A DNA stretch of 63,762 bases, filler included. It is 4 parts of 4 records of this genome, joined end to end, with 100 filler letters (N's around TTAATTAATTAA, not from the genome) between each part and the next. Parts side by side here need not be neighbours in the genome. Positions count along the whole stretch, not along the records: positions 1 to 21,347 come from DRR378314_635; 3 more parts are not named here. One strand, 5' to 3'. A program made the position numbers and the translations under genes. The notes beneath the pieces were generated by a model that was not told the DNA's origin, ran no database searches, and worked only from the letters and a program-made list of their open reading frames with translations. Positions 1 to 63,762 of this stretch are shown piece after piece (positions within the stretch are counted from its first letter, which is position 1; every line of letters begins with the position of its first letter).

Positions 1-37
1 GTCAAGGTAGCGCTCTAACCAACTGAGCTATGGTCCT
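1..37 (-). tRNA. tRNA-Val(GAC), 5' half only (cut by window edge)
   Basis: Reverse complement reads AGGACCA-TA-GCTC-AGTTGGTTA-GAGC-G-CTACC-TT-GAC: acceptor 5' strand, D-arm and anticodon stem 5' strand ending in anticodon GAC. Confidence 0.85.
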
Positions 38-92
38 GTGTCCTGCAACGGGGTGGAAATATACTGATTCCGATGGGCGTGGTCAACCTCTT

Positions 93-1049
93 TCAGGCGC
101 TTTTCTGCTTTCTCGCCCAGCCTTTGACCGCCTTGCTGATCACACCCCAGCGATTGATCAGCAGTGACAGGAATATCAGCCCACAACCGGCCAGTTGTAT
201 GGCGGACATGGATTCACTGAACCAGCCCGCGGCGAACAACGCGACCCACACCGGCTCCAACACCAGGATTACAACCCCGTGGCTGTGGGTGGCAAGGCTC
301 TGGGCGTAGGTCTGCAACAGAAACCGGCCCGCCGTGCCGACGATGGCACTGGCAGCCACCCAGAGGGCGAGCATGCCCGAGAAGTTGTTCAGGGTCGGCG
401 CCCAGGGCTCCAGCAGTGCGGACTCGGTCAGGGTGACGGTGCCCACGGTGAGCAGCGCGATGGCGGTCAGGGGCAGGGCAGGAACGCGGTGTTTTTCCAC
501 GGTCTCTCCCCGGCGATTGACGACGGTGCGTTGATTGGCCGCGCGCGTGTTCAGGGTGAAATACAGCGCGAAGATAAAGGCCGCGACCACAAAGAATACC
601 TGCCCAATCTCCGGCCGGAACCCATTTTTCAGCGACAGCAGCGCGAGACCGCCCACCGCGACGGGTATCGCGCACCAGGTGCTTAAAGGCTGCGCTTCCT
701 GAAAGACAACCCGGGCTATCACCGGCACGATGACGACGCCAAGACTGGTCAGGAAGGCACCTTCTCCGATGTGAGTGACGTGAAACAGCCCCATCACCCA
801 ACAGCTCATGGCCACCCCGAACACCAGCCCGACGCCCGCACTGCGCTTGAGCTGGTCAAGGCTCAGCCGTCTCAACGACGGCCAGGCAATCGCAGCCAGT
901 AACGAACCGGCGAGCAGGAAACGCAGGGCCATGAACATCAGGGGCGGCATCAGCAATACCGCTTCCTTGGAAAACATCCAGCTGATCGCGGCCATCAAGG
1001 TGACAACTACCAGTAGCAAGTCGGATTTATGGGTGTTCGAGAGGGGCAT
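93..1049 (-). CDS. DMT/EamA family transporter
   Basis: 318 aa, about 10 hydrophobic segments in two repeats, motifs 'LRFLLAG' and 'LEPVWVALFA'. Confidence 0.9.
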   Translation of the reverse strand: MPLSNTHKSDLLLVVVTLMAAISWMFSKEAVLLMPPLMFMALRFLLAGSLLAAIAWPSLRRLSLDQLKRSAGVGLVFGVAMSCWVMGLFHVTHIGEGAFLTSLGVVIVPVIARVVFQEAQPLSTWCAIPVAVGGLALLSLKNGFRPEIGQVFFVVAAFIFALYFTLNTRAANQRTVVNRRGETVEKHRVPALPLTAIALLTVGTVTLTESALLEPWAPTLNNFSGMLALWVAASAIVGTAGRFLLQTYAQSLATHSHGVVILVLEPVWVALFAAGWFSESMSAIQLAGCGLIFLSLLINRWGVISKAVKGWARKQKSA

Positions 1050-1175
1050 TCACGACCGCCTTACAGAGGATGAACGTTGGCGCGACAGCGGCGGAGTTTA
1101 TCACGGGCGGGTGAGAATGGCTCCTCCATGAGCCGGTTGGTACTCCTTTAGACGGTTGGGTCCATCTGGGTATGT

Positions 1176-2261
1176 CTAGTTGTTCAGCGTGTTGTAGACC
1201 AGGGTGGACATATCGGTCTGGTCCGAACCGGGCACTTCGATGTACCGGTCACCAGAACCCCAGAACTTCCACCAAGGGCGCTGGTTGTATGTGCGGCTGG
1301 CGAAATCGACGCGCAACCCGTTGAGCGTTGTGTTGTTCACCACGGGTACCGAGATGTTTCCGGTTTCCGACCCCAGAACGCCGCTATGGGAAGCCCCTTC
1401 GTTCATCAGGATCGGGAAGTGGTTGTAGTAAAGCGCCGAGGGGCCATCCTGGCTTGACACCTTGCCCGCCAGGCTCAGGTTCGAACTGCAGGAGTCGATG
1501 CCGTTACTGGTGGTGGCGCCACAGGCGGAGTGGGTGGGTACCACGCCGTCGTCGGTCCCGGAAATAAAGGGCTTGGTGATGCCGCCATAGGACGAGCCGC
1601 CGGCCACAAACCGCAGTCGCGGAATGTTGTTGGGGCTGACGGCAAGGTTGCGTGCGGCGTTGGTCTGCAGATCATTAACGACGCCGAGGCTACCTGGCTC
1701 TGGGTTGATGCCGGTGAAGGCTCGAACCGCCTGTTTGAGTGGCCAGTTGTACCAGCTGTCGTTGTAGGCAACGCTCAGGGCCAGGTCGGCCAGTTCGGTA
1801 CCACCACCGGCTCCGGAGTAGTCGATCGACGCTAGTATTTTCAGCGGCTGCAATCCGTCAGCCTGAAGCCAGCGGGCCTGATTTTCCAGGAGGTAGCGGG
1901 TGACCAGGTCGCCTGTGGAATGGGACACCACAATGCAGAAATCGTTGCACAGCCCCTGTTGGCTGATGTCTCGCAACTGCTGATAGGCCTGCTGGGCGAT
2001 ATTTCCTTCTACCCGGCCATCGCTGCCCCAGTCTACGCGGGCATCGGAACGGGACAGCCAGAAGGTGCGCCAGTAGTCTTCGCCAGCACTCTTGACCTCG
2101 CTGAGGTTGGCGGGTGGATCGGCCAGGTCTTCCTGCTGGAAACCGTGAACCAGGATCACGTTGTGGCCAGCAAGCTGGGCCTGGGCGGTGCCGGCGAACA
2201 CCCCGCCGGCTATGGCGACCGCAAGAGCGGTCTTACAGGCACTTCTCTTTCTTGTTTTCAT
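1176..2261 (-). CDS. secreted alpha/beta-hydrolase (lipase-like)
   Basis: Signal peptide ending AQA, oxyanion motif VILVHGF, nucleophile elbow SHSTG, DDGVVP, and a late His (SHSG). Confidence 0.75.
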   Translation of the reverse strand: MKTRKRSACKTALAVAIAGGVFAGTAQAQLAGHNVILVHGFQQEDLADPPANLSEVKSAGEDYWRTFWLSRSDARVDWGSDGRVEGNIAQQAYQQLRDISQQGLCNDFCIVVSHSTGDLVTRYLLENQARWLQADGLQPLKILASIDYSGAGGGTELADLALSVAYNDSWYNWPLKQAVRAFTGINPEPGSLGVVNDLQTNAARNLAVSPNNIPRLRFVAGGSSYGGITKPFISGTDDGVVPTHSACGATTSNGIDSCSSNLSLAGKVSSQDGPSALYYNHFPILMNEGASHSGVLGSETGNISVPVVNNTTLNGLRVDFASRTYNQRPWWKFWGSGDRYIEVPGSDQTDMSTLVYNTLNN

Positions 2262-2290
2262 AAAGGCTCCGTCTTTGTTTTATTGTTGTA

Positions 2291-3361
2291 TCAGAACTTG
2301 TCTGCCAGCTTTTGCAGCAGCGCAGCACGTTGTTCTGATTCTGGATCACCAGCCGGGCTGTCGGTCAGACCGTCCAGATCCGGTGGCGAAAACGAATAGC
2401 CATCCTCAGGGCCAAAGCCATAGTCGGTGCGGTCACCGGGCGAGGCGGGCAATCGCCGGATCTGCAGGTTGCGCAGTTCCAGGTTGCCAGTGATCTCGCG
2501 AGGGGCCAGCACCGAGCCGTGGGCTTTGAGCTCCAGGGTGTCGGTGGTGCCGTCGAGTCGCCGCTCCGTCTGCAGCTGCGCGAGAGCGCCACCGTTGTGG
2601 TAAAGCTGAGCGGAGAGGGCGTAAAAACCGGGCTCTTTGGCATCGAAAAGAACCGGTATGATCAGGTCGTTGTTGCTCACCCGCGGGTCTCCCAAGCCAT
2701 CGAATTCCCCCAGGTCCGGCTCGATGGTCAGGGTGGACGCGTGACGCACGGGTTTTCCGTCAATGCTCGCTTCCACGATCAAACGGTATTCACCAGGGTC
2801 TGCGTCTGCCGCTATGACCCCTTCATAGTACGGGCCACCTGATTCGTTCGTGAGGGTGGCACTGGCAAGCGCCTGGCGGGATTCCGCCGACTCAAGGGTC
2901 GCATCCAGGCTTTGCCCCACCACCTGCGAGCCGGTAATACTCGCTGCCACCAGGATGTCTTCCTCCTGAACGAACCGGTATTTCTCAAGCGTGACGGTAA
3001 ACCGGCCACCTCCATCGAGCGGAAGTTCTACGGGATCGAAGCGATTGCCGGCATAGGCCCTGGCCTGGTCTTCAGAAATGGGAATGGAGTAGGTGGGGTA
3101 GCGTATGTTCTGTTGATACTCGGCTGCGGCACTGGCAAGCATGAAGCCAACCGCATCGTTGGAAGGCTCCGTCTTCTCCGGCACCGGTGGCGATACCGGT
3201 TCCGATTGCGGCCGGGCATTGTCTGTTTCAGGCGGCGGAGGGCTAGGGTCTTCGCGGGTTATCCAGGAAAACCGGGCCGTGTTATCAGCCGACAGAAGGT
3301 ACCCCAGGCCAACGGCGCCGGACACAGTGACTAGTAGGGCCAAGAGCAACCGAAGTGGCAT
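2291..3361 (-). CDS. hypothetical N-terminally membrane-anchored periplasmic protein, co-oriented upstream of the lipase
   Basis: N-terminal hydrophobic helix, Pro-rich linker, then acidic beta-rich body; 29-bp gap to the lipase gene. Confidence 0.7.
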   Translation of the reverse strand: MPLRLLLALLVTVSGAVGLGYLLSADNTARFSWITREDPSPPPPETDNARPQSEPVSPPVPEKTEPSNDAVGFMLASAAAEYQQNIRYPTYSIPISEDQARAYAGNRFDPVELPLDGGGRFTVTLEKYRFVQEEDILVAASITGSQVVGQSLDATLESAESRQALASATLTNESGGPYYEGVIAADADPGEYRLIVEASIDGKPVRHASTLTIEPDLGEFDGLGDPRVSNNDLIIPVLFDAKEPGFYALSAQLYHNGGALAQLQTERRLDGTTDTLELKAHGSVLAPREITGNLELRNLQIRRLPASPGDRTDYGFGPEDGYSFSPPDLDGLTDSPAGDPESEQRAALLQKLADKF

Positions 3362-3509
3362 CTTTGGATCCTTGTTGGAGGCATTCTATGGCGCGAACGC
3401 CATTATTTTTGTTGTTCTCTTAACATAACGGGCCAATCTCGCTTTCCGCAAAAAATTGGCCCCTTTGTGTAACGAAATGTGTCTAGGGTGTGATGGTGTT
3501 CACACTACA

Positions 3510-4112
3510 TCATAGCCAACCGGACTCTTTCACGGCTTCCAGGCCGAATCTGAGTCGAACGGCATCCCCCACGAGGTCCTGATCGATGCCGTAGGTCATG
3601 CCCCATTCGCTGCGCTTGATGGTGGTTTCGGCGGTCATGCCGAGGGTGTAGTCCTCGTGGCCGATCGGGTATTTGGCGGATTTGTTAAGGGTCACGTCTA
3701 CCTCCACCGGGCGGGATTTGCCCAGTAGGGTCAGGTCGCCGATCACAATCCCGGTGTTGTCGCCGGTGGATTCGAAACCGGTGATCTCAAACGTGATATC
3801 CGGAAATTTCCCGCTGTTGAGAAAATCCTCGTTGCGCAGGTGGCCATCCCGCTTTTCGTGGTTGGTGAACACGCTCTTGCTTTTGAAGGTCAGCGTGCCG
3901 GAGGTCACCTGTTGGGTTTCCTCGTCGTACTCGAATTGTCCTTCCACATCCCGAAACATGCCCATTACCGGCGCGTAGCCAATGTGGTTTACTTCAAACG
4001 ACATCGAAAAATGCTCATCATCAATGACGTAGGTTTCCGGCTCGGCCACCGCACCGGGCGCAGTCAGTACCAGCGAAGCGGCCAGTGCTGTGGTTGATAG
4101 CAACGTCTTCAT
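3510..4112 (-). CDS. YceI family lipid/polyisoprenoid-binding periplasmic protein
   Basis: Likely start MKTLLSTT at 4112; signal peptide; motifs YVIDDEH, RDGHLRNEDFL, GDLTLLG, IKRSEWGM. Start overlaps the stop of the upstream gene (ATGA). Confidence 0.9.
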   Translation of the reverse strand: MKTLLSTTALAASLVLTAPGAVAEPETYVIDDEHFSMSFEVNHIGYAPVMGMFRDVEGQFEYDEETQQVTSGTLTFKSKSVFTNHEKRDGHLRNEDFLNSGKFPDITFEITGFESTGDNTGIVIGDLTLLGKSRPVEVDVTLNKSAKYPIGHEDYTLGMTAETTIKRSEWGMTYGIDQDLVGDAVRLRFGLEAVKESGWL

Positions 4113-4834
4113 GTCTGTCTCCCTGTTTGATAAAGCCAGCGCAGATCTGTAAAAAACGAATAGCAGAGCAGCGCCAGCGCGATCGCGAGTGTGACAGCTG
4201 CAAAGCTGGCCGGTGTAACCGGCAGTATGGCAATCATCAGAGTAACCACCTGCCACACACAAACGGTTTTACGACGAAAGCTGTCGGGTAGCGGCCGCTC
4301 CATGAAACGAAACCAATGGCCCGCGGCAACAAAGGCGTATCGCATCAACCCCAGTGCCAGAACCCATGGGCCTGCCTTGTCCTGGCCAAGAACCGCAACG
4401 CACAGTCCGAGAATGAACAGGGCGTCCAACTCCATGTCGAACCGGGCGCCAAACGCCGTCGTGGAATGGGTAGCCCTGGCGATGGCGCCATCCACGCCGT
4501 CAAGAATCAACGCCAGTAAACAGAGAGACCCGTACAGCCATAGCCAGTTCCCCAGGTTTGCACTGAACGGCGCCAGGCTGGCCAGGACGATGACCAGGGA
4601 GGCACGCACCAGGGTTGCACGATTAGCCCAGCCGAGGTCAAATCCTGCTGGCCAAAAGTGCATGACGGGCACTGCGATCGCAATGCTGAGCACGATGGCG
4701 AGCGCATAAAAGCCAATCGGTGGTTGGAATCCGATACCGGTTGAGGCCACCATGAGCGCCGTCAGAACGCCACACCAGGCAAGATCGAGCGCCAAAGGCA
4801 AGCGGAACGTGTGGGATCGGGAATCCATCATCAA
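4109..4834 (-). CDS. CDP-alcohol phosphatidyltransferase family protein
   Basis: Signature D-G-V-D-G-A-I-A-R...F-G-A-R-F-D-M-E-L-D, upstream 'ANRATLVR', multiple TM helices. Confidence 0.9.
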   Translation of the reverse strand: MMMDSRSHTFRLPLALDLAWCGVLTALMVASTGIGFQPPIGFYALAIVLSIAIAVPVMHFWPAGFDLGWANRATLVRASLVIVLASLAPFSANLGNWLWLYGSLCLLALILDGVDGAIARATHSTTAFGARFDMELDALFILGLCVAVLGQDKAGPWVLALGLMRYAFVAAGHWFRFMERPLPDSFRRKTVCVWQVVTLMIAILPVTPASFAAVTLAIALALLCYSFFTDLRWLYQTGRQT

Positions 4835-4901
4835 ACACCAGCGTATGAATGTGCGTGTATCTACTATAGTGAATTACGTGCGCTGTAAGGAAACAGACGA
4901 T

Positions 4902-5900
4902 ATGACAAAGGCATTTTGGGTTACCGGGCCCGGGGAAGGGGTCATTCGCCCAGCGACTTATAATCACTGCCTGGCGGAAGGTGACGACACGCCAGCCGTG
5001 GCGGTTCGGGCGCTATTCTCCGGTGTCAGCCGCGGTACCGAATCGCTGGTATTCAACAACCGTGTGCCCCCCTCTGAATACGATTCAATGCGCGCCCCTT
5101 TTCAAGAAGGGGATTTCCCATTTCCGGTCAAGTACGGCTATGCCAGCGTTGGCCGCGTGGTGTCCGGCCCCGATTCCCTGGCCGGACAGTCGGTTTTCTG
5201 CCTGTTTCCCCATCAGGACCAGTATCAGGTCCCCGCATCCGCCGTTGTTCCCTTGCCGCACGGCCTCCCGGAATCCAGAGCGGTATTGGCCGCCAACATG
5301 GAAACCGCCGTTAACGGTCTTTGGGATGCCTCACCAAGAGTGGGGGATCGGATTGCGGTGGTCGGCCTCGGGGTCGTCGGTCTGTTGGTTGCGTGGCTGG
5401 CCAGTCGCATACCGGGTACTCGCGTTACCGCCGTCGATATCAACCCGCACCGGAAAGCGATCGCGCAATCCCTGGGGCTGGATTTCCAGACCCATTGCGA
5501 CCAGGACGATCACGATCTGGTCATCCATGCCAGCGGTCATCCGACAGGGCTTGACGCCGCTCTTGCACTGGCGGGGCAGGAAGGTCGGATTATTGAAATG
5601 AGCTGGTATGGCGAGCAGCCCGTGCCGGCATCCCTGGGCCGTGCATTCCATTCCCGTCGGCTGACGATCCGGTCAAGTCAGGTTGGCAACCTTCATCCCG
5701 AGCAGCGACCGCGCTGGTGCTACCGGGACCGAATGTCGCTGGCCCTGGAACTATTGCGGAATGATGTCCTGGATCTTCTGATCAGTGGTGAAACCGACTT
5801 TGAATCGCTGCCGGAGGTTATGCCAGCACTTGCTGCAAACGGGGCAGGCGGAATGGCCGCCGACACCCTGTGCCATCGCATTGTATACCCGGAAAACTGA
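4902..5900 (+). CDS. medium-chain dehydrogenase/reductase (zinc-binding ADH-like family)
   Basis: Likely start MTKAF at 4902 after AAGGA; SGVSRGTE and YGYASVG at the positions of the usual Zn-ligand motifs; Rossmann VGLGVVG. Confidence 0.85.
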   Translation: MTKAFWVTGPGEGVIRPATYNHCLAEGDDTPAVAVRALFSGVSRGTESLVFNNRVPPSEYDSMRAPFQEGDFPFPVKYGYASVGRVVSGPDSLAGQSVFCLFPHQDQYQVPASAVVPLPHGLPESRAVLAANMETAVNGLWDASPRVGDRIAVVGLGVVGLLVAWLASRIPGTRVTAVDINPHRKAIAQSLGLDFQTHCDQDDHDLVIHASGHPTGLDAALALAGQEGRIIEMSWYGEQPVPASLGRAFHSRRLTIRSSQVGNLHPEQRPRWCYRDRMSLALELLRNDVLDLLISGETDFESLPEVMPALAANGAGGMAADTLCHRIVYPEN

Positions 5901-5932
5901 CTCCCATTATCTGCAACGAGGACCCACAACGC

Positions 5933-6331
5933 ATGTTCAGCCTTACCGTCAGAGACCATATGATGATCGCCCACAGCTTTAACGGTGACATTTTCGGCCC
6001 CGCCCAGGGCCTTCACGGTGCCACCTATGTGGTCGATGTCACCTTCGAGCGGGAAGCCCTCGACAGCGACGATCTGATTGTCGATATCGGGTTGGCCTCC
6101 GAGGTTTTGTCGTCGGTCGTTGCTGAGTTCAATATGAAGAACCTTGACGATATCGAGGAATTCTCCGGGCGCAATACCACGACCGAGTTTATGGCTGTGA
6201 CGGTGTTCGAACGGATGGCTGCAGCCATTCGCCAGGGCCAACTGGGCGAAACCGGCAAAGGCCTGTGTGCCATGAAGGTCACCCTTGGCGAATCCCATAT
6301 TGCGTGGGCCAGCTACCATGGCAAACTCTGA
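5933..6331 (+). CDS. 6-pyruvoyl-tetrahydropterin synthase / QueD-like (COG0720) protein
   Basis: Likely start MFSLTVRDHMMIAHSF at 5933; T-fold motifs AHS, FGPAQGLHGATY, NTTTE, LGES. Lacks the Cys-x3-HGH of canonical QueD. Confidence 0.85.
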   Translation: MFSLTVRDHMMIAHSFNGDIFGPAQGLHGATYVVDVTFEREALDSDDLIVDIGLASEVLSSVVAEFNMKNLDDIEEFSGRNTTTEFMAVTVFERMAAAIRQGQLGETGKGLCAMKVTLGESHIAWASYHGKL

Positions 6332-8264
6332 GCCGCTGACGTCGGTGTTGTTCGTTGTTCCGGGCGACCCGGAGCAGAAAACCGGCGGTTATCGGTACGT
6401 CCAACGGGTTGCCCGGGGGCTCAGGGACAATGGCGTGGCTGTGACAGTCACCGGCCTGCCTGGAAGCTTCCCCGTGCCCGACCGGATGGCAGAGGTAGAA
6501 ATGGATGCCCTGTTGGCAGACCTTCCGGACGATTCGGTGGTTGTGCTCGATGGGCTTGCCATGGGCGGCCTGCCGGATATCGTGGGGAGCCATGCCGCAC
6601 GCTTGCGGATGATATCCCTGGTTCATCATGCCCTCGCTGACGAAACGGGATTGCCCGAGGACGTTCGTGACTGGCTCATGCGGGTTGAGCGCAGGGCACT
6701 GTTCCACGTGACCGGAGTGATCACCACCAGTGAACACACGGCAACGCGGTTAAGGGATTTTGACGTACCGGCCGCCGCGATTCGGGTGGTGGAACCAGGC
6801 GCCGACACTGTCGTCAGCTATGGCGCTTCAGCGCCTCCCGCGAAAACAACGGAGGGGTGCCTGAACCTGCTCTGCGTCGCCCATCTCTCGAAGCGCAAAT
6901 CACAGCACCACCTTGTAGAAGCCCTGGACGGTCTCAGGAAGTACGCGTGGCATTGCACCCTCGCAGGTTCCGTGGATCGCGACGAGGACTATGGTCGCCA
7001 AATACTCGGTATTGTCCAGAACCTGGGGCTTGAAGACCGGATCAGTCTGGCGGGGGAACTGGATGACCGGGAACTGGCCAGGGCCTACCATGAGGCGGAT
7101 GTATTCGTGCTGCCGTCGGTCTATGAAGGGTACGGAATGGTCATTGATGAGGCGATTGCGGCGGGCTTGCCGGTGATCACCAGCGATGGTGGCGCCCTCG
7201 CCAGAACCGGTTGCAGGCCCGGTGTGCGGCAGTACCCGGCCGGCGACGTGCCGGCGCTCATGCGCTGCCTGGAAGACTGGCTGACAAACCCGGATGCCTT
7301 GGATGAGGCGACTGCCCAGGCACGGCAGGCCTCGGGTTCACTTCGAAGCTGGCAGAGCACAGCGAACGCCTTCCAGAGCGCACTGCAGGAGCTGCTGCCA
7401 CCACCCGACCCGACTACGTTCGACAGTCACTGGCTGGCGCTGCGTGAGCCGGCGGATCATCGGGCCCGCAATAGGAACCTGCTCTCGGAGGTGCAGGCGT
7501 GGGCGGAGAGGGACTACTGTTGCCCGGACGCCCTGAGTGGTCATCACGCATCGCCACTGCTCATTGCAGACCTCGGTACGGGCACCGGCTCCAACGCCCG
7601 TTATCTCGTACCGGCAATGACCGTGCCGCAGCGTTGGGTGTTGCTGGACCAGGATGAACATCTTCTGTCCATTGCCCGGGAGCGCCTGGACCATCTGGAC
7701 GTCCCTGTGGAAACCCACACCTGCCACCTGAGTGCCACACGGCTTGCCGGGCAAATTCCGGATGGAACCCGATTGCTCACAGCCTCGGCGCTGATTGACC
7801 TGATGTCCGAAGAGTGGCTCGACGCATTGGCGGCCGCCGCCGCCAGAAGCGCTGCCGGCGTATTTATTGTATTGAGCTACGCCGGGGGCTTTGAGTTGTC
7901 ACCCCAGGACCGGGACGACCACTGGATACGCGACACCGTAAACAGGCACCAGCACAGCGATAAGGGCGCTGGTGCCGCTCTGGGCCCCTCAGCGACCGGC
8001 TATCTCAAGCAACAACTGAAGGACCGGGGCTATCAGGTATCCGTGGCGCCAAGTCCATGGCAACTGGCAACAGGCGAAGACGCCCTGCAGCGAGCCTTGC
8101 TCGAGGGATGGCGAGAGGCGGTGATGCAGCAGGAGCCAGGCGCACATGAGCGTGCAGAGCGTTGGTTTGCGCTACGCCTTAAACAGGCTGAGGAACAACG
8201 GTTATCGATTCGGGTGGACCACGAAGACCTGTTCGCCCGGCCGTCCGTCCCAGGCCTGTCCTGA
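6318..8264 (+). CDS. fusion of a GT4 glycosyltransferase and a class I SAM-methyltransferase-like domain
   Basis: N-half has TGGYRY and 'VFVLPSVYEGYGMVIDEAIAAGLPVI' (GT4 ExxGxxxxE); PPPDP linker; C-half has 'WLALREPADHRAR' and 'DLGTGTGSN' (motif I). Confidence 0.85.
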   Translation: MANSEPLTSVLFVVPGDPEQKTGGYRYVQRVARGLRDNGVAVTVTGLPGSFPVPDRMAEVEMDALLADLPDDSVVVLDGLAMGGLPDIVGSHAARLRMISLVHHALADETGLPEDVRDWLMRVERRALFHVTGVITTSEHTATRLRDFDVPAAAIRVVEPGADTVVSYGASAPPAKTTEGCLNLLCVAHLSKRKSQHHLVEALDGLRKYAWHCTLAGSVDRDEDYGRQILGIVQNLGLEDRISLAGELDDRELARAYHEADVFVLPSVYEGYGMVIDEAIAAGLPVITSDGGALARTGCRPGVRQYPAGDVPALMRCLEDWLTNPDALDEATAQARQASGSLRSWQSTANAFQSALQELLPPPDPTTFDSHWLALREPADHRARNRNLLSEVQAWAERDYCCPDALSGHHASPLLIADLGTGTGSNARYLVPAMTVPQRWVLLDQDEHLLSIARERLDHLDVPVETHTCHLSATRLAGQIPDGTRLLTASALIDLMSEEWLDALAAAAARSAAGVFIVLSYAGGFELSPQDRDDHWIRDTVNRHQHSDKGAGAALGPSATGYLKQQLKDRGYQVSVAPSPWQLATGEDALQRALLEGWREAVMQQEPGAHERAERWFALRLKQAEEQRLSIRVDHEDLFARPSVPGLS

Positions 8265-8265
8265 C

Positions 8266-9195
8266 GTGTCTCGCCTGCACCAATCCCCGTATCTTCGGTG
8301 GTGTATCACTCTGATACTGCTGCTGGCCACAGCTTACTTCCTGGATCTGTCGGTTCTCTGGCAGGAACTGGCCCAGTTCTCCTGGCTTGCGTTGTGGGCG
8401 GCCATGGGGGTTTCCGTCGTGCAGGTGCTGCTGTCGGCCTGGCGTTGGTGCTATACGGCCCGTCGGCTGGACCTGGCATTGCCCATGCCGGTGGCGGTCC
8501 GGGAATACTATCTGGCCACCTTCCTCAATCAGGTGCTCCCGGGCGGCGTGTTGGGTGACGTTAACCGGGCATGGCGTCATGGTCTCGACTCGGGTGCCCG
8601 CCTTGCCTCGCTGCACGCGGTCATGATCGAGCGCCTGTCTGGCCAGTTGGTGATGACGGCGGTCGCGCTAAGCCTGGGAGGCTGGCTTGCCTGGTCTCGG
8701 GACGAGGTGCGAGGGGCCTTCTCCGGTGTGGGAGAGCTCATTTTACTGATGCTGGCGGGTTTGGTAGCCGGCGTTTTGTTGCTGCCACGGCTTTGGCAGC
8801 GGGCGAGACGTTATGTTCAAGCCCTGCGTCGGGACCTTCAAAGGGCGCTGTTGCAGTGGCCGGCCCTGGGTGTGCAGATGGTCTCGTCTGCCGGCGTGGT
8901 CGCCAGTTACCTGGCTGTGTTCTCGCTACTGGCGCTTGGGGCGGGGTACTGGAGTGACGCGGCCACGGCGGTGGTTCAGGTCTCGCTGTGCAGCCTGCTT
9001 CTGCTGGTCATGGCCATTCCGGTGTCCGTCGCAGGCTGGGGGGTGAGAGAAGGCGCCGCAGCGGTGCTTTGGCCCCTGGCAGGGTTGCCGGCAGAGCAGG
9101 GTGTTGCGCTCAGTGTTGGCTATGGGGTAGCGGTGTTGCTGTCCAGCCTTCCCGGAGCGTTCTTCGTGTTCACCCGTCAGCAGCAGAGTGGCTGA
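8266..9195 (+). CDS. lysylphosphatidylglycerol-synthase TM domain (flippase-like, UPF0104) protein
   Basis: GTG start 1 bp after previous stop; motifs 'AWRW', 'FLNQVLPGGVLGDVNR', 'ERLSG', 'PVSVAGWGVREG'. Confidence 0.85.
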   Translation: MSRLHQSPYLRWCITLILLLATAYFLDLSVLWQELAQFSWLALWAAMGVSVVQVLLSAWRWCYTARRLDLALPMPVAVREYYLATFLNQVLPGGVLGDVNRAWRHGLDSGARLASLHAVMIERLSGQLVMTAVALSLGGWLAWSRDEVRGAFSGVGELILLMLAGLVAGVLLLPRLWQRARRYVQALRRDLQRALLQWPALGVQMVSSAGVVASYLAVFSLLALGAGYWSDAATAVVQVSLCSLLLLVMAIPVSVAGWGVREGAAAVLWPLAGLPAEQGVALSVGYGVAVLLSSLPGAFFVFTRQQQSG

Positions 9196-10042
9196 AATCC
9201 AGATCAAATAACATGTCGCTGCCCAGATCCATCATCTGAGCCTTCGGGCGCAGGGCCCGGTCCAGCTTCTTGATTTCGGGCAATGAAAACGCGGGGCGCC
9301 CACTGCCGATGATCATCGGGGCAACCATGACGTGAAGCCGATCGAGCAGGTCCGCGTTCAGGAATTCAGACACCGTAAGCCCGCCGCCTTCCACAAATAC
9401 CTTGCGAAGGCCAAAGTCCGCGAGAACGGCGATGATATGGGCTGGGTCCGTAGTGTCATCCTTTCCGAGGCAGGGTACGTCGGTTACACCCTGTCGCGGA
9501 GTCAGCCTGTCACCGGGGTGGTAATCCCCGGCGACAAGGCGGAGAGTGGGTGAGGCTTCGTCGCTGAACAGATGGTGGCTGTCCGGTACCCGGTGGTTTC
9601 GATCAATCACCACCCGAACGGGATTTACCCCGGACGCTTTGCGGACGGTCAGCCGGGGGTTATCGGCGGAGGCGGTTCCCGCACCCACAATGACGGCTTC
9701 CGACACAGCCCTTAACCGATGAAGGTGGGTAATGCCGTCTTCACCGTTGATGAACTTCGAAGCACCGGTGACCGTCGCGATACGCCCATCCAGGCTCTGC
9801 CCCATCTGGCCGATCACCCGCGAGCGCGAACCCTGGGCGACCGGGCAGCATAAAGGCAGGAAAATCGACAGCAGGTTCCTTGCTTCAAGGTCCGCCGGCA
9901 TCCTGAGCGCCCACTCGCCGTCCTGGCCAATATCAAGTGCCGGCTTGTCACTGCCTGGCAATGAGAGTGTCACATTGCTGCGGTTCACTGCGTCGAGTAC
10001 CAGCTCCCATGCGGTGTGTTTATCCAGTGCCTTTGCCGCCAT
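9170..10042 (-). CDS. RibD C-terminal domain reductase (no deaminase domain)
   Basis: Motifs GQSLDGRIAT, VGAGT, DNPRLTVR, VEGGG, APMIIGSG. Convergent on the LPG-synthase gene with 26-nt 3' overlap. Confidence 0.85.
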   Translation of the reverse strand: MAAKALDKHTAWELVLDAVNRSNVTLSLPGSDKPALDIGQDGEWALRMPADLEARNLLSIFLPLCCPVAQGSRSRVIGQMGQSLDGRIATVTGASKFINGEDGITHLHRLRAVSEAVIVGAGTASADNPRLTVRKASGVNPVRVVIDRNHRVPDSHHLFSDEASPTLRLVAGDYHPGDRLTPRQGVTDVPCLGKDDTTDPAHIIAVLADFGLRKVFVEGGGLTVSEFLNADLLDRLHVMVAPMIIGSGRPAFSLPEIKKLDRALRPKAQMMDLGSDMLFDLDFSHSAADG

Positions 10043-10175
10043 ACCGAGTTATTCCGTTGCCAATGGATTCATTATAGGTAGATTGTGTGTAAAGCTATAT
10101 GTACGTTACATTTCCGGTTTGATTCACTAAAAGTGACTTCAGACCACAAGATCAACCCCGGCAGAGAACACTCCT

Positions 10176-10592
10176 ATGCGGTACCTGCAAACCTTTAACC
10201 GCCGCCTGCGGCAGATTCGGGAAGCCGGGCAATTGTCCTGCGGGGACGTGGCGGAAATGTGTGGCGTGGACGAAGCTCGTGTTCTCAGTTGGGAGTCCAC
10301 GGACGCAAGGCAGCGGGCATGGCCAGGGGTCACCGAGTTGCTGGATTTCTGTCTTAAAACCGAAACCCCGCTGGAAGACTTGCTGGACCTTGACGACGCC
10401 GGCGACACCGGCCAGTTGGAGTTGCCTGGCCTGGCATTCAGTCAGGGCGATGACCTGGCGACGGCGCTGAAAGAGCTGGAAAAGGAAATCAGCCGGGTGC
10501 AGCTCTCCGAGGAAGAGGTAGAGCTGCTGCGCCGGTTCCGGAAAACCTCCACTGAAAACCGGCGCATGATCCTGCAGATCCTCGGCAAATAG
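10176..10592 (+). CDS. XRE-family helix-turn-helix protein
   Basis: N-terminal 'RLRQIRE...LSCGDVAEMCGVDEARVLSWE' HTH; C-terminal 'LSEEEVELLRRFR'. Confidence 0.75.
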   Translation: MRYLQTFNRRLRQIREAGQLSCGDVAEMCGVDEARVLSWESTDARQRAWPGVTELLDFCLKTETPLEDLLDLDDAGDTGQLELPGLAFSQGDDLATALKELEKEISRVQLSEEEVELLRRFRKTSTENRRMILQILGK

Positions 10593-10596
10593 GCGT

Positions 10597-11433
10597 TTAT
10601 TTGCCTTTCTTGTAGATGTTCTCGTAGACGTAGTTGGTCGCTTCTACAAACCCGTCGATGCTGCCACAGTCAAACCGGCGGCCCTTGAATTTGTAAGCCA
10701 GCACGCAACCGTTCTTCGCCTGCTCCAGCAACGCATCCGTGATCTGAACTTCGCCGTTCTTGCCTGGGGGCGTACGTTCGATAATGTCGAAAATATCCGG
10801 CGTAAGGATGTAACGGCCAATGATGGCCAGATTGCTGGGTGCGTTTTCCGGAGCGGGTTTCTCGACCATGTCGGTGATGCGGTACAGGCCGTCTTTCATG
10901 GACTCGCCCGCGATCACGCCGTATTTATGGGTTTCGTCTTCCGGTACTTCCTCAATGGCCACGATGGAACAGCGGAACTGGTTGTAGAGCTTTACCATCT
11001 GCGCCAGCACGCCTTCCCCGGCGCCATCCGCGACACAGAAATCGTCGGCCAGCACCACCGCAAACGGGCTATCGCCAACCAGATTACGACCGGTGAGAAT
11101 CGCATGGCCGAGACCCTTCATCTCATTCTGACGGGTAAAGGCAAACGAATTGTTGTCGATCAGCTCCCGGATGGACGTCAGCAGGTCTTCCTTGCCGGAC
11201 CCGGCGATCTGATGCTCAAGCTCGTAACTGATGTCGAAGTGGTCTTCTATCGCGCGCTTGCCGCGCCCGGTCACGAAGCCGAATTCGTGAACACCGGCTT
11301 CCGCAGCCTCCTCAACACCATACTGAACAAGCGGCTTGTTCACGATGGGCAGGATTTCCTTCGGCATGGCTTTGGTGGCCGGGAGAAAGCGGGTGCCGTA
11401 GCCGGCAACAGGGAAGAGACACTTCTTGATCAT
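10597..11433 (-). CDS. galU: UTP--glucose-1-phosphate uridylyltransferase
   Basis: MIKKCLFPVAGYGTRFLPATKAMPKE, GLGHA, VEKP, GEVQITDAL. Confidence 0.97.
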   Translation of the reverse strand: MIKKCLFPVAGYGTRFLPATKAMPKEILPIVNKPLVQYGVEEAAEAGVHEFGFVTGRGKRAIEDHFDISYELEHQIAGSGKEDLLTSIRELIDNNSFAFTRQNEMKGLGHAILTGRNLVGDSPFAVVLADDFCVADGAGEGVLAQMVKLYNQFRCSIVAIEEVPEDETHKYGVIAGESMKDGLYRITDMVEKPAPENAPSNLAIIGRYILTPDIFDIIERTPPGKNGEVQITDALLEQAKNGCVLAYKFKGRRFDCGSIDGFVEATNYVYENIYKKGK

Positions 11434-11800
11434 AACGTTCGTCCTTATTTCGTTTCGGTTACGGCCCGTATGAAGTCAGTCGTCCATGTAGGCTGACTCA
11501 CGAATTGTGCCAAGTGTAACCAAGTTGCTGTATCAAATGGAGGCCTTGGTAGCGAAATGTAGAATTTGGTAATAACCGGCGCCAGTTCCGGGCTTCTCTC
11601 CCTCATTGAAATGTATAGAAAAAACTTTCAGAGGTGTTTGTAATATTCTGTTTTCAAAGAAGATTAACTTTGTAAATTTTGGCAACCAGCAATGGATTTC
11701 GGGACTTTAATGCAATACATTCCGCAGTGACGATTTTTTAAGAGTATCCGGCACTCACCCCAAGGCAGGCAGCCGGCGCTCACTGGCAGGATCAGATACA

Positions 11801-12976
11801 TTGAGACACTCCCTGTTGTTCGCACTTGTTTGGTGCGTACTCAGCCAACCCCTACACGCCGAATCTTCGGGCTCCTGGCTCCGTAATGGCTGGAAGCCCT
11901 ACGCGGATAATTTTGCGGGCCGTGCCGATGCATTCCGTGATGAGCGTGAACACTGGTTGAAGTCCCGGCTGAAATTTTCAGGCAAAACCTCCCTGAACAG
12001 CGACGGCCTGGATGGCGACATTGGCGTCTCGGCCGACAGCCTCGTCGGCAGTAGTGACGCGATCGGATTCCACTATCGCGATGCCCGGTCCCACATAAAC
12101 AGCTCAGACGCGAGCGCTACGTCGTTTCGCTACCGCTTCCCGGCCGGTGCCAATCAGGTCACCCTGGAAACCGGAAGCTCTTATTACCAACACGCCGTGA
12201 CCAGTGGCGACAGGCGATACAGCGCCAGTGGGGAGTCCAGCATCGTAGGCGTGGGTGCCAGTCGGCCCTTATTCTCAAAGTTCGGCCTGGCCTTTGACGG
12301 CATTGCCCGCCATACCGGTCAGGATAGCCGCGCCCTTGAAGAGGGGAGCCTGGTATCCGAGAGTCGTTATGAGTTGTCTTCCGTCGGTGTAAAGGCGCAG
12401 GGCGGCCATGAACTCTGGAAGGGATTGCAGGCCAACACCGGCATTCTTGCCGTCAGCGGTCGTGAATACAGCGCCACGGATTACCGGTTGCAGGACGATG
12501 TCGGCCGTGAGGACGAATTCTACAAAGTCGCCATGTCCGCCTCGCTTGAGCAGGAGCTTTATCGCTGGCGCTGGCGGATTCACGGCCGTTACCAGTTTGC
12601 GGATGAAGATCTCCCGGTATCGGAGTACCTCACCGTGGCTGGTCCCTCCATGATGGCGGGCTTTAACGGCCAGTCGGTGTCGGTGGTACGCGGTGGTTGG
12701 CTGCGCATGGACACGGCCAGCCCGTCCTGGCCGATGCCGTTTATGGACGGTGTGCTCTCCAGCTTGAATGTTGCGGTACTGCATGGCTGGGTGCCCAATA
12801 CAGCGATGCAGGCAGACCGCTATGGGCGGGCCTGTGCCGGCCAGGTGTCCCTCACGTTGAAGGGGCGGGCGTTCTCGGCCGATGTCAGCGTTGGTCGGAT
12901 GATCAGCGCGTCCAGCATGGCCATGACCATGCCCGAACGCCCGGACGTTCGATTCTCCCTCACCATGGGCATTTGA
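11801..12976 (+). CDS. ShlB/FhaC/HecB (TpsB)-like outer-membrane beta-barrel, apparently without POTRA domains
   Basis: TTG start with signal peptide, alternating beta-strand pattern, 'YQFADEDLPVSEYLTVAG...MAGF' resembling the TpsB loop-6 region, C-terminal FSLTMGI. Confidence 0.55.
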   Translation: MRHSLLFALVWCVLSQPLHAESSGSWLRNGWKPYADNFAGRADAFRDEREHWLKSRLKFSGKTSLNSDGLDGDIGVSADSLVGSSDAIGFHYRDARSHINSSDASATSFRYRFPAGANQVTLETGSSYYQHAVTSGDRRYSASGESSIVGVGASRPLFSKFGLAFDGIARHTGQDSRALEEGSLVSESRYELSSVGVKAQGGHELWKGLQANTGILAVSGREYSATDYRLQDDVGREDEFYKVAMSASLEQELYRWRWRIHGRYQFADEDLPVSEYLTVAGPSMMAGFNGQSVSVVRGGWLRMDTASPSWPMPFMDGVLSSLNVAVLHGWVPNTAMQADRYGRACAGQVSLTLKGRAFSADVSVGRMISASSMAMTMPERPDVRFSLTMGI

Positions 12977-13088
12977 TGCCCTTCTGGCCCGCCCCGGCCA
13001 CACTGCCTTACGAAGATGTCACTTGAGACGGCGCCGGTTGCAGGTGCTACATTAAAACGTCGAGTGACATTTCTAAGGTAGGAGCTAC

Positions 13089-14642
13089 ATGCATTCAGGG
13101 AAACGATGGCTGATAGGTTTGGTATTGCCGGGGCTGCTCTACGCCCAGGCAGTGGGGGCGCTTGAGTTCACCGAGATTGTGGATAAGGCGAGAGCAAAGG
13201 CCGAAGGCGAATATCAGCCGCCACCAGCGGTGCCCGGGTTCCTGAGAAACCTGAGCTACCGTGATTACCAATCCATCCGTTTCAATCCGCAAGCCAGCCT
13301 TTGGCGTGAAGGCCGCTCCCGATTCCAGGTAATGATGGTGCCTCCCGGAAGCTACTACACCCACACGGTCACGTTGAACGAGGTGGATGCCGATGGTGTC
13401 AAGCCAATACCGTTCGACAAGTCCGAATTCAGCTTTCCAAACCCGGAACTCGCCAAAAGGGTTCCCGCAGACCTGGGGCATGCGGGCTTCAAACTAACGT
13501 ATCCGATGGGAGACGGCGAGGAACAGAACCAGTTTCTGGTGTTTGCAGGGGCCAGTTACTTCCGCGCCGTCGGTGCGGATAACCACTTCGGCCTGTCGGC
13601 GCGAGGAATTGCCATTGATACCGGCCTGCCGTCGGGCGAGGAAGTGCCATCGTTTGTTGAATTCTGGCTCGAGCGGCCAGGAGGCGGCAGTGACCGCATG
13701 CGTGTCTATGGTCTGCTGGATGGTCCCAGCGTGACGGGGGCCTACCGCTTCGACATTCAGCCCGGCCCAACCACACGTATCGATGTCACAGCGGAACTGT
13801 TCTATCGCAATCCGGTGGATCAACCGGGGATGGCACCGCTGACGTCCATGTTCTACTACGGCGAGAATTCCGGCATGCCCCCGGGTGAGTGGCGACCGCA
13901 GGTGCACGATTCCAGCGGGCTATTGATACACGATCAGGGAGCCGAAGAGTGGTTGTGGCGTCCATTGGTCAATCCATCGCGCCTCAGGCTGAGCTATCTG
14001 CAGGTTGATCGCCTGGCTGGGTTCGGGTTGATGCAGCGGGACACCGAGTTCCATCAGTTTGAAGACGCCGAGGCGCGATACGACAAGCGGCCCAGTGCCT
14101 GGGTTGCGCCACGGCAGGGATGGTCCAATGGTGAGGTCGTGCTGGTAGAAATCCCGACAGACGCGGAGACAAACGACAACATTGTGGCTTTCTGGAAACC
14201 CAAGGAGCCCGTGCAGAAAGGGGATCACCGGTCGTTTGCCTATAGCCTCCATTTTGGCGATCAGGACGTATCCCGCCAGGACACCGGGCGGGCATTGCAA
14301 ACGTTTGTGGGTGACGGGAATCGCCCCGGAGGCGGATCGGAAGAGGGGGCCTATCGGATCATTGTGGATTTTGATGGCGGTCCTCTGGACAACCTCAAGC
14401 CCAATGCCGCCCTTGTCAGTAAGGTCAGTGAAGGAAGCGGCAATAGCGACGCTGTTGAAATCCTGGAACATTTCGTTGAGTACGTTGAGGCAGACGGAAC
14501 CTGGCGCCTGTCGATGCTGGTTCGCCCGGTGGGTGAGGGAGACGCGGTGCTGCGGGGGCAACTGTTGCTCGATAACAAGCCGCTGACCGAGACCTGGACT
14601 TACTCCATTGGCCCGGATTCCGGGTTTGGCCAGAATCAGTAA
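13089..14642 (+). CDS. opgG: glucan biosynthesis protein G
   Basis: Sec signal; LSYRDYQSIRF, FAGASYFRA, FGLSARGIAIDT, RPQVHDSSGL, ETNDNIVAFW, TETWTY. Confidence 0.92.
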   Translation: MHSGKRWLIGLVLPGLLYAQAVGALEFTEIVDKARAKAEGEYQPPPAVPGFLRNLSYRDYQSIRFNPQASLWREGRSRFQVMMVPPGSYYTHTVTLNEVDADGVKPIPFDKSEFSFPNPELAKRVPADLGHAGFKLTYPMGDGEEQNQFLVFAGASYFRAVGADNHFGLSARGIAIDTGLPSGEEVPSFVEFWLERPGGGSDRMRVYGLLDGPSVTGAYRFDIQPGPTTRIDVTAELFYRNPVDQPGMAPLTSMFYYGENSGMPPGEWRPQVHDSSGLLIHDQGAEEWLWRPLVNPSRLRLSYLQVDRLAGFGLMQRDTEFHQFEDAEARYDKRPSAWVAPRQGWSNGEVVLVEIPTDAETNDNIVAFWKPKEPVQKGDHRSFAYSLHFGDQDVSRQDTGRALQTFVGDGNRPGGGSEEGAYRIIVDFDGGPLDNLKPNAALVSKVSEGSGNSDAVEILEHFVEYVEADGTWRLSMLVRPVGEGDAVLRGQLLLDNKPLTETWTYSIGPDSGFGQNQ

Positions 14643-14657
14643 AGCGGGGATTTGCTC

Positions 14658-14915
14658 ATGCCGGACACCTCATGTCAGCGGGCGCTTGAGAGGGTGCTGA
14701 CGTATCTGCGCGATGACGGTGTTGTACTCGATGCAGGCGCCTGTCGACAGGTATTGCGCCTCGTGGAGCGTGCCATGATCGAAGGCGATGGATCAGACCT
14801 GCCCGCTCGCTGTATCGAGCGTGTGTCAGAGTATTTTGAGCGGCCTGCCATGGAAATTCCGCCATCCACTCCGCCCCTTGAGCGCGGCCACCTGGGGTAC
14901 TATCCCTATGAATGA
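14658..14915 (+). CDS. small hypothetical protein between opgG and opgH
   Basis: About 85 aa, in operon, stop overlaps the opgH start; ends with Pro-rich 'PPSTPPLERGHLGY'. Confidence 0.65.
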   Translation: MPDTSCQRALERVLTYLRDDGVVLDAGACRQVLRLVERAMIEGDGSDLPARCIERVSEYFERPAMEIPPSTPPLERGHLGYYPYE

Positions 14916-17019
14916 GGCCGTCAACACCGGTGTTCAGGTGCGCCCGGGAAACTGGCGTCGCGTTGCCACCGTGCGGCGCTTTTTCCTCACGTTGTTTGTG
15001 GTGGGGCAAACGGTCATCGCCAGTTATTTCCTGCTCTGGATTCTGCCGTACCACGGTGGAACATGGGTGGAACTCGGCCTGCTGGGTCTGTTCATCCTTC
15101 TTTACATGTGGATTGCGGTGGGTTTCTGGACCGCAGTCTTCGGGTTCGTGCTCAGGCTGATCGGCGGTGACCGGCACAGTCTTCTCAAGCGGCATCCGAA
15201 GTCGCAACTCGAAAATACGGCACTGGCCAAAACCGCCATTGTTATGCCTATCTACCACGAGCCTGTCCAATGGACGCTGAGCGGGTTGAAGGCGGTCTAT
15301 CAGGACATTGAACGGACGGGCCATCTGGAGCAGTTTGAATTCCATATTGTCTCCGACAGCCGAGACCCGAACGTCTGGCTTGAGGAGCAGGCGGAGTGGC
15401 ACCGATTGTGCGAAGAGCTGGGGGCGGAAGGCCGGCTTTTCTATCGCCGCCGGCGGGTGAATCTCAATTTCAAGAGTGGCAACGTCGCGGATTTTCTGCG
15501 GCGTTGGGGGCGCCGCTACCGATACATGGTGGTGCTGGATGCTGACAGCCTGCTCAGTGCGGGAACCATTGTCAAAATGGTTCAACTGATGGAGCAGGAA
15601 CCCAGCGTAGGTATCTTGCAGACCGCCCCCACCATCATCAACGGTGAGTCACTGTTTGCCCGCGTGCAGCAGTTTGCAAACCGTCTGTATTCCTCCCTGT
15701 TCGCCACCGGCCTGGCGGCGATCCAGATGGGCGATGCGGCGTTCTGGGGACACAACGCCATCCTGCGTGTCGAGCCGTTCATGGCGCATTGCGGCCTGCG
15801 AAAGTTGCGGGGGTTCGGTCTGTTCCGTGGGCCCATCATGAGTCACGATTTCGTGGAAGCTGCCTACATGGGCCGTGCCGGTTACGAGGTGTGGCTGGAG
15901 CCTGAGCTAGGCAACAGTTTTGAAGAATCACCTCCAACCATCTCCGATGAGCTCTCCAGGGACAACCGCTGGTCCAGGGGCAACCTGCAGCATCTCTGGA
16001 TTTTACTGTTCGAGCGAAAGCTACGCCTGGCCCACAGGATGGCGCTGCTTAACGGCATTATGGCGTATCTGGCGTCGCCACTCTGGCTGGGATTCCTGAT
16101 TCTGACGACGGTTGAAGCCGTACAGATGACGGTCGCCAGCATCAATTATTTCCCGGAAGGGCACCAGGGGCTTTTCCCCCTATGGCCCGAATGGCGGCCT
16201 GAGTGGGCCATCGGGCTTGCGTTGAGCACCCTGTCATTGCTGTTCCTGCCGAAATTCCTGGCCATTTTCGACGCGGCCATTCACGGTCTTGCCAGGGGGT
16301 TTGGCGGCGTGTGGCGACTGTTCACGAGTGTCCTGCTGGAAATCGTGGTATCGGTCCTGCTGGCGCCGGTCCGGATGATGGCGCACAGCCGATACGTGCT
16401 GGGTGCCCTTCTCAACGTTTCACTGTCCTGGGCTGGCCAGAACCGCACCGAGGAGACCACATGGCGGGACGCTTTCCTTACTCAGTTTCCGGGCATGCTC
16501 GTTGGTGCTGGCTGGTCCGCCTTCGCCTGGAGCCTGGACCCCATGTTCTTCCTGTGGTCACTGCCCGTCGCGGTGCCCCTGGTCCTGGCGGCGCCGACGT
16601 CAGTGGTGCTGAGCCGTGTAGGGCTGGGCCGCGCATTCAGGCACAGACATCTTCTGGTGATTCCGGAAGAACTGACGCCGGTTGACGTCTTGCACGATGC
16701 GAGGAGCGCAAGGGCCGCGAGTCATGGTGACTCTCTGATCACCGCTGTAGAAGCGGCCGTCATCCGGCCCAGATTGAACCGCCTCCACCTGGCGCTGGCG
16801 CGGGAACATCGGCAGCCCAAGAGGGCGGAATTGCTTGCGCCATTGGTCGCCCGGATTGCGGATAAGGGGCCAGATTCGCTCTCCCGCCGCGAGCTCAGCC
16901 AGGTATTCCGTGATCGCGCTGCGCTTGCGGAGCTGCACCAGTTGGCCTGGCGTTCGCCCCCGGAAAGTTTCTGGGGAAGACGGATATCCAGTCTGGGAAA
17001 GGACCGGTCTGAACAGTAA
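14908..17019 (+). CDS. opgH: glucan biosynthesis glucosyltransferase H (GT2)
   Basis: Likely start MNEAV at 14908; TAIVMPIYHE, KSGNVADF, VLDADS, SHDFVEAA, RWSRGNLQH, multiple TM helices. Confidence 0.95.
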   Translation: MNEAVNTGVQVRPGNWRRVATVRRFFLTLFVVGQTVIASYFLLWILPYHGGTWVELGLLGLFILLYMWIAVGFWTAVFGFVLRLIGGDRHSLLKRHPKSQLENTALAKTAIVMPIYHEPVQWTLSGLKAVYQDIERTGHLEQFEFHIVSDSRDPNVWLEEQAEWHRLCEELGAEGRLFYRRRRVNLNFKSGNVADFLRRWGRRYRYMVVLDADSLLSAGTIVKMVQLMEQEPSVGILQTAPTIINGESLFARVQQFANRLYSSLFATGLAAIQMGDAAFWGHNAILRVEPFMAHCGLRKLRGFGLFRGPIMSHDFVEAAYMGRAGYEVWLEPELGNSFEESPPTISDELSRDNRWSRGNLQHLWILLFERKLRLAHRMALLNGIMAYLASPLWLGFLILTTVEAVQMTVASINYFPEGHQGLFPLWPEWRPEWAIGLALSTLSLLFLPKFLAIFDAAIHGLARGFGGVWRLFTSVLLEIVVSVLLAPVRMMAHSRYVLGALLNVSLSWAGQNRTEETTWRDAFLTQFPGMLVGAGWSAFAWSLDPMFFLWSLPVAVPLVLAAPTSVVLSRVGLGRAFRHRHLLVIPEELTPVDVLHDARSARAASHGDSLITAVEAAVIRPRLNRLHLALAREHRQPKRAELLAPLVARIADKGPDSLSRRELSQVFRDRAALAELHQLAWRSPPESFWGRRISSLGKDRSEQ

Positions 17020-17048
17020 CGCGCTTAAAAACTTGATGGGAGCATCAC

Positions 17049-18635
17049 ATGGACAGACGCACATTGATCAAAACTTTCGTCGGTCTGGCGGGCGCCCAGG
17101 CGTTGCCCCTCTCGGCATTGCTTTACAGTAGCTCCAGCCTGGCGGGTGAAGTTGGTGGCACCAAGCCGTTCAGCTACGCGTGGCTAAAAGGCCATGCCCA
17201 GGCATTGGCCGGAGAGCCCTGGGTATCACACGAAGGGGAGTTGCCCGGATCGCTGAAGGCTCTGTCCTGGGACGACTATCAGGCCATTCGCTTTCGGCCA
17301 GAAGAGGCCCTTTGGCGAAACGACGACAATGCCTTCCAGGTTCAACTGTTCCATCTCGGCCTCTACTTCAAATCGCCTGTGCGTATCCACGAGGTGGAGA
17401 ATGGCCAGGCCCGGGAATTGGCGTACAAACCGGAATACTTCCAGTATGAGGGTGAGCAACCTTTGGGAACCCTGCCGGAAGATCTGGGTTATGCCGGTTT
17501 TCGAGTGCATTTCCACACCGATTATGAGCGTGACCTGGCAGCGTTCCTCGGCGCGAGTTACTTCCGGGCGGTCGGGTCCGATATGCAATATGGGCTTTCT
17601 GCAAGGGGCCTCGCCCTCGACACCGCGATGGACAGCGGGGAAGAGTTCCCTCAGTTTTCCGCCTTCTGGCTAGAGAAGCCTGAGCCCGGTAGCAAACACA
17701 TGATCGTGTATGCGCTTCTGGATTCACCCAGCACGACCGGTGCTTACGCATTCACGTTGACACCCGGGCGGAATATGGTGATGAAGGTGGATGTTGCTCT
17801 GTATCCGCGCAAGCCCCTTGAACGGGTAGGGATCGCTCCACTGACCAGTATGTACCAGACCGGTGAGAACGATCGCCGCATGGCGTACGACTGGCGCCCC
17901 GAAATTCACGATTCGGACGGATTGGCCATCCTGAACGGCAACGGTGAGTGGCTGTGGCGGCCCCTGGTGAATCCTCGTTCACTCCGGGTAAACACGTTTG
18001 TTGACAATGATCCTCGTGGGTTCGGTTTGCTGCAGCGCGACCGACGGTTTGCCAACTACCAGGATGACGGCGTGTTCTACGAGAAGCGACCGAGCGCCTG
18101 GGTCACCCCTCATGATGATTGGGGGAAGGGCAGTGTGATGCTGGTGGAAATCCCCACCAAGGATGAGACGTTCGACAACATCGTGGCCTTCTGGAACCCC
18201 GAGCAGCCCCTCGAGCCGGGGCAGGAATATCTATACGGATACACGCTTTCCTGGGGAGCTGAGCCACCGATGGAGCCGGAGGAGCTGGCCACGGTTCAGG
18301 CGACCCGCACGGGGTTGGGCGGCGTCGTGGGGCAAGAACGAAAATACTTCTCGTGGCGGTTCGCTGTGGACTTTGCCGGTGGCGCGCTACCGCTGATCGG
18401 GGAAGACGCTGACGTCAAGCCGGTTATAACCGCCAGCCGCGGTGATATCGAAATTACCTCAGCGCGCCCGTTGGACTCCATAGGTGGCTATCGGGCCATG
18501 TTTGATCTGGTTCCGGATGACTCCCTGGAGCCGATCGACCTGCGACTTCAGCTCAAGCTTGGTGACCAGGTGCTTACTGAAACCTGGTTGTACCAGTACA
18601 CACCCCCTCCCGAGGATGAGCGCACGCTCTACTAA
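17049..18635 (+). CDS. opgD: glucan biosynthesis protein D (Tat-exported OpgG paralog)
   Basis: Twin-arginine signal MDRRTLIK; FLGASYFRAVG, YGLSARGLA, RPEIHDSDGL, TETWLYQ. Confidence 0.92.
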   Translation: MDRRTLIKTFVGLAGAQALPLSALLYSSSSLAGEVGGTKPFSYAWLKGHAQALAGEPWVSHEGELPGSLKALSWDDYQAIRFRPEEALWRNDDNAFQVQLFHLGLYFKSPVRIHEVENGQARELAYKPEYFQYEGEQPLGTLPEDLGYAGFRVHFHTDYERDLAAFLGASYFRAVGSDMQYGLSARGLALDTAMDSGEEFPQFSAFWLEKPEPGSKHMIVYALLDSPSTTGAYAFTLTPGRNMVMKVDVALYPRKPLERVGIAPLTSMYQTGENDRRMAYDWRPEIHDSDGLAILNGNGEWLWRPLVNPRSLRVNTFVDNDPRGFGLLQRDRRFANYQDDGVFYEKRPSAWVTPHDDWGKGSVMLVEIPTKDETFDNIVAFWNPEQPLEPGQEYLYGYTLSWGAEPPMEPEELATVQATRTGLGGVVGQERKYFSWRFAVDFAGGALPLIGEDADVKPVITASRGDIEITSARPLDSIGGYRAMFDLVPDDSLEPIDLRLQLKLGDQVLTETWLYQYTPPPEDERTLY

Positions 18636-18667
18636 GGCCATCCTGGGTGGTGTGTTTGCGTGCAGCC

Positions 18668-18763
18668 TGTTAACAATTCACACGTCACGGCTGTGGTGGA
18701 TTGTTGACAATAATCTCGTTTGGGCGTAGATTCCGGGTCATTATAGTCACTATTGTTGACAAA
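18668..18763 (+). promoter_or_regulatory. PrpR (GntR/FadR-type) operators overlapping a sigma70 promoter
   Basis: Near-palindromes ATTGTTGACAAT (18700-18711), ATTGTTGACAAA (18752-18763), TGTTAACAAT (18668-18677); TTGACA (18704-18709), 17-bp spacer, TAGATT (18727-18732). Confidence 0.75.
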
Positions 18764-18765
18764 AT

Positions 18766-19446
18766 ATGCCGGAAGCCATCGCCAAAACCTATACTCGCGC
18801 CGACGAAGCCTTCGATTGTCTGCAAACGGCCATCGTGAAGGGCGATCTTGCCCCAGGCGAGAAAATCGGCGAAGTCGAGCTCTGTTCCCGTTTCAATCTT
18901 ACCCGCGGCCCGCTGCGCGAGGCGCTTGGCCGCCTTGAGTCCCGAGGCTTACTGGTTCGCCGGCCGCATGCCGGTGTGAAGGTAGTATCAGTCAGCGCTG
19001 ATGAACTCATGGAGCTGTACCGTATTCGGGAGACCATGGAGGGGCTGGCCGCCCGCCAGGCCGCCGAGCGTATGACCGACCAGGAAATTGCGGACCTCTC
19101 CGCTACCCTCGACAGCCACGAGCGCATGATTGAACAGGCTCAGGGCCAGGCCTACTATCAGGCGGAGGGGGATTATGACTTCCACCATCGCATCGCGACC
19201 GGCAGCCGCAACACCAAACTCGCGCAAATGCTGCTGGGTGATCTTTACTATATGGTCCGGATGTATCGTTATCGCCTGAGCACGTCTTCCGGTCGACCGC
19301 ATATGGCACTGGAAGAGCACCGCAGAATTGTTGAAGCCATCGCCCAGCGCGATGGAGAACTGGCGGAGTTCCTGATGAAACGTCACATCAACGCCGCTCG
19401 CAAGAACATCGAGAAGAAGATCCAGCAAGGTGCACTGACCATCTAG
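18766..19446 (+). CDS. prpR: GntR/FadR family regulator of the methylcitrate operon
   Basis: GntR HTH '[17 protein letters not shown]', FCD domain 'DYDFHHRIA...[10 protein letters not shown]'; directly upstream of prpB. Confidence 0.85.
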
Positions 19447-19496
19447 CGCCTTCTAACCGAAGATCAGAACCTTCAAACCAAACAATGAGGCCTCCC

Positions 19497-20384
19497 ATGT
19501 CCAAGAAACAATCACCAGGCGCACGCTTTCGCAAGGCTCTGAAAGACAATCAGCCGTTACAGATTGTGGGCACCATCAATGCCTATGCCGCCATGATGGC
19601 TGAAAAAGTAGGACATCAGGCGATCTATCTGTCTGGGGGCGGCGTCGCCAATGCCTCATACGGCCTGCCGGATCTGGGTATGACCACCCTGAACGATGTG
19701 GTTGAAGATGTTCGCCGCATCACCGCAGCCACCGACGTACCCCTGCTTGTGGACATCGACACTGGCTGGGGCGGCGCGTTCAACATTGCCCGCACCATCC
19801 GCGAAATGGAGCGTGCCGGAGCCGCGGCTGTCCACATCGAGGACCAGGTTGCCCAGAAACGCTGCGGCCACCGCCCGAATAAAGAAATCGTGTCCCAGGA
19901 AGAAATGGTGGATCGTATCAAGGCCGCGGTGGATGCTCGTGAAGACGACGATTTCTTCATCATGGCCCGTACCGATGCGTTCCAGAAAGAAGGTCTGGAA
20001 GCGGCCATTGAGCGGGCCAAGGCCTGCATTGAAGCCGGTGCCGATGGCATCTTCGCTGAGGCGGTTACCGAGCTGGAGCACTACAAGGCTTTTTCAAAGG
20101 CCCTGGACGTGCCCATTCTGGCCAACATTACTGAATTCGGCGCCACGCCCTTGTACAACCGCAAGGAACTTGCTGAGGCTGGGGCTGGTATGGTGTTGTA
20201 TCCATTGAGCGCCTTCCGCGCGATGAACAAGGCTGCACTGACGGTGTACGAGAACATTCTCGAAAAAGGCGACCAGAAAGACGTGGTTGACCTTATGCAG
20301 ACGCGGATGGAGTTGTACGATTTCCTGAACTACCACGATTTCGAACAGAAGCTGGATGAACTGTTCCAGCAGAAGAAGGGTTAA
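19497..20384 (+). CDS. prpB: 2-methylisocitrate lyase
   Basis: [41 protein letters not shown]. Confidence 0.97.
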
Positions 20385-20417
20385 TCAAAATCCAAACATT
20401 GATGAGGGGGGAAAACC

Positions 20418-21347
20418 ATGGCTGAAGCAAAGAAACTCGGAGGCGCGGGTCTTCGCGGCCAGGTGGCCGGCGTAACGTCACTGTGTACCGTTGGACAGTC
20501 GGGCGCCGGCCTGACCTATCGTGGTTATGACATCAGCGACCTGGCGGACAACGCCCAGTTCGAGGAAGTGGCCTACCTGCTGTTGCGTGGCAAGCTGCCC
20601 AACCGGCAGGAGCTTGAAGACTATAAGAAAAAGCTCGTTAGCCTGCGTGAACTGCCCTACGCCGTCAAAACCGTGCTCGAGCATATCCCCAAAGATGCCC
20701 ACCCCATGGATGTGATGCGTACCGGCTGTTCCATGCTGGGCAATCTGGAAACCGAAACCGACTTCAGTCAGCAGGATGACAAGATTGACCGCATGCTGGC
20801 CCTGTTCCCGGCCATCATTACCTACTGGTACCGCTTCGCTCATGACGGCGTGCGCATCGACACGGCCAGCGACGTGGATTCCATCGGTGGTCATTTCCTG
20901 GAGCTGCTTCACGGCAAGAAGCCCAGCGGATTGCACGAGCGGGTCATGAACGTGTCGCTGATTCTGTATGCGGAGCATGAATTCAACGCTTCTACCTTCA
21001 CGGCTCGTGTGTGTGCCTCCACGTTATCGGATATCCACAGCTGCGTAACCGGCGCCATTGGTACCCTGCGCGGCCCGCTGCACGGCGGTGCCAACGAAGC
21101 GGCCATGGCCCTGATCCAGAAATTCCAGACCCCGGAGGAAGCCGAGAAAGGCCTGCTGGGTATGCTGGAGCGCAAGGAAAAGATCATGGGCTTCGGCCAT
21201 GCCATCTACCGCGATTCCGATCCCCGCAACGCGATCATCAAGAAGTGGTCCGAGACGCTTGCCAAGGAAGTGGGTGACACCGTGCTGTACCCGGTCTCGG
21301 TTCGTTGTGAGGAAGTCATGTGGCGCGAGAAGAAGCTGTTCTGTAAC
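20418..21347 (+). CDS. prpC: 2-methylcitrate synthase (3' end cut by contig end)
   Basis: GAGLRGQVAG, YAEHEFNASTF, GPLHGGANEA, MGFGHAIY, DPRN. Confidence 0.95.
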
Positions 21348-21447
21348 NNNNNNNNNNNNNNNNNNNNNNNNNNNNNNNNNNNNNNNNNNNNTTAATTAAT
21401 TAANNNNNNNNNNNNNNNNNNNNNNNNNNNNNNNNNNNNNNNNNNNN
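21348..21447. other. artificial contig spacer
   Basis: 44 N + TTAATTAATTAA + 44 N. Confidence 0.99.
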
Positions 21448-21629
21448 GTTTTTCTGCATGTTGCAATGTTTTAAACTATTAATTCTGTGAAAGTCAAAAC
21501 ACAGGCAAAAATGCTTCAAGAAGTTATCTAAAATTACAACATATAGTGTAATAGTCTGTTCCCGATAAGAACACCCTTTACATGATTTTAGATGGTTTTG
21601 AATGATTTTAGATGATATGTCTAAAAAAG

Positions 21630-21665
21630 CAAAACACTGAAAATCATAATATTAACAGTGTTTTG
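21630..21665. terminator. inverted repeat just outside the putative att site
   Basis: CAAAACACTG (21630-21639) and CAGTGTTTTG (21656-21665) form a perfect 10-bp inverted repeat. Confidence 0.45.
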
Positions 21666-21685
21666 ATTTTAATTGAATAAGGTAA

Positions 21686-21709
21686 GTCGGGATGACTGCA
21701 TTTAATCCA
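21686..21709 (-). repeat. putative att site: degenerate copy of a tRNA-Pro 3' end
   Basis: Minus strand TGGATTAAATGCAGTCATCCCGAC resembles a tRNA T-arm/acceptor 3' end (TGGTTCGAATCCAGTCATCCCGAC, recalled, not database-checked); lies 81 bp beyond the last tra gene. Confidence 0.55.
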
Positions 21710-21789
21710 ATTCATTTGAAAGACTTTTTTAGATCAACAGTTGCACCGATCAAATTGGCATTAAAAACCAGCTATATACACATAAACCA

Positions 21790-22617
21790 TTATTTAAAAG
21801 TTAAAGCAACCAAGCGCGAAGTACCTTCTTCAGTAAGATTGGCCCGAAGCTTGTCCCCTTTGTCCAAATGAAATTTCGGGAAGACATAGACCAATCGGGA
21901 CTTCTGTCCATGCATAATGCTTGTGGGCACATTATGCCTGTAACGCGGCAGCAGTTCCAGTTCCTGATAGGAAGCCCTCCTGCCCCTTTTACCACTGGCC
22001 ATGAAAAGCTCCAAGTCCCCAAAATCAAACCGGACACCAGAATGGTTTGTTATTTCAAACTGGATATACACCTCGTCTTGCATGTGATACATATTCTTTA
22101 CGGCCAACGAGAGTCCCTGCTCTTTCTTGACCGAATGGTTTAGTTCGGGCAGTTGCAAGAGTGATTCGCAGGAGTTCTGAAACCTGCGATCACTGATTGT
22201 AGGAACCTCCGAGGAATCCGCAACCAAAGTCTGGGCAACCCTTTCCTGTTGGGTATCTTCCCCTACCCCTTGGTCCTCGGTCCCGATTCGTTCCCCCAAC
22301 CCAATAAATCGATTCGGATACGAAATTTCCCTAGCATAGCGTACCATAAAGGAATAGACACTTCCATCCTCCGTGATCACCAGCAGATTGCTGTCCTTTC
22401 CTGGAACGGCCTTTAACAGTCCCAAGACCTGTCCTTTTTCCCGATTATAGGTAAAGGCAAAATTGTCGTTGCCCACAATTCCCTGTTTGATCTTCGAGGG
22501 AAAGAACAGGGCCATGTTCATGTGTTCGTTGGCGTAAATGGTGTCCAAGGTTTTGTGGTTGGCGGCTTGGGATGCGACAGCAAGAAGCATCCCCAAAATG
22601 ATGATTGTATTTTTCAT
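21790..22617 (-). CDS. traN: conjugative transposon TraN-like protein (DUF4138, VirB9 analog)
   Basis: Signal peptide; 'NLLVITEDGSVYSFMVRY', 'ITNHSGVRFD', 'RLVYVFPKFHL'; last gene of the tra operon. Confidence 0.75.
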   Translation of the reverse strand: MKNTIIILGMLLAVASQAANHKTLDTIYANEHMNMALFFPSKIKQGIVGNDNFAFTYNREKGQVLGLLKAVPGKDSNLLVITEDGSVYSFMVRYAREISYPNRFIGLGERIGTEDQGVGEDTQQERVAQTLVADSSEVPTISDRRFQNSCESLLQLPELNHSVKKEQGLSLAVKNMYHMQDEVYIQFEITNHSGVRFDFGDLELFMASGKRGRRASYQELELLPRYRHNVPTSIMHGQKSRLVYVFPKFHLDKGDKLRANLTEEGTSRLVALTFK

Positions 22618-22654
22618 GACGATATGGTTTTAGGAGCCCCAGTCGAACGAGGGC

Positions 22655-23596
22655 TCAAGAGTTTACTTTTAAAAGGATTTTATAGTTTTTGTTTACGGTG
22701 GCCCTGACCTGACGGTTGGACCGTTTAAAGATGTTTTTCAGGCCCTTGACCTGGGGCACTCCCGGAACATTGATGTCGTCCACCACACCATCGACCACTT
22801 CCCTGGACAGTTCGGCCCTAAAGGAATTCTTGATATAGAGACCTTCCCGTCCATCCCGATAGTCATAGGCCCTTAAGCCTAGGGGTATATGCTCAATATT
22901 CCCGATATCCAGCACCATCCTATTGGGCTGAAAGCCCACGATACCAAAAACGATAGTACCTTCTGACACGACCTTACCATCAATGACCACCTTTTCCAGA
23001 AGTCGGAATTCCAATCGGTCGTTGGCCCTGACCGTCTGTGTTCGATGTACCATGGCCAAAATGACCATCTCATTCCGATCATCTTCATCGGATTGGGGAT
23101 CGGAGGCAAAGAACAATTGCTGTTCCAAGGCCATTTCAGGTAAGGTAGGTTTGGTGCTTTCATTTTGTTCTGATTCATGTTCCAGCTCGTTTGGTTTCTT
23201 GGGAACATCGACGTTGACCTTTACCTCATTTTCTTGAAACGGTTTCCGGTAAGAGTCTTGGGTATAATCGATGCGTCCCAATCTATAAATACTGTCCACC
23301 ATTTTTGCCTTTTCCCCATCGATCAGGTCTGGGTCAAAATTGCCCGTGGTATCCAAATACTTCTCATCATATATGCTCGGGGCATTGGTCGTCTTCATTT
23401 CCTTGAGATCATCAATGGCCTCCAACTTGGAGACATAGTCCTTTTGGCCAGTTTCCAAGGCAGGCACCAAGGGTTGCTTCAATGGTTCCCCTGAATTACC
23501 TCCATCGGTCAGGAAGAGCATGGCATACACCACCATAAATACCAGGACCAACAGAATGACGATCCCAAAAACGATTTTCTTTTTATCCAGTTTCAT
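22655..23596 (-). CDS. traM: conjugative transposon TraM (VirB10 analog)
   Basis: N-terminal TM, linker, C-terminal 'AMVHRTQTV...RLEFRLL...AYDYRDGREGLYI'. Confidence 0.8.
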   Translation of the reverse strand: MKLDKKKIVFGIVILLVLVFMVVYAMLFLTDGGNSGEPLKQPLVPALETGQKDYVSKLEAIDDLKEMKTTNAPSIYDEKYLDTTGNFDPDLIDGEKAKMVDSIYRLGRIDYTQDSYRKPFQENEVKVNVDVPKKPNELEHESEQNESTKPTLPEMALEQQLFFASDPQSDEDDRNEMVILAMVHRTQTVRANDRLEFRLLEKVVIDGKVVSEGTIVFGIVGFQPNRMVLDIGNIEHIPLGLRAYDYRDGREGLYIKNSFRAELSREVVDGVVDDINVPGVPQVKGLKNIFKRSNRQVRATVNKNYKILLKVNS

Positions 23597-23607
23597 AAGC
23601 GTGGGCT

Positions 23608-24219
23608 TTATAGGTCATTGACCTTTTTCAATTGATTTTCAAAATAGGCCGTGATCAACAGGCCATGGGGATTCTTTGGAAAATGCCGGTCCACTCTGAT
23701 GAGTTGGCCAGAGGTTCGCAGTTCGTAGGTATCGGTCACCGAACCCCTATCAATTTCAAAAATCACCCGGGACCTGAAGGAAAAGGCTCCTGCCTCCCCA
23801 AAAAGATCGGTTTCCACGGACAGGACCTTTTGGACCAGGGAATATTGCAGTAGCCGGTTATAGACCCCATCGGCCTTTTTTTGCCGATAGACGTTGTCCA
23901 CTGAACTATCCCCCAACCAAAGGGCCTTTTCCAAATGCTTTTGATAGTTGCTGGCATCGATACCATAAAAGTACTTGTGGAACTGCTCGATATGGGCCAG
24001 GGCTTCCACTTCCCGATTTTCCTGTTGGAGCGTCCATTTCAATGGAATGATGGATCCATCCGTTCCAATGGCAAAGTTTCCCGTCCTCGTTTCCCTGTAC
24101 ATTTGATAGGCCACCAAAACGGAACCCAGCGTACAGAGGGTCGATGCAATGACCACGATCAGGACCACAAAACGATTGGTCCGAAGTATTGCAGTGATAT
24201 TTTTATACATTGTTTTCAT
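23608..24219 (-). CDS. traK: conjugative transposon TraK (VirB8 analog)
   Basis: Single TM, 'HIEQFHKYFY', C-terminal 'R..KNPHGLLI'. Confidence 0.85.
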   Translation of the reverse strand: MKTMYKNITAILRTNRFVVLIVVIASTLCTLGSVLVAYQMYRETRTGNFAIGTDGSIIPLKWTLQQENREVEALAHIEQFHKYFYGIDASNYQKHLEKALWLGDSSVDNVYRQKKADGVYNRLLQYSLVQKVLSVETDLFGEAGAFSFRSRVIFEIDRGSVTDTYELRTSGQLIRVDRHFPKNPHGLLITAYFENQLKKVNDL

Positions 24220-24242
24220 AATATGTTATGTTTTGTCCGGTA

Positions 24243-25088
24243 CTAGGCACCGAAGAGTTTGAGTGAAAAGCTGGTCGCCCTTCGGTACAGTTTGAATTTC
24301 AAAAAGACGATAAACCCGATGGTGCCCAGTTCCACCAAAGGGGCAAACACGGAGCTCCCATAGTCCGTCCCGAAGAGGTTCACCCAAAAATTGTCGGTCA
24401 GTTCCCCATAGAGCGCATTGATAAAGATGTTCACCAGAAAAAAGGCAGGTACCAGCATGTAAACGGCCACATAGAGCTTAAAAAAGTTGTAGGCCAAGGT
24501 TCTGAACTTCTCAAAAACGGCCAAGCTGATGACCAAGGGAAAAAAGGCCCGCATGACGCCCAATAGAAAAAAGCGTTCCGCCAAAAAGAGCGGATAGATG
24601 AACAGGTCCAACAACCAGAGGAACACACTGATGATAAAGGCCAAGAGCCGCATCCCGAACAAGGGGCTGACCAGGGCCTCATAGAGCAGTGCCATCCCCT
24701 TTCGTGCCGCATCCATGATCCCGGCATCATCTTCAATGGAAATCTCCTGCAACTGCAAGGGCAACAAATCGGGTGCCGTGCTGCGGTATTGGGTCTCAAT
24801 ACCCACCAGGATGCTGTCAAAGGCATCCAACACCTGATCGGAAAACAACACCAACAACACTACGGCAAAATTCTTTGCCAGTTCCGTTGGGGTCAGCCCC
24901 CAGGTATGTCCATCTCGAGACGCAATGCCCTCGTTGTACTTCTTGATGATGTTGATCAAAAAGAACAGTAGGGCCAGGGCCTTCATGCCCGTGATGGTGT
25001 ACTGTGAAAAATCACTTCCGGTGATGGTGTCGTACACCGCATCCACATACTCCAATCCGATACTTAACACTACGCCGGCCATCATCAA
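24243..25088 (-). CDS. polytopic membrane protein, TraJ/VirB6-like
   Basis: Multiple TM helices; syntenic position between TraI-like and TraK. Confidence 0.65.
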   Translation of the reverse strand: MMMAGVVLSIGLEYVDAVYDTITGSDFSQYTITGMKALALLFFLINIIKKYNEGIASRDGHTWGLTPTELAKNFAVVLLVLFSDQVLDAFDSILVGIETQYRSTAPDLLPLQLQEISIEDDAGIMDAARKGMALLYEALVSPLFGMRLLAFIISVFLWLLDLFIYPLFLAERFFLLGVMRAFFPLVISLAVFEKFRTLAYNFFKLYVAVYMLVPAFFLVNIFINALYGELTDNFWVNLFGTDYGSSVFAPLVELGTIGFIVFLKFKLYRRATSFSLKLFGA

Positions 25089-25690
25089 TAGTTTGTTGTA
25101 CGGTTATTGATGGCCTGCTGCATTTCCCGAAAGGAAATAATGTCCCGGTATCGTTTGGACTTGCGCTGGATCTCCCCGACCATTTCCTTCGATCGGACTT
25201 CCTTTTCCTTGAGGACGGCGATCCGCTCCCCATCGGTCATCTTCAAAAAATCACTGGAGAGTATGTCCTCCACAAATTCCAGGTCTTCCAAGGAATGCTC
25301 GATGATGGCATTAAAGGCATTCGAGATACGTTCCACCTCCTCTGGTCGGATATGGGGGGAGTCCAGGATGTCCCGCAGGTCGTTCCGAACCATATCGAAA
25401 AGGCGCCCATTGTTACGTGTCAGTTCACGGACCGCCTTCAATTGTTTGATGACATCGTTGACCTTTTCGATGCGCTCTTTCTGTTCCCGCAAAAACTCCA
25501 CGGTCTTCAAGAGTTCGGAGGTCTGTTTGGCCGATTCGATGATCTGTTTGCCCAAGGTGATAAAGTTGGTATTGTCATATACCGGCATCCCCTGGGCCGT
25601 GGCACGGCCGGGCAGGGAAATGACCATTGACAGGGCTATGCCCAAGGTCAAGACCATTTTTTGAATGGGCATTTGGTTCGTTGTTTTCAT
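25085..25690 (-). CDS. secreted helical conjugal transfer protein (TraI/DUF4141-like, VirB5 analog)
   Basis: Signal peptide ending ATA, 'QGMPVYD', coiled-coil, 'KMTDGER'. Confidence 0.7.
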   Translation of the reverse strand: MKTTNQMPIQKMVLTLGIALSMVISLPGRATAQGMPVYDNTNFITLGKQIIESAKQTSELLKTVEFLREQKERIEKVNDVIKQLKAVRELTRNNGRLFDMVRNDLRDILDSPHIRPEEVERISNAFNAIIEHSLEDLEFVEDILSSDFLKMTDGERIAVLKEKEVRSKEMVGEIQRKSKRYRDIISFREMQQAINNRTTNY

Positions 25691-28104
25691 ATCGATTTCT
25701 TTTTAAGGTTTATAAATGTTTTGATGGCTTGCTCCATATCAGCATGTTCTTCGTACAGGGCCATGAGGGTTTCATTATCCGGGCCTTCGGTCAGGTAGGC
25801 TGCATAGACCTCTGGGGGAACTTCCAAGCGGAAGATGTTGCTCTCCTTTCCGATCTTGATAAAGATTTCAGTGTATTTAGGATGTCCAGAAAGGTTGTTC
25901 CTGATGGATTTCAATTGATTCAGGTCGTGTGCGGATAGCTGCAGTCTTTCCTGTAGCGCGGCATAGCCCTTTTCATTACGGAGACTGTAGATAATCTGTG
26001 TATTCTCCAGAATACTGGCCGAGGTAGCGTTCTGGGGCAGTTGGTTGATGGACTGTAGGATGATGCCAATGGCTCCCTCCTGTTTTCGGATGGCCTGGTA
26101 ATAAAACTCCACACTTTCCAGTACATTGTCAAACTTTAGCTGTTTGGCAAATTCATCAAAGAGGATGATGCCCCGCTCCTCCCTATTCCTCCAAACGGTC
26201 CGTTGGATGGCCGTTTTGATGAGCTTGAGCATCACAGAGAGGATTTCCTTGTTGTCCTTGACTTCATCAAGTTCGAACACGATCAGGCGTTTATCCTCCA
26301 ATCGATAGGATTGGTCTTCATTGGCCCCAAAAAGAAAGCTGTAGATTCCGTCCCTCACATATTCCGAAAGGATGTGCAGGAATCCCTTGACATCGAAGTA
26401 TTCGGGATGGATCTGCAATCGGGACAGCAGATCTTTTTGCCGTTTGCCGACAAATTGGTAAAAACTGTCCAACGTATGCGGGCAAACCTTGCTTTCCCTA
26501 TAATAGGCCAGCAATATTTTCTTCAAGGCCACCGAGCTTTCCTTTTGGGGCGTCGTACCAGCCCCCATCAGCTCGAAGAGGAACAGGGAAAGATCTTCCA
26601 AGCGTTCCGGGGTCACGTCCTCGCTATTGGATATGTAAAAGGGATTGATACCAAGGCTCTTGCCATTTTCATAGCGTAACACGGTGCATTGCTCGGGATA
26701 GAGGCTTGCAAACTTGGTATAGGAACCGCCCAGATCGATAATGACCAGCCGCACGCCTTGCTCAAAATACTGCCTCAAAATATTATTGGCCAAGAAGGAC
26801 TTCCCTTCCCCGGTCGGGGCAAAAATGGCAAAGTTCCTAGCCTTGATGCGCTTTTTCCCTTCGTCCCAGACATCCTTCAATACTGGAATGTTGAACTCCC
26901 GATCATTGAACACGATTCCCGTGCTGTCCGTGCTATAATTGGTGGTATTGACCCAAAGACAAAGCGCGTGCTTGAGATCGGTCACATAGAGATCCTCACT
27001 GGAGAAATTGGGGGCAAAACATGGGAAACTGTTCAGGATATAGTTTTTGCGTTCCTTGCCACAAGGGTAATAGGGCACCATATCCAGTTCCTTCAGCTCT
27101 GCCCTGATCTGTGCGTTGGTACGTTCCAATTGCTCCCCATCCCGGTTCCAATGGATGATATTGAGGTGTCCACGCACGATCCGTGCTTGATCATCCTTAT
27201 TGATCTGGTCGAGGATATGCTCGATTTTTTTGAGGACCACCTTGTTCTGTGTCCCAAAATTGGAACTCTTTTTCAGTTCCTCCACCTTTTTCTCCAGCTG
27301 CCTTCTCCAGTGGTGCCTATCATCCAGATAGACGATCTGGTTGATCATATGGTTTTCCTTGAGGGAAAGGCCAAGACCGTCGATGAACCCTTGGTGGAAG
27401 GTAAAATCATCCGATGTAAAACGTTCATTGACCTTACTGGTCTGTACGCTGTCCCCAAAACAGGACTCGCTATTGATGGCCAGCACATCAAAGTGATGGT
27501 TGCCGATGGCCACTTTGGGGCCGTCCAGAACGATATCGGTATCACAATCCGGGTTATGGCCATTGAACTGCTTTTGGGTCAAGGCCAAAATTTCGCCGTC
27601 CATCATGGGCTCCAAGCGAATTTTCTGTCCATTGTTGAGATAATTCACCGCATCGCTGACCGCATCCAAAAACTGTTTCACCCTATCATCCAACTCCCTG
27701 GGCAATGCCTTGGGCACACTTTTAAAGGGATTGACATATTTGGGGTTGTTGAAACCCGTCCGCCTGGGACAGGTAAAGAACAGATAGCTTTGGTGCTCCA
27801 TATATTCCCTTCCCTTGAAATGATCATGGGTCGCTTTGGAGAGAAAGGTATCCTTGCGCAGATAATCCGAGGTGAAGGAGGATTTCAGGTATATGTCCTG
27901 TTTATGGACCACGGTCCCGACAGGAAGGGACTTGAAGGCCTGGGACCAATTGCTGTGCAACCCCTCAAAATCGGTTTCGGAAAGCGAATGGACCTCGGGG
28001 AGCAAAACCTTATAGCAGGCGAGTACATTACCATTATTGGCAAAGATGATATGGCCCTGTATGTCCACAATGGGATGGTGGGAGGCGATGTTAATTTTCG
28101 ACAT
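25687..28104 (-). CDS. traG: conjugative transposon ATPase TraG (VirB4 family)
   Basis: 'LPVGTVVHKQD', Walker A APTGEGKS, IIDLGGSY, Walker B ILFDEF, AIRKQEG. Confidence 0.92.
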   Translation of the reverse strand: MSKINIASHHPIVDIQGHIIFANNGNVLACYKVLLPEVHSLSETDFEGLHSNWSQAFKSLPVGTVVHKQDIYLKSSFTSDYLRKDTFLSKATHDHFKGREYMEHQSYLFFTCPRRTGFNNPKYVNPFKSVPKALPRELDDRVKQFLDAVSDAVNYLNNGQKIRLEPMMDGEILALTQKQFNGHNPDCDTDIVLDGPKVAIGNHHFDVLAINSESCFGDSVQTSKVNERFTSDDFTFHQGFIDGLGLSLKENHMINQIVYLDDRHHWRRQLEKKVEELKKSSNFGTQNKVVLKKIEHILDQINKDDQARIVRGHLNIIHWNRDGEQLERTNAQIRAELKELDMVPYYPCGKERKNYILNSFPCFAPNFSSEDLYVTDLKHALCLWVNTTNYSTDSTGIVFNDREFNIPVLKDVWDEGKKRIKARNFAIFAPTGEGKSFLANNILRQYFEQGVRLVIIDLGGSYTKFASLYPEQCTVLRYENGKSLGINPFYISNSEDVTPERLEDLSLFLFELMGAGTTPQKESSVALKKILLAYYRESKVCPHTLDSFYQFVGKRQKDLLSRLQIHPEYFDVKGFLHILSEYVRDGIYSFLFGANEDQSYRLEDKRLIVFELDEVKDNKEILSVMLKLIKTAIQRTVWRNREERGIILFDEFAKQLKFDNVLESVEFYYQAIRKQEGAIGIILQSINQLPQNATSASILENTQIIYSLRNEKGYAALQERLQLSAHDLNQLKSIRNNLSGHPKYTEIFIKIGKESNIFRLEVPPEVYAAYLTEGPDNETLMALYEEHADMEQAIKTFINLKKKSI

Positions 28105-28375
28105 GGTTCAATAGGTTATCGGGTTTATTGCTGATACAGTTGGGAAAGACCTTGTTGAAGTCCAATAAGTGCTTGTTGGAAGCTATCCGGGTCAGCCCCG
28201 CATACCAACAGCAGTTCCATAGCATGGCCAAGAGGATGACCAAAAGACTGAAGGAAAAGATGATGATCAGCAGGGAAGCCAGGATGGAGAGCATCATTAG
28301 GGCAAACAGGGATATGGGAAGCCCCCATATCCTTGCCCCTTTACGGATGTCCTTATAGATTTTGTACGTTCTCAT
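28091..28375 (-). CDS. small membrane protein, TraF/VirB3-like
   Basis: 94 aa with hydrophobic core, overlaps the traG start. Confidence 0.6.
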   Translation of the reverse strand: MRTYKIYKDIRKGARIWGLPISLFALMMLSILASLLIIIFSFSLLVILLAMLWNCCWYAGLTRIASNKHLLDFNKVFPNCISNKPDNLLNHVEN

Positions 28376-28403
28376 AGGAATTACTCACTTTTGGCTTAAA
28401 AGA

Positions 28404-28688
28404 TCAGACCACGATTCCGATGAGATAGGTGAAGATGCCGACCACGGCCCCTGCGATGAGCACAAACACCAACACGCGGGTGATGCCTTTTTTAAGATCT
28501 GCGTTCTCCCCAAAAAAATGGCCTGCATTGAACAGGAAGCCGACCAAAAAGATGACCCCGAGGAGGAGGGGAAAAATGGTTCGGATGGTATCGGAGATGT
28601 CATTGACCGAATCTTCGATGCCCCCGATCTGTGCAAAAGCGGGCATGCCCAGAAGCATGGCCCAAATGGATAGAACTGTTTTTTTCAT
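28404..28688 (-). CDS. pilin-like protein, TraE/VirB2-like
   Basis: Likely start MKKTVLS; signal peptide ending AFA followed by two hydrophobic helices; first gene of the tra operon. Confidence 0.65.
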   Translation of the reverse strand: MKKTVLSIWAMLLGMPAFAQIGGIEDSVNDISDTIRTIFPLLLGVIFLVGFLFNAGHFFGENADLKKGITRVLVFVLIAGAVVGIFTYLIGIVV

Positions 28689-28873
28689 GATGAGTGTTTT
28701 TGTGGCCAAAAGGGCCTATTGATGAATAAACTTTTCGAAAAGTATCGGGAACTCACAAAAAGGATCCTAAATCACTAAAAATTAACGGACAGCAGCGTTA
28801 AATTTTAAGGAATCCCAAGGGATTGGAGGAAAGCGTTAGAGATTGCACAATGCATCTTAACATTTAAACGGAT

Positions 28874-29509
28874 ATGGAACAGCAAAAAATTTTCCTCTTA
28901 TGTGCCCTGTTTGCCCTCTTCCTGAAGGCATGGGGACAAGGGGATACCGAACAAAAAATGGTGATTATTGTGGATCCCGGACATGGCGGGATCGATCCAG
29001 GTGCCATTGGGATCAATGGCCTCAGCGAAAAAGAGCTGAGCCTGAATTTGGCCGAGGCCATTTTACGGTACAATAAGATCGTATTGGACAATCCTTATGA
29101 TATGTATCTCACACGATATTCAGACACCCTGATATCCTTGGGCCATCGCACCCGACTGGCCAAAGCCTTGAAACCGGACCTTTTTATTTCCCTGCACTGC
29201 AACCATGCCGATAATCCCAAGGCATCGGGACTGGAAATCTACCTATATAACAGACCGATTCCCCAAAGTCATATCACCATGGCAAAAGCTATGGAAACCT
29301 ACCTACAACAGCAGCTGGGCTATCGCAGCCGTGGGCTAAAGCGGGCCAACTTTCAAGTATTGCGCGACAATCGAGAGGTATGCCCCGCCCTACTGTTGGA
29401 ACTGGGCTTCTTGTCCCATACGGACGAGTCACGGCACTTGGAACGGAAGGAAAGCATCAATGCCTTGGGATTGGCCATCTTAATGGGAATCAAAAAGATA
29501 CTGGAATGA
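28874..29509 (+). CDS. N-acetylmuramoyl-L-alanine amidase (Amidase_3)
   Basis: Signal peptide; IVDPGHGGIDPGA, EKE, FISLHCN, LLELGFLS. Confidence 0.93.
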   Translation: MEQQKIFLLCALFALFLKAWGQGDTEQKMVIIVDPGHGGIDPGAIGINGLSEKELSLNLAEAILRYNKIVLDNPYDMYLTRYSDTLISLGHRTRLAKALKPDLFISLHCNHADNPKASGLEIYLYNRPIPQSHITMAKAMETYLQQQLGYRSRGLKRANFQVLRDNREVCPALLLELGFLSHTDESRHLERKESINALGLAILMGIKKILE

Positions 29510-29607
29510 AAAAGTTATTTGCAAGCCTGTTCAGGGTAATCAAAAAAATAACGGTCGAAGTAGCTAGGGAACTGTGGGATGTTTTTAAACATCTTCCCAA
29601 AGTTTAA
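29506..29607 (+). CDS. 33-aa cationic amphipathic peptide
   Basis: MKKLFASLFRVIKKITVEVARELWDVFKHLPKV; ATG overlaps the amidase stop (ATGA). Confidence 0.55.
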   Translation: MKKLFASLFRVIKKITVEVARELWDVFKHLPKV

Positions 29608-29685
29608 AAAGCATCTGTTTTTTTATGTAATTTTCGCCAATTGACATCACACAGGCAAAGTGTCAATTCATCAATCGTATTTGAA

Positions 29686-30363
29686 ATGTTATACCTAACA
29701 CCGACAAAAAAAGGAATAGGGGCCGAAATTTGGGGCACCTATGAGGACCTGGATGTTTTATATGATGTGATCGGCAAGTTTTGGAACCATGAGCAATACC
29801 AAAATGCAAGGGGATTTGAGAACAGGGACAAGCTCATCAGCGGGTTTTCCTACGAGATCAGGAAGGCTAAGGAGGACAGCAGGGACCAAAGGGAGTCCAG
29901 CCATTTTTCTCCGGAACGGGCCACCCATTATGGCACCAAGATCTCTTGGATCCACTTGCTGTTTTCGCTATCGGCCATCAAGTACAACATGCAATTTTAT
30001 CCTACGGACAAGTTAGCTATTTCCATGCTGCTGCAACTAGAATTTTGGTTGGAAAGGGCCATGAACGAGTTTGATGGGGTCGGGGCCAAAAATTTGGTGG
30101 GCTTTATCGAGAATGGTCTGGATGGTGCCAATGAGTTCAGCTATCAGTACATGAAGGGCATCCATATAGATTATGTAAAGCTTGGCGGAGGGAAAAGGGC
30201 TTTTGGAAAACTTCCAGAGCTTCTCAAGCGCGGTGTTTTCTTTACTGAAGAATACAGGGAATATCGTGATTTTCTGGAAAAGGAGGCCAAACGGCTACAA
30301 TGCAACATATCGGACTTGGAGATGGATGACGACCATATCGATTACGAACATTTACAATGGTAA
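29686..30363 (+). CDS. hypothetical protein (resembles DUF6904; family unverified)
   Basis: Likely start MLYLTPTKKGIGAEIWGTYEDL; long uninterrupted ORF with globular composition. Confidence 0.6.
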   Translation: MLYLTPTKKGIGAEIWGTYEDLDVLYDVIGKFWNHEQYQNARGFENRDKLISGFSYEIRKAKEDSRDQRESSHFSPERATHYGTKISWIHLLFSLSAIKYNMQFYPTDKLAISMLLQLEFWLERAMNEFDGVGAKNLVGFIENGLDGANEFSYQYMKGIHIDYVKLGGGKRAFGKLPELLKRGVFFTEEYREYRDFLEKEAKRLQCNISDLEMDDDHIDYEHLQW

Positions 30364-30376
30364 AAAGATAGACCGA

Positions 30377-31501
30377 TCATATAGGGATTTGACACCAGAG
30401 CAGCGGGTGTTCACTGGCGGCATCCCGTTCACTTTTGATGCTTTCGAGCTTATCCCATTGCGGGCGTTCCTTGAACCACATCCCTTTTCTGACCAAACCG
30501 CATTTTTCAACCCCATCAAAAAGACCTTCGGACAACATGAGGTAATCGCGTTGTTTGGTGTTCACCCCCATTTTATAGGCACCCAAGCTAAAGTAGCCAG
30601 CATCCTTACCTTTGTCCAGATTTCCCATAAAACTGGGATGTCGCGTAATGTCGGTAAGCCCACTGTCCTTGATCAAGGGGGAAATGGCGCTGCCATAGGC
30701 CGGGGCATTAAGGGTGCCCACCAGTATCGTTCCCATATCGGTACACTCCCCTTGGGCCAGCATTTCTGCAATATGTTTGGATTGTTCCCATTGGCGTTCT
30801 TTAAGCACTTCCCCGCCTGCTGCACGATCTGGAAAATGGGTACAAAGAACGGTAAAGGTCCTGCCAGAAGCCGTTCTGAGCCTATACTCCTGTAAATCCG
30901 TATCAAATATGGGCCTTTCCGAAGCATCAAGTTCATTGGCCCTGGTTCGTATCGAAACCAAATCGATCCCTGCTTTGGCCAAGAGCCCCATACCCCCTCC
31001 GAAAGGGTCATTGGTTCCCATAAAGACAACTTCCCGATAGGGAGCGGTAGCTGCGGAACCCAGGAAATGTCGGTTGAATTCCACTAGGGAGGCACGGCTT
31101 TCTACCTCCGATACCACCAAGATATCCGGGTCCATCGCTTGAATGACCTTGGCCTTGTTCCCAATGGCCCGCTCATCTATGGGCAAAGAGTCGACTTTGG
31201 CCCAACCCTCCCAATCGGTCAAATGGCTTGCCCTAGGTTTATCCATTTCCAGCCTTCTTGAGACCAATAATTGGCCCATGGCATTTCGTAGGGTGTAATG
31301 TGTTGAAAAACCTTGGTCATCAAATCCCAGAAAATGGGAAAGTATGCCCATGCGGTCGAGGTCTTTCTGCGAACGTTGGCCTTGAAGCAATAGCCGCTCA
31401 AATTCCGTTATCCAACGGTCCCTGTTTTCCGCACGGAACCGATGGACCAGATCAATGGGACGGTGAAAGATGTTCTGTAGGTTGTAAAAGGCGATTTTCA
31501 T
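30377..31501 (-). CDS. endonuclease/exonuclease/phosphatase (EEP) family protein
   Basis: MKIAFYNLQN, 'DPDILVVSEVE', THF, 'GTLNA', 'RDY', 'SEHP'. Confidence 0.8.
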   Translation of the reverse strand: MKIAFYNLQNIFHRPIDLVHRFRAENRDRWITEFERLLLQGQRSQKDLDRMGILSHFLGFDDQGFSTHYTLRNAMGQLLVSRRLEMDKPRASHLTDWEGWAKVDSLPIDERAIGNKAKVIQAMDPDILVVSEVESRASLVEFNRHFLGSAATAPYREVVFMGTNDPFGGGMGLLAKAGIDLVSIRTRANELDASERPIFDTDLQEYRLRTASGRTFTVLCTHFPDRAAGGEVLKERQWEQSKHIAEMLAQGECTDMGTILVGTLNAPAYGSAISPLIKDSGLTDITRHPSFMGNLDKGKDAGYFSLGAYKMGVNTKQRDYLMLSEGLFDGVEKCGLVRKGMWFKERPQWDKLESIKSERDAASEHPLLWCQIPI

Positions 31502-31785
31502 GATCGGTCGTTTAACATAAAGTTTTTGTTGTCCATCAAAATCCGATGGATCTCCTCCTCATCATAATAGATGACCCCTCCAAGCTTTGTATAGGGTATG
31601 GTCCCATTGATGCGCAGGTTCCGGAGGGTCCCGGGGCTGATCTCCAATTTCCCCATGACACTGTTGGACTTGATCCATCGATCCAGGGTGATACGGTTAT
31701 GTTGTAACAGGATATCCTTGATCTCTTGCAGAAGGGATGCCTTGAACCCTTCCAGATCCTCTTGCGTTACGATATGTGCTGGCAT
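31498..31785 (-). CDS. HTH_17 excisionase-like DNA-binding protein
   Basis: 'WIKSNSVMGKLEISPGTLRNLRINGTIPYTKLGGVIYY'; stop overlaps the EEP start. Confidence 0.88.
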   Translation of the reverse strand: MPAHIVTQEDLEGFKASLLQEIKDILLQHNRITLDRWIKSNSVMGKLEISPGTLRNLRINGTIPYTKLGGVIYYDEEEIHRILMDNKNFMLNDRS

Positions 31786-32052
31786 AACTATAGGTTTTTG
31801 TTAGACCCCAAATATGAAATAAGAGCCACAATTAAATTCACAAGTTGTGCCCAACTTGGGTCAAACTTTAACATAAATACCCCCTTTATCCGATATTTTG
31901 TACGATTTATAGTTACACTATTGTAGTAATTCAACTATATTTTATATTTAAAATCCTAGTTCCCTTCCCTTGAGATGTACCGTACCTATGTTCATTTGTC
32001 CCACAAGGTCCATGACGAGGGAGTTTGAGGGTACGTTTACCATAGGTCCAAT

Positions 32053-33078
32053 ATGAAAGAGATGTGGTTTGGAATACTATTGACAATATTGCCCTTGGCC
32101 CCTGTATCCCTGATATCGAAGCGGGCTGGGTCTTTGCCAGCACATTACAGGGAAAGAACGGATCGTTCACGCCTTAAACGGATAAATGATAGTTTTGCCC
32201 CATACAGGACCACCTGTTACCCGCTGCTCCCATGGAGAACAGCAACACCGCACCCAGGGCACGACATGGGAACCAAGGCTAATCCCAAGCCCTTTCCCAC
32301 CTATCCCTATGCCACCCCGTCCAGATGTCAAAATGCAGCATTGCGCATTGCCATCCCCGTAAAGGCAGCCATTCAGGAAAGGCATTTCAACCGTCCGAAT
32401 ATACCATTGGATAGGGTCAGGCCACTTGATGTAACCTATACTTCGGTACAGTTCCATCAGCTGATGGAATCGGATACGGTTTCGGGCAGAGCTGCGGCGC
32501 TTAGCGATACGGAAGCGCTCACAGCTGAAATTTTGGCTCGGGAAGATACCATCAAGGCTCAATTGGTCCTGGCCACCTTACTAGTAGCTTTATTGGCATT
32601 CTTCTATGTCAAATACCGTAAGATGCAAAGCAGACTGAACATCGTGCTTCAGGAAGGTGTGGAACCCACAATAAGCAAAGTACCCAATGCAAATATCATC
32701 CCCATGGACATAGCGCCGGAAGTCGTACAACGGATCCTTTTGGCATTGGACCAATGGGAAAGCCAAAAAGGATATCTCGATCAGGGAACCAGTCTAGGCA
32801 CCTTGGCCACCCTACACGGGACCAATACGAGCTACCTCTCGAAGATCATCAACGTTTATAAGGGACAAACATTCTCACAATACCTGAGGGATCTTCGAAT
32901 CACCCATGCCATCAACCAAATCAAGGAACAGCCCGAGCTTTTAAGGACCCACTCCACGATCCAACTGGCGGAACAATTTGGTTTCAATTCGGTCGATGTC
33001 TTTGCCAGGGCCATGAAATCCAAGATCGGGCTGACCCCTGGTCTGTTCTTTCGAAAAGTTCGCCAAAAACATCGCTAA
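32053..33078 (+). CDS. membrane-anchored AraC-family regulator
   Basis: N-terminal hydrophobic segment, internal TM 'LVLATLLVALLAFFYV', C-terminal 'TNTSYLSKIIN...FSQYLRDLRI...LAEQFGFNS...GLTP'. Confidence 0.8.
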   Translation: MKEMWFGILLTILPLAPVSLISKRAGSLPAHYRERTDRSRLKRINDSFAPYRTTCYPLLPWRTATPHPGHDMGTKANPKPFPTYPYATPSRCQNAALRIAIPVKAAIQERHFNRPNIPLDRVRPLDVTYTSVQFHQLMESDTVSGRAAALSDTEALTAEILAREDTIKAQLVLATLLVALLAFFYVKYRKMQSRLNIVLQEGVEPTISKVPNANIIPMDIAPEVVQRILLALDQWESQKGYLDQGTSLGTLATLHGTNTSYLSKIINVYKGQTFSQYLRDLRITHAINQIKEQPELLRTHSTIQLAEQFGFNSVDVFARAMKSKIGLTPGLFFRKVRQKHR

Positions 33079-33135
33079 CAACAATGAAGTAGATTGGACA
33101 CCCCTTCCTCCAAACTTTTCCATGCACAAAACACC

Positions 33136-33948
33136 TTATGCGTTCCCTTTGTCCATATGGGCCTTAAGGGTGTAGGCCATCCCATCCAGGAAGCGGGTCC
33201 TATCCTTTTTCCGGGCACAGATTTCGGTATAGGTTCGGTAACAGTCCCCCAACTCACAATTAAATGCCGATGATAAGGTCTGGGCAATTTCCTTGACCTC
33301 GGCCTTTCCCCCATTGATGGCCCCGGTATGGTGGAGGGCATAGACCAATTCCGTGAGGGCCGCCTTGGTGGAGGACCATTGGAGCCTTGGACGGAACGTC
33401 CCAGAACCCTGTGTATTCCGTCTATCCCTAAGATAGCCAATGGCCCTCCGATAGGCGCGTAATTGCCCCAAGAGCATATCATGGGAGGTCGTAAAGATGG
33501 GGTCCATGGCGATATGGTGGGCATACGTTGGATTGAGCGCATCCTTTTTCTTTCGGGTAAAATACTGCGGATCCCAGTGGGTATGTCCCAATTGTATATA
33601 CTTCCAGAACTGTGCATGCCCCGATAAAAAGGTAGACCATAGCTTCCGTTTTGTCTTGATCCATTGCCTTCGGGCCTTTTTACCGCATACAGGGATTTTA
33701 AGCTCCAAATCCAGGAGTTCCGAATAGTAGATCAGATGCACCAAAGGCACTTGTTTGGTATGCTTAAAAAAATGGATTTCCTCCGCCTCGTCCACAAATC
33801 CCTTGTGCACCACATGATCTCTGAGCTCCCAGAGCCGGGAGCGACATAAGTCAGTGATTTTTTTGGCGGCCTCAATAACGTTGGGCACTTGGGCCTCGAT
33901 TTCCTGTATCTCGGTCTCAAGGGCCGAAGATGTCAACGAATGGTTCAT
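33136..33948 (-). CDS. rteC: RteC domain protein
   Basis: 'EEIHFFKHTK', 'LQWSSTKAALTELVYALH..GAINGG', 'ARKKDRTRFLD'. Start uncertain (33948 or 33969). Confidence 0.85.
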   Translation of the reverse strand: MNHSLTSSALETEIQEIEAQVPNVIEAAKKITDLCRSRLWELRDHVVHKGFVDEAEEIHFFKHTKQVPLVHLIYYSELLDLELKIPVCGKKARRQWIKTKRKLWSTFLSGHAQFWKYIQLGHTHWDPQYFTRKKKDALNPTYAHHIAMDPIFTTSHDMLLGQLRAYRRAIGYLRDRRNTQGSGTFRPRLQWSSTKAALTELVYALHHTGAINGGKAEVKEIAQTLSSAFNCELGDCYRTYTEICARKKDRTRFLDGMAYTLKAHMDKGNA

Positions 33949-34306
33949 ATCCAAAAAATTTATGTACATCGGCAGGCAAGTGTCACGGATTTGGATATTG
34001 GGACAATCGATCGGGAACCCATCCAATATGGCCCATAATGTCTAGGCTACAAAAAATAAGTAACGGCACTTTATAAAAGCAGGTATTTTACCCAACTATT
34101 CCATTCCAACAAAAACATCTCCTGGTCAAGCGAAACCAAAGGTCAGCGATACCCTAAAAACCACTGCAACAGCAAGGGAAGCATTTTATAAATCGCAGCC
34201 CACAATGCCAAAAACAGCCCATACCTCTAGGCTAACGCTCCCCCCCCTACCATACCCCTTGTCCGACATAGCTTCTGGAAAAACGCTGCAAATAGTCGGA
34301 TTTTGA

Positions 34307-34348
34307 CATCCGATTCCCGAATTATGCCATTGTATCCATCCGATTCCC
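34307..34348 (+). promoter_or_regulatory. 12-bp direct repeat upstream of the MauE gene
   Basis: CATCCGATTCCC at 34307-34318 and 34337-34348 (30-bp period). Confidence 0.55.
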
Positions 34349-34431
34349 TACCTAGTTTAGTGTTTAAGTGGCACACAAAAGACAGAAAGTCCCAATAAGC
34401 ACATCAAAAAACCACACATTATCCAATAACG

Positions 34432-34872
34432 ATGAAATCAGTATCCATACAAAAGAAAACTATAATAGGTACCATCTCCATCCTATTCCTTGTGCTGTTT
34501 GTCTACACGGCCAGCAGCAAATTGTTGAACCTTGGACTTTTTGAACTGCGGTTGGGCCGTATGCCCTATATCGCGCCATATGCCAGTCTTTTGAGTTGGA
34601 GTGTACCCTTAATGGAATTGGTGATCGCTGGACTATTGTTGACTCCCAAATTACGGATAATAGGCCTGTATGCCAGTGGCATCCTATTGACTTTATTCAC
34701 CATCTATATTATTGCCGTTTTGCAATTCAGCGATGACATCCCCTGTTCTTGTGGCGGTATCATTTCATCCCTTGGATGGACAGATCACATCATCTTGAAC
34801 AGCTTTTTAGTGGTACTTGCCTTACTGGGAATCCTTTGGTCCAAGAAACAATACAATATTCAAACCCATTAA
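34432..34872 (+). CDS. MauE/DoxX family redox-associated membrane protein
   Basis: Four TM helices, 'LFVYTASSKL', 'E', 'DIPCSCGGII', 'HIILN'. Confidence 0.88.
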   Translation: MKSVSIQKKTIIGTISILFLVLFVYTASSKLLNLGLFELRLGRMPYIAPYASLLSWSVPLMELVIAGLLLTPKLRIIGLYASGILLTLFTIYIIAVLQFSDDIPCSCGGIISSLGWTDHIILNSFLVVLALLGILWSKKQYNIQTH

Positions 34873-34943
34873 AATACTGTACAGTGACAGGGGAAGCCGA
34901 AAACCTAGAATAGAGTAGGCATTCACTTATAATACTTAACATT

Positions 34944-35189
34944 ATGAAAGCTAAATTTTTCAAATTGTTGTTACCGGCCTTCGCCATCTTGATGGCGGTG
35001 GGCTTGGCCTTTGCCACGGAAGAAAGTCCTGTGGTCCAACAAGGCTATTATTTCCATCCCATCAATGGATGGCAGTCCACCACGGTGGATGCAAATTGCC
35101 TTGATGGCAATCAAATCGCATGTACCGAAGATGGGAATCAATTGTATGAAGCCCCTTCATTCAGCAGTAGGGAACTTCGCAAGGACTAA
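34944..35189 (+). CDS. small secreted two-cysteine peptide (DUF6520-like)
   Basis: 81 aa; signal peptide ending AFA; mature part contains C-x7-C and DGNQ twice. Confidence 0.8.
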   Translation: MKAKFFKLLLPAFAILMAVGLAFATEESPVVQQGYYFHPINGWQSTTVDANCLDGNQIACTEDGNQLYEAPSFSSRELRKD

Positions 35190-35215
35190 TTCCGTTGCTC
35201 ATTGAGCATGTAATT

Positions 35216-35244
35216 AAAAGGTGCCTTTTGCAAGGCACCTTTTT
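35216..35244. terminator. bidirectional intrinsic terminator
   Basis: AAAAGGTGCCTT-TTGC-AAGGCACCTTTT between the convergent peptide and protease genes. Confidence 0.9.
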
Positions 35245-35314
35245 CCAACTAACTCAAATAAACGCCATAAAACAAAGTGTATACTTATGATTCACGGCTA
35301 ATCTTCAGAATGTA

Positions 35315-37627
35315 CTACCATAGAACTTCCATCTTTTTGAGGCATAGTTGCCAATGTCCCAAGGTAGGCGCGTCCTTGTTGCGTTTGATGCCTTTTTCAA
35401 TATCTCTTTTCAAATCCATCAATCGCTGCATCAATATTCCCTTCTCGTAATCTGTATAATCCGCTTGGGTTTCGATGGCATTGAATCCTTTTCTTTGCTT
35501 TTGTAGATTACTGACGGCTATATCAATATAGGTCATCTGGAGTTCCTGTCTCCTTCGGTTCACTTGGCCAAAATGCTTCCTCAGTTCGCTGAAAAGTCCA
35601 TCTTGGACCCGTATCAGATAGGCATCCACCAATCCTTTTTTTACCCATTTGGTTTCCATATGCTCCATTCGTTTCAATCGTGCGGCGCTAATCAATTCCG
35701 CAAGCAGGTACTGTTGGTGTTCGATGAGCTTGTCGGCATATCTGGTATAATTGATTTCCAAATGGAACTTGGGATCCGTCAACCACTGAGGGGCATCCAT
35801 GGCATTTTCCATCAGAAAATCCAAGGCTTCCATCTGTTTTTCCCAGGGTATCAATTCATAAGGGTCTCCGGGTCGATCTAAGGGTTGATGGTGTATGGTA
35901 TGCCCACCTACCATGGAAAGGACATGCCGCATATGATCGTACCATAGTTTTGCCGTCTTTGTATAGAGCCGTTCCAGACGTACATTGTCGGTATCACCTT
36001 CAACAACTTTGGGCAACAGGTCTATGACCCTTTCGATATTCTTCATGGCCAATTCGGTGCTCCGTACCGGATGGTTGGTTTCGGTCACTTCATCCACTTG
36101 GTCAGGCCCTCCCTTTTCCATTTTACCATAATTGAAACGGTACCAAGGTACCGTGTCCTGCCAACGGATCATTTCCTCGAGTTCGGCCGCTTGAGCTTCT
36201 GGGGTGGTCCCTTCCGGAAACTCCCGATACCCCCATTGGATCTGGTAGTGGTCGGCAGGTCCGACATGTTGCAATAAGAGGTCCGGAGGGATACTGTCCT
36301 CGGGCTGGGGAATATTGGTGCTCCTAGTATAGTTCATGGCACTGGGGGTATGACGCATTTTTCTTAGCCACAGGCTATCGTTCATTTTATCCCATGGATA
36401 GGCATGTTCCCCGAAATTACCGTCCATCAAGCCGAACACATGTCCTGCCTCATGGGAAGCCAATCGTTGATAAAGTGCCCCGACCAGCTCATCTGGAAAA
36501 GGGAATTGTTGTGCCCTTTTGTCCAATGGAGCCGCACGTATAAAATATTGCTCCGACATATCACGGACAGATGCTTCCAATAGGATATCACCGCGAAGGA
36601 TTTCCCCTGACCTCGAATCGGCCACAAACCGAATGGAACCGCCCAGTCGTTCATTTTCATAACTCCGCATGTCCCTCTTCGGTGTCCAGTACACGATATT
36701 GGAATGAATGCTATGGGCTTGCCATTCGTCCAAACTATCCAGTTCTTTCACGATCAGGGCATTCTTGAACCCAGCCGCTTCAAAGGCCGGCAACCATTGC
36801 TCTATACCTGCCTTTACATAAGGTCTCCATTTTTTTGGGATTTCAGGGGACAATAAAAGGGTAATGGGTTCGATTGGGACACTGAGCTTTTGATCCTTGA
36901 ACTTTTTCTCCAAGCGCCACCGAAGAATATTGCCCCGAACGTTCTGGAGCTCTCCATGAGGACCCGCATCGGCTTCATCACCAAAGAATCCCATCCGATA
37001 ATCGAACCGTCGCCCCATCATGGGTGCTTTCAGGGCACTAAATCCATAAAACAAGGGGACGGCCACCTTGGATTCATCTCTGACCATTCCCCGCCGAACC
37101 TTGATCAAGGTTTCCCTGTCCAGGTTCTTGGTGGCCAGGGCCAGGGATATCTGGGGAACGGACGGCCCAAAGTTCACCCCGAACCACTGGGGCCATTCAA
37201 TCTCCTGTCGCAACAAAAGGTCCGTGACCTTGACCACATGGTTCCCATCCCCACTGAATTCTTTTTCAATGGGGAGTATGGCCAGGATATTCTCCTTAAA
37301 GGGGTACTTTTCATGGAAGGTGATCGTGATGCCCGCCGTGGACTCAATGCTCTGCTGTTTGAACAGGATATTGTCCCCCTGCACCGACCAGGCCACCTGC
37401 ATAAAACTGCGATGCCTCCAATCATAGCATACAAATAGCATGGAATGGTCAAGTACTTCCTTGGGGATGTTCAGGTATACATCGTCCCCATGCATAAATG
37501 AGCTCAAAAAGGCTTTGGTTTCCACCGATTGGATGACATTGCCCAAGGAGTCGGTCTCTTGCGAGATTACCGTTGCCTCAGCCAATGAACCCCATAAAAG
37601 GAGCAACAAGAGCATATATTTTTTCAT
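35315..37627 (-). CDS. secreted zinc metalloprotease (EcxA-like / DUF5117-DUF4953 metzincin)
   Basis: Signal peptide; 'RRFDYRMGFF', 'PKKWRPYVKAGIEQW..AFEAAGF', HEAGHVFGLMD, Met-turn SAMNY. Confidence 0.88.
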   Translation of the reverse strand: MKKYMLLLLLLWGSLAEATVISQETDSLGNVIQSVETKAFLSSFMHGDDVYLNIPKEVLDHSMLFVCYDWRHRSFMQVAWSVQGDNILFKQQSIESTAGITITFHEKYPFKENILAILPIEKEFSGDGNHVVKVTDLLLRQEIEWPQWFGVNFGPSVPQISLALATKNLDRETLIKVRRGMVRDESKVAVPLFYGFSALKAPMMGRRFDYRMGFFGDEADAGPHGELQNVRGNILRWRLEKKFKDQKLSVPIEPITLLLSPEIPKKWRPYVKAGIEQWLPAFEAAGFKNALIVKELDSLDEWQAHSIHSNIVYWTPKRDMRSYENERLGGSIRFVADSRSGEILRGDILLEASVRDMSEQYFIRAAPLDKRAQQFPFPDELVGALYQRLASHEAGHVFGLMDGNFGEHAYPWDKMNDSLWLRKMRHTPSAMNYTRSTNIPQPEDSIPPDLLLQHVGPADHYQIQWGYREFPEGTTPEAQAAELEEMIRWQDTVPWYRFNYGKMEKGGPDQVDEVTETNHPVRSTELAMKNIERVIDLLPKVVEGDTDNVRLERLYTKTAKLWYDHMRHVLSMVGGHTIHHQPLDRPGDPYELIPWEKQMEALDFLMENAMDAPQWLTDPKFHLEINYTRYADKLIEHQQYLLAELISAARLKRMEHMETKWVKKGLVDAYLIRVQDGLFSELRKHFGQVNRRRQELQMTYIDIAVSNLQKQRKGFNAIETQADYTDYEKGILMQRLMDLKRDIEKGIKRNKDAPTLGHWQLCLKKMEVLW

Positions 37628-37665
37628 AACGGATTGTTTTAAAAAAAGTGTAAATCATAGCAGTC

Positions 37666-39105
37666 TTAATAGCCTGGGTTTTGTGGCAATAGATTTGGAT
37701 TGGTCTCCAGTTCGGTCTCCGGGATAGGCAACAGCAAATCGGTAGGTCTCCAATTGGGCTTGATCAGGCCCAAAACCTGATCGGCCCTTCCGGATCGCTT
37801 TAGATCGAACCATCTATGGCCCTGTTCCGTAAAGAGCTCCACCCTACGTTCCTGAAAGATGGCATCCATGATAGTTTCTGGTGTATTGGCATTACTATCA
37901 GGAAGACCTGCTCTAGTTCGAAGGGCATTGATATCTGCCAAGGCACCATTTAAATCACCCAGGTATACCCGCGCTTCGGCACGGATCAGATATTGCTCGG
38001 CCGCCCTAAAATGAATGGAATATTCCAAGGACTGCGTCTCATTGATATCGGCCTTGTACTTGTGGGCGTAACGTAATGTGACGGTATTATCGGCATCGGA
38101 CACGCTGGAGACCCATTGATCTAAACGTCGATCCCCATTTTCAAACGCATCGAGTAGTTCGTTCGTAAGGGCATATCTCTGACCTGGAATTGCCTGTATG
38201 ATCAATTCGATGGCCTCTCGGGTATTTCTGATATTTTCAGCATCCGCTTTGAGCTGCCAGATGGTCTCAGAAGACCCCTTCAGGAACACTTGGCCCAAGT
38301 CCTGTTCCAATGGAAAGTCACTGATCAGTTCCGTGGACAGTGAAGCGGCATTATCCCATTCCCCCACATAGAGATACATCCGTGCCAATAGGGCCTTGGC
38401 CGTATGGACATCCACGTAAATACGTTCCGAAGAAATAGGCTCACTTTCCTCCAATAGTGCCAAGGCTGTTTCCAAATCGGTAATGAGATGATCGTATACG
38501 TCCGTGGTCGACAAACGTGCTATATCATTATTTGTCGTGTAATCCGTACTAGTGACATAGGGCACATCGCCGTAAATCGATACCAAGAGACTATGGATAT
38601 AGGCCCGGATAAAAAGGGCCTGCCCCTGATATAATCCTTTTTCTGCTTCAGTGAGGTCTTGGGATGCTTCCACGCCCAAAATGATATCATTGGCCCCGTA
38701 GATAAGTTGGTAGGCCTGGCTCCACCATGCCCTTATCAGCTCATTACCGACCAGTACGTTATGGTTGTACAATTGGGTATAATCGGAATTGAACCCATAA
38801 TAATCGAGTTCATCGGCATAGATGCCCATCGCGGTGGACAAACCAAAGGAACCTGATACCATACCTTGTTGGTCACGCATACCAAAGTAGAGCTGGGCCA
38901 AGGCGGATTCCACTGTAGCGGGATCTTCAAAAACGGTCTCTGCGATCAAGGTATTCTTGGGTGGTTCTACGCTTACAAAGTCCGAGCAACCGATAAGGGT
39001 CAATGCCATGGCCATAAGGCCCAGGGCACCTGACAAGGGGAAAGTAAGCCTGCGTTGGGGGCTACTGTCCACGTTTGTATATGTTGTTCTATTTATGATT
39101 TTCAT
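37666..39105 (-). CDS. RagB/SusD family lipoprotein
   Basis: Lipobox LIGC, 'YGDVPY', 'RAAEQYLIRAEA', 'ERRVELFTEQGHRWFDLKR', 'QNPGY'. Confidence 0.95.
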   Translation of the reverse strand: MKIINRTTYTNVDSSPQRRLTFPLSGALGLMAMALTLIGCSDFVSVEPPKNTLIAETVFEDPATVESALAQLYFGMRDQQGMVSGSFGLSTAMGIYADELDYYGFNSDYTQLYNHNVLVGNELIRAWWSQAYQLIYGANDIILGVEASQDLTEAEKGLYQGQALFIRAYIHSLLVSIYGDVPYVTSTDYTTNNDIARLSTTDVYDHLITDLETALALLEESEPISSERIYVDVHTAKALLARMYLYVGEWDNAASLSTELISDFPLEQDLGQVFLKGSSETIWQLKADAENIRNTREAIELIIQAIPGQRYALTNELLDAFENGDRRLDQWVSSVSDADNTVTLRYAHKYKADINETQSLEYSIHFRAAEQYLIRAEARVYLGDLNGALADINALRTRAGLPDSNANTPETIMDAIFQERRVELFTEQGHRWFDLKRSGRADQVLGLIKPNWRPTDLLLPIPETELETNPNLLPQNPGY

Positions 39106-39120
39106 GCTACTGATTTATGG

Positions 39121-42100
39121 TTAAAAACTGATTTGAAGTCCCAATGAGATCTGTCGCAAAGGGGGCAATCGCGTATTGGAGGGCTGTTCAGGATCGGGAC
39201 CCCTGTAATCGGTCAATGTCCAAAGGTTCTGTCCCTGTAGGTATACATTGACGTCCAATCCGTTCTCCAATGTGGGAATCTTGTAGTTGAGGGCTATGTT
39301 GCGTAAGCGTACAAAGGAAGCGTCCGATACGGCCGCATCGCTTTCCTGTTGGAATTCCCCCAATCCCCCAGTGGGGGCCAAGCCGCTATAGGCCCTTTGG
39401 ATATCCGTGACATCACCGGGCTCTTGCCAGCGGTCATATAGTTCCACGGGCACATTGCCCCTGAAACCGGGGGTCGATTGAAACCGCAGTGTATTATAGG
39501 CCCTTTGTTTTTTGAACTGGAAGAAAAAGTCCAAGGACAGGTTGCCCCAACTAAGTGAGTTGCCCAGTCCTCCATAGTATTGTGGGGCCAGGTCTTCGAT
39601 CCATTCCCGGTCTTCTGTGCTGGTGATGGCCCCATCGTCATTATAGTCCTCGAACTGGTAGGACCCTGTTTCGGGATCGACGCCCAAGGAATTATATAAT
39701 CGAACAATGGTCAAGGGTTCCCCAATGACATACCTATTGGCAAATGTGGAGGTCTCCAATCCATCAAATTCCACCAATCTGTTCTTGGGTATGGTCAGAT
39801 TGAACGTGGTGGACCATCTGAAGTTTTTGGAACGAACGTTGACCGTTTGAAGGTCGATTTCCCATCCCGTGTTTTCAACGAGGGCGTCAAAATTCCCGGT
39901 CAGTTCCGAAAAGCCCGTCGTGGCAGCCAAGGGTATGCCCACCAATTGATTGGAGGAACGGTTTCGGTACCAGACCGTATTGACCATCAAGCGATCTCTG
40001 AAGAATCCGAGTTCCAGGCCTGCCTCCAATTTTTGGTTCTCTTCCCAACCAAACTGCGGATTGAAGATGCCAGTAGGCTGCACCGTGGTGACCCCATCAT
40101 AATCATTTCCAGTAACGGTGTAGGTATCCAAGAACCGATAGTCCCCGACATTATCGCTCCCCGTGGTTCCATAACTGCCCCTTAGCTTTCCGAAGCTCAA
40201 CCATGATCCTTCCCCAAAAATAGGTTCTTCGGAAAATACCCAAGCTACGCCAAGTGCCCCGAAATTCCCGAACTGTCTGCCCGGACCGAATCGGGAGGAA
40301 CCGTCCCTTCGACCCGTCAGGTTAAGGATATACCGGTCCTGCAATTTCAGGTTGATGCGTCCAAAAAGGGCATTGTACTTGTATTCGCCATCCGCATCGG
40401 AAATGACCTCGATCCCACTGGCGGCCGCCATATTCTCGATCAATCCGTTATTGGGAAATCCAATCCCCCGCAAAACCAGTTGTTGGGTAGTTTCCTCTTG
40501 GAAGGTGGTACCCAAGAGCACATCCATGGATAGCCAACCCCAATCCTTTTTCCAGTTCAGTTGGGGCTCCACGATCCATGATTCCCTTTGGGAGGCATTG
40601 GTATTCAAATTGGAATAACTCTGGGGGGTGAGACCCATGCCTGGGTTCCTTGCCGAACTGGGCATGGTCCTGTAAGTGTCCAACCGATAATTGGTATACC
40701 CCAAACTGGATCTGAACTCCAGATTAGGGAGTAACTCATAAGATAAAACGGCATTGGATACCAAGGTATTGGATAGGGCCACATACCGTTCTTCCAAAGC
40801 GGCCAAAGGGTTGTCCCAGGTATTGTTTTCCCAATTGATGTTCCCTTCATCATCAAAAAGTCTAGGGGCATTGGGCTCCAAAGTGTAGGCTTCCGTTGTA
40901 AAATCGGTCGCTGGCAGCGTATTGTCCTCGTGGGTATAGCCCATGGAAAAATTCAACGTAAAACGTCCATTATCCGAACGATGTGACAAGTTACTGAGCA
41001 CATTGGCCCTTTGGTAGTTGCTGTCTCCGGGAAAGACCGTGGTCTCCTTCAAAAAGGCTCCACTGACCAAGAACTGGGTCCGATCACTGCCACCGGATAC
41101 CGACAGTTGCGCATTGTTACGGTAGGAGGTGCCTCCGATCAGTTCCCTTTGCCAATCGGTATAACGACTGTTGTCCCAGGATTTGATATCGGGCCATACA
41201 AAATCGAAGTCGGGATTTTCCAAAAAGGCCCCAAATCCATCATTGATAATGCCTTCCCTTCTTGTTTCCAGATACTGCTGGGTATCCATCAGGTCCAGAA
41301 AATTGGATACCTTACCAAAGGTTGTGGTTAGATGTGCATCAAAGCGGGTTTTCCCTGCCCTTCCTTTTTTGGTGGTGATCAATACCACCCCATTGGCCCC
41401 GCGGGAGCCATAGATGGCCGTGGCATCGGCATCCTTCAACACCTCAATGCTTTCGATATCGTTGGGATTGATGGCATTGAGCGGACTGATGTTCCCGCCA
41501 ACAATCTGGTTGGAGACCCTTGTGGAGCCCAAGGATTGGGAACCAAAAGGTACCCCATCCACTATGAACAGGGGATCAGTGGTCCCACTGAGAAAGTTGC
41601 GACCCCGTACTTCAACGGTAAATCCCCCTCCGGGCACACCGGTATTCTGGACGATATTGACCCCCGACATTTGGCCTTGCATGGCCGCCAAGGCGTTGCC
41701 CACGGGCTGTTTATCGATCACTGAAGCCTTTACCGTGGCTATGTTCCCAGTGCGCTCCCGCTCCGAGACCGAATAATAGCCCGCATTGAGCACTACTTCG
41801 CCCAATACCGTCACATCCTCTTCCATGGTAACGAGGACCTCTTCCCTACCCGCAATGGGAACGGTAAGGGTCTTAAAACCGATCATGGAAAAGATCAGGA
41901 CATCGGAAGGTCCTGCATTAATGGCAAAGGAACCGTCAAAATCGGACATGGTCCCGATATTCTTGGATTCCACCACAAGGTTCACCCCGGCCAGGGGATT
42001 CCCAGACGTATCGGTCACGGTGCCGGAAACGGTGGCCTGTGGTGGTTCCAAGAAAGTGCCCGCTTGCAGATTAAATGAAAGAAAGGGCATTAGAAAGACA

Positions 42101-42153
42101 TATAGGAGCACAGGCAGGATTCCCCTGCGCATGCATATTATTGAATGTTGCAT
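39121..42153 (-). CDS. SusC/RagA family TonB-dependent outer-membrane transporter
   Basis: Likely start MQHSII at 42153; 'DPLFIVDGVP', 'DIESIEVLKDADATAIYGSRGANGVVLITTK', 'RRDGSSRFG', C-terminal F. Confidence 0.96.
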   Translation of the reverse strand: MQHSIICMRRGILPVLLYVFLMPFLSFNLQAGTFLEPPQATVSGTVTDTSGNPLAGVNLVVESKNIGTMSDFDGSFAINAGPSDVLIFSMIGFKTLTVPIAGREEVLVTMEEDVTVLGEVVLNAGYYSVSERERTGNIATVKASVIDKQPVGNALAAMQGQMSGVNIVQNTGVPGGGFTVEVRGRNFLSGTTDPLFIVDGVPFGSQSLGSTRVSNQIVGGNISPLNAINPNDIESIEVLKDADATAIYGSRGANGVVLITTKKGRAGKTRFDAHLTTTFGKVSNFLDLMDTQQYLETRREGIINDGFGAFLENPDFDFVWPDIKSWDNSRYTDWQRELIGGTSYRNNAQLSVSGGSDRTQFLVSGAFLKETTVFPGDSNYQRANVLSNLSHRSDNGRFTLNFSMGYTHEDNTLPATDFTTEAYTLEPNAPRLFDDEGNINWENNTWDNPLAALEERYVALSNTLVSNAVLSYELLPNLEFRSSLGYTNYRLDTYRTMPSSARNPGMGLTPQSYSNLNTNASQRESWIVEPQLNWKKDWGWLSMDVLLGTTFQEETTQQLVLRGIGFPNNGLIENMAAASGIEVISDADGEYKYNALFGRINLKLQDRYILNLTGRRDGSSRFGPGRQFGNFGALGVAWVFSEEPIFGEGSWLSFGKLRGSYGTTGSDNVGDYRFLDTYTVTGNDYDGVTTVQPTGIFNPQFGWEENQKLEAGLELGFFRDRLMVNTVWYRNRSSNQLVGIPLAATTGFSELTGNFDALVENTGWEIDLQTVNVRSKNFRWSTTFNLTIPKNRLVEFDGLETSTFANRYVIGEPLTIVRLYNSLGVDPETGSYQFEDYNDDGAITSTEDREWIEDLAPQYYGGLGNSLSWGNLSLDFFFQFKKQRAYNTLRFQSTPGFRGNVPVELYDRWQEPGDVTDIQRAYSGLAPTGGLGEFQQESDAAVSDASFVRLRNIALNYKIPTLENGLDVNVYLQGQNLWTLTDYRGPDPEQPSNTRLPPLRQISLGLQISF

Positions 42154-42624
42154 AAATTGAGTTCTTTTAATTAAAGCGTTAGTTGTTCTATACACTGCCC
42201 CATAAGTCACGGAAAAGCCGTAACTTCCAACAAGGACATCAAGGTTCGGACAAAGGCCATCCTGCCCAGGTAAATGCATACCCAGAAATCGGATTCCTAA
42301 ACCAAAAAAACATGGTTTCGTGATCGGGCCGGTTGCCCTAAAAGTGTAGTCGTTGATTGTGGGACAAAAGGATGTCGTGAACCGGAAAAAATTAAACGTG
42401 TATCCCACAACCGTGGCCTTGGGATTAAACGGGGTTCTTTGGCTTCTTTTTAAACAGGATATCGAATACCGAGTGCGATGCCCCAAAAACAGGACAATAA
42501 CACGGTGTGAACCCTACAAAAAATAGCTGCCAAATGTTTCCCATAACCCAGTTGGTTGGGCGATGCCCCGAAAGGACCAAAGAAACCAAACGCTAAGAAG
42601 AAAGTTGTAATGTACCAATACACC

Positions 42625-42697
42625 AAAAAAAGGCGCGGAACTCAACTTATCAACCTGAGGTACTGGTATACCGTGCAACGATAAGAGAGCCCACGCC
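42625..42697 (-). promoter_or_regulatory. long nested hairpin with U-tract upstream of susC (terminator/attenuator candidate)
   Basis: Minus strand GGCGUGG..CUC.CUUAUC..GGUA-UACCAG-UACC..GAUAAG..GAG..CCGCGCC followed by U7. Confidence 0.55.
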
Positions 42698-42707
42698 CGG
42701 GTCGTGA

Positions 42708-42807
42708 NNNNNNNNNNNNNNNNNNNNNNNNNNNNNNNNNNNNNNNNNNNNTTAATTAATTAANNNNNNNNNNNNNNNNNNNNNNNNNNNNNNNNNNNNN
42801 NNNNNNN
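42708..42807. other. artificial contig spacer
   Basis: 44 N + TTAATTAATTAA + 44 N. Confidence 0.99.
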
Positions 42808-42861
42808 CAAACAAACAAACAAACAAACAAACAAACATAAACAAACAGACAAACAAACAAA
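42808..42861 (+). repeat. (CAAA)n microsatellite at contig start
   Basis: Tandem CAAA with CATAAA and CAGA interruptions. Confidence 0.95.
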
Positions 42862-43103
42862 GAATATACACAATGCACCCGATGATACCGGCCGGGCGGA
42901 GCTGCACTCCACGGCCTTGCCGAGCTATGCCGCGCCAGTAAGCACTATTCAGCGCCAGCTGCTCCTATAGGTCCTCCCGAATGCGACAACAATACATTCT
43001 ATGTACATGTAGCCTACATTATTTATCCCTGAATTCACTAGACGATTGGTACATGAGCGGGTTGGACTGCGTGTTGCATGCATGGCTGGCGCACCATACG
43101 CAG

Positions 43104-43992
43104 GGGTCCTGGCTCGGCTACTTTGATATCGACGGAGAGCGCATGTGGAGCATTTCCAAGTGCGGAGGTACGTCCGAAAATGTTTCAGAACCAATTGTTC
43201 GAATACTCTTTCGAAGTCCCAGTACAACAACAAGCTAAATGCAGTGTACAGTCGCACTCGGAAGGTACAGAATGCGCAAAGTAGCTGCACACTCTTATTC
43301 CCTTGCAGGTAGCTGGGCCACGTTCCGTCGCACGGAAACCACGCAGCGGAGCCCCCGCACAGCAGAAGTACCTGTCGTGCGAATCATCTGCCACAACACT
43401 AGACCCTGGAGTACCAACAACTTACATGTACATCTACTATGAAGGGCGACGGACAGAATATGTCGGCGACGCTCCGCATCCTCCGTATGAGCCGCCATCG
43501 TATCGCTTCCTACCAAAACTGCACCGCATCCATGGGTTTTCTGTCCGCGTCTCCTACCTCTGAGCAATCGGCGCTTGTTCCTTGCTGCACCACGCGAAAT
43601 TTTCGCCTCTCACAGACTTTGCGAAACCCATCCCTGTTGAACAACCGCTTCGCTCTGATTCGCGGTATCGAGAAGACCTCCAGTCGCTCATACGAGGGAA
43701 CAAAGATGAGGCACAAAAGGTACAAGTGCGCCGTTGCAAAGCACAGCCAAATGTCCTTCTGGCGAGCTGCACCTGTACGCGATTCGTCGCCCAGTGCGGG
43801 GGACCTGTGTCCCCTCCGCCTATTCCAAGCCAATTGAAGCGATCAGACTCGCACTAATGCGCGGTGACCATTGGTTCTTACGTACAAGCAATGGCGATGA
43901 TGCTGTGACACAACGATATGCAGGCAAAAGAACTTATCGAAAATGCCCAGCGCCGGGACGCACGGCTCCGCCAGAAAGCAATGCGCTCCTGA
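43104..43992 (+). CDS. oxysterol-binding protein (OSBP/ORP) family, last three exons
   Basis: GT-AG exons 43104-43167, 43616-43719, 43924-43992 join in frame to GSWLGYFDIDGERMW...PLRSDSRYREDLQSLIRGNKDEAQKAKELIENAQRRDARLR, the ORP C-terminal signature. Confidence 0.85.
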
Positions 43993-44231
43993 AATGACGA
44001 CAAGAGGGACATGCGCCAACGGATGCTTGCACAGCGCGCATCGTCATCACACAGGCAGCCACGCCGGTCTATACCTCTACACAACATCCCCTTTTATTGA
44101 ATACATGAACAGAATAGCATGCCGCATGTAACCGCAGAGCGAACGCTGGTGCACACAGCGCTTCGCCTGCTTCGCTACAGCAGTCCAAATGGTACACCGC
44201 GTCGTTCTCCTTCGTATCCAGTGCAAAAGCA

Positions 44232-47200
44232 TCAGCGCCCGCGTCTTCGGCGCCTCATAACATAGAAAAGCGGAATTCCAGAAAGAATAAAAAGAGATGC
44301 GATCGCACTTTGCCACGGTACCTGGAAAGGGAATCCACGTCGGGTGCACATAATCGAAACACTGCACTCAGCGAGGAAGCGCAACGCGTAGCCAAGCATG
44401 GTACGCGCACGCGCCACAAGAGAACGCGAGCAGAAAAGACCTTCAGGTCCTCTCACAGCAGCCAAAAAAAAAAAAGAGAGCAAGACCCTGGATGAGGCGC
44501 AACACCAACGAATAACAGATATCAACGCCATATGTTTTAATGCTGAGGCTGAACGACTGGGCTGAACGATTCGTGCCTTTCAACGCGAAACAAGCGCAAC
44601 CTACGCCAGTCTTGCGCACCCAAGGTCCTACCTGGGCAAACGTGTTGCCAGCAACCAAGACAGCACCCATCGCAAAGAGCATCGGGCTAAAAGGAACAAG
44701 CGGTGCCCGGAAGATGTGTCGATCACCGCTTTGAGACCGGTGCGCCTCCTCATTGCTTGTATGCTCCTCGCGTGCGCATTCCCCCGAGCTCCCGTCCTCG
44801 GCACCCATTTCGATGCCACCGTCCTCATCGCCACTAAAGAGAGGCCTGCGCGGTCACGGCACGCACAGACGAGAAAACACGGAACAGCAATAGAGTGCAC
44901 AAATGATTTTCTTCACCGACACTTCTTGTGATCAATGTATGGTTGCGATAAAACAGAGAACCGCGCGACATACGAGTACATGCGACGCGAGTGTCACCGA
45001 CGCACTCTTATCTGGCCGAGCGAGACTGCTCGCCCGCAGCGGTACACATGGGAGGGGGGGGGCGTATCTCCGCTGTAAGTGCGGTGATGCTGCGTCGTCT
45101 GTACCTGGCTTCGTGGTTAAGTCTGTGGATGAAGCAGCGCAATTGTTTGCAGCGCACAATCTACACACCACAACGGACGACGGTGCAGTACGCTCCCCTA
45201 GGGGCTCTGAGCACCAACTCGCCTGCAAAGCGGAGAAGCGTTCCGCTGCTTACCGACAGTCGTACCTAGCTTCGCGCGAACCACGCCGATCCATCTTGCG
45301 AAATTTGACAACGCATAGTGCGGCCAGTCCATAAAATATGTTTGCACCGAAGCCAAAGTAATCGACAAGTCGCGAAAAGTCGCCAACAAGGACAAGTCCG
45401 ATCGCCCATACGCATCCGACGCCAATGGCAACGCGAGGAGCCCCGCCCCGCGCAGTTCGGGCCAGTGCGGCTGGAAAGTACCCCTGCTTGGGGCGAAGGG
45501 AATGCAAACGTTAACATGAGCGCGGGCCTGACAAGCAAACCAAAGTACCTGCATACCATGCGAAGCGCCTGTGCAAAACCTCAACGCCAGTGCCTTGCAA
45601 CGCGATTCGCGTGTACAATTCATCCGGCAGCTCGACAGCAAAGGCAGCGTGCCCCGGCTGGGCGTGTCTCGCGGCGTCTTCGCGCGAACAGCGGAAACCG
45701 GCCACGCGCAAATACGCGGCTCGACCCCGTACCTTTTCCGCAGTCGCCTGATATAACCGCGAGCCTGTAAGAATGGAGCCATTCACCGTTCCCAGCGCCG
45801 ATATGGCGACAAGTACGGGAATAACCTTTGCGGCAGATTCGCCAATCAGCGCTCTTGCAGCCTGCACACCACCAAGCAGCGGTCCGATGCAGCGCAGAAA
45901 GTCAACGCACAATCAGAACCAGCGCACGCCCGACACCGGGCGTACTTGAAGGGCATGATCTGGTACCGCTCCGCGCCAAATCGTTTAGCAACTATATCGA
46001 TGAATTGATGTTTTGTCACACGGTGCTCAAGCTTCCTCTACTTGTAGAGATGGGGTGCCCTGCGAAAGGTTCGGCCAACGGAGCCGGGCGATCGCCTGCC
46101 GAGGACTGCGTGCAGCAACTCGCCGGTACGTTGGCTCTACGTACGTCTGTGGCAACGGCGGACGAATCCACCACTGCCGCAGGCCCGAGAAGCACTAAAT
46201 ACGCAATATTGACGAGGACATATGCCGCTGTAACAAACGTTACTCCCAGAAGAATGGCCAGGGGGAGATTCCGTTCCGGTCGAACAACCTGCACAATAGG
46301 CACCGCCACGATTTGCGCTTGAATGAGGCCACTGGTTTCCGGCACGGGGATACAATACCGGCGCGACCTGATTCGCAGGCATAGTGCACTATCGCACACC
46401 CCACTCACAACACTTGATCGCAGTGCTGTGGATGTAAATTGTTAGTCCGCATGGAATAGAAGTCCGCAATTATCCATCATCCATGAACCTACGATCCCGC
46501 GGCCCACGTCAGACCAGCTGTACAGGCACTGCGGGCAACACCGAAACGCATGGGCTACACTGCCCAATGCAATTTTTTTTCTGTCTTCGCATCCTCGTAC
46601 CCTCGCTGTCTTGCTTATCTGCATCCTTCTCGTCTGTACTCTGACATGGGAGTAGGACGCATACATATCTCCACTTTCCTTTCTCTTTCACAGCTTCAGC
46701 AGCCACGCGACAGGAAACGTCTACGGGGACAGGCACTGGCTACCCAGCAGGCTTCCGCTATACTCTTACACGCAATGATGCCCGCTGAACAAGGACAAGG
46801 TAGGCCATACCACGTCAAGGGCCTCTACCATTTCTACCATTCTTGTAGCATTACCGGCACAGTGCGCAAATGAGGCCTTCGCGGCGAGCTACACGGATTG
46901 CGCAAGCGCATGCCCAAGCCAATCGTGCCATGCGACTCTCTCACTATCGAGCACCACACCCGTCCAAACACACCGCACCCAGCGCGTTGTTCAGGTACGC
47001 CCACCCGTCAAATGCCCACAGCGCAGCAATAAGAGCATGTCCCACCTGCACGCGTAAGAGCCATCGCACAGAAAACGGGGCAAGCAGCAGCCCGTAAGAA
47101 GGTGCCCGCTAACAGATGCCAGCACATCAGCGCACGCGACCACCCTTCGGATGTGCAGCGGCAGCGTCGCCAAACGTATCGCACATGCGCGTATGATGCT

Positions 47201-48962
47201 GCCAAGCATGCACATCCCAGTCCCGAAAGACGACACTGCACGCAGCTAACGGTGCAGTAGCAGCATGCGGCCAGCCGTCCACAGGTCCAGTACGCACCTG
47301 GGACGCGTCCGTGCTTGCGACGGGCTGGAACCCGGCTGAAAAGGTTCCGTGCGTGGATCCTCCCACAGCGATGTGTATCAACGCGCCAACAACAAGGAAT
47401 ACAAGACAGGCAACCTTGACAAACGTTGCTGCAACCTTGAAACGCAGAGAAACGCACGAGTTCTCGGACGTCGGCGCTCGTGTCAGCCCAAAACGTTTAC
47501 CAGCTCGCAAGAAATGCGCGACGCCACGCATCGTTTCGCGCCATTTACCTTGACCTCTGCATACTCTTTTCATAGCCAAGCGATGCCATGGAACACTGAA
47601 TTGCGCATCAACGCTGCGTTTCGATACACTGAGATACCAAAAAAGAAAGACTATCGACGATCAATGCATTGCTAGGCTAAAAAAATATAGCAAAGAGGCA
47701 CGCCATGACAGTGGGTCCGCCGCACTCGCGCAGTGAGGAAGCGCAAACACACCTGGATGTTCCCGGCAAACCGAGTCCCCTGCCCATTTGCAACGGACAG
47801 AATAACCAGAAGGACGATAGCCAGCGCTTTCACACGCAAATCACCATCACTGGAACTGCCATCTGCATTAAAATTTGGCAGAAAAGCCTCGGCCAAATAC
47901 CGCGCAAATATGATCGATGCGATGGCCTGGACGAAGGAGCAGCGAGCGGCAAGCAAACGCACGCTGGCACAGGTTGGCGCTCCCGAGTGCAAACTTGCGT
48001 CATTCGCTCACCGCGCCAAATGCCAGATGTCGCACGGCGTAATATCCGAGTACAAGTTAGGAACCTTGCTGTCTCTGATGCATTTCTTTCGCAACGCAAA
48101 AGGGAGCTCAGTTTGTGCATACGGCCTCACACAAACAGTGCCTGCACTGCCACCCACTCCAGGGACGAGCTCTCTCCAATCACAACAGGCGCGACAGCGC
48201 CGCGCACCTGCGATCCTGGCCGGAGAACCGTCAGTTGCGTCCACGAAAACACAAACGCAGTGCACTCGCCGTATCCCTCACGAATGTAAAGATAATCGCC
48301 TCCATTTGCTGGATCGCGAGTCCCCAGCTCGGCATAACAGAGCGCGCCCACCAGGGAATACACGCCTGCAGGCGCGCACAGTGCCCGAACACGCGCGCGC
48401 GCGCTTATGTCTTGCGTGGACTTTCGCCCAAGAGCAACGGCTGCTCGACGCGCTACGCAGCACTACCAAGCCCGCACCGAAGCACCAAAACCAATACTTC
48501 TCCCCGGAACCCGCCCCGTTCCATGAAGCACTGCGAAACAGCAACGCACCTGCTGCAACCCACACCAGGAAGCTTCCGCCCACGCTGCCGGACTCGCGAA
48601 GCACACGCCCAGGCGATGCGAAGATGCCGGAGCCGATGACAATGCCCACAATCACCGAAACGCAGTGGATAAGCGTCAGGGAGCGGCGCTGGACAACCAC
48701 TACGCACGGGCGGACAAGCGAGCGTACGCGCGCATGCGTGGCCGCAGAAAAAAACATAAGGAATTTTTTTTTTGTAAGGACCAATAGCGGTGCCTAAGAT
48801 GTGACTTAAAATAGACAGCAGAACGTAGCCAATAGTAGCAAAAAGGAGAGCTAGAACAGCAGAAAAGAGCACGCCGGTGGGCTTACCCCGCGACAAAGAC
48901 AGCGACGCGAGCAAAGTCCCGGCAGTTTCGCATCCCGCACCTGAGCCGTTTGCCTCGGGCAT
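44232..48962 (-). CDS. SLC7/LAT-type amino acid permease (APC family), about 9-10 exons
   Basis: Exon peptides 'IVGIVIGSGIFASPG', 'GALCYAELGT..P.NGGDYLY', 'ALWAFDGW', 'PERNLPLAI', 'NGSILTGSRL', 'GYFP', 'FRAPL', 'SGIPLFY' flanked by GT/AG. First exon uncertain. Confidence 0.88.
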
Positions 48963-50068
48963 GAGAGCCGCCGCCCAAGAGCGAATGCGAACACCAGCTT
49001 CTCGTTACACACACGCAACAGTGCTTCCAAATATAATTTCGACTTGTACCGCACCAAGTGCACTGTCGTGCGTGCACTTCCCTGCTCGCCCCTCACCCGA
49101 GAGGTCAAGGAAAAGTGTGCTGGGCTCTGCCACACCTGTCGAACGCGCAGAGTCGCTCCACCTGCTCGACAGAAAGTTTCCAGACCATAAATATTTCCTT
49201 ACCCCTATCACAAGCGTGGCCAGAATCGAAGAAATCCACCAGGGTTTTTGTCGTAAACCCCCACCAGCTGGATCCACACCTCGCCCGCGGACGAGACTCT
49301 CCCGTCGCTTTTCCAGCGGCAGCACGACCGAAGCGCTGCAGACCCCTTCGGTCGGCGCTGGCGCACACCGTTTGCACCGTCGCTCCTTTCCCATATCCAA
49401 TCGCAATGGTGTACGAAAGGATGTGGTAGGCGTAAGATGAAATAAGAGTACCGGGATTGTGGCACGAGCGAGCCCAGCAGTTGTGCTACGCGCTCGCTCC
49501 ACAGCCGCGCGACCCTGCAATTGCTACGCTGCTCGTGCGGTGCGGCTTCTTGTAGTGCAATCCTTCACTGGCTGCTACAGACGAGCTTTCACAACGGAGA
49601 ACACTCCTTCACGCTCCCTCGATTGCAGTCTGGCATAGCATCCGCTTTCCAAGCGAGGTACCGCTGTGTGCCAAGCGTCGTCAGGGCGAGCGAATGCTAC
49701 TTCTCACGTCGCCAGGGGAAATGCTCAACCGCCCGCGCATATGCTAACTCGCAAACATAGCCCATACCAAATGCGCAGTACGCATGACAGCTACCGCATA
49801 GTGTCGACGGTATGGCAGCGCAACACCGCTGTCCTCTTCTCATGAGATGCATTCCGACGCAGGTGCCACAGTGGCAGTCGCCCCCCTGTCCAGCCCCACC
49901 CAAGCGCTGTCAGTTTTATGGATATTGTATTCGAAAGCACTTTTCTCTGCGCCCATTCCCCATTCCTTTTGCGCTCAGCTCTCGGCCGTGCTCGCCGTAA
50001 AGAGGCGCACAGTGAGGACTTGTACGCCGGAACGGGCAAAAAGGGATGCATAACGCATAGCTGCTTGC

Positions 50069-52212
50069 TTACAGGTTCATGCGCTTCGCCTCTTCCTGCT
50101 CGAGAACCTTGCGCTTGCGGTCCATGACGACCTGGCTCTTCTGGCCAAGGCGACCACCGCCCCACTGCAGCCCAAGAAGAAACACAAAGAAATAAATAAT
50201 TGAAAAAATGAGACGAGAAAAGGAAATCAGGCTAGACGAGGCACGTCCCGTCCACTCTAAACCACCATTTGATTCGCAGCGTCATGCGTCGCAGCGGTTT
50301 GACAAAGATACGGGTGCACAAGAACACGCAGAACCCATTTCCGCAGGAGCAGGTTGAGAGATAGCGGCGCCGATGACAACCGCGGCACAACGCACCGTCT
50401 TGCGGAGCGTGTCGAAGCGGTCGTTGTACAGCTCCTTGCACAGATCCACAATCTTGCCAAAGGCGGCCTTATCCGCTGCGCGCACATCCGTAATGGCGAG
50501 GGCTGTCGCGGTCTTCTTGTGCACAATCTGCCCGAGGCGCGACTTGCCCTTGATGATGCAGAAGGGAACGCCCATCTTGCGGCACAGGACAGGAAGCCAC
50601 ACAACGATTTCGATCGGGTCGACATCGTGCGCAATCACAACCAGCTTGGCGCGCTTCTCCTCAACGAGCTTCGTCACATGGTTGATGCCACTCTTGACAA
50701 TCAGCGGCTTCTCCGACGCAGTGTCCTTTCCGGCGGCTTTGCTCTCGGCGGCGGCAGTCAAGCGGGCCTTCTTCTCCGCGCTCGTCTCCGGTGCGTACTT
50801 CTTCAGCAGACGAAGAAGCTCCGCAGCTGCACAGTGAAACCAGCAGCGAGCAGCCCGTTAGTTCGCCTCGCACTCGCAGGGAGAACCATCAACAAAAAGG
50901 CAAGAATGCCCAGGAAATCACAGGCCCGAAACGCACGATCAACGCGCGAATCTCTCTCACGCGAGCAAAGCAAGGTATATACCGGGCTCAGGTGCGCGGG
51001 AAAATGTTTGCGATGGGAGGCAGAGCGTAAGCGAGTACGACCCGGCACAGCAGGTAGCACAGCCACCGCAGCCGCGCGCCCGCGCGGCGCGCGCACAGCC
51101 CTCGTGCCCCTGCAACGCCATCGCAGCAAGAGCGGCGGCCACGCGAAACCGGCAGCGCAGACGAAGCATTTGCACTCCGCCAATAATCACCAATGCTAGC
51201 TTCTATACTTCGACCTACGCCATATCGCGAAACATGGCACTCGTATGCGGCTACATGGGTTCCCTTATGGAGCACTGCGGAACGAGGCCGAGCCGACGAA
51301 ACACCGCAACACACAGCCGACCCGGCGTTTGCAGGAGCGCGCCACGCAGCACCCGGCCGAGAAGCGCTGCCGCGCCCTGACCGCGTTCCGAATTCCAAGC
51401 TCACTAAAACGCTTTCTTGCTTCTCACGACCATTCACCAACACCTTTACCCGGTCATACAATAATGAACCATCCCAATATGATCGTTACCGAGCCATTGC
51501 GAAGCGCGTGTCGCGCGGAAAACTCGGGTGAAGCGGAAGGCCACTGCAGCTCCGCGACGGCAAGCACGCGGTGGCACCCGAGCGACGCCCAAGCACGGGG
51601 CCCCCGCACAGTGCCTCGCCGCTGCGCTTGCACTGCAGACGGCTGCGTAGGAGCACCGAGCGCTCGCGCCTCTCTTCCAGCCCCTCCACCGCACACTCTC
51701 CCGTACGCAACGCAATCAAGATCCACGTACCCTGGTTCTTGTCGATGGTGTTCGAGAAGAGGTTGATCATCGGCGGAATCTTGAGGCGGTCAACAAGAAC
51801 GCGCTTCTGGCGCTGAATGCGCACATACTTCGGCCAGCGCACAAAGTGGCGAAGGTCGCGCTTGGGAGGCAGTGCCTGGCCGATGCCAAACACGCGAGAC
51901 TTCTTCTCAAAGATCGTGGACGAATCCGCGGCTGAGCCGCCGTCGCTCTTTCCGGTCTTCTTAACCTGCAACCATTGAGGCGCACGAATTGTTGTTACGC
52001 CTACGTTAGACATGCGGTGACGAACTGCAGGATCCGTACGGGAAGATGCAGCAATATCTCGGCACCGCACGCGCAGAGGCAGGCAGACGAAGCGCCCGTT
52101 CCGCACGAACAGAAGCGAGCTACGGTGCGCACACACACGCTGGCACACACCCGCACACACACGCTGACTGGCCGCTGCCCTGCGGGCAGGGGGGCGCAGC
52201 CACGCACACCAT
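50069..52212 (-). CDS. RPL7A: 60S ribosomal protein L7a (eL8), four coding exons
   Basis: Exons 52212-52210 (ATG only), 51965-51731, 50826-50396, 50164-50069 total 765 nt in frame; '[20 protein letters not shown]', '[15 protein letters not shown]'-like motif, 'WGGG.LG.KS'. Confidence 0.95.
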
Positions 52213-53456
52213 ACAAAAACCTACGACGCAGGCGGGCCCCTCCTACGCGCAGTGCGCGCTCGGCAAACTACGGCACCGTGTGATCGCACGCCACCCCACA
52301 CTCCTAAAAATTACGAACACAAACTGTGTCGAGCACACTGAATCCTCTTCGAAATGCACGCGGCGTGGTGTTCGACTGCGGGTACATGAGGGCGCTCGCG
52401 CTGCCGCAGGCGGATGAGCCGCGCGGTGGCACGACGAAAGCACGGCCGCAGCCGCCGCGAGCAACAAAACACAATTGCACCAGAACAAACTCCACTGCAA
52501 AAGCACCCCCCACACGAGCCGGCACACGGCCGAGAGCACAAGCATAGCCATTCCCATCACATGTACAGCGCGCATGCCTTCCTCGGAAAGCGCAAGCGGA
52601 CATGAAGAAAAAAAAAAGGCGCCGCGCGCTACGCGGAATACAGAGTGACGGCGCTCTCGCCTTCGCTTGGACAGCAAACCGCAGACATACCATCGCGGCT
52701 TCCTGAAGAGGCGTGACAGAGGAAGTGCTTTTTCCTGACTAGCGCGGCACGCAGGGCATGAGCCGACCACACCGAGCAGCGAGGCTGATCTTGCGCTGCA
52801 CGGTGTCAACTCTCGAAAATACCCAACCCTAGAGACACTCAATGCAAATCTTTGGAGTTAGACTGTCGAAAGTAGAGTAGATGAGACATATATTAAACAA
52901 CATCCTCCACAAAGTATCAAAAGGGAGCGAGGCAACACCTGAAACCTATCGTACACATTTTGGACACAAGTACGAGACGCAACGCGACAAGCTCTTGCCG
53001 AATCAGACAGGGCATGCAGGCAGCCTGCGCGGAGGCGTGCCAAACCTACGGCAGCGCATACCCCGGAGTCGTCTGCTTGCTTCCGTGCGGCTCTACTCAC
53101 AGAACACCACGCCGTTGCGCAATACCCATATTCCTACCTCACAGCGTGCAACAGGGGTCCTTAACGTACTCGACGACTGTGTCATAGCGAGAGGAAGGGG
53201 AGGGCTTGTGCCTACCTGTGCGTAACTTGCCCCGCTCTGTTTGCCCCAGCACTATCGTTTGCGCTCGTGCTGCGGTTCCGCATACAAGCCGAGGACAGCA
53301 TCTCGCGCGGCGCTTGCTCGTCCGTGTGGGAGCACTTCATTCGCGCTTCCGCAAGCAAAGCGAGCAACCTTTTGCGCAGCAACATTGTGCCTCGGGTCGC
53401 ACTGGATACAATTTCTCGAAAGTATACACCGTGTACGCCATTTTTTTTTAGGAGAA

Positions 53457-56403
53457 ATGGCGAGTATTGCAGAAGTCCAACGGCGACTCAACTCTCTGCA
53501 GCGAGAACGAGCCCGTCTCGACCACACCCTGCGCCTTGCCGGAGGAGAGGTGCGCGCAGCTTGCCTGCCGTCAGTGCCGGTGTCAGCTCACACTCCCAAG
53601 CCCGCAACGGTGCCGCTCTCGCACACATGTGACGTTCGTATCATTGTTTGTCGAGCAACGTAATTTCCGAGTAGAACACCGGAGAGACCGTCTTGGTCAG
53701 CACGATGTGCCCGGCCCCCTTGCGGTCCGCGCGCCGAGCAGCGTGCTGTGCCGCCGTTCCGCACTGCGCCACCTGCGCTTCCGCACCCCAGTTTGCAGCG
53801 CATAGGCGCGGCCCGCCGATGGAAAGCGTCTGCGTGCTTTGCAACAAAACCAAACTTATGAGATGTAACGAGAAGTTTGATCTCCACTTCGGTAGTACGC
53901 AAGTTCGTCGTTCCGTCGCGTGCATTACTACAGAGTGTCTGGCAGAAGCCGCAGCTAGCCGTACGCCACTTCCTGCACATTCGACGGCAAAAGCGCACGC
54001 GCTCGCTCCTGTTCTGCGCCTCTCTCGTGCAATCCCCAGGAGCAATATCTATTTTTGCGCTCCATTTTCCCCATTCATATGTATATTCCAAGAGTAGCAC
54101 GTGCTCTTTCGTAAATAATGCGGCTCAAATGCTACCCGACTCTTCGTGACGCACCCGCGACCCCGCCTCTTTCCCCCGCTGCGCGAAAACTCTGTGTGTG
54201 CGCCCTGCTGCTCTCGCAACAGGAGCTCTTCATACGCCGGCGTGTGTGCGCCGTCGGAATGCAGCACATAGCTCCACACCTCTTGCATCAGATGCAGAAA
54301 TCAGTGCCAGCATTATGTATTGCGACCCAAGCCGCTATCGAATAGGACAACTGCGCGTAGCATATCTCACACGCTGCTTTCCGCAGAGCTCCCTAAGCCT
54401 TGCCAGCCGCTTCAGTAGAGCCAAACGTGCAAGGCAAAGCCTCAAGATGCGTCTATCAAATCTGGTATACAGCGTATTTGCTTGCACAAAGTGCTACGAA
54501 ATGACTAACGCTGGGCATCTCCAATGCGTGTAACGCCACTGAAAACGTGCAGGGATCTCGCGGGCGCAGCAGAGGGAATGGGCCTCGAAGGGGAACTACA
54601 AGGTATGCAAGCCCAAGCAGCATGGGCAGGGAAACGTGCCAGTCGCAATGCGCATTGCCTGCATATCATTACCCTGGCCGATGGAGACTTATCACGCGCG
54701 TCAAGTGTCATTCGGGTTCCTCGGTGACTTTCAAGAGGTAAAACTGTTGCCTGTACGTCGCACTGTCACTACCGTCCGGAGAATTGCTTGCTCGCTGCTC
54801 GGTAGCTCGCGCGACGATGCGATGCACCCGGGTTGTGCGTTCGTCTCAGGCAATTGTCCTTTTGTTTCGATTAATGATGTGCATTTGCCGGTAGGCTGGG
54901 AGGAAGTGGGCGTTACGAGCCGCGTCCAGCGATGTCGATGCAAACGGAGACAAGCCAGAGCGAAGGAGCCCCGCACGATGCAGGCAAGAGAAAGCTCTCA
55001 TCGGTCCTGGGAGACGAAACCAAGCCGCGGGTGCATGATGATGACCACCCCAAGGTACGCGCTGTGATGTGCGCTATCCGCAGGGACTTTCGCGAAGCGG
55101 ACATGTTCCCGGCCGACCACACCGGGTGCTCTTTATGAGCGGCCGTGCAAACGGCAGTCTCCAGTGTGCCAGGCGAGCCTGGTCATCTCCCGCCCCTCCC
55201 TGCGTCGTACAGAACGATCCTGCCTCCCCGCTTATCCGCCTTCGTCCCTTTTTTTCCAAACGATTTTTGTGACGATAGATGTGCATGTAGCATTTTGAAT
55301 CGTCAAGCGAAAAAATATTGCTCCTCTGTTGCACGCATAGCCCTTCTCTCGGCGCCGAATTCCCGCAGGTCTTCTGCAGCGAGCCCGCGCGTCATGCGCT
55401 TCCAACTGCGAGCGGTGGCACTAAAACTCCTTTGTCACCCGTATCGTTCCGCCCGTGCTCGCCGCACGATCGGATCCCCTGCAGCGACCTCGCTGGACAA
55501 GTGAAATTGTTGAGCCCTCGCAGCCGCGCACAGCATCGCAGACGTATGCAGTTGCGAACAATTCCGAGATCAAGCAACGCAACCGCCGAATGTTCGGTGG
55601 CCTGCTCGGGTTCCTTGCCAAGGTATGACGCGCGCGCGCCAATGTAAATCTCCCTTGTAGGCCTTAGGTGCTTGATGATACGAACCAATGTTGAATACTG
55701 AATGATAACTGTAAAGCGGGTTGTGTTGTGCGTGGCGTACTCTGGAGTTTCTTTGCGGACGAGTCTGTGTGCGCACCAGAAGACGTGCACTCTGTTTGTG
55801 TCGTGTAGGCGCCACAAGGCCTATGTTTCCGGTGTGACCGTAATGCCCTAAAATAACGCATCGCTTTGCGTTTCATCTCCAGGCAAACGATGAAGGTCGC
55901 CGCGCTGCAAAAGACGAAAAACGCACCGAAATTGAAAAGAAAGTAAATAAACGCCTCGAGCAAGAAAAACAAGGTACAGAAAGCGGCGAAGAGCGCTCGC
56001 ATGCAACGAGTACTGCGTGCGGGTCCGCAGAGTGCTGCAGAGTATTCCCTGCACGATCGTTCGCCATCGATAGAAGGGAAGCAACTGCGAATGATTGCGC
56101 TTCTGTAACGCAGTGAGATGCATTTCTGAATGAATCAGCAACCTGACGTATGCACCCGGTGTGGGGTGCGGCGTTTCGCATTTTATTTTATTTTTTTCCT
56201 CGCATCCGCGCGAGCCGGCTGGCAAACTTCCTTATTGTGTGTTTCGAATGTTCTCGTCCGGCACTTGGACGGCTGCAGAGGCGGCTGCTCGAGCGCAGGA
56301 ACGCCGCGAGCAACGAGCACAAGAGCGAGCGGCCGCATCGCGCGAGATGCATGCGGATCTGGAGCAGAAGAGGCGGGAGATCGTGCTTCAGCAAAAGCTG
56401 TTG
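53457..56403 (+). CDS. pinin/SDK/MemA-like protein, multi-exon, 3' end cut by contig end
   Basis: First exon MASIAEVQRRL (53457-53549); exon ending 55622 encodes 'KQRNRRMFGGLLGFL' (pinin signature); following exons are charged coiled-coil. Internal exon set not fully resolved. Confidence 0.75.
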
Positions 56404-56492
56404 GTACGTACGCCGCGCCGCAGAGGGCTGCGCGTTCGAGCGTTTTGCGGTTCGCACACCCGTGACGGACCGTTGTGCGGGGCACGCCGTGC

Positions 56493-56592
56493 NNNNNNNN
56501 NNNNNNNNNNNNNNNNNNNNNNNNNNNNNNNNNNNNTTAATTAATTAANNNNNNNNNNNNNNNNNNNNNNNNNNNNNNNNNNNNNNNNNNNN
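56493..56592. other. artificial contig spacer
   Basis: 44 N + TTAATTAATTAA + 44 N. Confidence 0.99.
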
Positions 56593-56680
56593 CGCACGAG
56601 GCGATTTTTAACGCAGTATGGCAAAGCGTAATAGTTAATCAGAGGTTTTCCAGAAACACTTGTAGAGGTCACCCTTCACC

Positions 56681-58750
56681 ATGACGCCCCAACCGCCAAA
56701 GAGCATTCTTAGCCGCATTAAAGGGCTAAACCCGCGCCAGCAGGAAGCGGTGCGCTATATCGATGGCCCCTGCTTGGTCTTGGCGGGCGCCGGGTCTGGT
56801 AAAACCAGCGTTATTACCACCAAAATTGCCTATCTGGTGCAAGAGTGCGGCATGAGCGCGCGCAAAATAGCGGCGGTTACCTTCACCAATAAAGCCGCCC
56901 GGGAGATGAAAGAGCGCGTTGGGCAAATGTTAAAGGGTAAAGAGGGCCACGGGCTAACGGTGTCGACGTTTCACAATCTGGGCCTGAATATTATTCGCGG
57001 CGAGCTGAAAACCCTGGGCTACAAGCCGGGCTTTTCGTTGTTCGACCCGGAAGATGCCAAAGCACTGCTGCGCGATTTGATGAACAAAGACGCTCAGGTA
57101 GACGCCGAGCAGATCAACGCTGTGCAAGCCAAAATATCCACGTGGAAGAACGATTTAGTGCTGCCCAGTGATGCGCTTTCGTTTGCCGCGGATGATGACG
57201 AGCACTTTGCCGCACGGGTTTATGAAGCTTATGTACGCCACTTGAAAGCCTATAACGCGGTGGATTTCGACGATCTGATTCTGCTGCCGGTGGTGCTCCT
57301 GCAACGCGACCCAGAGGCACTGGCCCGCTGGCGGAACAAAATCCACTACATGCTAGTGGATGAGTATCAGGACACTAACGTTTCCCAGTACCTGTTGGTG
57401 AAACTGCTGATGGCCGAGCGGGCGACCTTTACCGTGGTCGGCGATGACGACCAGTCGATCTACGCGTGGCGCGGCGCACGGCCTGAAAACCTAGTGACCC
57501 TTGGCGAAGACTTCCCACGCCTGAAAGTGGTTAAGCTGGAGCAGAATTACCGCTCGACCGGCACTATTTTGCGCGCGGCCAACACGTTAATTGCCAATAA
57601 CCCGCACGTTTACGATAAAACCTTGTGGTCGGATATGGGCGATGGCGCGCCTATCCGGGTTATCGTCAACCGCCATGAAGAGGCGGAGTCCGAGCGGGTA
57701 GCCAGCGAAATGCTGACTCGGCGCATCAAAGAGAAGGCGGAATGGCGAGATTTTGCGGTGCTCTATCGGGGTAATTTTCAGGCACGTTTATTAGAGCTCA
57801 AGCTGCAGCATTACCAAATTCCCTACAAGCTTTCCGGTGGTACGTCGTTTTTCTCTCGCAACGAGATCAAGGACACCATGGCCTATCTGCGGCTGTTAAT
57901 TAATCCCGCCGATGACAATGCCTTTTTACGCATTGTGAACGTGCCCCGCCGTGAAATCGGCCCCGGCACGCTGGAAAAGCTGGCCAACTATGCAACAGAA
58001 CGCTCTATTTCGCTGTTTGCTGCCTGCCACGAGCTGGGGTTAGAGCAAACGCTGCCGACTCGGGCCGTGGAGCGCCTGTCACGCTTTACGCACTTTATTG
58101 ATGGCGTGCGCAAACGCATGGATCAAGACGATGCCATCGCGGCCATTCGCGACATGCTGCGCGATATGGATTACGAGGCGTGGTTGTACCAAAACGCCAG
58201 CGCCCCGACCGTCGCTGAACGGCGCATGGCCAACGTTTGGATTTTGATTGATCAGCTAGAAAAGTCGCTAAACCGCGATCCCGAAGATGCTGATGATTCC
58301 ACTGCGACGGAAACCGATGGCGTCGAAGCTGCTATTTCGCGTTTAGTGCTTCGGGATATTCTTGAGCAACAGGCCGAAGAAGACGACTCCGACCGTGTGC
58401 AACTACTCACTATGCATGCCTCGAAAGGGCTGGAGTTTCCCCATGTGTATTTGATGGGCTTAGAGGAAGACTTGCTGCCCCACCGTAACGCTATTGAAAT
58501 GGAGACGGTAGAAGAAGAGCGCCGCTTGGCTTATGTCGGCATCACCCGGGCAAGACGCACGCTAACACTGACGCTAGCCCGCCAGCGTAAAGCGTATGGT
58601 GAACTGATGGACTGCCAGCCCAGCCGCTTTTTAGACGAACTGCCTGCTGATGATTTGGAGTGGGAGGGACGCGCCGATAAAGAAGACCCCGAGAAAAAGC
58701 AGGCACGCGGACAAGACGCGATTGCCGGGCTGCGTTCTCTGTTGGGTTAG
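56681..58750 (+). CDS. rep: ATP-dependent DNA helicase Rep
   Basis: LAGAGSGKT, VTFTNKAAREM, VDEYQDTN, VGDDDQSIY, LEQNYRS, HASKGLEF, EEERRLAYVGITRA; AVLYRGN motif and short C-terminus fit Rep rather than UvrD. Confidence 0.95.
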   Translation: MTPQPPKSILSRIKGLNPRQQEAVRYIDGPCLVLAGAGSGKTSVITTKIAYLVQECGMSARKIAAVTFTNKAAREMKERVGQMLKGKEGHGLTVSTFHNLGLNIIRGELKTLGYKPGFSLFDPEDAKALLRDLMNKDAQVDAEQINAVQAKISTWKNDLVLPSDALSFAADDDEHFAARVYEAYVRHLKAYNAVDFDDLILLPVVLLQRDPEALARWRNKIHYMLVDEYQDTNVSQYLLVKLLMAERATFTVVGDDDQSIYAWRGARPENLVTLGEDFPRLKVVKLEQNYRSTGTILRAANTLIANNPHVYDKTLWSDMGDGAPIRVIVNRHEEAESERVASEMLTRRIKEKAEWRDFAVLYRGNFQARLLELKLQHYQIPYKLSGGTSFFSRNEIKDTMAYLRLLINPADDNAFLRIVNVPRREIGPGTLEKLANYATERSISLFAACHELGLEQTLPTRAVERLSRFTHFIDGVRKRMDQDDAIAAIRDMLRDMDYEAWLYQNASAPTVAERRMANVWILIDQLEKSLNRDPEDADDSTATETDGVEAAISRLVLRDILEQQAEEDDSDRVQLLTMHASKGLEFPHVYLMGLEEDLLPHRNAIEMETVEEERRLAYVGITRARRTLTLTLARQRKAYGELMDCQPSRFLDELPADDLEWEGRADKEDPEKKQARGQDAIAGLRSLLG

Positions 58751-58781
58751 CGGCAAGTTAAGAAAATAAAACACAAAAAAA

Positions 58782-58816
58782 TATCCACAGGGGGTTTCAA
58801 AACCCACCTGTGGATA
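58782..58816. terminator. hairpin between convergent rep and cytochrome c5 genes
   Basis: TATCCACAGG-GGGTTT-CA-AAACCC-A-CCTGTGGATA with an A-run on the left side. Confidence 0.7.
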
Positions 58817-58845
58817 AATTTAACAGCCATTATTACAAAAACTGT

Positions 58846-59685
58846 TTATTGCACTGCTGAGACCATGTAATCGACAACGGCCATGATCTCTTCGTCAGAG
58901 GCACTGCTACCACCGCGTGGCGGCATCACGCCTTTGCCGTTAAATACACTTTGATAGAGCGCATCGGTACCCTGCTCGATACGCGGGCCCCACGCTTCGG
59001 CATCGCCTAGCTTGGGCGCACCAGCGACACCGGCAGCATGGCAAGCCACACAACCAGCACTGGCGTAAAGCGCTTCACCATCTAAACCGCTGCCACCACT
59101 TGAAGCTTCGTCTTCACTGGCAACTGCTTCTTCTTCACTAGCTGCAGCGTCAGTTGTCTCTTCACCGGCATCCTCTGTCACAGCCGTGTCGTCGCTGGCG
59201 CCCTCTTCGCTCGCCTCAGCAGCCGCTTCTTCTTCACCGCCCCCTAGCTCGGGAACGTCCATGACAGGCTCAACCATGTAAGCCACTGCCGCTTCCATCT
59301 CTTCGTCAGAAAGGTTGGGGTTGCCGCCTCGAGCAGGCATTGCACCAATACCGTTGATGGCATGCTCTAATAACGTGGCAAAGCCTTGCTCAGTACGTTC
59401 AGCCCATGCGGCTTCATCAGCACGCACCGGAGCGCCAGCAGCGCCGGTTTCGTGGCACGCCATACAGATATTGTTGTAAATACCTTCGCCATCGATCTCA
59501 CCACCGCCACTAGCGGCGGCCGGTGCTGCTGCGGTACCACAGTCTTGGCCTTGCAAGCAAAGTTGACCTACCGGCGCTAGGCGCTCAGCGATTGCGTCAC
59601 GTGCTGCGTCTTGGGCATAAGCACCGGATGTGCCTGCCATGACGCCTAGGGCCGCCAGCCCGCTCATGATCAGCTTAGATTTCAC
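58846..59685 (-). CDS. di-heme cytochrome c5 family protein
   Basis: Likely GTG start (VKSKLIMSG); 'ERLAPVGQ'; two CxxCH motifs (CMACH, CVACH), each followed by GAP and MP.RGG; acidic Ala/Glu linker. Confidence 0.92.
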   Translation of the reverse strand: MKSKLIMSGLAALGVMAGTSGAYAQDAARDAIAERLAPVGQLCLQGQDCGTAAAPAAASGGGEIDGEGIYNNICMACHETGAAGAPVRADEAAWAERTEQGFATLLEHAINGIGAMPARGGNPNLSDEEMEAAVAYMVEPVMDVPELGGGEEEAAAEASEEGASDDTAVTEDAGEETTDAAASEEEAVASEDEASSGGSGLDGEALYASAGCVACHAAGVAGAPKLGDAEAWGPRIEQGTDALYQSVFNGKGVMPPRGGSSASDEEIMAVVDYMVSAVQ

Positions 59686-59908
59686 TCTCACCACCTCTTG
59701 AGTTTTGTCATAAAACGTTTTGTGCTTAACCCCTGCGCGCGGCAGCGACATCATCAACCTGCGGCAACCGAGACGCCAAGACGTGCATATCGCATTAGTA
59801 TACCGAGAACGCTAAGCGTAAGAAAATGCTACTAAGCGCGGCAATTCAACCTATGCCGTACTCTGTGCTTTATTCAGCAGTTTAAAAAAGGTGCCAACGA
59901 TCACCTAG

Positions 59909-60823
59909 TTAACACCAAGCCAGTAAACGCTGCTGAGCATAACGCGTAAACCCTGCCTGAGCATATACACGCTTTGCGGGGATATTCTGCGCATCAACAG
60001 TGAGCGTGATGTCACTGGCTCCCGCCTTGCTAGCCAACGCTTGCGCTTGTTGAATAATTGCCTTGCCCATTCCCCCGCCGCGCCACTCAGGCAACAGCCC
60101 CATCAACTGCAGTGACCAGCGCTGGGTCGTATGGTTAGGCGCAAGTAATAGCACGCCGACGGTTTCCCCCTGATGCTGCACTTGATACCAGTGCTCTGGT
60201 GCCTGCGGCGCTTGGTCATAAAATCCAGCAAGCAAGGTGTCAATGGTGAGCGCTTCGCGAAGCCCTGGGCAGTCTAACGAGCCTTCACTAACGTTCGCTA
60301 CCAGCGCCCGCTGTTGTGCGGGAGACAATTCAGCAAAGGGGCTTAGCGTTAGCAGGTTAGCGAGCGATTGAACGGTTTGGCACTGCCACATAAGGTGCTC
60401 CAGGGTGGCAAGTACCCGCATGTTGTGGGCGACTAGTGGCGTTTCCCAGTGGGTCACATCGTCAGATAACACCACATGACATAGCGCTATCGGCTGCTCG
60501 TTTACCCAGCCCTGCAAGGCTTTCAACAGCGCATCAGTTGCCGAATTAGGTTGCCTGGGCAGCCAAAGCTGTGCCGTTTGATTAGCCAATGGCTGTACCC
60601 AGGCGGCGGCTTCGATATGGCCCGCTTGGGTGGCTATCCAAAGGCCCTGCCAAACAGCGTCACAGCCAGCTTTTATCGTTGATAAGGCATGCTGTAATGC
60701 AGGTTGCTGCGTAGGATCATGCACCGCAGCCAAATGCAGTAATGCTTCACGCCGTTGTTCAGGTGGGCACTGCTTTACTGCGCAGGCTAAGGAGCGGTGG
60801 CCGAAAGAAGAATGACGTGTCAT
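59909..60823 (-). CDS. tandem-domain GNAT family N-acetyltransferase
   Basis: C-terminal 'MGLLPEWRGGGMG', 'LTVDAQNIPAKRVYAQAGF'; likely start MTRHSS. Confidence 0.85.
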   Translation of the reverse strand: MTRHSSFGHRSLACAVKQCPPEQRREALLHLAAVHDPTQQPALQHALSTIKAGCDAVWQGLWIATQAGHIEAAAWVQPLANQTAQLWLPRQPNSATDALLKALQGWVNEQPIALCHVVLSDDVTHWETPLVAHNMRVLATLEHLMWQCQTVQSLANLLTLSPFAELSPAQQRALVANVSEGSLDCPGLREALTIDTLLAGFYDQAPQAPEHWYQVQHQGETVGVLLLAPNHTTQRWSLQLMGLLPEWRGGGMGKAIIQQAQALASKAGASDITLTVDAQNIPAKRVYAQAGFTRYAQQRLLAWC

Positions 60824-60872
60824 GTTACGTTCCTGAGTAGCCCGCCGTGAATGAAAGGAGTCATCCATCGAT

Positions 60873-61532
60873 ATGCGCATTTTACTGGTTGAGGACGACC
60901 CGAGTTTGGCGTTGGGGATTCGTATGGCGCTGAAACCTGAGCACTATACGGTAGATCATTTAGCCGATGGCAATAACGCGCTTCATGCGCTTAAAAATGA
61001 ACCCTTTGATGCGGTCATCCTAGACCTTGGTTTGCCGACGATTGATGGAATGGAAGTGCTGCGCGCTATTCGGCAGCATGGCAGCCAACTGCCGATTTTG
61101 GTTCTAACCGCCCGCGATGCGATGGATAACCGTATTGAAGGATTGGATGCGGGTGCCGACGACTACCTCACTAAACCTTTCGAAGTAGCAGAATTAAAAG
61201 CGCGTCTGCGTGCTTTGTTACGCCGTAGCCAAGGACAAGCCAGCGGCTTGCTCAGCTGTCGTGGGATTAGTTTGGATCCGCAGACCTTACAGGTGAGTTA
61301 TCAACATCAAGTGATCACACTTTCGCGCCGTGAGCTAACGCTGCTGCAGGAGTTTATGAGCCACCCAGGTCGCGTGTTCACCCGCGATACCTTAACGCGA
61401 TTAGTCTACGGCTGGGAGGAGGATGTCGAAAGCAACGCTATCGAAGTGCATATTCACCATTTACGGCGAAAGCTGTTTCCTGAGGTCATCCGCACCGTAA
61501 GAGGGATCGGCTATGTCATGGATAAATCGTGA
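60873..61532 (+). CDS. OmpR-family response regulator (QseB/PmrA-like)
   Basis: MRILLVEDD, ILDLGLP, LTARD, GADDYLTKPF, SNAIEVHIHHLRRKL, IRTVRGIGY. Confidence 0.93.
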   Translation: MRILLVEDDPSLALGIRMALKPEHYTVDHLADGNNALHALKNEPFDAVILDLGLPTIDGMEVLRAIRQHGSQLPILVLTARDAMDNRIEGLDAGADDYLTKPFEVAELKARLRALLRRSQGQASGLLSCRGISLDPQTLQVSYQHQVITLSRRELTLLQEFMSHPGRVFTRDTLTRLVYGWEEDVESNAIEVHIHHLRRKLFPEVIRTVRGIGYVMDKS

Positions 61533-61557
61533 TGATTAAATGGCACCAGGCAAGCCT

Positions 61558-62970
61558 ATGAGCTCTATTCGCCAGCGCACCTTGGGGCTTGCGCTGCTTG
61601 TGTTTGGCGCGAGCATGCTAGTGATTGGCTTTATTAGCTATCGCTATGCTGCCCATGAGATTGAAGAACTTCATGATGCTAGCCTGGCACAAAATGCCCG
61701 TTTGCTAGAAGGGCTACTACAGGCACCACTGCCTGATAGCGACCGTACGCTTTTATTAAATAGCGTGGAGGGTGCGCTGCTACGTGCAGAGCAATCCGAT
61801 AACCGTTTTGCAGGCCATCGCTATGAAACCAAGCTGGCGTTTCAGCTTTGGGAAGGCGACCGCCTTTTGCTGCGTTCCGCCAGCGCCCCCGACACACCGC
61901 TTACCCAGCAACCACCAGGTTATTCAACGCTGTCGGTGAATCAGCATGACTGGCGCATTTACGTCCTGGAAATTACTGGCACAGACAAACGCGTGGTGGT
62001 GGGCGAGCGCGAGGACGCGCGTGGTGAACTGATCAGTGCAGTGGCACTACGCACCTTATTACCTGATCTTATTGGCCTACCGTTACTGACACTATTACTC
62101 TGGTGGTCGATCGGCTGGGGGCTCGCTCCTTTATCGCGAATGGCAGAGCAAATCCGTACCCGCGATCCCCACCACCTAAAACCGCTGACGCTTCATCCAC
62201 TTCCCCTAGAACTGGAGACCATTTCTGGCGCCATAAACCGGCTGTTGGAACGGCTCCGCCAACTGCGTATTCGCGAAAAGCGCTTTATTGCCGATGCGGC
62301 TCATGAGCTACGCACCCCCTTGGCAGTACTTGATTTGCATGCGCAAAATGCGCTCACTGCTGATAACGCCGATGACCGAGAGGAAGCCCTGCACCACTTA
62401 CGCAGCGGCGTGGCCCGTTCAACGCGGCTAGTCTCTCAGCTATTAACCCTGGCACGCCTAGACCCCGAAGAAGAACCGTTACCAGAGTATCGCTGTTCCG
62501 ATGTATTACATGAAACGCGCGAAACCTTGGCAAAGCTCTCTCCGCTAGCCGCAGAGCGACATCAACAGCTGTTACTGGATGCGGATGACTCAGCTAACTG
62601 GGCAATAGAAGAAGAACCCGGCGCTATCGAAACACTGGTACAAAATCTAGTGGGTAACGCCATTCAACACTCGCCTGCGCAAGGTGCTATCACGGTCACG
62701 CTTGAGGCATCGACAACAGACGTTATCGTCATTGTTGATGATCAAGGACCCGGTATCCCTACAGCGCAACGCAGCCGGGTGATGGAGCGCTTCCAACGTG
62801 CAGGGACTAGTGCTGGCGCGGGATTGGGGCTATCCATTGTCGAGCGCTTGGTCAAACGCCATCAAGGCGTCTTACAGCTCGATCATGCCCCTAGCGGCGG
62901 GCTTCGCGTGCGAGTAACCTTGAGTAGGAACGCCCTAACACAGCGTCAGCCAAAAAATAATCGGCCATAA
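61558..62970 (+). CDS. sensor histidine kinase (QseC/PmrB-like)
   Basis: Two TM helices, HAMP, 'FIADAAHELRTPL', NLVGNAI, DQGPGI, GAGLGLSIV. Confidence 0.93.
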   Translation: MSSIRQRTLGLALLVFGASMLVIGFISYRYAAHEIEELHDASLAQNARLLEGLLQAPLPDSDRTLLLNSVEGALLRAEQSDNRFAGHRYETKLAFQLWEGDRLLLRSASAPDTPLTQQPPGYSTLSVNQHDWRIYVLEITGTDKRVVVGEREDARGELISAVALRTLLPDLIGLPLLTLLLWWSIGWGLAPLSRMAEQIRTRDPHHLKPLTLHPLPLELETISGAINRLLERLRQLRIREKRFIADAAHELRTPLAVLDLHAQNALTADNADDREEALHHLRSGVARSTRLVSQLLTLARLDPEEEPLPEYRCSDVLHETRETLAKLSPLAAERHQQLLLDADDSANWAIEEEPGAIETLVQNLVGNAIQHSPAQGAITVTLEASTTDVIVIVDDQGPGIPTAQRSRVMERFQRAGTSAGAGLGLSIVERLVKRHQGVLQLDHAPSGGLRVRVTLSRNALTQRQPKNNRP

Positions 62971-62977
62971 GAGAGCT

Positions 62978-62994
62978 GTTAAGATTCCCATAAG
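62978..62994 (+). promoter_or_regulatory. PmrA/QseB-type direct-repeat box upstream of the CBS gene
   Basis: GTTAAG-N5-CATAAG, with a third CATAAG at 62966-62971. Confidence 0.5.
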
Positions 62995-63072
62995 AATTCC
63001 GTGCAAGTGTGAAAGTACAAGATAGGCAATGCCATTTACGACCTATCTATTCACATAACGGAGATTCCCTGA

Positions 63073-63690
63073 ATGAATATGCTCGTCCACTCACCCAAAC
63101 CACTTATCCAGTTTGGTGAAACGCCACTGCTTATTACGCCAACAGCAAAACAGTTAACACCTGAAAGCCCTGCGTTATCAGTGCTAACAGATTTTACTCA
63201 AGTCACGCCTCAGTCAGTGTCCGCTGATACGCCCATCGACGATGCTCATTTAAAAATGCGCCATGGCGGTGTTCGCCTATTGTTTGTTCTCGACAAAGCA
63301 AACCACTGCATTGGCGTGCTCACCGCCAAAGAAGTCATCGGAACACGGCGCATTAACTTGGCGATGCAGCAGAGAAACCTTGATCGTACGGAAATTACAG
63401 CCGATATGATTATGACGCCCTGGCAAAAACTTAGTGCGATGCCCTTTGAGCAACTTAACTCATTAACGATTGAAGACCTTGTGCTTTCCATGGAGAGTTT
63501 TACAGAACAGCACTTGTTGATTACTGAGCATAAACAAAATCAACCATTAAGCGTACGCGGTATTATTTCTGCCACCGATATACAACACGCCATGGGCAAT
63601 AAAACCACGATGCAGGTCACCTCTTCGGCAGTGCCAACGGCCAGTAGCTTTGCCGATATTTGCAAAGTCATTACCGGGCACGATTTATAG
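63073..63690 (+). CDS. CBS domain protein
   Basis: 'GGVRLLFVLD...IGVLT', 'ADMIMTP', 'RGIISATDI'; SD GGAG upstream. Confidence 0.85.
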   Translation: MNMLVHSPKPLIQFGETPLLITPTAKQLTPESPALSVLTDFTQVTPQSVSADTPIDDAHLKMRHGGVRLLFVLDKANHCIGVLTAKEVIGTRRINLAMQQRNLDRTEITADMIMTPWQKLSAMPFEQLNSLTIEDLVLSMESFTEQHLLITEHKQNQPLSVRGIISATDIQHAMGNKTTMQVTSSAVPTASSFADICKVITGHDL

Positions 63691-63734
63691 TCTCGAAGAC
63701 AAACAGGCCAAGTCTACCGCTAGCCTTTACCAAA

Positions 63735-63762
63735 ACGCCCCTTATCAATTGATAAGGGGCGT
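63735..63762. terminator. perfect 28-bp palindrome, probable terminator
   Basis: ACGCCCCTTATCAATTGATAAGGGGCGT downstream of the CBS gene, at the window end. Confidence 0.7.

Follow-up and report, generated by a model that had tools for sequence, protein, structure and literature searches.

A trimmed PTPS-IV gene cluster in Marinobacter and a proposed lipid-linked route from DARPP to periplasmic glucans

The seven-gene locus and its relatives

The window, that is, the whole stretch of 63,762 nucleotides analysed here, consists of four contigs joined via N spacers, and only positions 1-21347 represent the Marinobacter contig; the genome-wide statements below come from related Marinobacter genomes, not from the window's own organism. 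The contig bears the following genes:

3510-4112, minus strand: YceI family protein, 200 aa (PF04264, E=2e-40)
4109-4834, minus strand: CDP-alcohol phosphatidyltransferase (PF01066, E=1e-14)
4902-5900, plus strand: MDR-family dehydrogenase (PF00107, E=7e-9)
5933-6331, plus strand: PTPS-IV (COG0720, T-fold; PF01242, E=7e-22)
6318-8264, plus strand: GT4 glycosyltransferase-class I SAM methyltransferase (MT) fusion, 648 aa (PF00534, E=1e-23; PF13649, E=8e-6)
8266-9195, plus strand: LPG_synthase_TM (LPG-TM; MprF-flippase-like) membrane protein (PF03706, E=2e-33)
9170-10042, minus strand: stand-alone RibD_C reductase (RibD-C; PF01872, E=1e-37)
13089-14642, plus strand: MdoG (OpgG) periplasmic glucan protein, outside the seven-gene span (PF04349, E=1e-169)
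14788-17019, plus strand: MdoH (OpgH) glucan synthase, outside the seven-gene span (NF003958, E=3e-262, above the cut-off)
17049-18635, plus strand: MdoD/MdoG paralogue, sharing 40% identity with the 13089 MdoG (PF04349, E=1e-205)

Translation of the window DNA gave seven intact ORFs with zero internal stops. The stop of the CDP transferase gene overlaps the YceI start in an ATGA, the PTPS and GT4 frames overlap by 14 bases, and the convergent LPG-TM and RibD-C genes by 26 bases; the ORFs, families, ATGA coupling and overlapping 3′ ends described in the initial annotation are thus all present in the sequence. The GTP cyclohydrolase II (GCH-II) it had reported missing was likewise not found within the window, nor was a creatininase or an LtaS-like gene. 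Counts of sigma-70 promoters and terminators across the cluster were about those expected by chance. When compared to three relatives with 81-84% DNA identity to the window, all seven genes gave dN/dS values of 0.03-0.24, which indicates purifying selection; the genes are genuine and undamaged.

The PTPS-fold protein bears the signature HSFNGDIFGPAQGLHGAT, and FGPAQ is kept in 80/81 relatives. Residues H14, H28, E85 (which we take to be the T-fold ring-binding motif residue) and E120 are invariant in the alignment, and the catalytic Cys is absent. The protein matches Streptomyces coelicolor SCO6650 (PDB 3D7J) over its full length (E=1e-48). According to the subfamily definitions in PMC5445326 and PMC5041015, FGPAQ is the signature of PTPS-IV (PMC5445326), and the CxxxHGH, CxxxxxHGH and ExxHGH motifs of PTPS-I/II/III are absent from the window protein. 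Assignment to QueD (PTPS-I) was rejected (TIGR03367, 39.6 bits vs. a cut-off of 89.25; motif missing). The neighbours given for PTPS-IV in PMC5445326 are PF00925 and PF01872. The latter, the RibD C-terminal domain, lies at 9170-10042; the former is missing, GCH-II being absent from the window and from 27/27 Marinobacter-type loci, which marks the cluster as a reduced variant; a PF00925 neighbour is a tendency of the gene neighbourhood rather than a sequence criterion. By motif and homology, the seven genes represent the PTPS-IV (SCO6650-type) cluster in its Marinobacter form, the type to which they had been likened at the outset.

The gene grouping exceeds chance. Among the 80 top-ranking loci that hold a PTPS relative (27 Marinobacter-type and 53 others, several of them cut by contig ends), MDR was found near PTPS in 79/80, GT4 in 77/80, the CDP transferase in 73/80, MT and RibD-C in 69/80 each, LPG-TM in 57/80 and YceI in 40/80. 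The core synteny extends over Gammaproteobacteria, Alphaproteobacteria, Acidobacteriota and Actinomycetota, and also a Haloarcula plasmid. The synteny survey suggested in the initial annotation therefore showed that the genes do co-occur elsewhere, together with GCH-II in 31/53 and creatininase in 23/53 of the non-Marinobacter loci. GT4 and MT are fused in 24/27 Marinobacter-type loci and 0/53 others, and YceI is present in 25/27 and 15/53, respectively. At the genome level, PTPS-IV occurs in 125/191 Marinobacter species and 130/221 sampled Halomonadaceae. The Marinobacter version is a trimmed, minimal form of this widespread cluster: like the SCO6650 cluster, it has the FGPAQ signature and the RibD-C (PF01872) neighbour, but it has lost GCH-II and creatininase, carries GT4 and MT as a single fusion, has YceI in addition, and has its LtaS-like gene elsewhere in the genome.

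The loss of GCH-II and creatininase, along with PTPS-only remnants (L041, L241, L242), might suggest a decaying relic whose first enzyme was lost in Marinobacter. The low dN/dS values and the joint presence of PTPS-IV and the CDP transferase in 120/191 Marinobacter genomes make this extremely unlikely. RNA-library contigs from two studies also cover a relative's cluster continuously, with a patchy mdoG end, which is weak evidence as RNA and DNA are inseparable there.

Synthesis genes and the entry compound

The MDR dehydrogenase is BchC-like (best NCBIfam match BchC, E=2e-14, below the cut-off) and is devoid of the usual motifs that presumably provide the catalytic zinc ligands. No deaminase family was matched in the RibD-C protein, whose best solved relatives are the monofunctional archaeal reductases 6p8c (2e-25) and 2azn (1e-21). 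It bears Gln at the position of a Lys in the bifunctional RibD 8dq9, presumably the substrate residue of that enzyme. The phosphate-binding Arg motifs are largely kept among relatives (H..RA in 57/65, D[ND]PxLxxR in 61/65, EGG in 65/65), and the TIGR01508 score, 109.9 bits, lies below the cut-off of 186.45. A second, housekeeping ribD is present in 5/5 Marinobacter genomes. We propose that the cluster RibD-C is a reductase of DARPP (2,5-diamino-6-ribosylamino-pyrimidinone 5′-phosphate). It resembles the archaeal/fungal DARPP reductases (ArfC/RibG, Rib7) in standing alone without a deaminase; in contrast to their riboflavin route, the cluster has no lumazine or riboflavin synthase, and the bifunctional ribD lies elsewhere.

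The cluster-type GCH-II is missing in 191/191 Marinobacter genomes, 188 of which match the catalytic domain only (best E 8e-54), and creatininase was found in only 3/191. The only GCH-II-type genes there are the housekeeping ribA and ribBX; the stand-alone ribA inspected adjoins dxs and does not group with the enzymes of the cluster. As both dedicated enzymes are missing in Marinobacter, housekeeping RibA would have to supply DARPP, in agreement with the earlier suggestion that the precursor comes from another locus. This minimal version indicates that the pathway can do without a cyclohydrolase and deformylase of its own, which would fix DARPP as the entry compound. For the Halomonadaceae, a cluster GCH-II halting at the formyl intermediate was not supported: the RAY-motif Tyr, which we assume to decide the formyl step, is kept in all cluster rows displayed but L038.

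One might instead see here an alternative route to a flavin-type cofactor, F420 or riboflavin, given that PMC5041015, citing unpublished work, places PTPS-IV in archaeal F420 synthesis and that creatininase-family enzymes deformylate a riboflavin precursor (PMC9478397). We consider this very unlikely: Marinobacter keeps the housekeeping ribA and ribD, PTPS-IV is missing in 66/191 Marinobacter species, and such pathways have no use for genes of lipid transfer and flipping.

Lipid genes and the importer variant

The CDP-alcohol transferase (about five TM helices) has an intact DxxDGxxAR...GxxxDxxxD motif, as do 69/69 aligned relatives. PgsA, PssA, PIP and DIPP synthases were rejected as identities (NCBIfam scores of 20-30 bits vs. 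cut-offs of 107-580). Searches of solved structures by sequence gave no match for either the MT domain or the remote transferase described below, so that fold comparison was needed; the MT model (pLDDT 96) matched class I methyltransferases in Foldseek (E=2e-12), generic matches only, with no substrate clue. The ESM Atlas search returned the proteins' own clusters only. The LPG-TM protein, with about six TM helices and a TIGR00374 flippase-like domain (2e-5, below the cut-off), is the proposed flippase. YceI has an N-terminus resembling a signal peptide and matches E. coli YceI (1y0g, E=3e-26).

A variant of the cluster found in Rhodobacterales-type loci established the split into two modules. 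PTPS, MDR, MT, RibD-C, GCH and creatininase occur in 0/80 importer loci; among the 29 loci of at least 17 kb, the CDP transferase and GT4 are each present in 29, LPG-TM in 27, the remote-type transferase in 26, mdoH in 12 and YceI in 3, with cytochrome b561 standing in YceI's place. The GT4 and CDP transferase of this variant nest among the cluster orthologues. The importer binding protein belongs to PF09084 (NMT1/THI5), and its closest solved relative is the aminopyrimidine-binding 3ix1 (E=4e-8); it also matches taurine-binding proteins, and other solutes are carried by this type of family as well (PMC4418817). Thus, an NMT1/THI5-family importer appears to replace the synthesis genes, while the lipid genes and the transferase are kept. 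PTPS-IV is absent from 5/5 importer plasmids, the replicons searched for it, and 75 alphaproteobacterial genomes gave a single binding-protein match, of 35% identity and outside any such cluster.

The Dinoroseobacter shibae region Dshi_4162-4171 on pDSHI05 contains orthologous GT4, CDP transferase, LPG-TM and LtaS-like genes beside mdoH and mdoG, but has an NMT1/THI5 ABC importer instead of the synthesis genes and cytochrome b561 instead of YceI. Within this region, Dshi_4166-4170 are induced by light/singlet oxygen (PMC4373377). The survival phenotype in Dinoroseobacter is that of losing the whole 72-kb replicon, which also bears LPOR.

Cyanopterin- and tepidopterin-like pathways start from GTP cyclohydrolase I and yield soluble pterin glycosides; as in the cluster, a PTPS-fold enzyme, a reductase, a GT4 and a methyltransferase act on a GTP-derived ring. 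This likeness, and the Methylosinus and Lamprocystis loci, where MDR, PTPS, GT4, MT and RibD-C stand without an adjacent CDP transferase, would fit a soluble pterin glycoside, the membrane genes serving export or a separate lipid task. However, the cluster is tied to GCH-II/RibD-C and to lipid enzymes, the CDP transferase is present in 73/80 loci and 120/125 PTPS-IV-bearing Marinobacter genomes, and in 29/29 importer loci GT4 accompanies the lipid genes rather than those for synthesis, which renders a soluble product unlikely. The ring might also be only a scaffold from which an aminoribitol- or sugar-type alcohol is released to serve as head group of the lipid: small polyols and amino alcohols are among the substrates of CDP-alcohol transferases and OpgB-type enzymes, and PTPS-IV lacks the Cys of PTPS-I/II. 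We find this distinctly improbable, since the substitute importer is of an aminopyrimidine/flavin-binding family and E85 is invariant.

The remote transferase and the proposed pathway

The remote transferase (L097) has N-terminal membrane helices and a catalytic domain with invariant E216, S264, H377, D453 and H454; its model (pLDDT 85) matched LtaP, LtaS, MCR-1 and EptA in Foldseek (E=5e-10 to 3e-7). In the model, the gene product thus shows the membrane helices, alkaline-phosphatase fold and metal site of an LtaS/EptA/OpgB-type enzyme. OpgB and OpgE, with a membrane-anchored sulfatase fold, transfer phosphoglycerol and phosphoethanolamine, respectively, from lipid head groups to periplasmic glucans (OPGs; PMC3818809). 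The remote transferase shares the layout of these E. coli enzymes, and its gene frequently lies beside mdoH/mdoD; unlike them, it has Ser at the nucleophile position, its proposed donor is a lipid made for the task instead of PG or PE, and it also occurs where MdoH is absent. Orthology to OpgB/OpgE was rejected (no relevant NCBIfam match for 3/3 family members), so that we liken the enzyme to OpgB in its probable working and set it apart from OpgB itself.

The distribution of this gene links it to the cluster. It was found in 86/114 Marinobacter genomes with both cluster and mdoH and in 3/77 of the rest (cluster only, 1/15; mdoH only, 2/31; neither, 0/31), and in the Halomonadaceae sample in 127/129, 0/1, 0/26 and 0/65, respectively, i.e., in 127/130 with PTPS-IV and 0/91 without; as the genomes are related, many are incomplete, and kinship was ignored, these contingency tables overstate independence. 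At least 27/89 Marinobacter transferase genes lie no more than 1.8 kb after an mdoH paralogue, and 8/20 fetched Halomonadaceae loci adjoin mdoD/mdoH, four of them far from the cluster; no mdo gene is near in 15/20 fetched Marinobacter and 12/20 fetched Halomonadaceae loci. A single contig unites the entire cluster with the transferase gene, mdoD and mdoH in one block, and in Kribbella one ORF encodes both the CDP transferase and an LtaS-like domain. The adjoining mdoH genes are 30-55% alike and spread over several deep clades, which led us to reject the idea that a dedicated mdoH clade moves along with the cluster. Since 31 cluster-free Marinobacter genomes have mdoH, the mdoGHD order of the window, three kb off the cluster, is probably ancestral.

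The transferase tracks the cluster far more tightly than YceI does, which points to periplasmic glucans as the acceptor. The initial annotation had the product handed over to YceI; as YceI is present in only 15/53 non-Marinobacter loci and the importer variant has cytochrome b561 in its place, we regard it as an accessory and not as the final recipient. A cofactor as the end product likewise becomes less likely, while a GTP-derived, glycosylated, lipid-linked and flipped product still appears to be the best reading of the genes.

The exceptions deserve weight. The transferase is missing in 28/114 Marinobacter genomes with cluster and mdoH, and 14/15 with the cluster and no mdoH match keep the cluster without it, which suggests that the lipid is useful alone. 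Kribbella possesses the transferase but no mdoH, Lamprocystis combines cluster and mdoH but is devoid of the transferase, and the Haloarcula locus holds only a short sulfatase-like protein that fails to align with the transferase family (probability 0.3%), so OPGs cannot be a universal acceptor. Closest to the earlier view, the pathway might end with the heterocycle-bearing glycophospholipid itself, acting as an antioxidant or UV screen in the membrane and perhaps borne by YceI, with glucan transfer optional. Consistent with this, 42/129 cluster-bearing Marinobacter genomes show no transferase match, a true orthologue is absent at the Haloarcula locus, and translation of YceI is coupled to that of the CDP transferase. 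Nevertheless, the 127/130 vs. 0/91 split in the Halomonadaceae, the retention of the transferase in 26/29 long importer loci as against 3/29 for YceI, and the scarcity of YceI outside Marinobacter (15/53) leave this as a rather unlikely alternative.

Our preferred reading, in which a methylated heterocycle derived from DARPP receives a sugar, is joined to a lipid, flipped and passed on to OPGs, has in our judgement about an even chance of being right. In the synthesis module, housekeeping RibA would provide DARPP, which RibD-C would reduce to the ribityl compound without deamination; MDR, PTPS-IV and the methyltransferase would then yield a small methylated compound X retaining the 2-amino-4-oxo-pyrimidine face. 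We favour a pterin-type X, formed by oxidation at C2′ of the ribityl chain with closure of the ring; the alternative would be a ribityl-aminopyrimidine that stays open. In the second module, for lipid linkage and transfer, GT4 would glycosylate X, the CDP-alcohol transferase would couple it to CDP-diacylglycerol, and the LPG-TM protein would flip the lipid. The LtaS/OpgB-fold transferase, encoded elsewhere in Marinobacter, would finally move the phospho-head group to OPGs made by MdoH/G/D, with YceI (cytochrome b561 in other lineages) as an accessory, possibly redox-linked partner. The role of the pathway is likely protective, possibly against oxidative or light stress.

The accessible part of PMC5445326 mentions no lipid arm, glucan arm or product for PTPS-IV, searches of the open full-text literature revealed no product or lipid or glucan link for the cluster, and two papers on Caulobacter OPGs gave no link to it. 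Since its definition, PTPS-IV has been given no agreed function, although its range extends to actinobacteria and haloarchaea as well; the findings on transferase and importer direct the search to the lipid phase and to OPG spectra.

A more speculative extension, which we regard as doubtful, is that RibA, RibD-C, MDR oxidation and PTPS-IV closure form a GCH-I-independent route to a methylated pterin-type compound, shared among bacteria via a dedicated NMT1/THI5 importer, glycosylated, borne by a new glycophospholipid and grafted onto OPGs; the resulting redox-active polymer, recycled by cytochrome b561 or a YceI-bound quinone, would shield the envelope from singlet oxygen. If true, a cofactor-like heterocycle would be found for the first time on a phospholipid as well as on OPGs, and Marinobacter/Halomonas makers would cross-feed this metabolite to Roseobacter users. 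The preferred reading, if right, would itself bring a new class both of head groups for phospholipids and of OPG substituents, and would offer a candidate explanation for the light-induced Dinoroseobacter operon.

The cluster and its PTPS-IV neighbourhood

A real seven-gene cluster lies on the contig occupying positions 1-21347 of the window. Among named organisms, Marinobacter algicola comes closest to this contig, its PTPS being 93% identical; DNA identity to relatives over 20 kb is 81-84%.

Genes of the cluster (all ORFs intact, all matching the named family)
3510-4112, minus strand: YceI
4109-4834, minus strand: CDP-alcohol phosphatidyltransferase (CDP gene)
4902-5900, plus strand: MDR dehydrogenase
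5933-6331, plus strand: PTPS
6318-8264, plus strand: GT4-methyltransferase (MT) fusion
8266-9195, plus strand: LPG_synthase_TM (LPG-TM)
9170-10042, minus strand: RibD-C

The initial annotation had assigned the seven genes to these families and had described an ATGA coupling and a convergent overlap; the families hold for all seven, and both junctions are present in the sequence, the convergent one measuring 26 bases, as is an overlap of PTPS with GT4. The dN/dS values across all seven genes, calculated against three relatives, were 0.03-0.24, the control genes EamA and GalU giving 0.07-0.08 and 0.005 in the same comparison; that the cluster is a relic seems scarcely credible.

Downstream of YceI, positions 1176-3361 (minus strand) hold two genes of 361 and 356 aa with no Pfam or NCBIfam match, the 361-aa product bearing a lipase-like GxSxG-type stretch; they are kept in 17/81 and 18/81 loci, respectively. 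A small HTH protein gene (10176-10592, plus strand), divergent from RibD-C and recurring in Marinobacter loci, possibly encodes a regulator. Immediately 5′ of mdoGHD, positions 11801-12976 (plus strand) encode a ShlB/FhaC-like outer-membrane protein (PF03865, E=6e-19), for which no partner passenger gene was seen.

In the alignment, the window PTPS carries FGPAQ, the PTPS-IV signature according to the accessible text of PMC5445326, and is thus by sequence a member of PTPS-IV; it matches SCO6650 (PDB 3D7J) at E=1e-48. Neighbours were counted within 8 kb in the best 80 of at least 416 confirmed PTPS relatives, several loci being cut by contig ends: MDR in 79, GT4 in 77, the CDP gene in 73, MT and RibD-C in 69 each, LPG-TM in 57, YceI in 40, an LtaS-like gene in 21 and FkbM in 9. 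The co-occurrence with GTP cyclohydrolase II (GCH-II) and creatininase, for which a synteny survey had been proposed, was seen in 31/80 and 24/80 of these loci. In the 27 Marinobacter-type loci (three labelled only Pseudomonadota and assigned by gene order), GCH-II and the LtaS-like gene were found in none and creatininase in one, and GT4 was fused to MT in 24. A Haloarcula plasmid carries creatininase, CDP, MDR, PTPS, GT4 and MT. Among 191 Marinobacter genomes, 125 have PTPS-IV, 124 the CDP gene and 120 both.

In the accessible published work, GCH-II and RibD-C are the only PTPS-IV neighbours mentioned, and the full-text literature searched, which did not include the defining 2012 paper, the SCO6650/SCO6655 papers or supplements, yielded no PTPS-IV product and no link to a lipid or glucan. 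Two results are new: the reduced form that the cluster takes in Marinobacter, where GCH-II and creatininase have been lost across the genus, and the two-family transferase retention test described below.

In some Marinobacter (L041:8001-8399, L241:9789-10193 and L242:9834-10238 among the compared loci), PTPS-IV stands alone beside the HTH gene, the remainder of the cluster being lost, and may have a stand-alone use. Marinobacter halodurans (L050:5400-12100) represents an intermediate stage of cluster reduction: creatininase is kept, GCH-II and LPG-TM are lost at the locus, GT4 and MT are unfused, and no transferase match was found. A Streptomyces plasmid (L100:9001-9426) bears PTPS-IV without the cluster, next to a MEKHLA-domain gene and cupins.

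Proposed pathway entry and importable intermediate

We infer every reaction of the scheme proposed here, and we give the whole about an even chance of being right. RibA, acting in trans, would convert GTP to DARPP (2,5-diamino-6-ribosylamino-pyrimidinone 5′-phosphate), which RibD-C would reduce to a ribityl compound; MDR, PTPS-IV and MT would oxidise this compound, close a ring or alter the side chain, and add a methyl group, giving a compound X. GT4 would glycosylate X, the CDP gene product would transfer a phosphatidyl group from CDP-diacylglycerol, LPG-TM would flip the lipid, and the LtaS-like enzyme would move phospho-sugar-X to osmoregulated periplasmic glucans (OPGs). The recurring neighbours of the cluster showed no cytidylyltransferase.

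When 191 Marinobacter genomes were searched with the two-domain cluster-type GCH-II, 188 gave a match, with E no better than 8e-54; in the 150 matches listed, coverage was confined to the catalytic domain, and no cluster-type GCH-II was found among them. Four genomes inspected carry a stand-alone RibA, adjoining dxs in both annotated contexts, and RibBX-type genes without the zinc cysteines; both enzyme types branch separately from the cluster GCH-IIs. Creatininase exceeded the cut-off in 3/191 genomes. Members of its family can deformylate a riboflavin precursor (PMC9478397, accessible part); if canonical RibA yields DARPP directly, such deformylation is unnecessary.

The window RibD-C lacks a deaminase, and its nearest relatives of solved structure are 6p8c and 2azn, both monofunctional DARPP reductases; it has Gln at the position of the substrate Lys of bifunctional RibD. 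Taken together, the missing cluster GCH-II, the rarity of creatininase and the RibD-C without deaminase suggest that the pathway begins with DARPP, reduced undeaminated. A flavin/F420 route, for which the accessible text of PMC5041015 offers a claim about F420 based on unpublished work, appears very improbable; a separate housekeeping ribD was present in 5/5 Marinobacter genomes.

In Halomonadaceae and Wenzhouxiangella, the N-terminal domain of cluster-type GCH-II, about 170 aa long, matched nothing in Pfam (L043:12104-12640).

An importer variant was found in Dinoroseobacter, Paracoccus, Rhodobacter, Alloyangia and Roseicitreum, in each case on a plasmid. All five plasmids group the transferase with an ABC importer, cytochrome b561 and the CDP gene, joined by GT4 on 4/5, LPG-TM on 3/5 and mdoH on 2/5. 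Among metagenomic loci with the binding protein (best 80 of 141; close relatives of 71-91% identity and not independent events), PTPS, MDR, MT, RibD-C, GCH-II and creatininase were found at 0/80 loci. YceI (5/80) and cytochrome b561 (38/80) were mutually exclusive. The loci of at least 17 kb (n=29) carry CDP (29), GT4 (29), LPG-TM (27), the transferase (26), cytochrome b561 (23), mdoG/D (13), mdoH (12) and YceI (3), and the proteins encoded by the variant's GT4 and CDP genes fall within the cluster orthologues; a soluble pterin glycoside as the product seems improbable. Since the importer loci keep the use genes without the synthesis genes, the pathway would fall into two modules, one that makes and one that uses an importable intermediate, with methylation before this intermediate and glycosylation after it.

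The binding protein belongs to PF09084 (NMT1/THI5), its closest sequence in structure databases being the aminopyrimidine-binding protein 3ix1 (E=4e-8), which suggests that the intermediate retains a ring; a ring-free aminoribitol head group is a quite improbable alternative. RibXY-type systems, of the same general kind as the importer, bring in riboflavin or other solutes (PMC4418817, accessible part). In Dinoroseobacter, Dshi_4166-4170, which locus-tag counting from LPOR and cybB assigns to LPG-TM, transferase, CDP gene, cytochrome b561 and mdoH, are light-induced and included in the singlet-oxygen response, and losing the whole replicon abolishes light's survival benefit (accessible text of PMC4373377).

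The remote transferase and its tie to mdoH

The LtaS-like transferase is a membrane protein whose match to sulfatases is weak; it lies beside the cluster in other lineages and elsewhere in Marinobacter genomes. E216, S264, H377, D453 and H454 are invariant in its alignment, and its model (pLDDT 85) matches LtaP, LtaS, MCR-1 and EptA (E=5e-10 to 3e-7). OpgB and OpgE, which transfer phospholipid head groups to OPGs, share its layout (PMC3818809, accessible part). The cluster system would work like this OPG decoration, although the transferase is not a member of OpgB/OpgE by curated models.

In Marinobacter, the transferase was found in 86/114 genomes with cluster and mdoH, 1/15 with the cluster only, 2/31 with mdoH only and 0/31 with neither, and in 221 sampled Halomonadaceae in 127/129, 0/1, 0/26 and 0/65, respectively, these counts ignoring kinship among related and often incomplete genomes. 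At least 27 of 89 Marinobacter transferase genes come after an mdoH paralogue, separated from it by no more than 111 bases in 17 cases and by 1.6-1.7 kb in 10, the larger gap being occupied by mdoD in 2/2 checked. Of 20 hand-picked Halomonadaceae transferase loci, 8 adjoin mdoD/mdoH, four of them distant from the cluster. mdoH also lies within 8/53 non-Marinobacter cluster loci, as well as in Methylosinus and in another alphaproteobacterium, and on a single contig the complete cluster forms one block with transferase, mdoD and mdoH.

Several observations count against the glucan link: no mdo neighbour at 15/20 Marinobacter and 12/20 Halomonadaceae transferase loci examined, no transferase in 42/129 cluster-bearing Marinobacter genomes, a transferase without mdoH in Kribbella, no transferase in Lamprocystis, and a Haloarcula sulfatase-like protein that gave no alignment with the transferase family. 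That the lipid itself is the end product is fairly unlikely. The Streptomyces transferase copy stands alone.

Many Marinobacter (L111, L112, L118, L120, L122) have a second mdoH paralogue, which shares about 50% identity with that of the window and has been inserted along with the LtaS-like gene, always at the same place in the chromosome. In genomes G001 and G003 this site is flanked by a hexapeptide-repeat gene and hsp20. In some Marinobacter no mdoH other than this paralogue was found.

Other contents of the window

The spacers (21348-21447, 42708-42807 and 56493-56592; N with a short TTAATTAA linker) separate four unrelated contigs, the first truncating a citrate-synthase-family gene at 20418. 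Positions 42808-56492 form a 13.7-kb contig with few long ORFs and a steady A-over-T skew of about 0.15. Two of its ORFs compared with Pfam matched nothing, and Rfam gave no hit either; the contig looks non-coding and is possibly eukaryotic. A Bacteroidota-type contig (21448-42707, GC 0.475) encodes conjugative-transposon TraG, TraM and DUF4138, RteC, an AraC regulator, a SusC/SusD pair and a Met-zincin, and carries a DUF805b RNA motif at 34887-34921. Positions 56593-63762 encode a UvrD/Rep helicase, a cbb3-type cytochrome c, a GNAT protein, a response regulator with a sensor kinase, and a CBS protein.

Follow-up and report, generated by a model that had tools for sequence, protein, structure and literature searches.

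The window, which is the whole stretch of 63,762 nucleotides that was analysed, consists of four contigs joined by N44-TTAATTAATTAA-N44 linkers. The entire locus described here lies on contig B (positions 21448-42707, 21.3 kb), a Flavobacteriaceae ICE contig; the host of the mobile element is a marine flavobacterium. An artificial joint (21348-21447) forms the left boundary of this contig, and another, N44-TTAATTAATTAA-N44 (42708..42807), cuts the locus, as contig B stops 554 bp upstream of the susC start and the far side of the locus is thus outside the window. Pfam searches identified CTnDOT-type ICE conjugation genes at 21790..28104 on the minus strand: a DUF4138/TraN-like gene (21790-22617), TraM (22655-23596), an ORF with sub-threshold matches only (25085-25690), and the TraG ATPase (25687-28104), together with two ORFs without a Pfam match. 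They are followed by a gene for a small DNA-binding protein of the excisionase-type HTH_17 family (31498..31785, minus strand; PF12728, 3.8e-07), which 44 of 69 relatives likewise have upstream of the module, and by an AraC-family regulator (32053..33078, plus strand; Pfam, HTH at residues 251-334), the real start of which is probably downstream of the first ATG. Among the surveyed loci, relatives of this regulator occur only in L001, L002, and L073; most loci carry a different PAS-AraC and a DUF7793 protein at its position. The ICE regulator RteC (33136..34026, minus strand; PF09357, 195 bits) is divergent from mauE. With TraG, TraM, DUF4138/TraN-like, and RteC genes all on contig B, the ICE setting proposed for this locus in the sequence-only reading is borne out, as is the absence of glycoside hydrolases and other CAZyme families, none of which was found in the 17 contig-B ORFs (20 ORFs scanned).

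The plus-strand unit begins with a MauE-family four-helix membrane thiol oxidase (34432..34872; PF07291, 106 bits vs. a cut-off of 27). The CSC motif noticed earlier is C105-S-C107, located in a P-C-S-C-G-G loop; PCSCG is unchanged in all 22 of the 22 sequences compared, and at least 90% retain the second Gly. According to the positive-inside rule, this loop probably faces the periplasm. MauE has been described as a DsbB-like oxidase that takes the place of DsbB and has an essential CXC motif as its active site (10.64898/2026.03.05.709764).

The peptide gene downstream of mauE is preceded by a structured RNA leader (34882..34925, plus strand) containing the RF02914 (DUF805b) motif at 34887-34921 (Rfam score 48.3 bits vs. 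a gathering score of 35.6), which ends 18 nt before the ATG. The leader is composed of a 4-bp stem and a loop-to-tail helix, forming an H-type pseudoknot, and helix 2 shows covariation in 4 of 4 pairs. DUF805b is already known as an Rfam motif; the present analysis identifies it as a covarying pseudoknot. In relatives, the motif is located 13-28 nt upstream of peptide genes, and all 57 matches of our own RNA model, R1, lie either immediately before a peptide gene or where the end of a locus is cut off. The leader stays with the peptide gene even when that gene is upstream of MauE (L072 and L075). It is not universal, as no match at E <= 0.1 was detected for 18 of 73 peptide genes, all of them encoding 4-Cys peptides.

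The gene at 34944-35189 (plus strand) encodes an 81-aa DUF6520 precursor (PF20130, 52.9 bits vs. 25.4). It is indeed the secreted-type peptide with a C-x7-C motif that had been described: the cysteines are C52 and C60, and a Sec-type signal ends between AFA and TEE. The signal peptide, MKAKFFKLLLPAFAILMAVGLAFA (residues 1-24; 34944..35015, plus strand), is part of a conserved left block and is almost invariant among relatives. In the mature 57-aa mini-protein (35016..35189 with the stop codon, plus strand; net charge -6), a hypervariable sequence overlies a conserved Cys scaffold, C52 and C60 being the disulfide candidates. Mature peptides of the 2-Cys class are generally acidic (mean charge -6.6, range from -14 to 0). 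AF2 modelled the mature part with confidence (block-mean pLDDT 83-93, residues 31-81), and Foldseek revealed no match to its fold in the PDB at E <= 0.001. In the best 150 of 304 representatives (E <= 0.001), the DUF6520 family is made up of stand-alone proteins of 66-132 aa only. As for export, only the Sec signal was identified: the precursor has neither a T9SS C-terminal domain nor a lipobox, and contig B encodes no ABC exporter. The mini-protein may never leave the periplasm.

A bidirectional intrinsic terminator hairpin with A- and U-runs on either side (35216..35244) separates this unit from the genes converging on it. The 71-nt stretch containing it (35195-35265) folds with -22.1 kcal/mol (z = -4.3), and none of 200 shuffles was as stable, which agrees with the earlier suggestion of a terminator common to both transcription units; a consensus scan missed this hairpin. 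The susC-susD-metzincin operon lies on the minus strand, converging on the MauE-peptide unit as previously reported. The metzincin is a DUF4953 protein (35315..37627, 224.9 bits) that has a Sec signal without a lipobox and whose N-terminal domain matches DUF5117 weakly. Its HExxHxxGxxD motif is unchanged in all of the 38 orthologues aligned, and HExxHxxG is present in 42 of 42; a search by sequence found no solved homologue. The SusD-family surface lipoprotein (37666..39105, minus strand; PF07980 and PF14322) has its lipobox cysteine at Cys40. RagAB-type pairs had been invoked as a precedent for peptide transport; however, a PDB sequence search showed for this SusD that it is not specially RagB-like, with E = 2.6e-06 to RagB vs. 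1.6e-25 to other SusD homologues. The SusC/RagA-type TonB-dependent transporter (39121..42153, minus strand; TIGR04056, 709 bits vs. 368, and TIGR04057) is 1010 aa long when read from the ATG at 42153, and its relatives are 1005-1020 aa in length. Its N-terminus comprises a signal peptide and a CarboxypepD_reg domain from residue 41. The window SusC has no N-terminal signalling extension, and an STN domain was seen only below threshold, in L046; this counts somewhat against signal transduction in the window's version.

Relatives were surveyed among the best 80 of at least 583 MauE matches, many of which are related ICEs and not independent samples; synteny was counted in the 69 MauE-anchored loci whose sequence continues downstream of MauE for at least 6 kb. 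A convergent SusD-SusC pair of one orthologous clade is present in 65 of these loci, with SusC E-values of ~0 to 1e-230; further SusC paralogues encoded in these loci reach only 1e-8 to 1e-53. Three of the exceptions (Niastella) lack both SusCD and the peptide and have a LanC-like/kinase protein instead; the fourth, L062, has the co-directional order sigma-FecR-SusC-SusD-MauE-propeller-peptide-sigma-FecR-SusC-SusD. All 66 loci having the peptide and enough sequence have an adjoining SusCD, and in L053 the entire unit is tandemly duplicated. The co-occurrence survey called for earlier thus indicates that the genes do not assort independently and form a conserved unit, not a chance neighbourhood. 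RteC is located upstream of MauE in 47 of the 69 loci (this RteC-type ICE context is also given as 47 of 60); other copies are linked to relaxase/T4CP elements (L050, L064, and L078) or PRTRC genes (L003 and L074), or lie on the core chromosome near rpsF-rpsR-rplI, priA, and rlmH with ECF-sigma/FecR genes (L072 and L075). The description of the system as ICE-borne therefore applies to the window copy but not as an intrinsic trait, as core chromosome copies are under ECF-sigma/FecR control.

A beta-propeller gene beside MauE occurs with 4-Cys peptides in 28 of 28 loci and is absent with 2-Cys peptides in 41 of 41. An Atlas model of the propeller fold has a TM score of 0.63-0.66 to the TolB_like/BF3164 clusters. 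This perfect correlation gives indirect support to the proposed link between MauE and the peptide.

The protease proved not to be a fixed member of the unit, contrary to what had been assumed. Among 65 full loci, the third gene encodes a metzincin in 41, an S9 peptidase in 12, a thioredoxin-like protein in eight, and an M16 peptidase in two, while it is absent in two. The best match of the thioredoxin-like proteins is ResA/TlpA; for the S9 protein of some relatives, the best NCBIfam match is the Atxe2 model, although its 108 bits fall well short of the cut-off of 400. S9 and M16 enzymes act on oligopeptides, and the third-gene enzymes as a set fit a disulfide-containing substrate of ~57 aa. 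This variability bears on one rather improbable alternative, that the mini-protein stays in the cell and either modulates the SusC plug or FecR, or inhibits or chaperones the third-gene enzyme. The presence of the Sec signal alone and the predicted periplasmic side of the MauE active loop would agree with it, and periplasmic inhibitors such as AprI/Inh are known beside metzincin genes. However, this would require a single small fold to inhibit enzymes as different as metzincin, S9, M16, and thioredoxin-type proteins, or no partner at all, and the window SusC has no periplasmic signalling extension.

Distances from global alignments of 32 loci were used to analyse co-variation. The mature-peptide distance correlates with those of the metzincin (r = 0.77), SusD (0.65), and SusC (0.55), vs. 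only 0.17 for MauE, 0.14 for its own signal peptide, and 0.08 for RteC; the signal-peptide distance, in turn, correlates with MauE (r = 0.61). In partial Mantel tests, the correlation of the mature part with the metzincin given MauE was r = 0.77 (p = 2e-4), and that with MauE given SusD was r = -0.18 (p = 1). The test for co-diversification of the peptide and SusD, proposed with the first reading, is thus positive. The loci are mosaic: compared with L001, the window has identities of 98% for RteC, 82% for MauE, 42% for the peptide, 41% for the metzincin, and 58% for SusD, whereas the respective values for L058 are 32%, 48%, 72%, 76%, and 75%, with 83% for SusC. DNA homology of the window to L001 (91%) stops at 35026; in six of six further locus pairs, a left block of 79-92% identity ends 80-110 nt into the peptide gene. 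The homology blocks thus break at the signal/mature junction. The dN/dS of the mature part in five close pairs is 0.07-0.73, vs. 0.06-0.24 for adjoining genes, and positive selection was not detected in these pairs.

The peptide's co-variation declines along the gene order from the metzincin through SusD to SusC, and no right-hand boundary of the variable block was found within ~0.6 kb past susC. Given both facts, recombination at the conserved signal-peptide DNA could mimic co-adaptation, and the co-variation could arise via linkage alone. Such linkage-like decay would suit a further explanation, which we consider improbable: susC-susD-peptidase serves ordinary peptide or protein uptake, and MauE with DUF6520 is an unrelated periplasmic pair co-travelling in a successful ICE lineage. 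SusCD loci with a peptidase and no CAZymes are commonly read as protein or peptide utilisation loci, and the sampled loci are mostly related ICEs, as the frequency of RteC indicates. Against this, the association persists in chromosomal copies and in mobile elements other than ICEs, and down to 42-50% SusC and 32-45% SusD identity; the constant adjacency of SusCD and the peptide and the whole-unit duplication in L053 are also unfavourable to it, as is the swapping of the third gene among four enzyme classes with retention of the peptide and SusCD. Moreover, the mature peptide shows no coupling to MauE or to its own signal peptide but does show it to genes at distances of up to 7 kb.

The strong co-variation with the metzincin could also be expected if the variable mini-protein were an inter-strain or inter-ICE toxin entering via its SusCD clade, the co-varying protease or reductase destroying re-imported toxin and protecting the producer. 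The layout of the module recalls polymorphic toxin/immunity cassettes, in which a conserved N-terminal region is followed by a C-terminal part that varies, as do the genes downstream, and anionic microcins provide a precedent for entry via TonB-dependent receptors. Bacteroidetocin loci are described as combining a small Cys peptide, a 5-TM protein, and a thiol oxidoreductase (PMC6671954). We nevertheless regard the toxin explanation as quite unlikely: class II bacteriocins and bacteroidetocins do not resemble these peptides, which are acidic, folded, and exported by Sec, the element would have to encode the very receptor through which its toxin family enters, and the third gene is missing in two loci. 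As neither a double-glycine leader nor a C39/ABC exporter was found for the peptide, whose mature forms are acidic, the bacteriocin-like part of the first reading is weakened.

Overall, the genes and their motifs are present as described, their synteny is conserved, and they are inherited as co-varying blocks. Of the first interpretation, the conserved unit and the co-diversification are retained, as is, with indirect support, the MauE-peptide link; a fixed protease, an intrinsic ICE association, and a special likeness to RagB are not, and the bacteriocin reading is weakened. The module genes are very probably functionally coupled. Our favoured explanation as a whole, held with slightly less than even confidence, is that a self-made mini-protein oxidised by MauE is recaptured by its cognate SusCD. 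The DUF6520 precursor would be exported by Sec, its expression being set by the pseudoknotted 5' leader. The CXC loop of MauE would form the C52-C60 disulfide in the periplasm, directly or via a host thioredoxin-fold partner, and a membrane-anchored six-bladed beta-propeller would assist the oxidation of 4-Cys variants. The resulting compact acidic mini-protein would exit the cell and would then be bound and imported, TonB-dependently, by the SusCD encoded opposite; this predicted ligand relationship is likewise a tentative one, not quite an even prospect. In the periplasm, it would be opened or destroyed by the third gene product, here the metzincin, elsewhere an S9 or M16 oligopeptidase or a TlpA/ResA-like thiol-disulfide oxidoreductase.

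The same gene set might instead serve a carrier, or "-phore", in which the acidic mini-protein is released to catch a nutrient in short supply, for instance a metal ion, a private SusCD recaptures it, and the protease or reductase destroys it, freeing the cargo. Hemophore/HasR and pyoverdine/FpvA follow this logic, and a role of this kind has been proposed for lasso peptides of the isopeptidase type. The strong acidity of the peptides and the degradative or reductive third genes would suit it; the gene grammar of L062 and the FecR/ECF genes by SusC in L072 and L075 resemble self-ligand cell-surface signalling loci, and receptor-ligand co-diversification is known for pyoverdine. Clusters combining a lasso peptide, isopeptidase, TonB-dependent transporter, and sigma/anti-sigma pair have, moreover, been likened to siderophore systems (PMC9266682). 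However, the mature part has almost no conserved polar side chain except Cys, which is unexpected for a specific ligand site, and lacks the His, Tyr, or Met pattern of known hemophores; the export machinery is not visible, and the position within the ICE regulatory region has no obvious reason. We therefore consider a carrier function doubtful.

Several known systems share parts of this layout. In HasA/HasR/HasI-HasS and pyoverdine/FpvA/FpvR, one locus combines a secreted self-made ligand, its TonB-dependent receptor, and a sigma/anti-sigma pair. L062, L072, and L075 have the same locus grammar, and ligand and receptor likewise diversify together; the ligand here, however, is a different tiny disulfide fold without known cargo, and the window copy has RteC/AraC neighbours and no FecR. 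ICEBs1 RapI-PhrI and enterococcal pheromone plasmids encode a Sec-exported peptide re-imported to report like elements. The window module similarly adjoins an ICE regulator, RteC, whereas those systems are Gram-positive and use Opp permeases and short linear peptides, and no Rap- or PrgX-type receptor is present in the window. RagAB of Porphyromonas gingivalis is a SusC/SusD-type pair for peptides, not glycans, which, like the module, lies in a locus without CAZymes; unlike it, RagAB takes up foreign peptides as food, and we know of no self-encoded ligand for it.

In isopeptidase-type lasso clusters (astexins/AtxE2/TonB-dependent transporter/FecI-FecR-like), a ribosomal, topologically locked peptide is likewise described beside its receptor, a sigma/anti-sigma pair, and an enzyme specifically opening the lock (PMC9266682). 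The same source presents them as having no ABC exporter, mostly non-antibiotic products, and a still enigmatic function (PMC9266682). The module has no lasso cyclase or leader protease; its lock is a predicted MauE-made disulfide in a 57-aa Sec-exported mini-protein, its receptor is a Bacteroidota SusCD pair, and the class of its opening enzyme varies. It is thus an analogue and not a member of these clusters. Bacteroidetocin loci (class IIf, Bacteroidota) resemble it in a small Cys-containing secreted peptide and a multi-pass membrane protein, and their thiol oxidoreductase is thought to form peptide disulfides (PMC6671954). Bacteroidetocins are reported to carry a double-glycine leader, to depend on a C39-peptidase ABC exporter, and to target BamA (PMC8546649), as opposed to the Sec signal, acidic peptides, and dedicated SusCD of the module, which has no exporter. 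Methylamine dehydrogenase maturation by MauE/MauD relies on the same protein family with a CXC active site and on disulfides in a small secreted Cys-rich polypeptide (10.64898/2026.03.05.709764), a role proposed for MauE here as well; the window, however, has no mau genes or MauD-type thioredoxin, and the proposed substrate is an unrelated 2-Cys mini-protein.

All this suggests that the gene set recurring in many Bacteroidota is an uncharacterised secrete-and-recapture system. Since the mature peptide, protease, and SusCD diversify jointly while the signal peptide, MauE, and ICE backbone are conserved, private peptide/receptor types may exist. The proposed purpose is signalling, preferably in the form of self-recognition, a suggestion from sequence to which we attach rather low confidence. 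Its output would enter the RteC/AraC regulatory region in ICE copies and ECF-sigma/FecR cell-surface signalling in chromosomal copies; an effect on ICE transfer may be conjectured purely by analogy.

The genes considered here lie on the second part of the window, contig B (21448-42707). Runs of N44-TTAATTAATTAA-N44 fill 21348-21447, 42708-42807, and 56493-56592; thus, the window is four stitched contigs and not one molecule, and neighbourhood arguments must not be extended across the joints. A citrate-synthase ORF (20418-21395) runs into the first of them. The GC fraction of contig B is about 0.43-0.51 (mostly 0.46-0.51), whereas it is 0.53-0.62 on the flanking contigs, and the contig B proteins have their nearest kin in Muricauda, Allomuricauda, and Flagellimonas. 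The first and fourth contigs (1-21347 and 56593-63762; GC 0.53-0.62) have a gene content of proteobacterial type, with two MdoG, GT2 (likely MdoH), ShlB, YceI, UvrD, a cbb3-type cytochrome c, and an OmpR/HisKA pair; their source is probably an organism other than the flavobacterial one of contig B. At the start of the third contig (42808-56492) lies a (CAAA)n microsatellite. Its GC fraction is about 0.55-0.59, its AT skew is strong (0.13-0.21), and no Pfam family was found in any of its seven longest ORFs. This contig may be non-coding or of non-bacterial origin.

The left part of contig B encodes, on the minus strand and in this order, a DUF4138/TraN-like protein, TraM, three ORFs with no confident Pfam assignment, and TraG. 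Between TraG and RteC (33136-34026, minus strand), Pfam identified Amidase_3, DUF6904, an HTH_17 protein, and an AraC regulator. The same interval holds a 374-aa ORF (30377-31501, minus strand) without a Pfam or NCBIfam family, which is kept in the relative loci L001 and L002 and, more distantly, in six others, adjoining the HTH_17 gene. The genes for MauE (34432-34872) and the DUF6520 precursor (34944-35189) follow on the plus strand. Those for a DUF4953 met-zincin (35315-37627), SusD (37666-39105), and SusC (39121-42153; Pfam and NCBIfam) lie on the minus strand and converge on the mauE/peptide unit. A bidirectional hairpin at 35216-35243 is common to both transcription units, and the enclosing 71 nt fold with -22.1 kcal/mol (z = -4.3); it was recognised by reading and folding, the promoter/terminator scan having reported no shared terminator.

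MauE matches PF07291 at 106.3 bits (gathering score 27). A preprint (10.64898/2026.03.05.709764) defines the CXC motif of MauE, describes the replacement of E. coli DsbB by MauE, for which this motif is essential, and has MauE usually working via a thioredoxin-fold partner. No such partner is encoded in the window. The motif is C105-S-C107 here; P-C-S-C-G is invariant in 22 of 22 relatives, and the second Gly of PCSCGG nearly so. SusC exceeds the thresholds of TIGR04056 (709 bits vs 368) and TIGR04057 (66.8 vs 46.2) and has CarboxypepD_reg and Plug domains. SusD has SusD_RagB and SusD-like_3 domains and the lipobox LIGC at residues 37-40. The residues H392, E393, H396, G399, and D402 of the zinc motif HExxHxxGxx(H/D) are invariant in 38 of 38 DUF4953 proteins, and HExxHxxG is present in 42 of 42; on this conserved motif, the protein can be counted as a metzincin. 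A PDB sequence search with it gave 0 matches.

The peptide matches PF20130 at 52.9 bits (gathering score 25.4). Its 81-aa precursor has a Sec-type signal with predicted cleavage at AFA|TEE and the cysteines C52 and C60 (C-x7-C). The sequence-only reading had described MauE with a CSC motif before a secreted peptide of this kind and a susC-susD-metalloprotease unit converging on the same terminator; all these genes and motifs and the terminator were found, so that its description of the locus is correct. The signal peptide is almost invariant across relatives, whereas the mature part is invariant at the Cys residues only (mean pairwise distance 0.26 vs 0.66). The AlphaFold2 model of the mature part is confident (block-mean pLDDT 83-93 over residues 31-81) and includes a beta-hairpin at 32-48. 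A Foldseek search of the model against the PDB gave 0 matches at E <= 0.001, and an Atlas search with the peptide returned DUF6520 clusters alone. The charge of the mature peptide is -6 in the window; the mean is -6.6 in the two-Cys class (n = 42) and -2.6 in the four-Cys class (n = 31). Among 1.84 billion proteins, the DUF6520 profile found 304 cluster representatives at E <= 0.001, and the 150 matches listed of these 304 are stand-alone proteins of 66-132 aa.

To survey relatives, 79 loci with 10-kb flanks were taken from species-representative genomes with a MauE profile; they stem from the best 80 of at least 583 matches, and the locus counts given here hold for these best matches. Six-frame ORFs were searched with the window proteins, the DUF6520 profile, and representatives of new neighbours, and families were assigned by Pfam/NCBIfam. 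Convergent SusD-SusC genes were found in 65 of the 69 loci whose sequence continues for 6 kb or more downstream of MauE (best 80 of at least 583 matches), so the genes do not assort independently across genomes. The module SusCs match the window SusC at E about 0 to 1e-230; the values for unrelated SusC paralogues in the same loci are 1e-8 to 1e-53. One exception, L062 of Chitinophaga, has the order ECF sigma-FecR-SusC-SusD-MauE-propeller-peptide-ECF sigma-FecR-SusC-SusD, the propeller being an additional MauE partner. The other three, from Niastella (L037, L043, and L066), have no peptide, and MauE lies there beside an HTH protein and a kinase/LanC-like protein. The 65 convergent loci, L062, and the peptide-less state of the Niastella loci mean that SusCD adjoins the DUF6520 peptide in 66 of the 66 loci with enough sequence among the best 80 of at least 583 matches. 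The association of the module genes is real and is strengthened by the survey. The full module occurs in Flagellimonas, Allomuricauda, Pareuzebyella, Yeosuana, Galbibacter, Cellulophaga, Algibacter, Confluentibacter, Croceivirga, Flavobacterium, Snuella, Flaviramulus, Gillisia, Flavivirga, Seonamhaeicola, Gelidibacter, Polaribacter, Aequorivita, a Saprospiraceae MAG, and Chryseosolibacter; L053 contains a tandem duplicate of the entire unit. In Niastella, the lanthipeptide-synthetase-like kinase+LanC-like genes (L037:10988-13138, L043:10978-13128, and L066:11044-13257) replace DUF6520 and SusCD, and these neighbours are a second tie of this MauE clade to peptide maturation.

No CAZyme family was found among the contig B ORFs, as had been noted from the sequence alone, or among the neighbour ORFs of the relatives, and a polysaccharide utilisation locus was rejected for this reason. 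The gene after susD is variable. In the 65 full loci from the best 80 of at least 583 matches, it encodes a DUF4953 metzincin in 41, Peptidase_S9 in 12, a thioredoxin/ResA-TlpA-like protein in 8, and M16 in 2; it is absent in 2. A role of the peptide as a dedicated protease inhibitor was rejected because the class of the partner enzyme varies or the enzyme is missing.

A protein of about 370 aa with an N-terminal membrane helix and no Pfam/NCBIfam family comes after MauE, or is fused to it, in 30 loci (for example, L053:10453-11574 and L034:10001-11533). Its Atlas model (pTM 0.83) resembles six-bladed TolB_like/BF3164 beta-propellers (TM 0.63-0.66). A peptide was detected in 28 of these 30 loci and has four cysteines in all 28, whereas the peptides have two in 41 of 41 loci without the propeller (best 80 of at least 583 matches). 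No other evidence here speaks as strongly for an action of the MauE side on the peptide.

An RNA motif, DUF805b (RF02914), lies between mauE and the peptide gene at 34887-34921 (48.3 bits; gathering score 35.6), and the model also exceeds its gathering score in L001, L010, and L025. Our own model from 24 instances gave 57 matches in 1.51 Mb, all on the peptide strand; 55 of them are 13-28 nt upstream of the peptide start codon, and the other two are at cut locus ends. In L072 and L075, where the peptide gene is upstream of MauE, the motif goes with the peptide gene. It was found at 55 of 73 peptide genes from the best 80 of at least 583 MauE matches, and all 18 genes without a match encode four-Cys peptides. 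Beyond the annotated 4-bp stem, a loop triplet pairs with the 3' tail. Covariation was observed in four of the four pairs of this helix (pair 19-45 is GC in 16, AU in 14, and GU in 2 cases), 90.6% of cells are paired, and the covariation score was reached by 0 of 500 shuffles. The covarying loop-to-tail pairing makes the leader an H-type pseudoknot. The Rfam consensus line for DUF805b has no pseudoknot annotated. The motif was presumably named after other genes, but in the present loci it serves as the leader of DUF6520 peptide genes. It reportedly originates from Weinberg 2017; the main text of that work does not mention DUF805, and the literature search for DUF805b yielded only an unrelated benchmark.

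The window was compared with L001 and L058 by amino acid identity. With L001, the identity is 95% for TraG, 98% for RteC, and 82% for MauE, and then 42% for the peptide, 41% for the metzincin, 58% for SusD, and 75% for SusC. With L058, in which TraG was not found, it is 32% for RteC and 48% for MauE, and then 72%, 76%, 75%, and 83% for the peptide, metzincin, SusD, and SusC. The 91% DNA block common with L001 stops at 35026, the end of the signal-peptide codons, and DNA homology to L058 extends from 34725 to the contig end. Judging from these alignments, the locus is mosaic, and its parts meet abruptly within the peptide gene. In six more pairs of loci, a left block of 7-10.5 kb (79-92% identical) stops 80-110 nt into the peptide gene, past which identity is 64-76%; the pair comparison did not extend to the right-hand limit of the variable block.

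Co-diversification of peptide and SusD had been put forward as a test, and it was borne out in 32 loci of the two-Cys/metzincin class, analysed by global alignments and the Mantel test. The mature-peptide distance correlates with that of the metzincin (r = 0.77), SusD (0.65), and SusC (0.55), and weakly with that of MauE (0.17), its own signal peptide (0.14), and RteC (0.08), although the correlation decays with gene order, as expected from linkage. In partial Mantel tests, r was 0.77 (p = 2e-4) for mature peptide and metzincin given MauE and -0.18 (p = 1) for mature peptide and MauE given SusD. A version with local identities, a measure not reliable for short peptides, ranked the genes identically, at lower values. 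The positive-selection test found no dN/dS > 1 for the mature part (0.07-0.73 in five close pairs).

TraG, TraM, DUF4138, and RteC occur together on contig B, that is, Bacteroidota tra genes with RteC, as in CTnDOT-type ICEs. The earlier statement that the module is ICE-borne thus holds for contig B, but not in general, as the module also occurs in the core chromosome and in other elements. Contig B is cut at both ends, on the right 554 bp upstream of susC, and no integrase or element ends were seen within the 10-kb flanks of the relatives. RteC lies no more than 10 kb upstream in 47 of the 60 full-module loci for which 9 kb or more of upstream sequence is available (best 80 of at least 583 matches). 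The typical ICE layout has HTH_17, RteC, and an 800-aa alpha-oxoamine-synthase/GNAT fusion on one strand and DUF7793, PAS-AraC, MauE, and the peptide on the divergent strand, followed by the convergent susC operon; in a shorter layout, found in the window, L001, L002, and L073, RteC directly abuts MauE. The module is beside a relaxase/MobC/T4CP set in L050, L064, and L078 and beside PRTRC genes in L003 and L074. In L072 and L075, it lies in the core chromosome near rpsF-rpsR-rplI, priA, QRPTase, and rlmH, and FecR and an ECF sigma factor precede susC; among the best 80 of at least 583 matches, this pair is adjacent in L062, L072, and L075 only. A tblastn search gave no plasmid match for MauE at 1e-10.

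Several neighbours can be noted in addition. The 800-aa fusion (L010:5906-8311), directly upstream of RteC, is present in 41 of 69 loci from the best 80 of at least 583 matches and absent from the window. It combines a BioF/serine-palmitoyltransferase-like part with a FemAB/GNAT domain and weakly matches a CqsA-type autoinducer synthase model; it may synthesise a small-molecule signal or a lipid and be linked to ICE regulation. In L025 of Galbibacter (6000-9807), a LytTR protein, a TPR histidine kinase, and a response regulator lie between RteC and MauE. They replace the synthase/DUF7793/AraC set, which indicates that the regulatory input of the module is interchangeable. Small XRE-type HTH proteins are encoded to the right of susC in L010 (18463-19982), L023, L025, L064, and L077, and L010 also has an IrrE/ImmA-like M78 peptidase past susC. 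Since XRE-type genes follow susC in ICE-type loci, the element extends beyond the contig cut of the window.

Among known systems, the isopeptidase-type lasso peptide cluster is the nearest described architecture. A report on such clusters (PMC9266682) describes a ribosomal peptide held in a lock, together with a TonB-dependent transporter, a sigma/anti-sigma pair, and an S9 enzyme that opens the lock, and calls their function still enigmatic. Genes for lasso cyclase and leader peptidase were not found in the window or the scanned relatives, and without a lasso cyclase the module is not a member of this group. The SusCD pair had been likened to RagAB; however, SusD is not specially kin to RagB (E = 2.6e-06 vs 1.6e-25 for other SusD homologues), and, as far as sequence goes, the pair is not a RagAB orthologue, though it may function in the manner of RagAB. 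A bacteriocin of the bacteroidetocin type was rejected too. Bacteroidetocins and class II bacteriocins have a double-glycine leader and a C39 ABC exporter, whereas contig B has neither and the peptide, which is acidic, carries a Sec signal instead. Cell-surface signalling SusC proteins combine an STN extension with adjacent FecR/ECF sigma genes, a combination not found in the window; the window SusC has no N-terminal STN extension, and among the long SusC N-termini of relatives STN was seen in L046 only, below threshold. The module is best filed among self-ligand/TonB-dependent receptor systems. In the literature searched, no relevant description of MauE-SusD, RteC-SusC, or the whole gene combination was found, nor one of DUF6520 or DUF4953/DUF5117/DUF7793, although subscription journals and supplements may contain one.

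Beside the gene set, its conservation, the cysteine-propeller rule, and the block structure, which were established here, stands a mechanism that appears plausible as a whole. The precursor would be exported by Sec and oxidised in the periplasm by MauE. The mini-protein would be released from the cell, by a route that the model does not specify, and recaptured in a TonB-dependent manner by its cognate SusCD, and the enzyme encoded by the third gene would open or destroy it. SusCD as the exporter was rejected because TonB-dependent transporters are importers. S9 and M16 peptidases accept only substrates of oligopeptide size, and disulfides would be opened by a ResA/TlpA-like reductase; either activity would suit a 57-aa disulfide-locked substrate. 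Co-folding of SusD (41-479) with the mature peptide (25-81), run without alignments, gave a score of 0.00 against a mark of 0.34, which counts neither for nor against binding. The chief weaknesses of the model are the lack of a visible export route and of a signalling extension in the window SusC.

As for its purpose, the main alternative is a carrier role for the mini-protein. Self-recognition signalling seems preferable because the ligand is hypervariable on a conserved scaffold, because the receptor block co-varies with it, because the module lies in a regulatory region beside RteC (in L025, the LytTR/kinase/regulator set occupies this place), and because other genomes wire it to ECF sigma/FecR. 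A more specific version, an ICE peptide 'pherotype', is improbable in our estimation. The element-made, disulfide-locked mini-protein would be sensed via a private SusCD, processed in the periplasm, and set RteC-dependent excision and transfer, so that elements recognise carriers of their own type; chromosomal copies would use ECF-sigma autoinduction. If true, a peptide quorum or kin signal would be TonB-dependent for the first time, and DUF6520, this MauE clade, and the DUF805b pseudoknot would each gain their first function.

SusCD pairs, the signature transporters of Bacteroidota, have been read almost wholly as importers of glycan, rarely peptide, food. To this, a SusCD clade invariably accompanied by a secreted mini-protein of its own would add a new function, the recapture of a self-made ligand as a signal or carrier. 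If true, this would give a testable function for DUF6520, for a MauE clade unlinked to methylamine dehydrogenase, for a membrane-anchored beta-propeller partner, and for the DUF805b motif. The sharply bounded, co-varying peptide/receptor block also puts natural specificity variants at hand for experiments. As the module lies beside the excision regulator in a widespread marine flavobacterial ICE family, it may bear on the decision of these elements to move.
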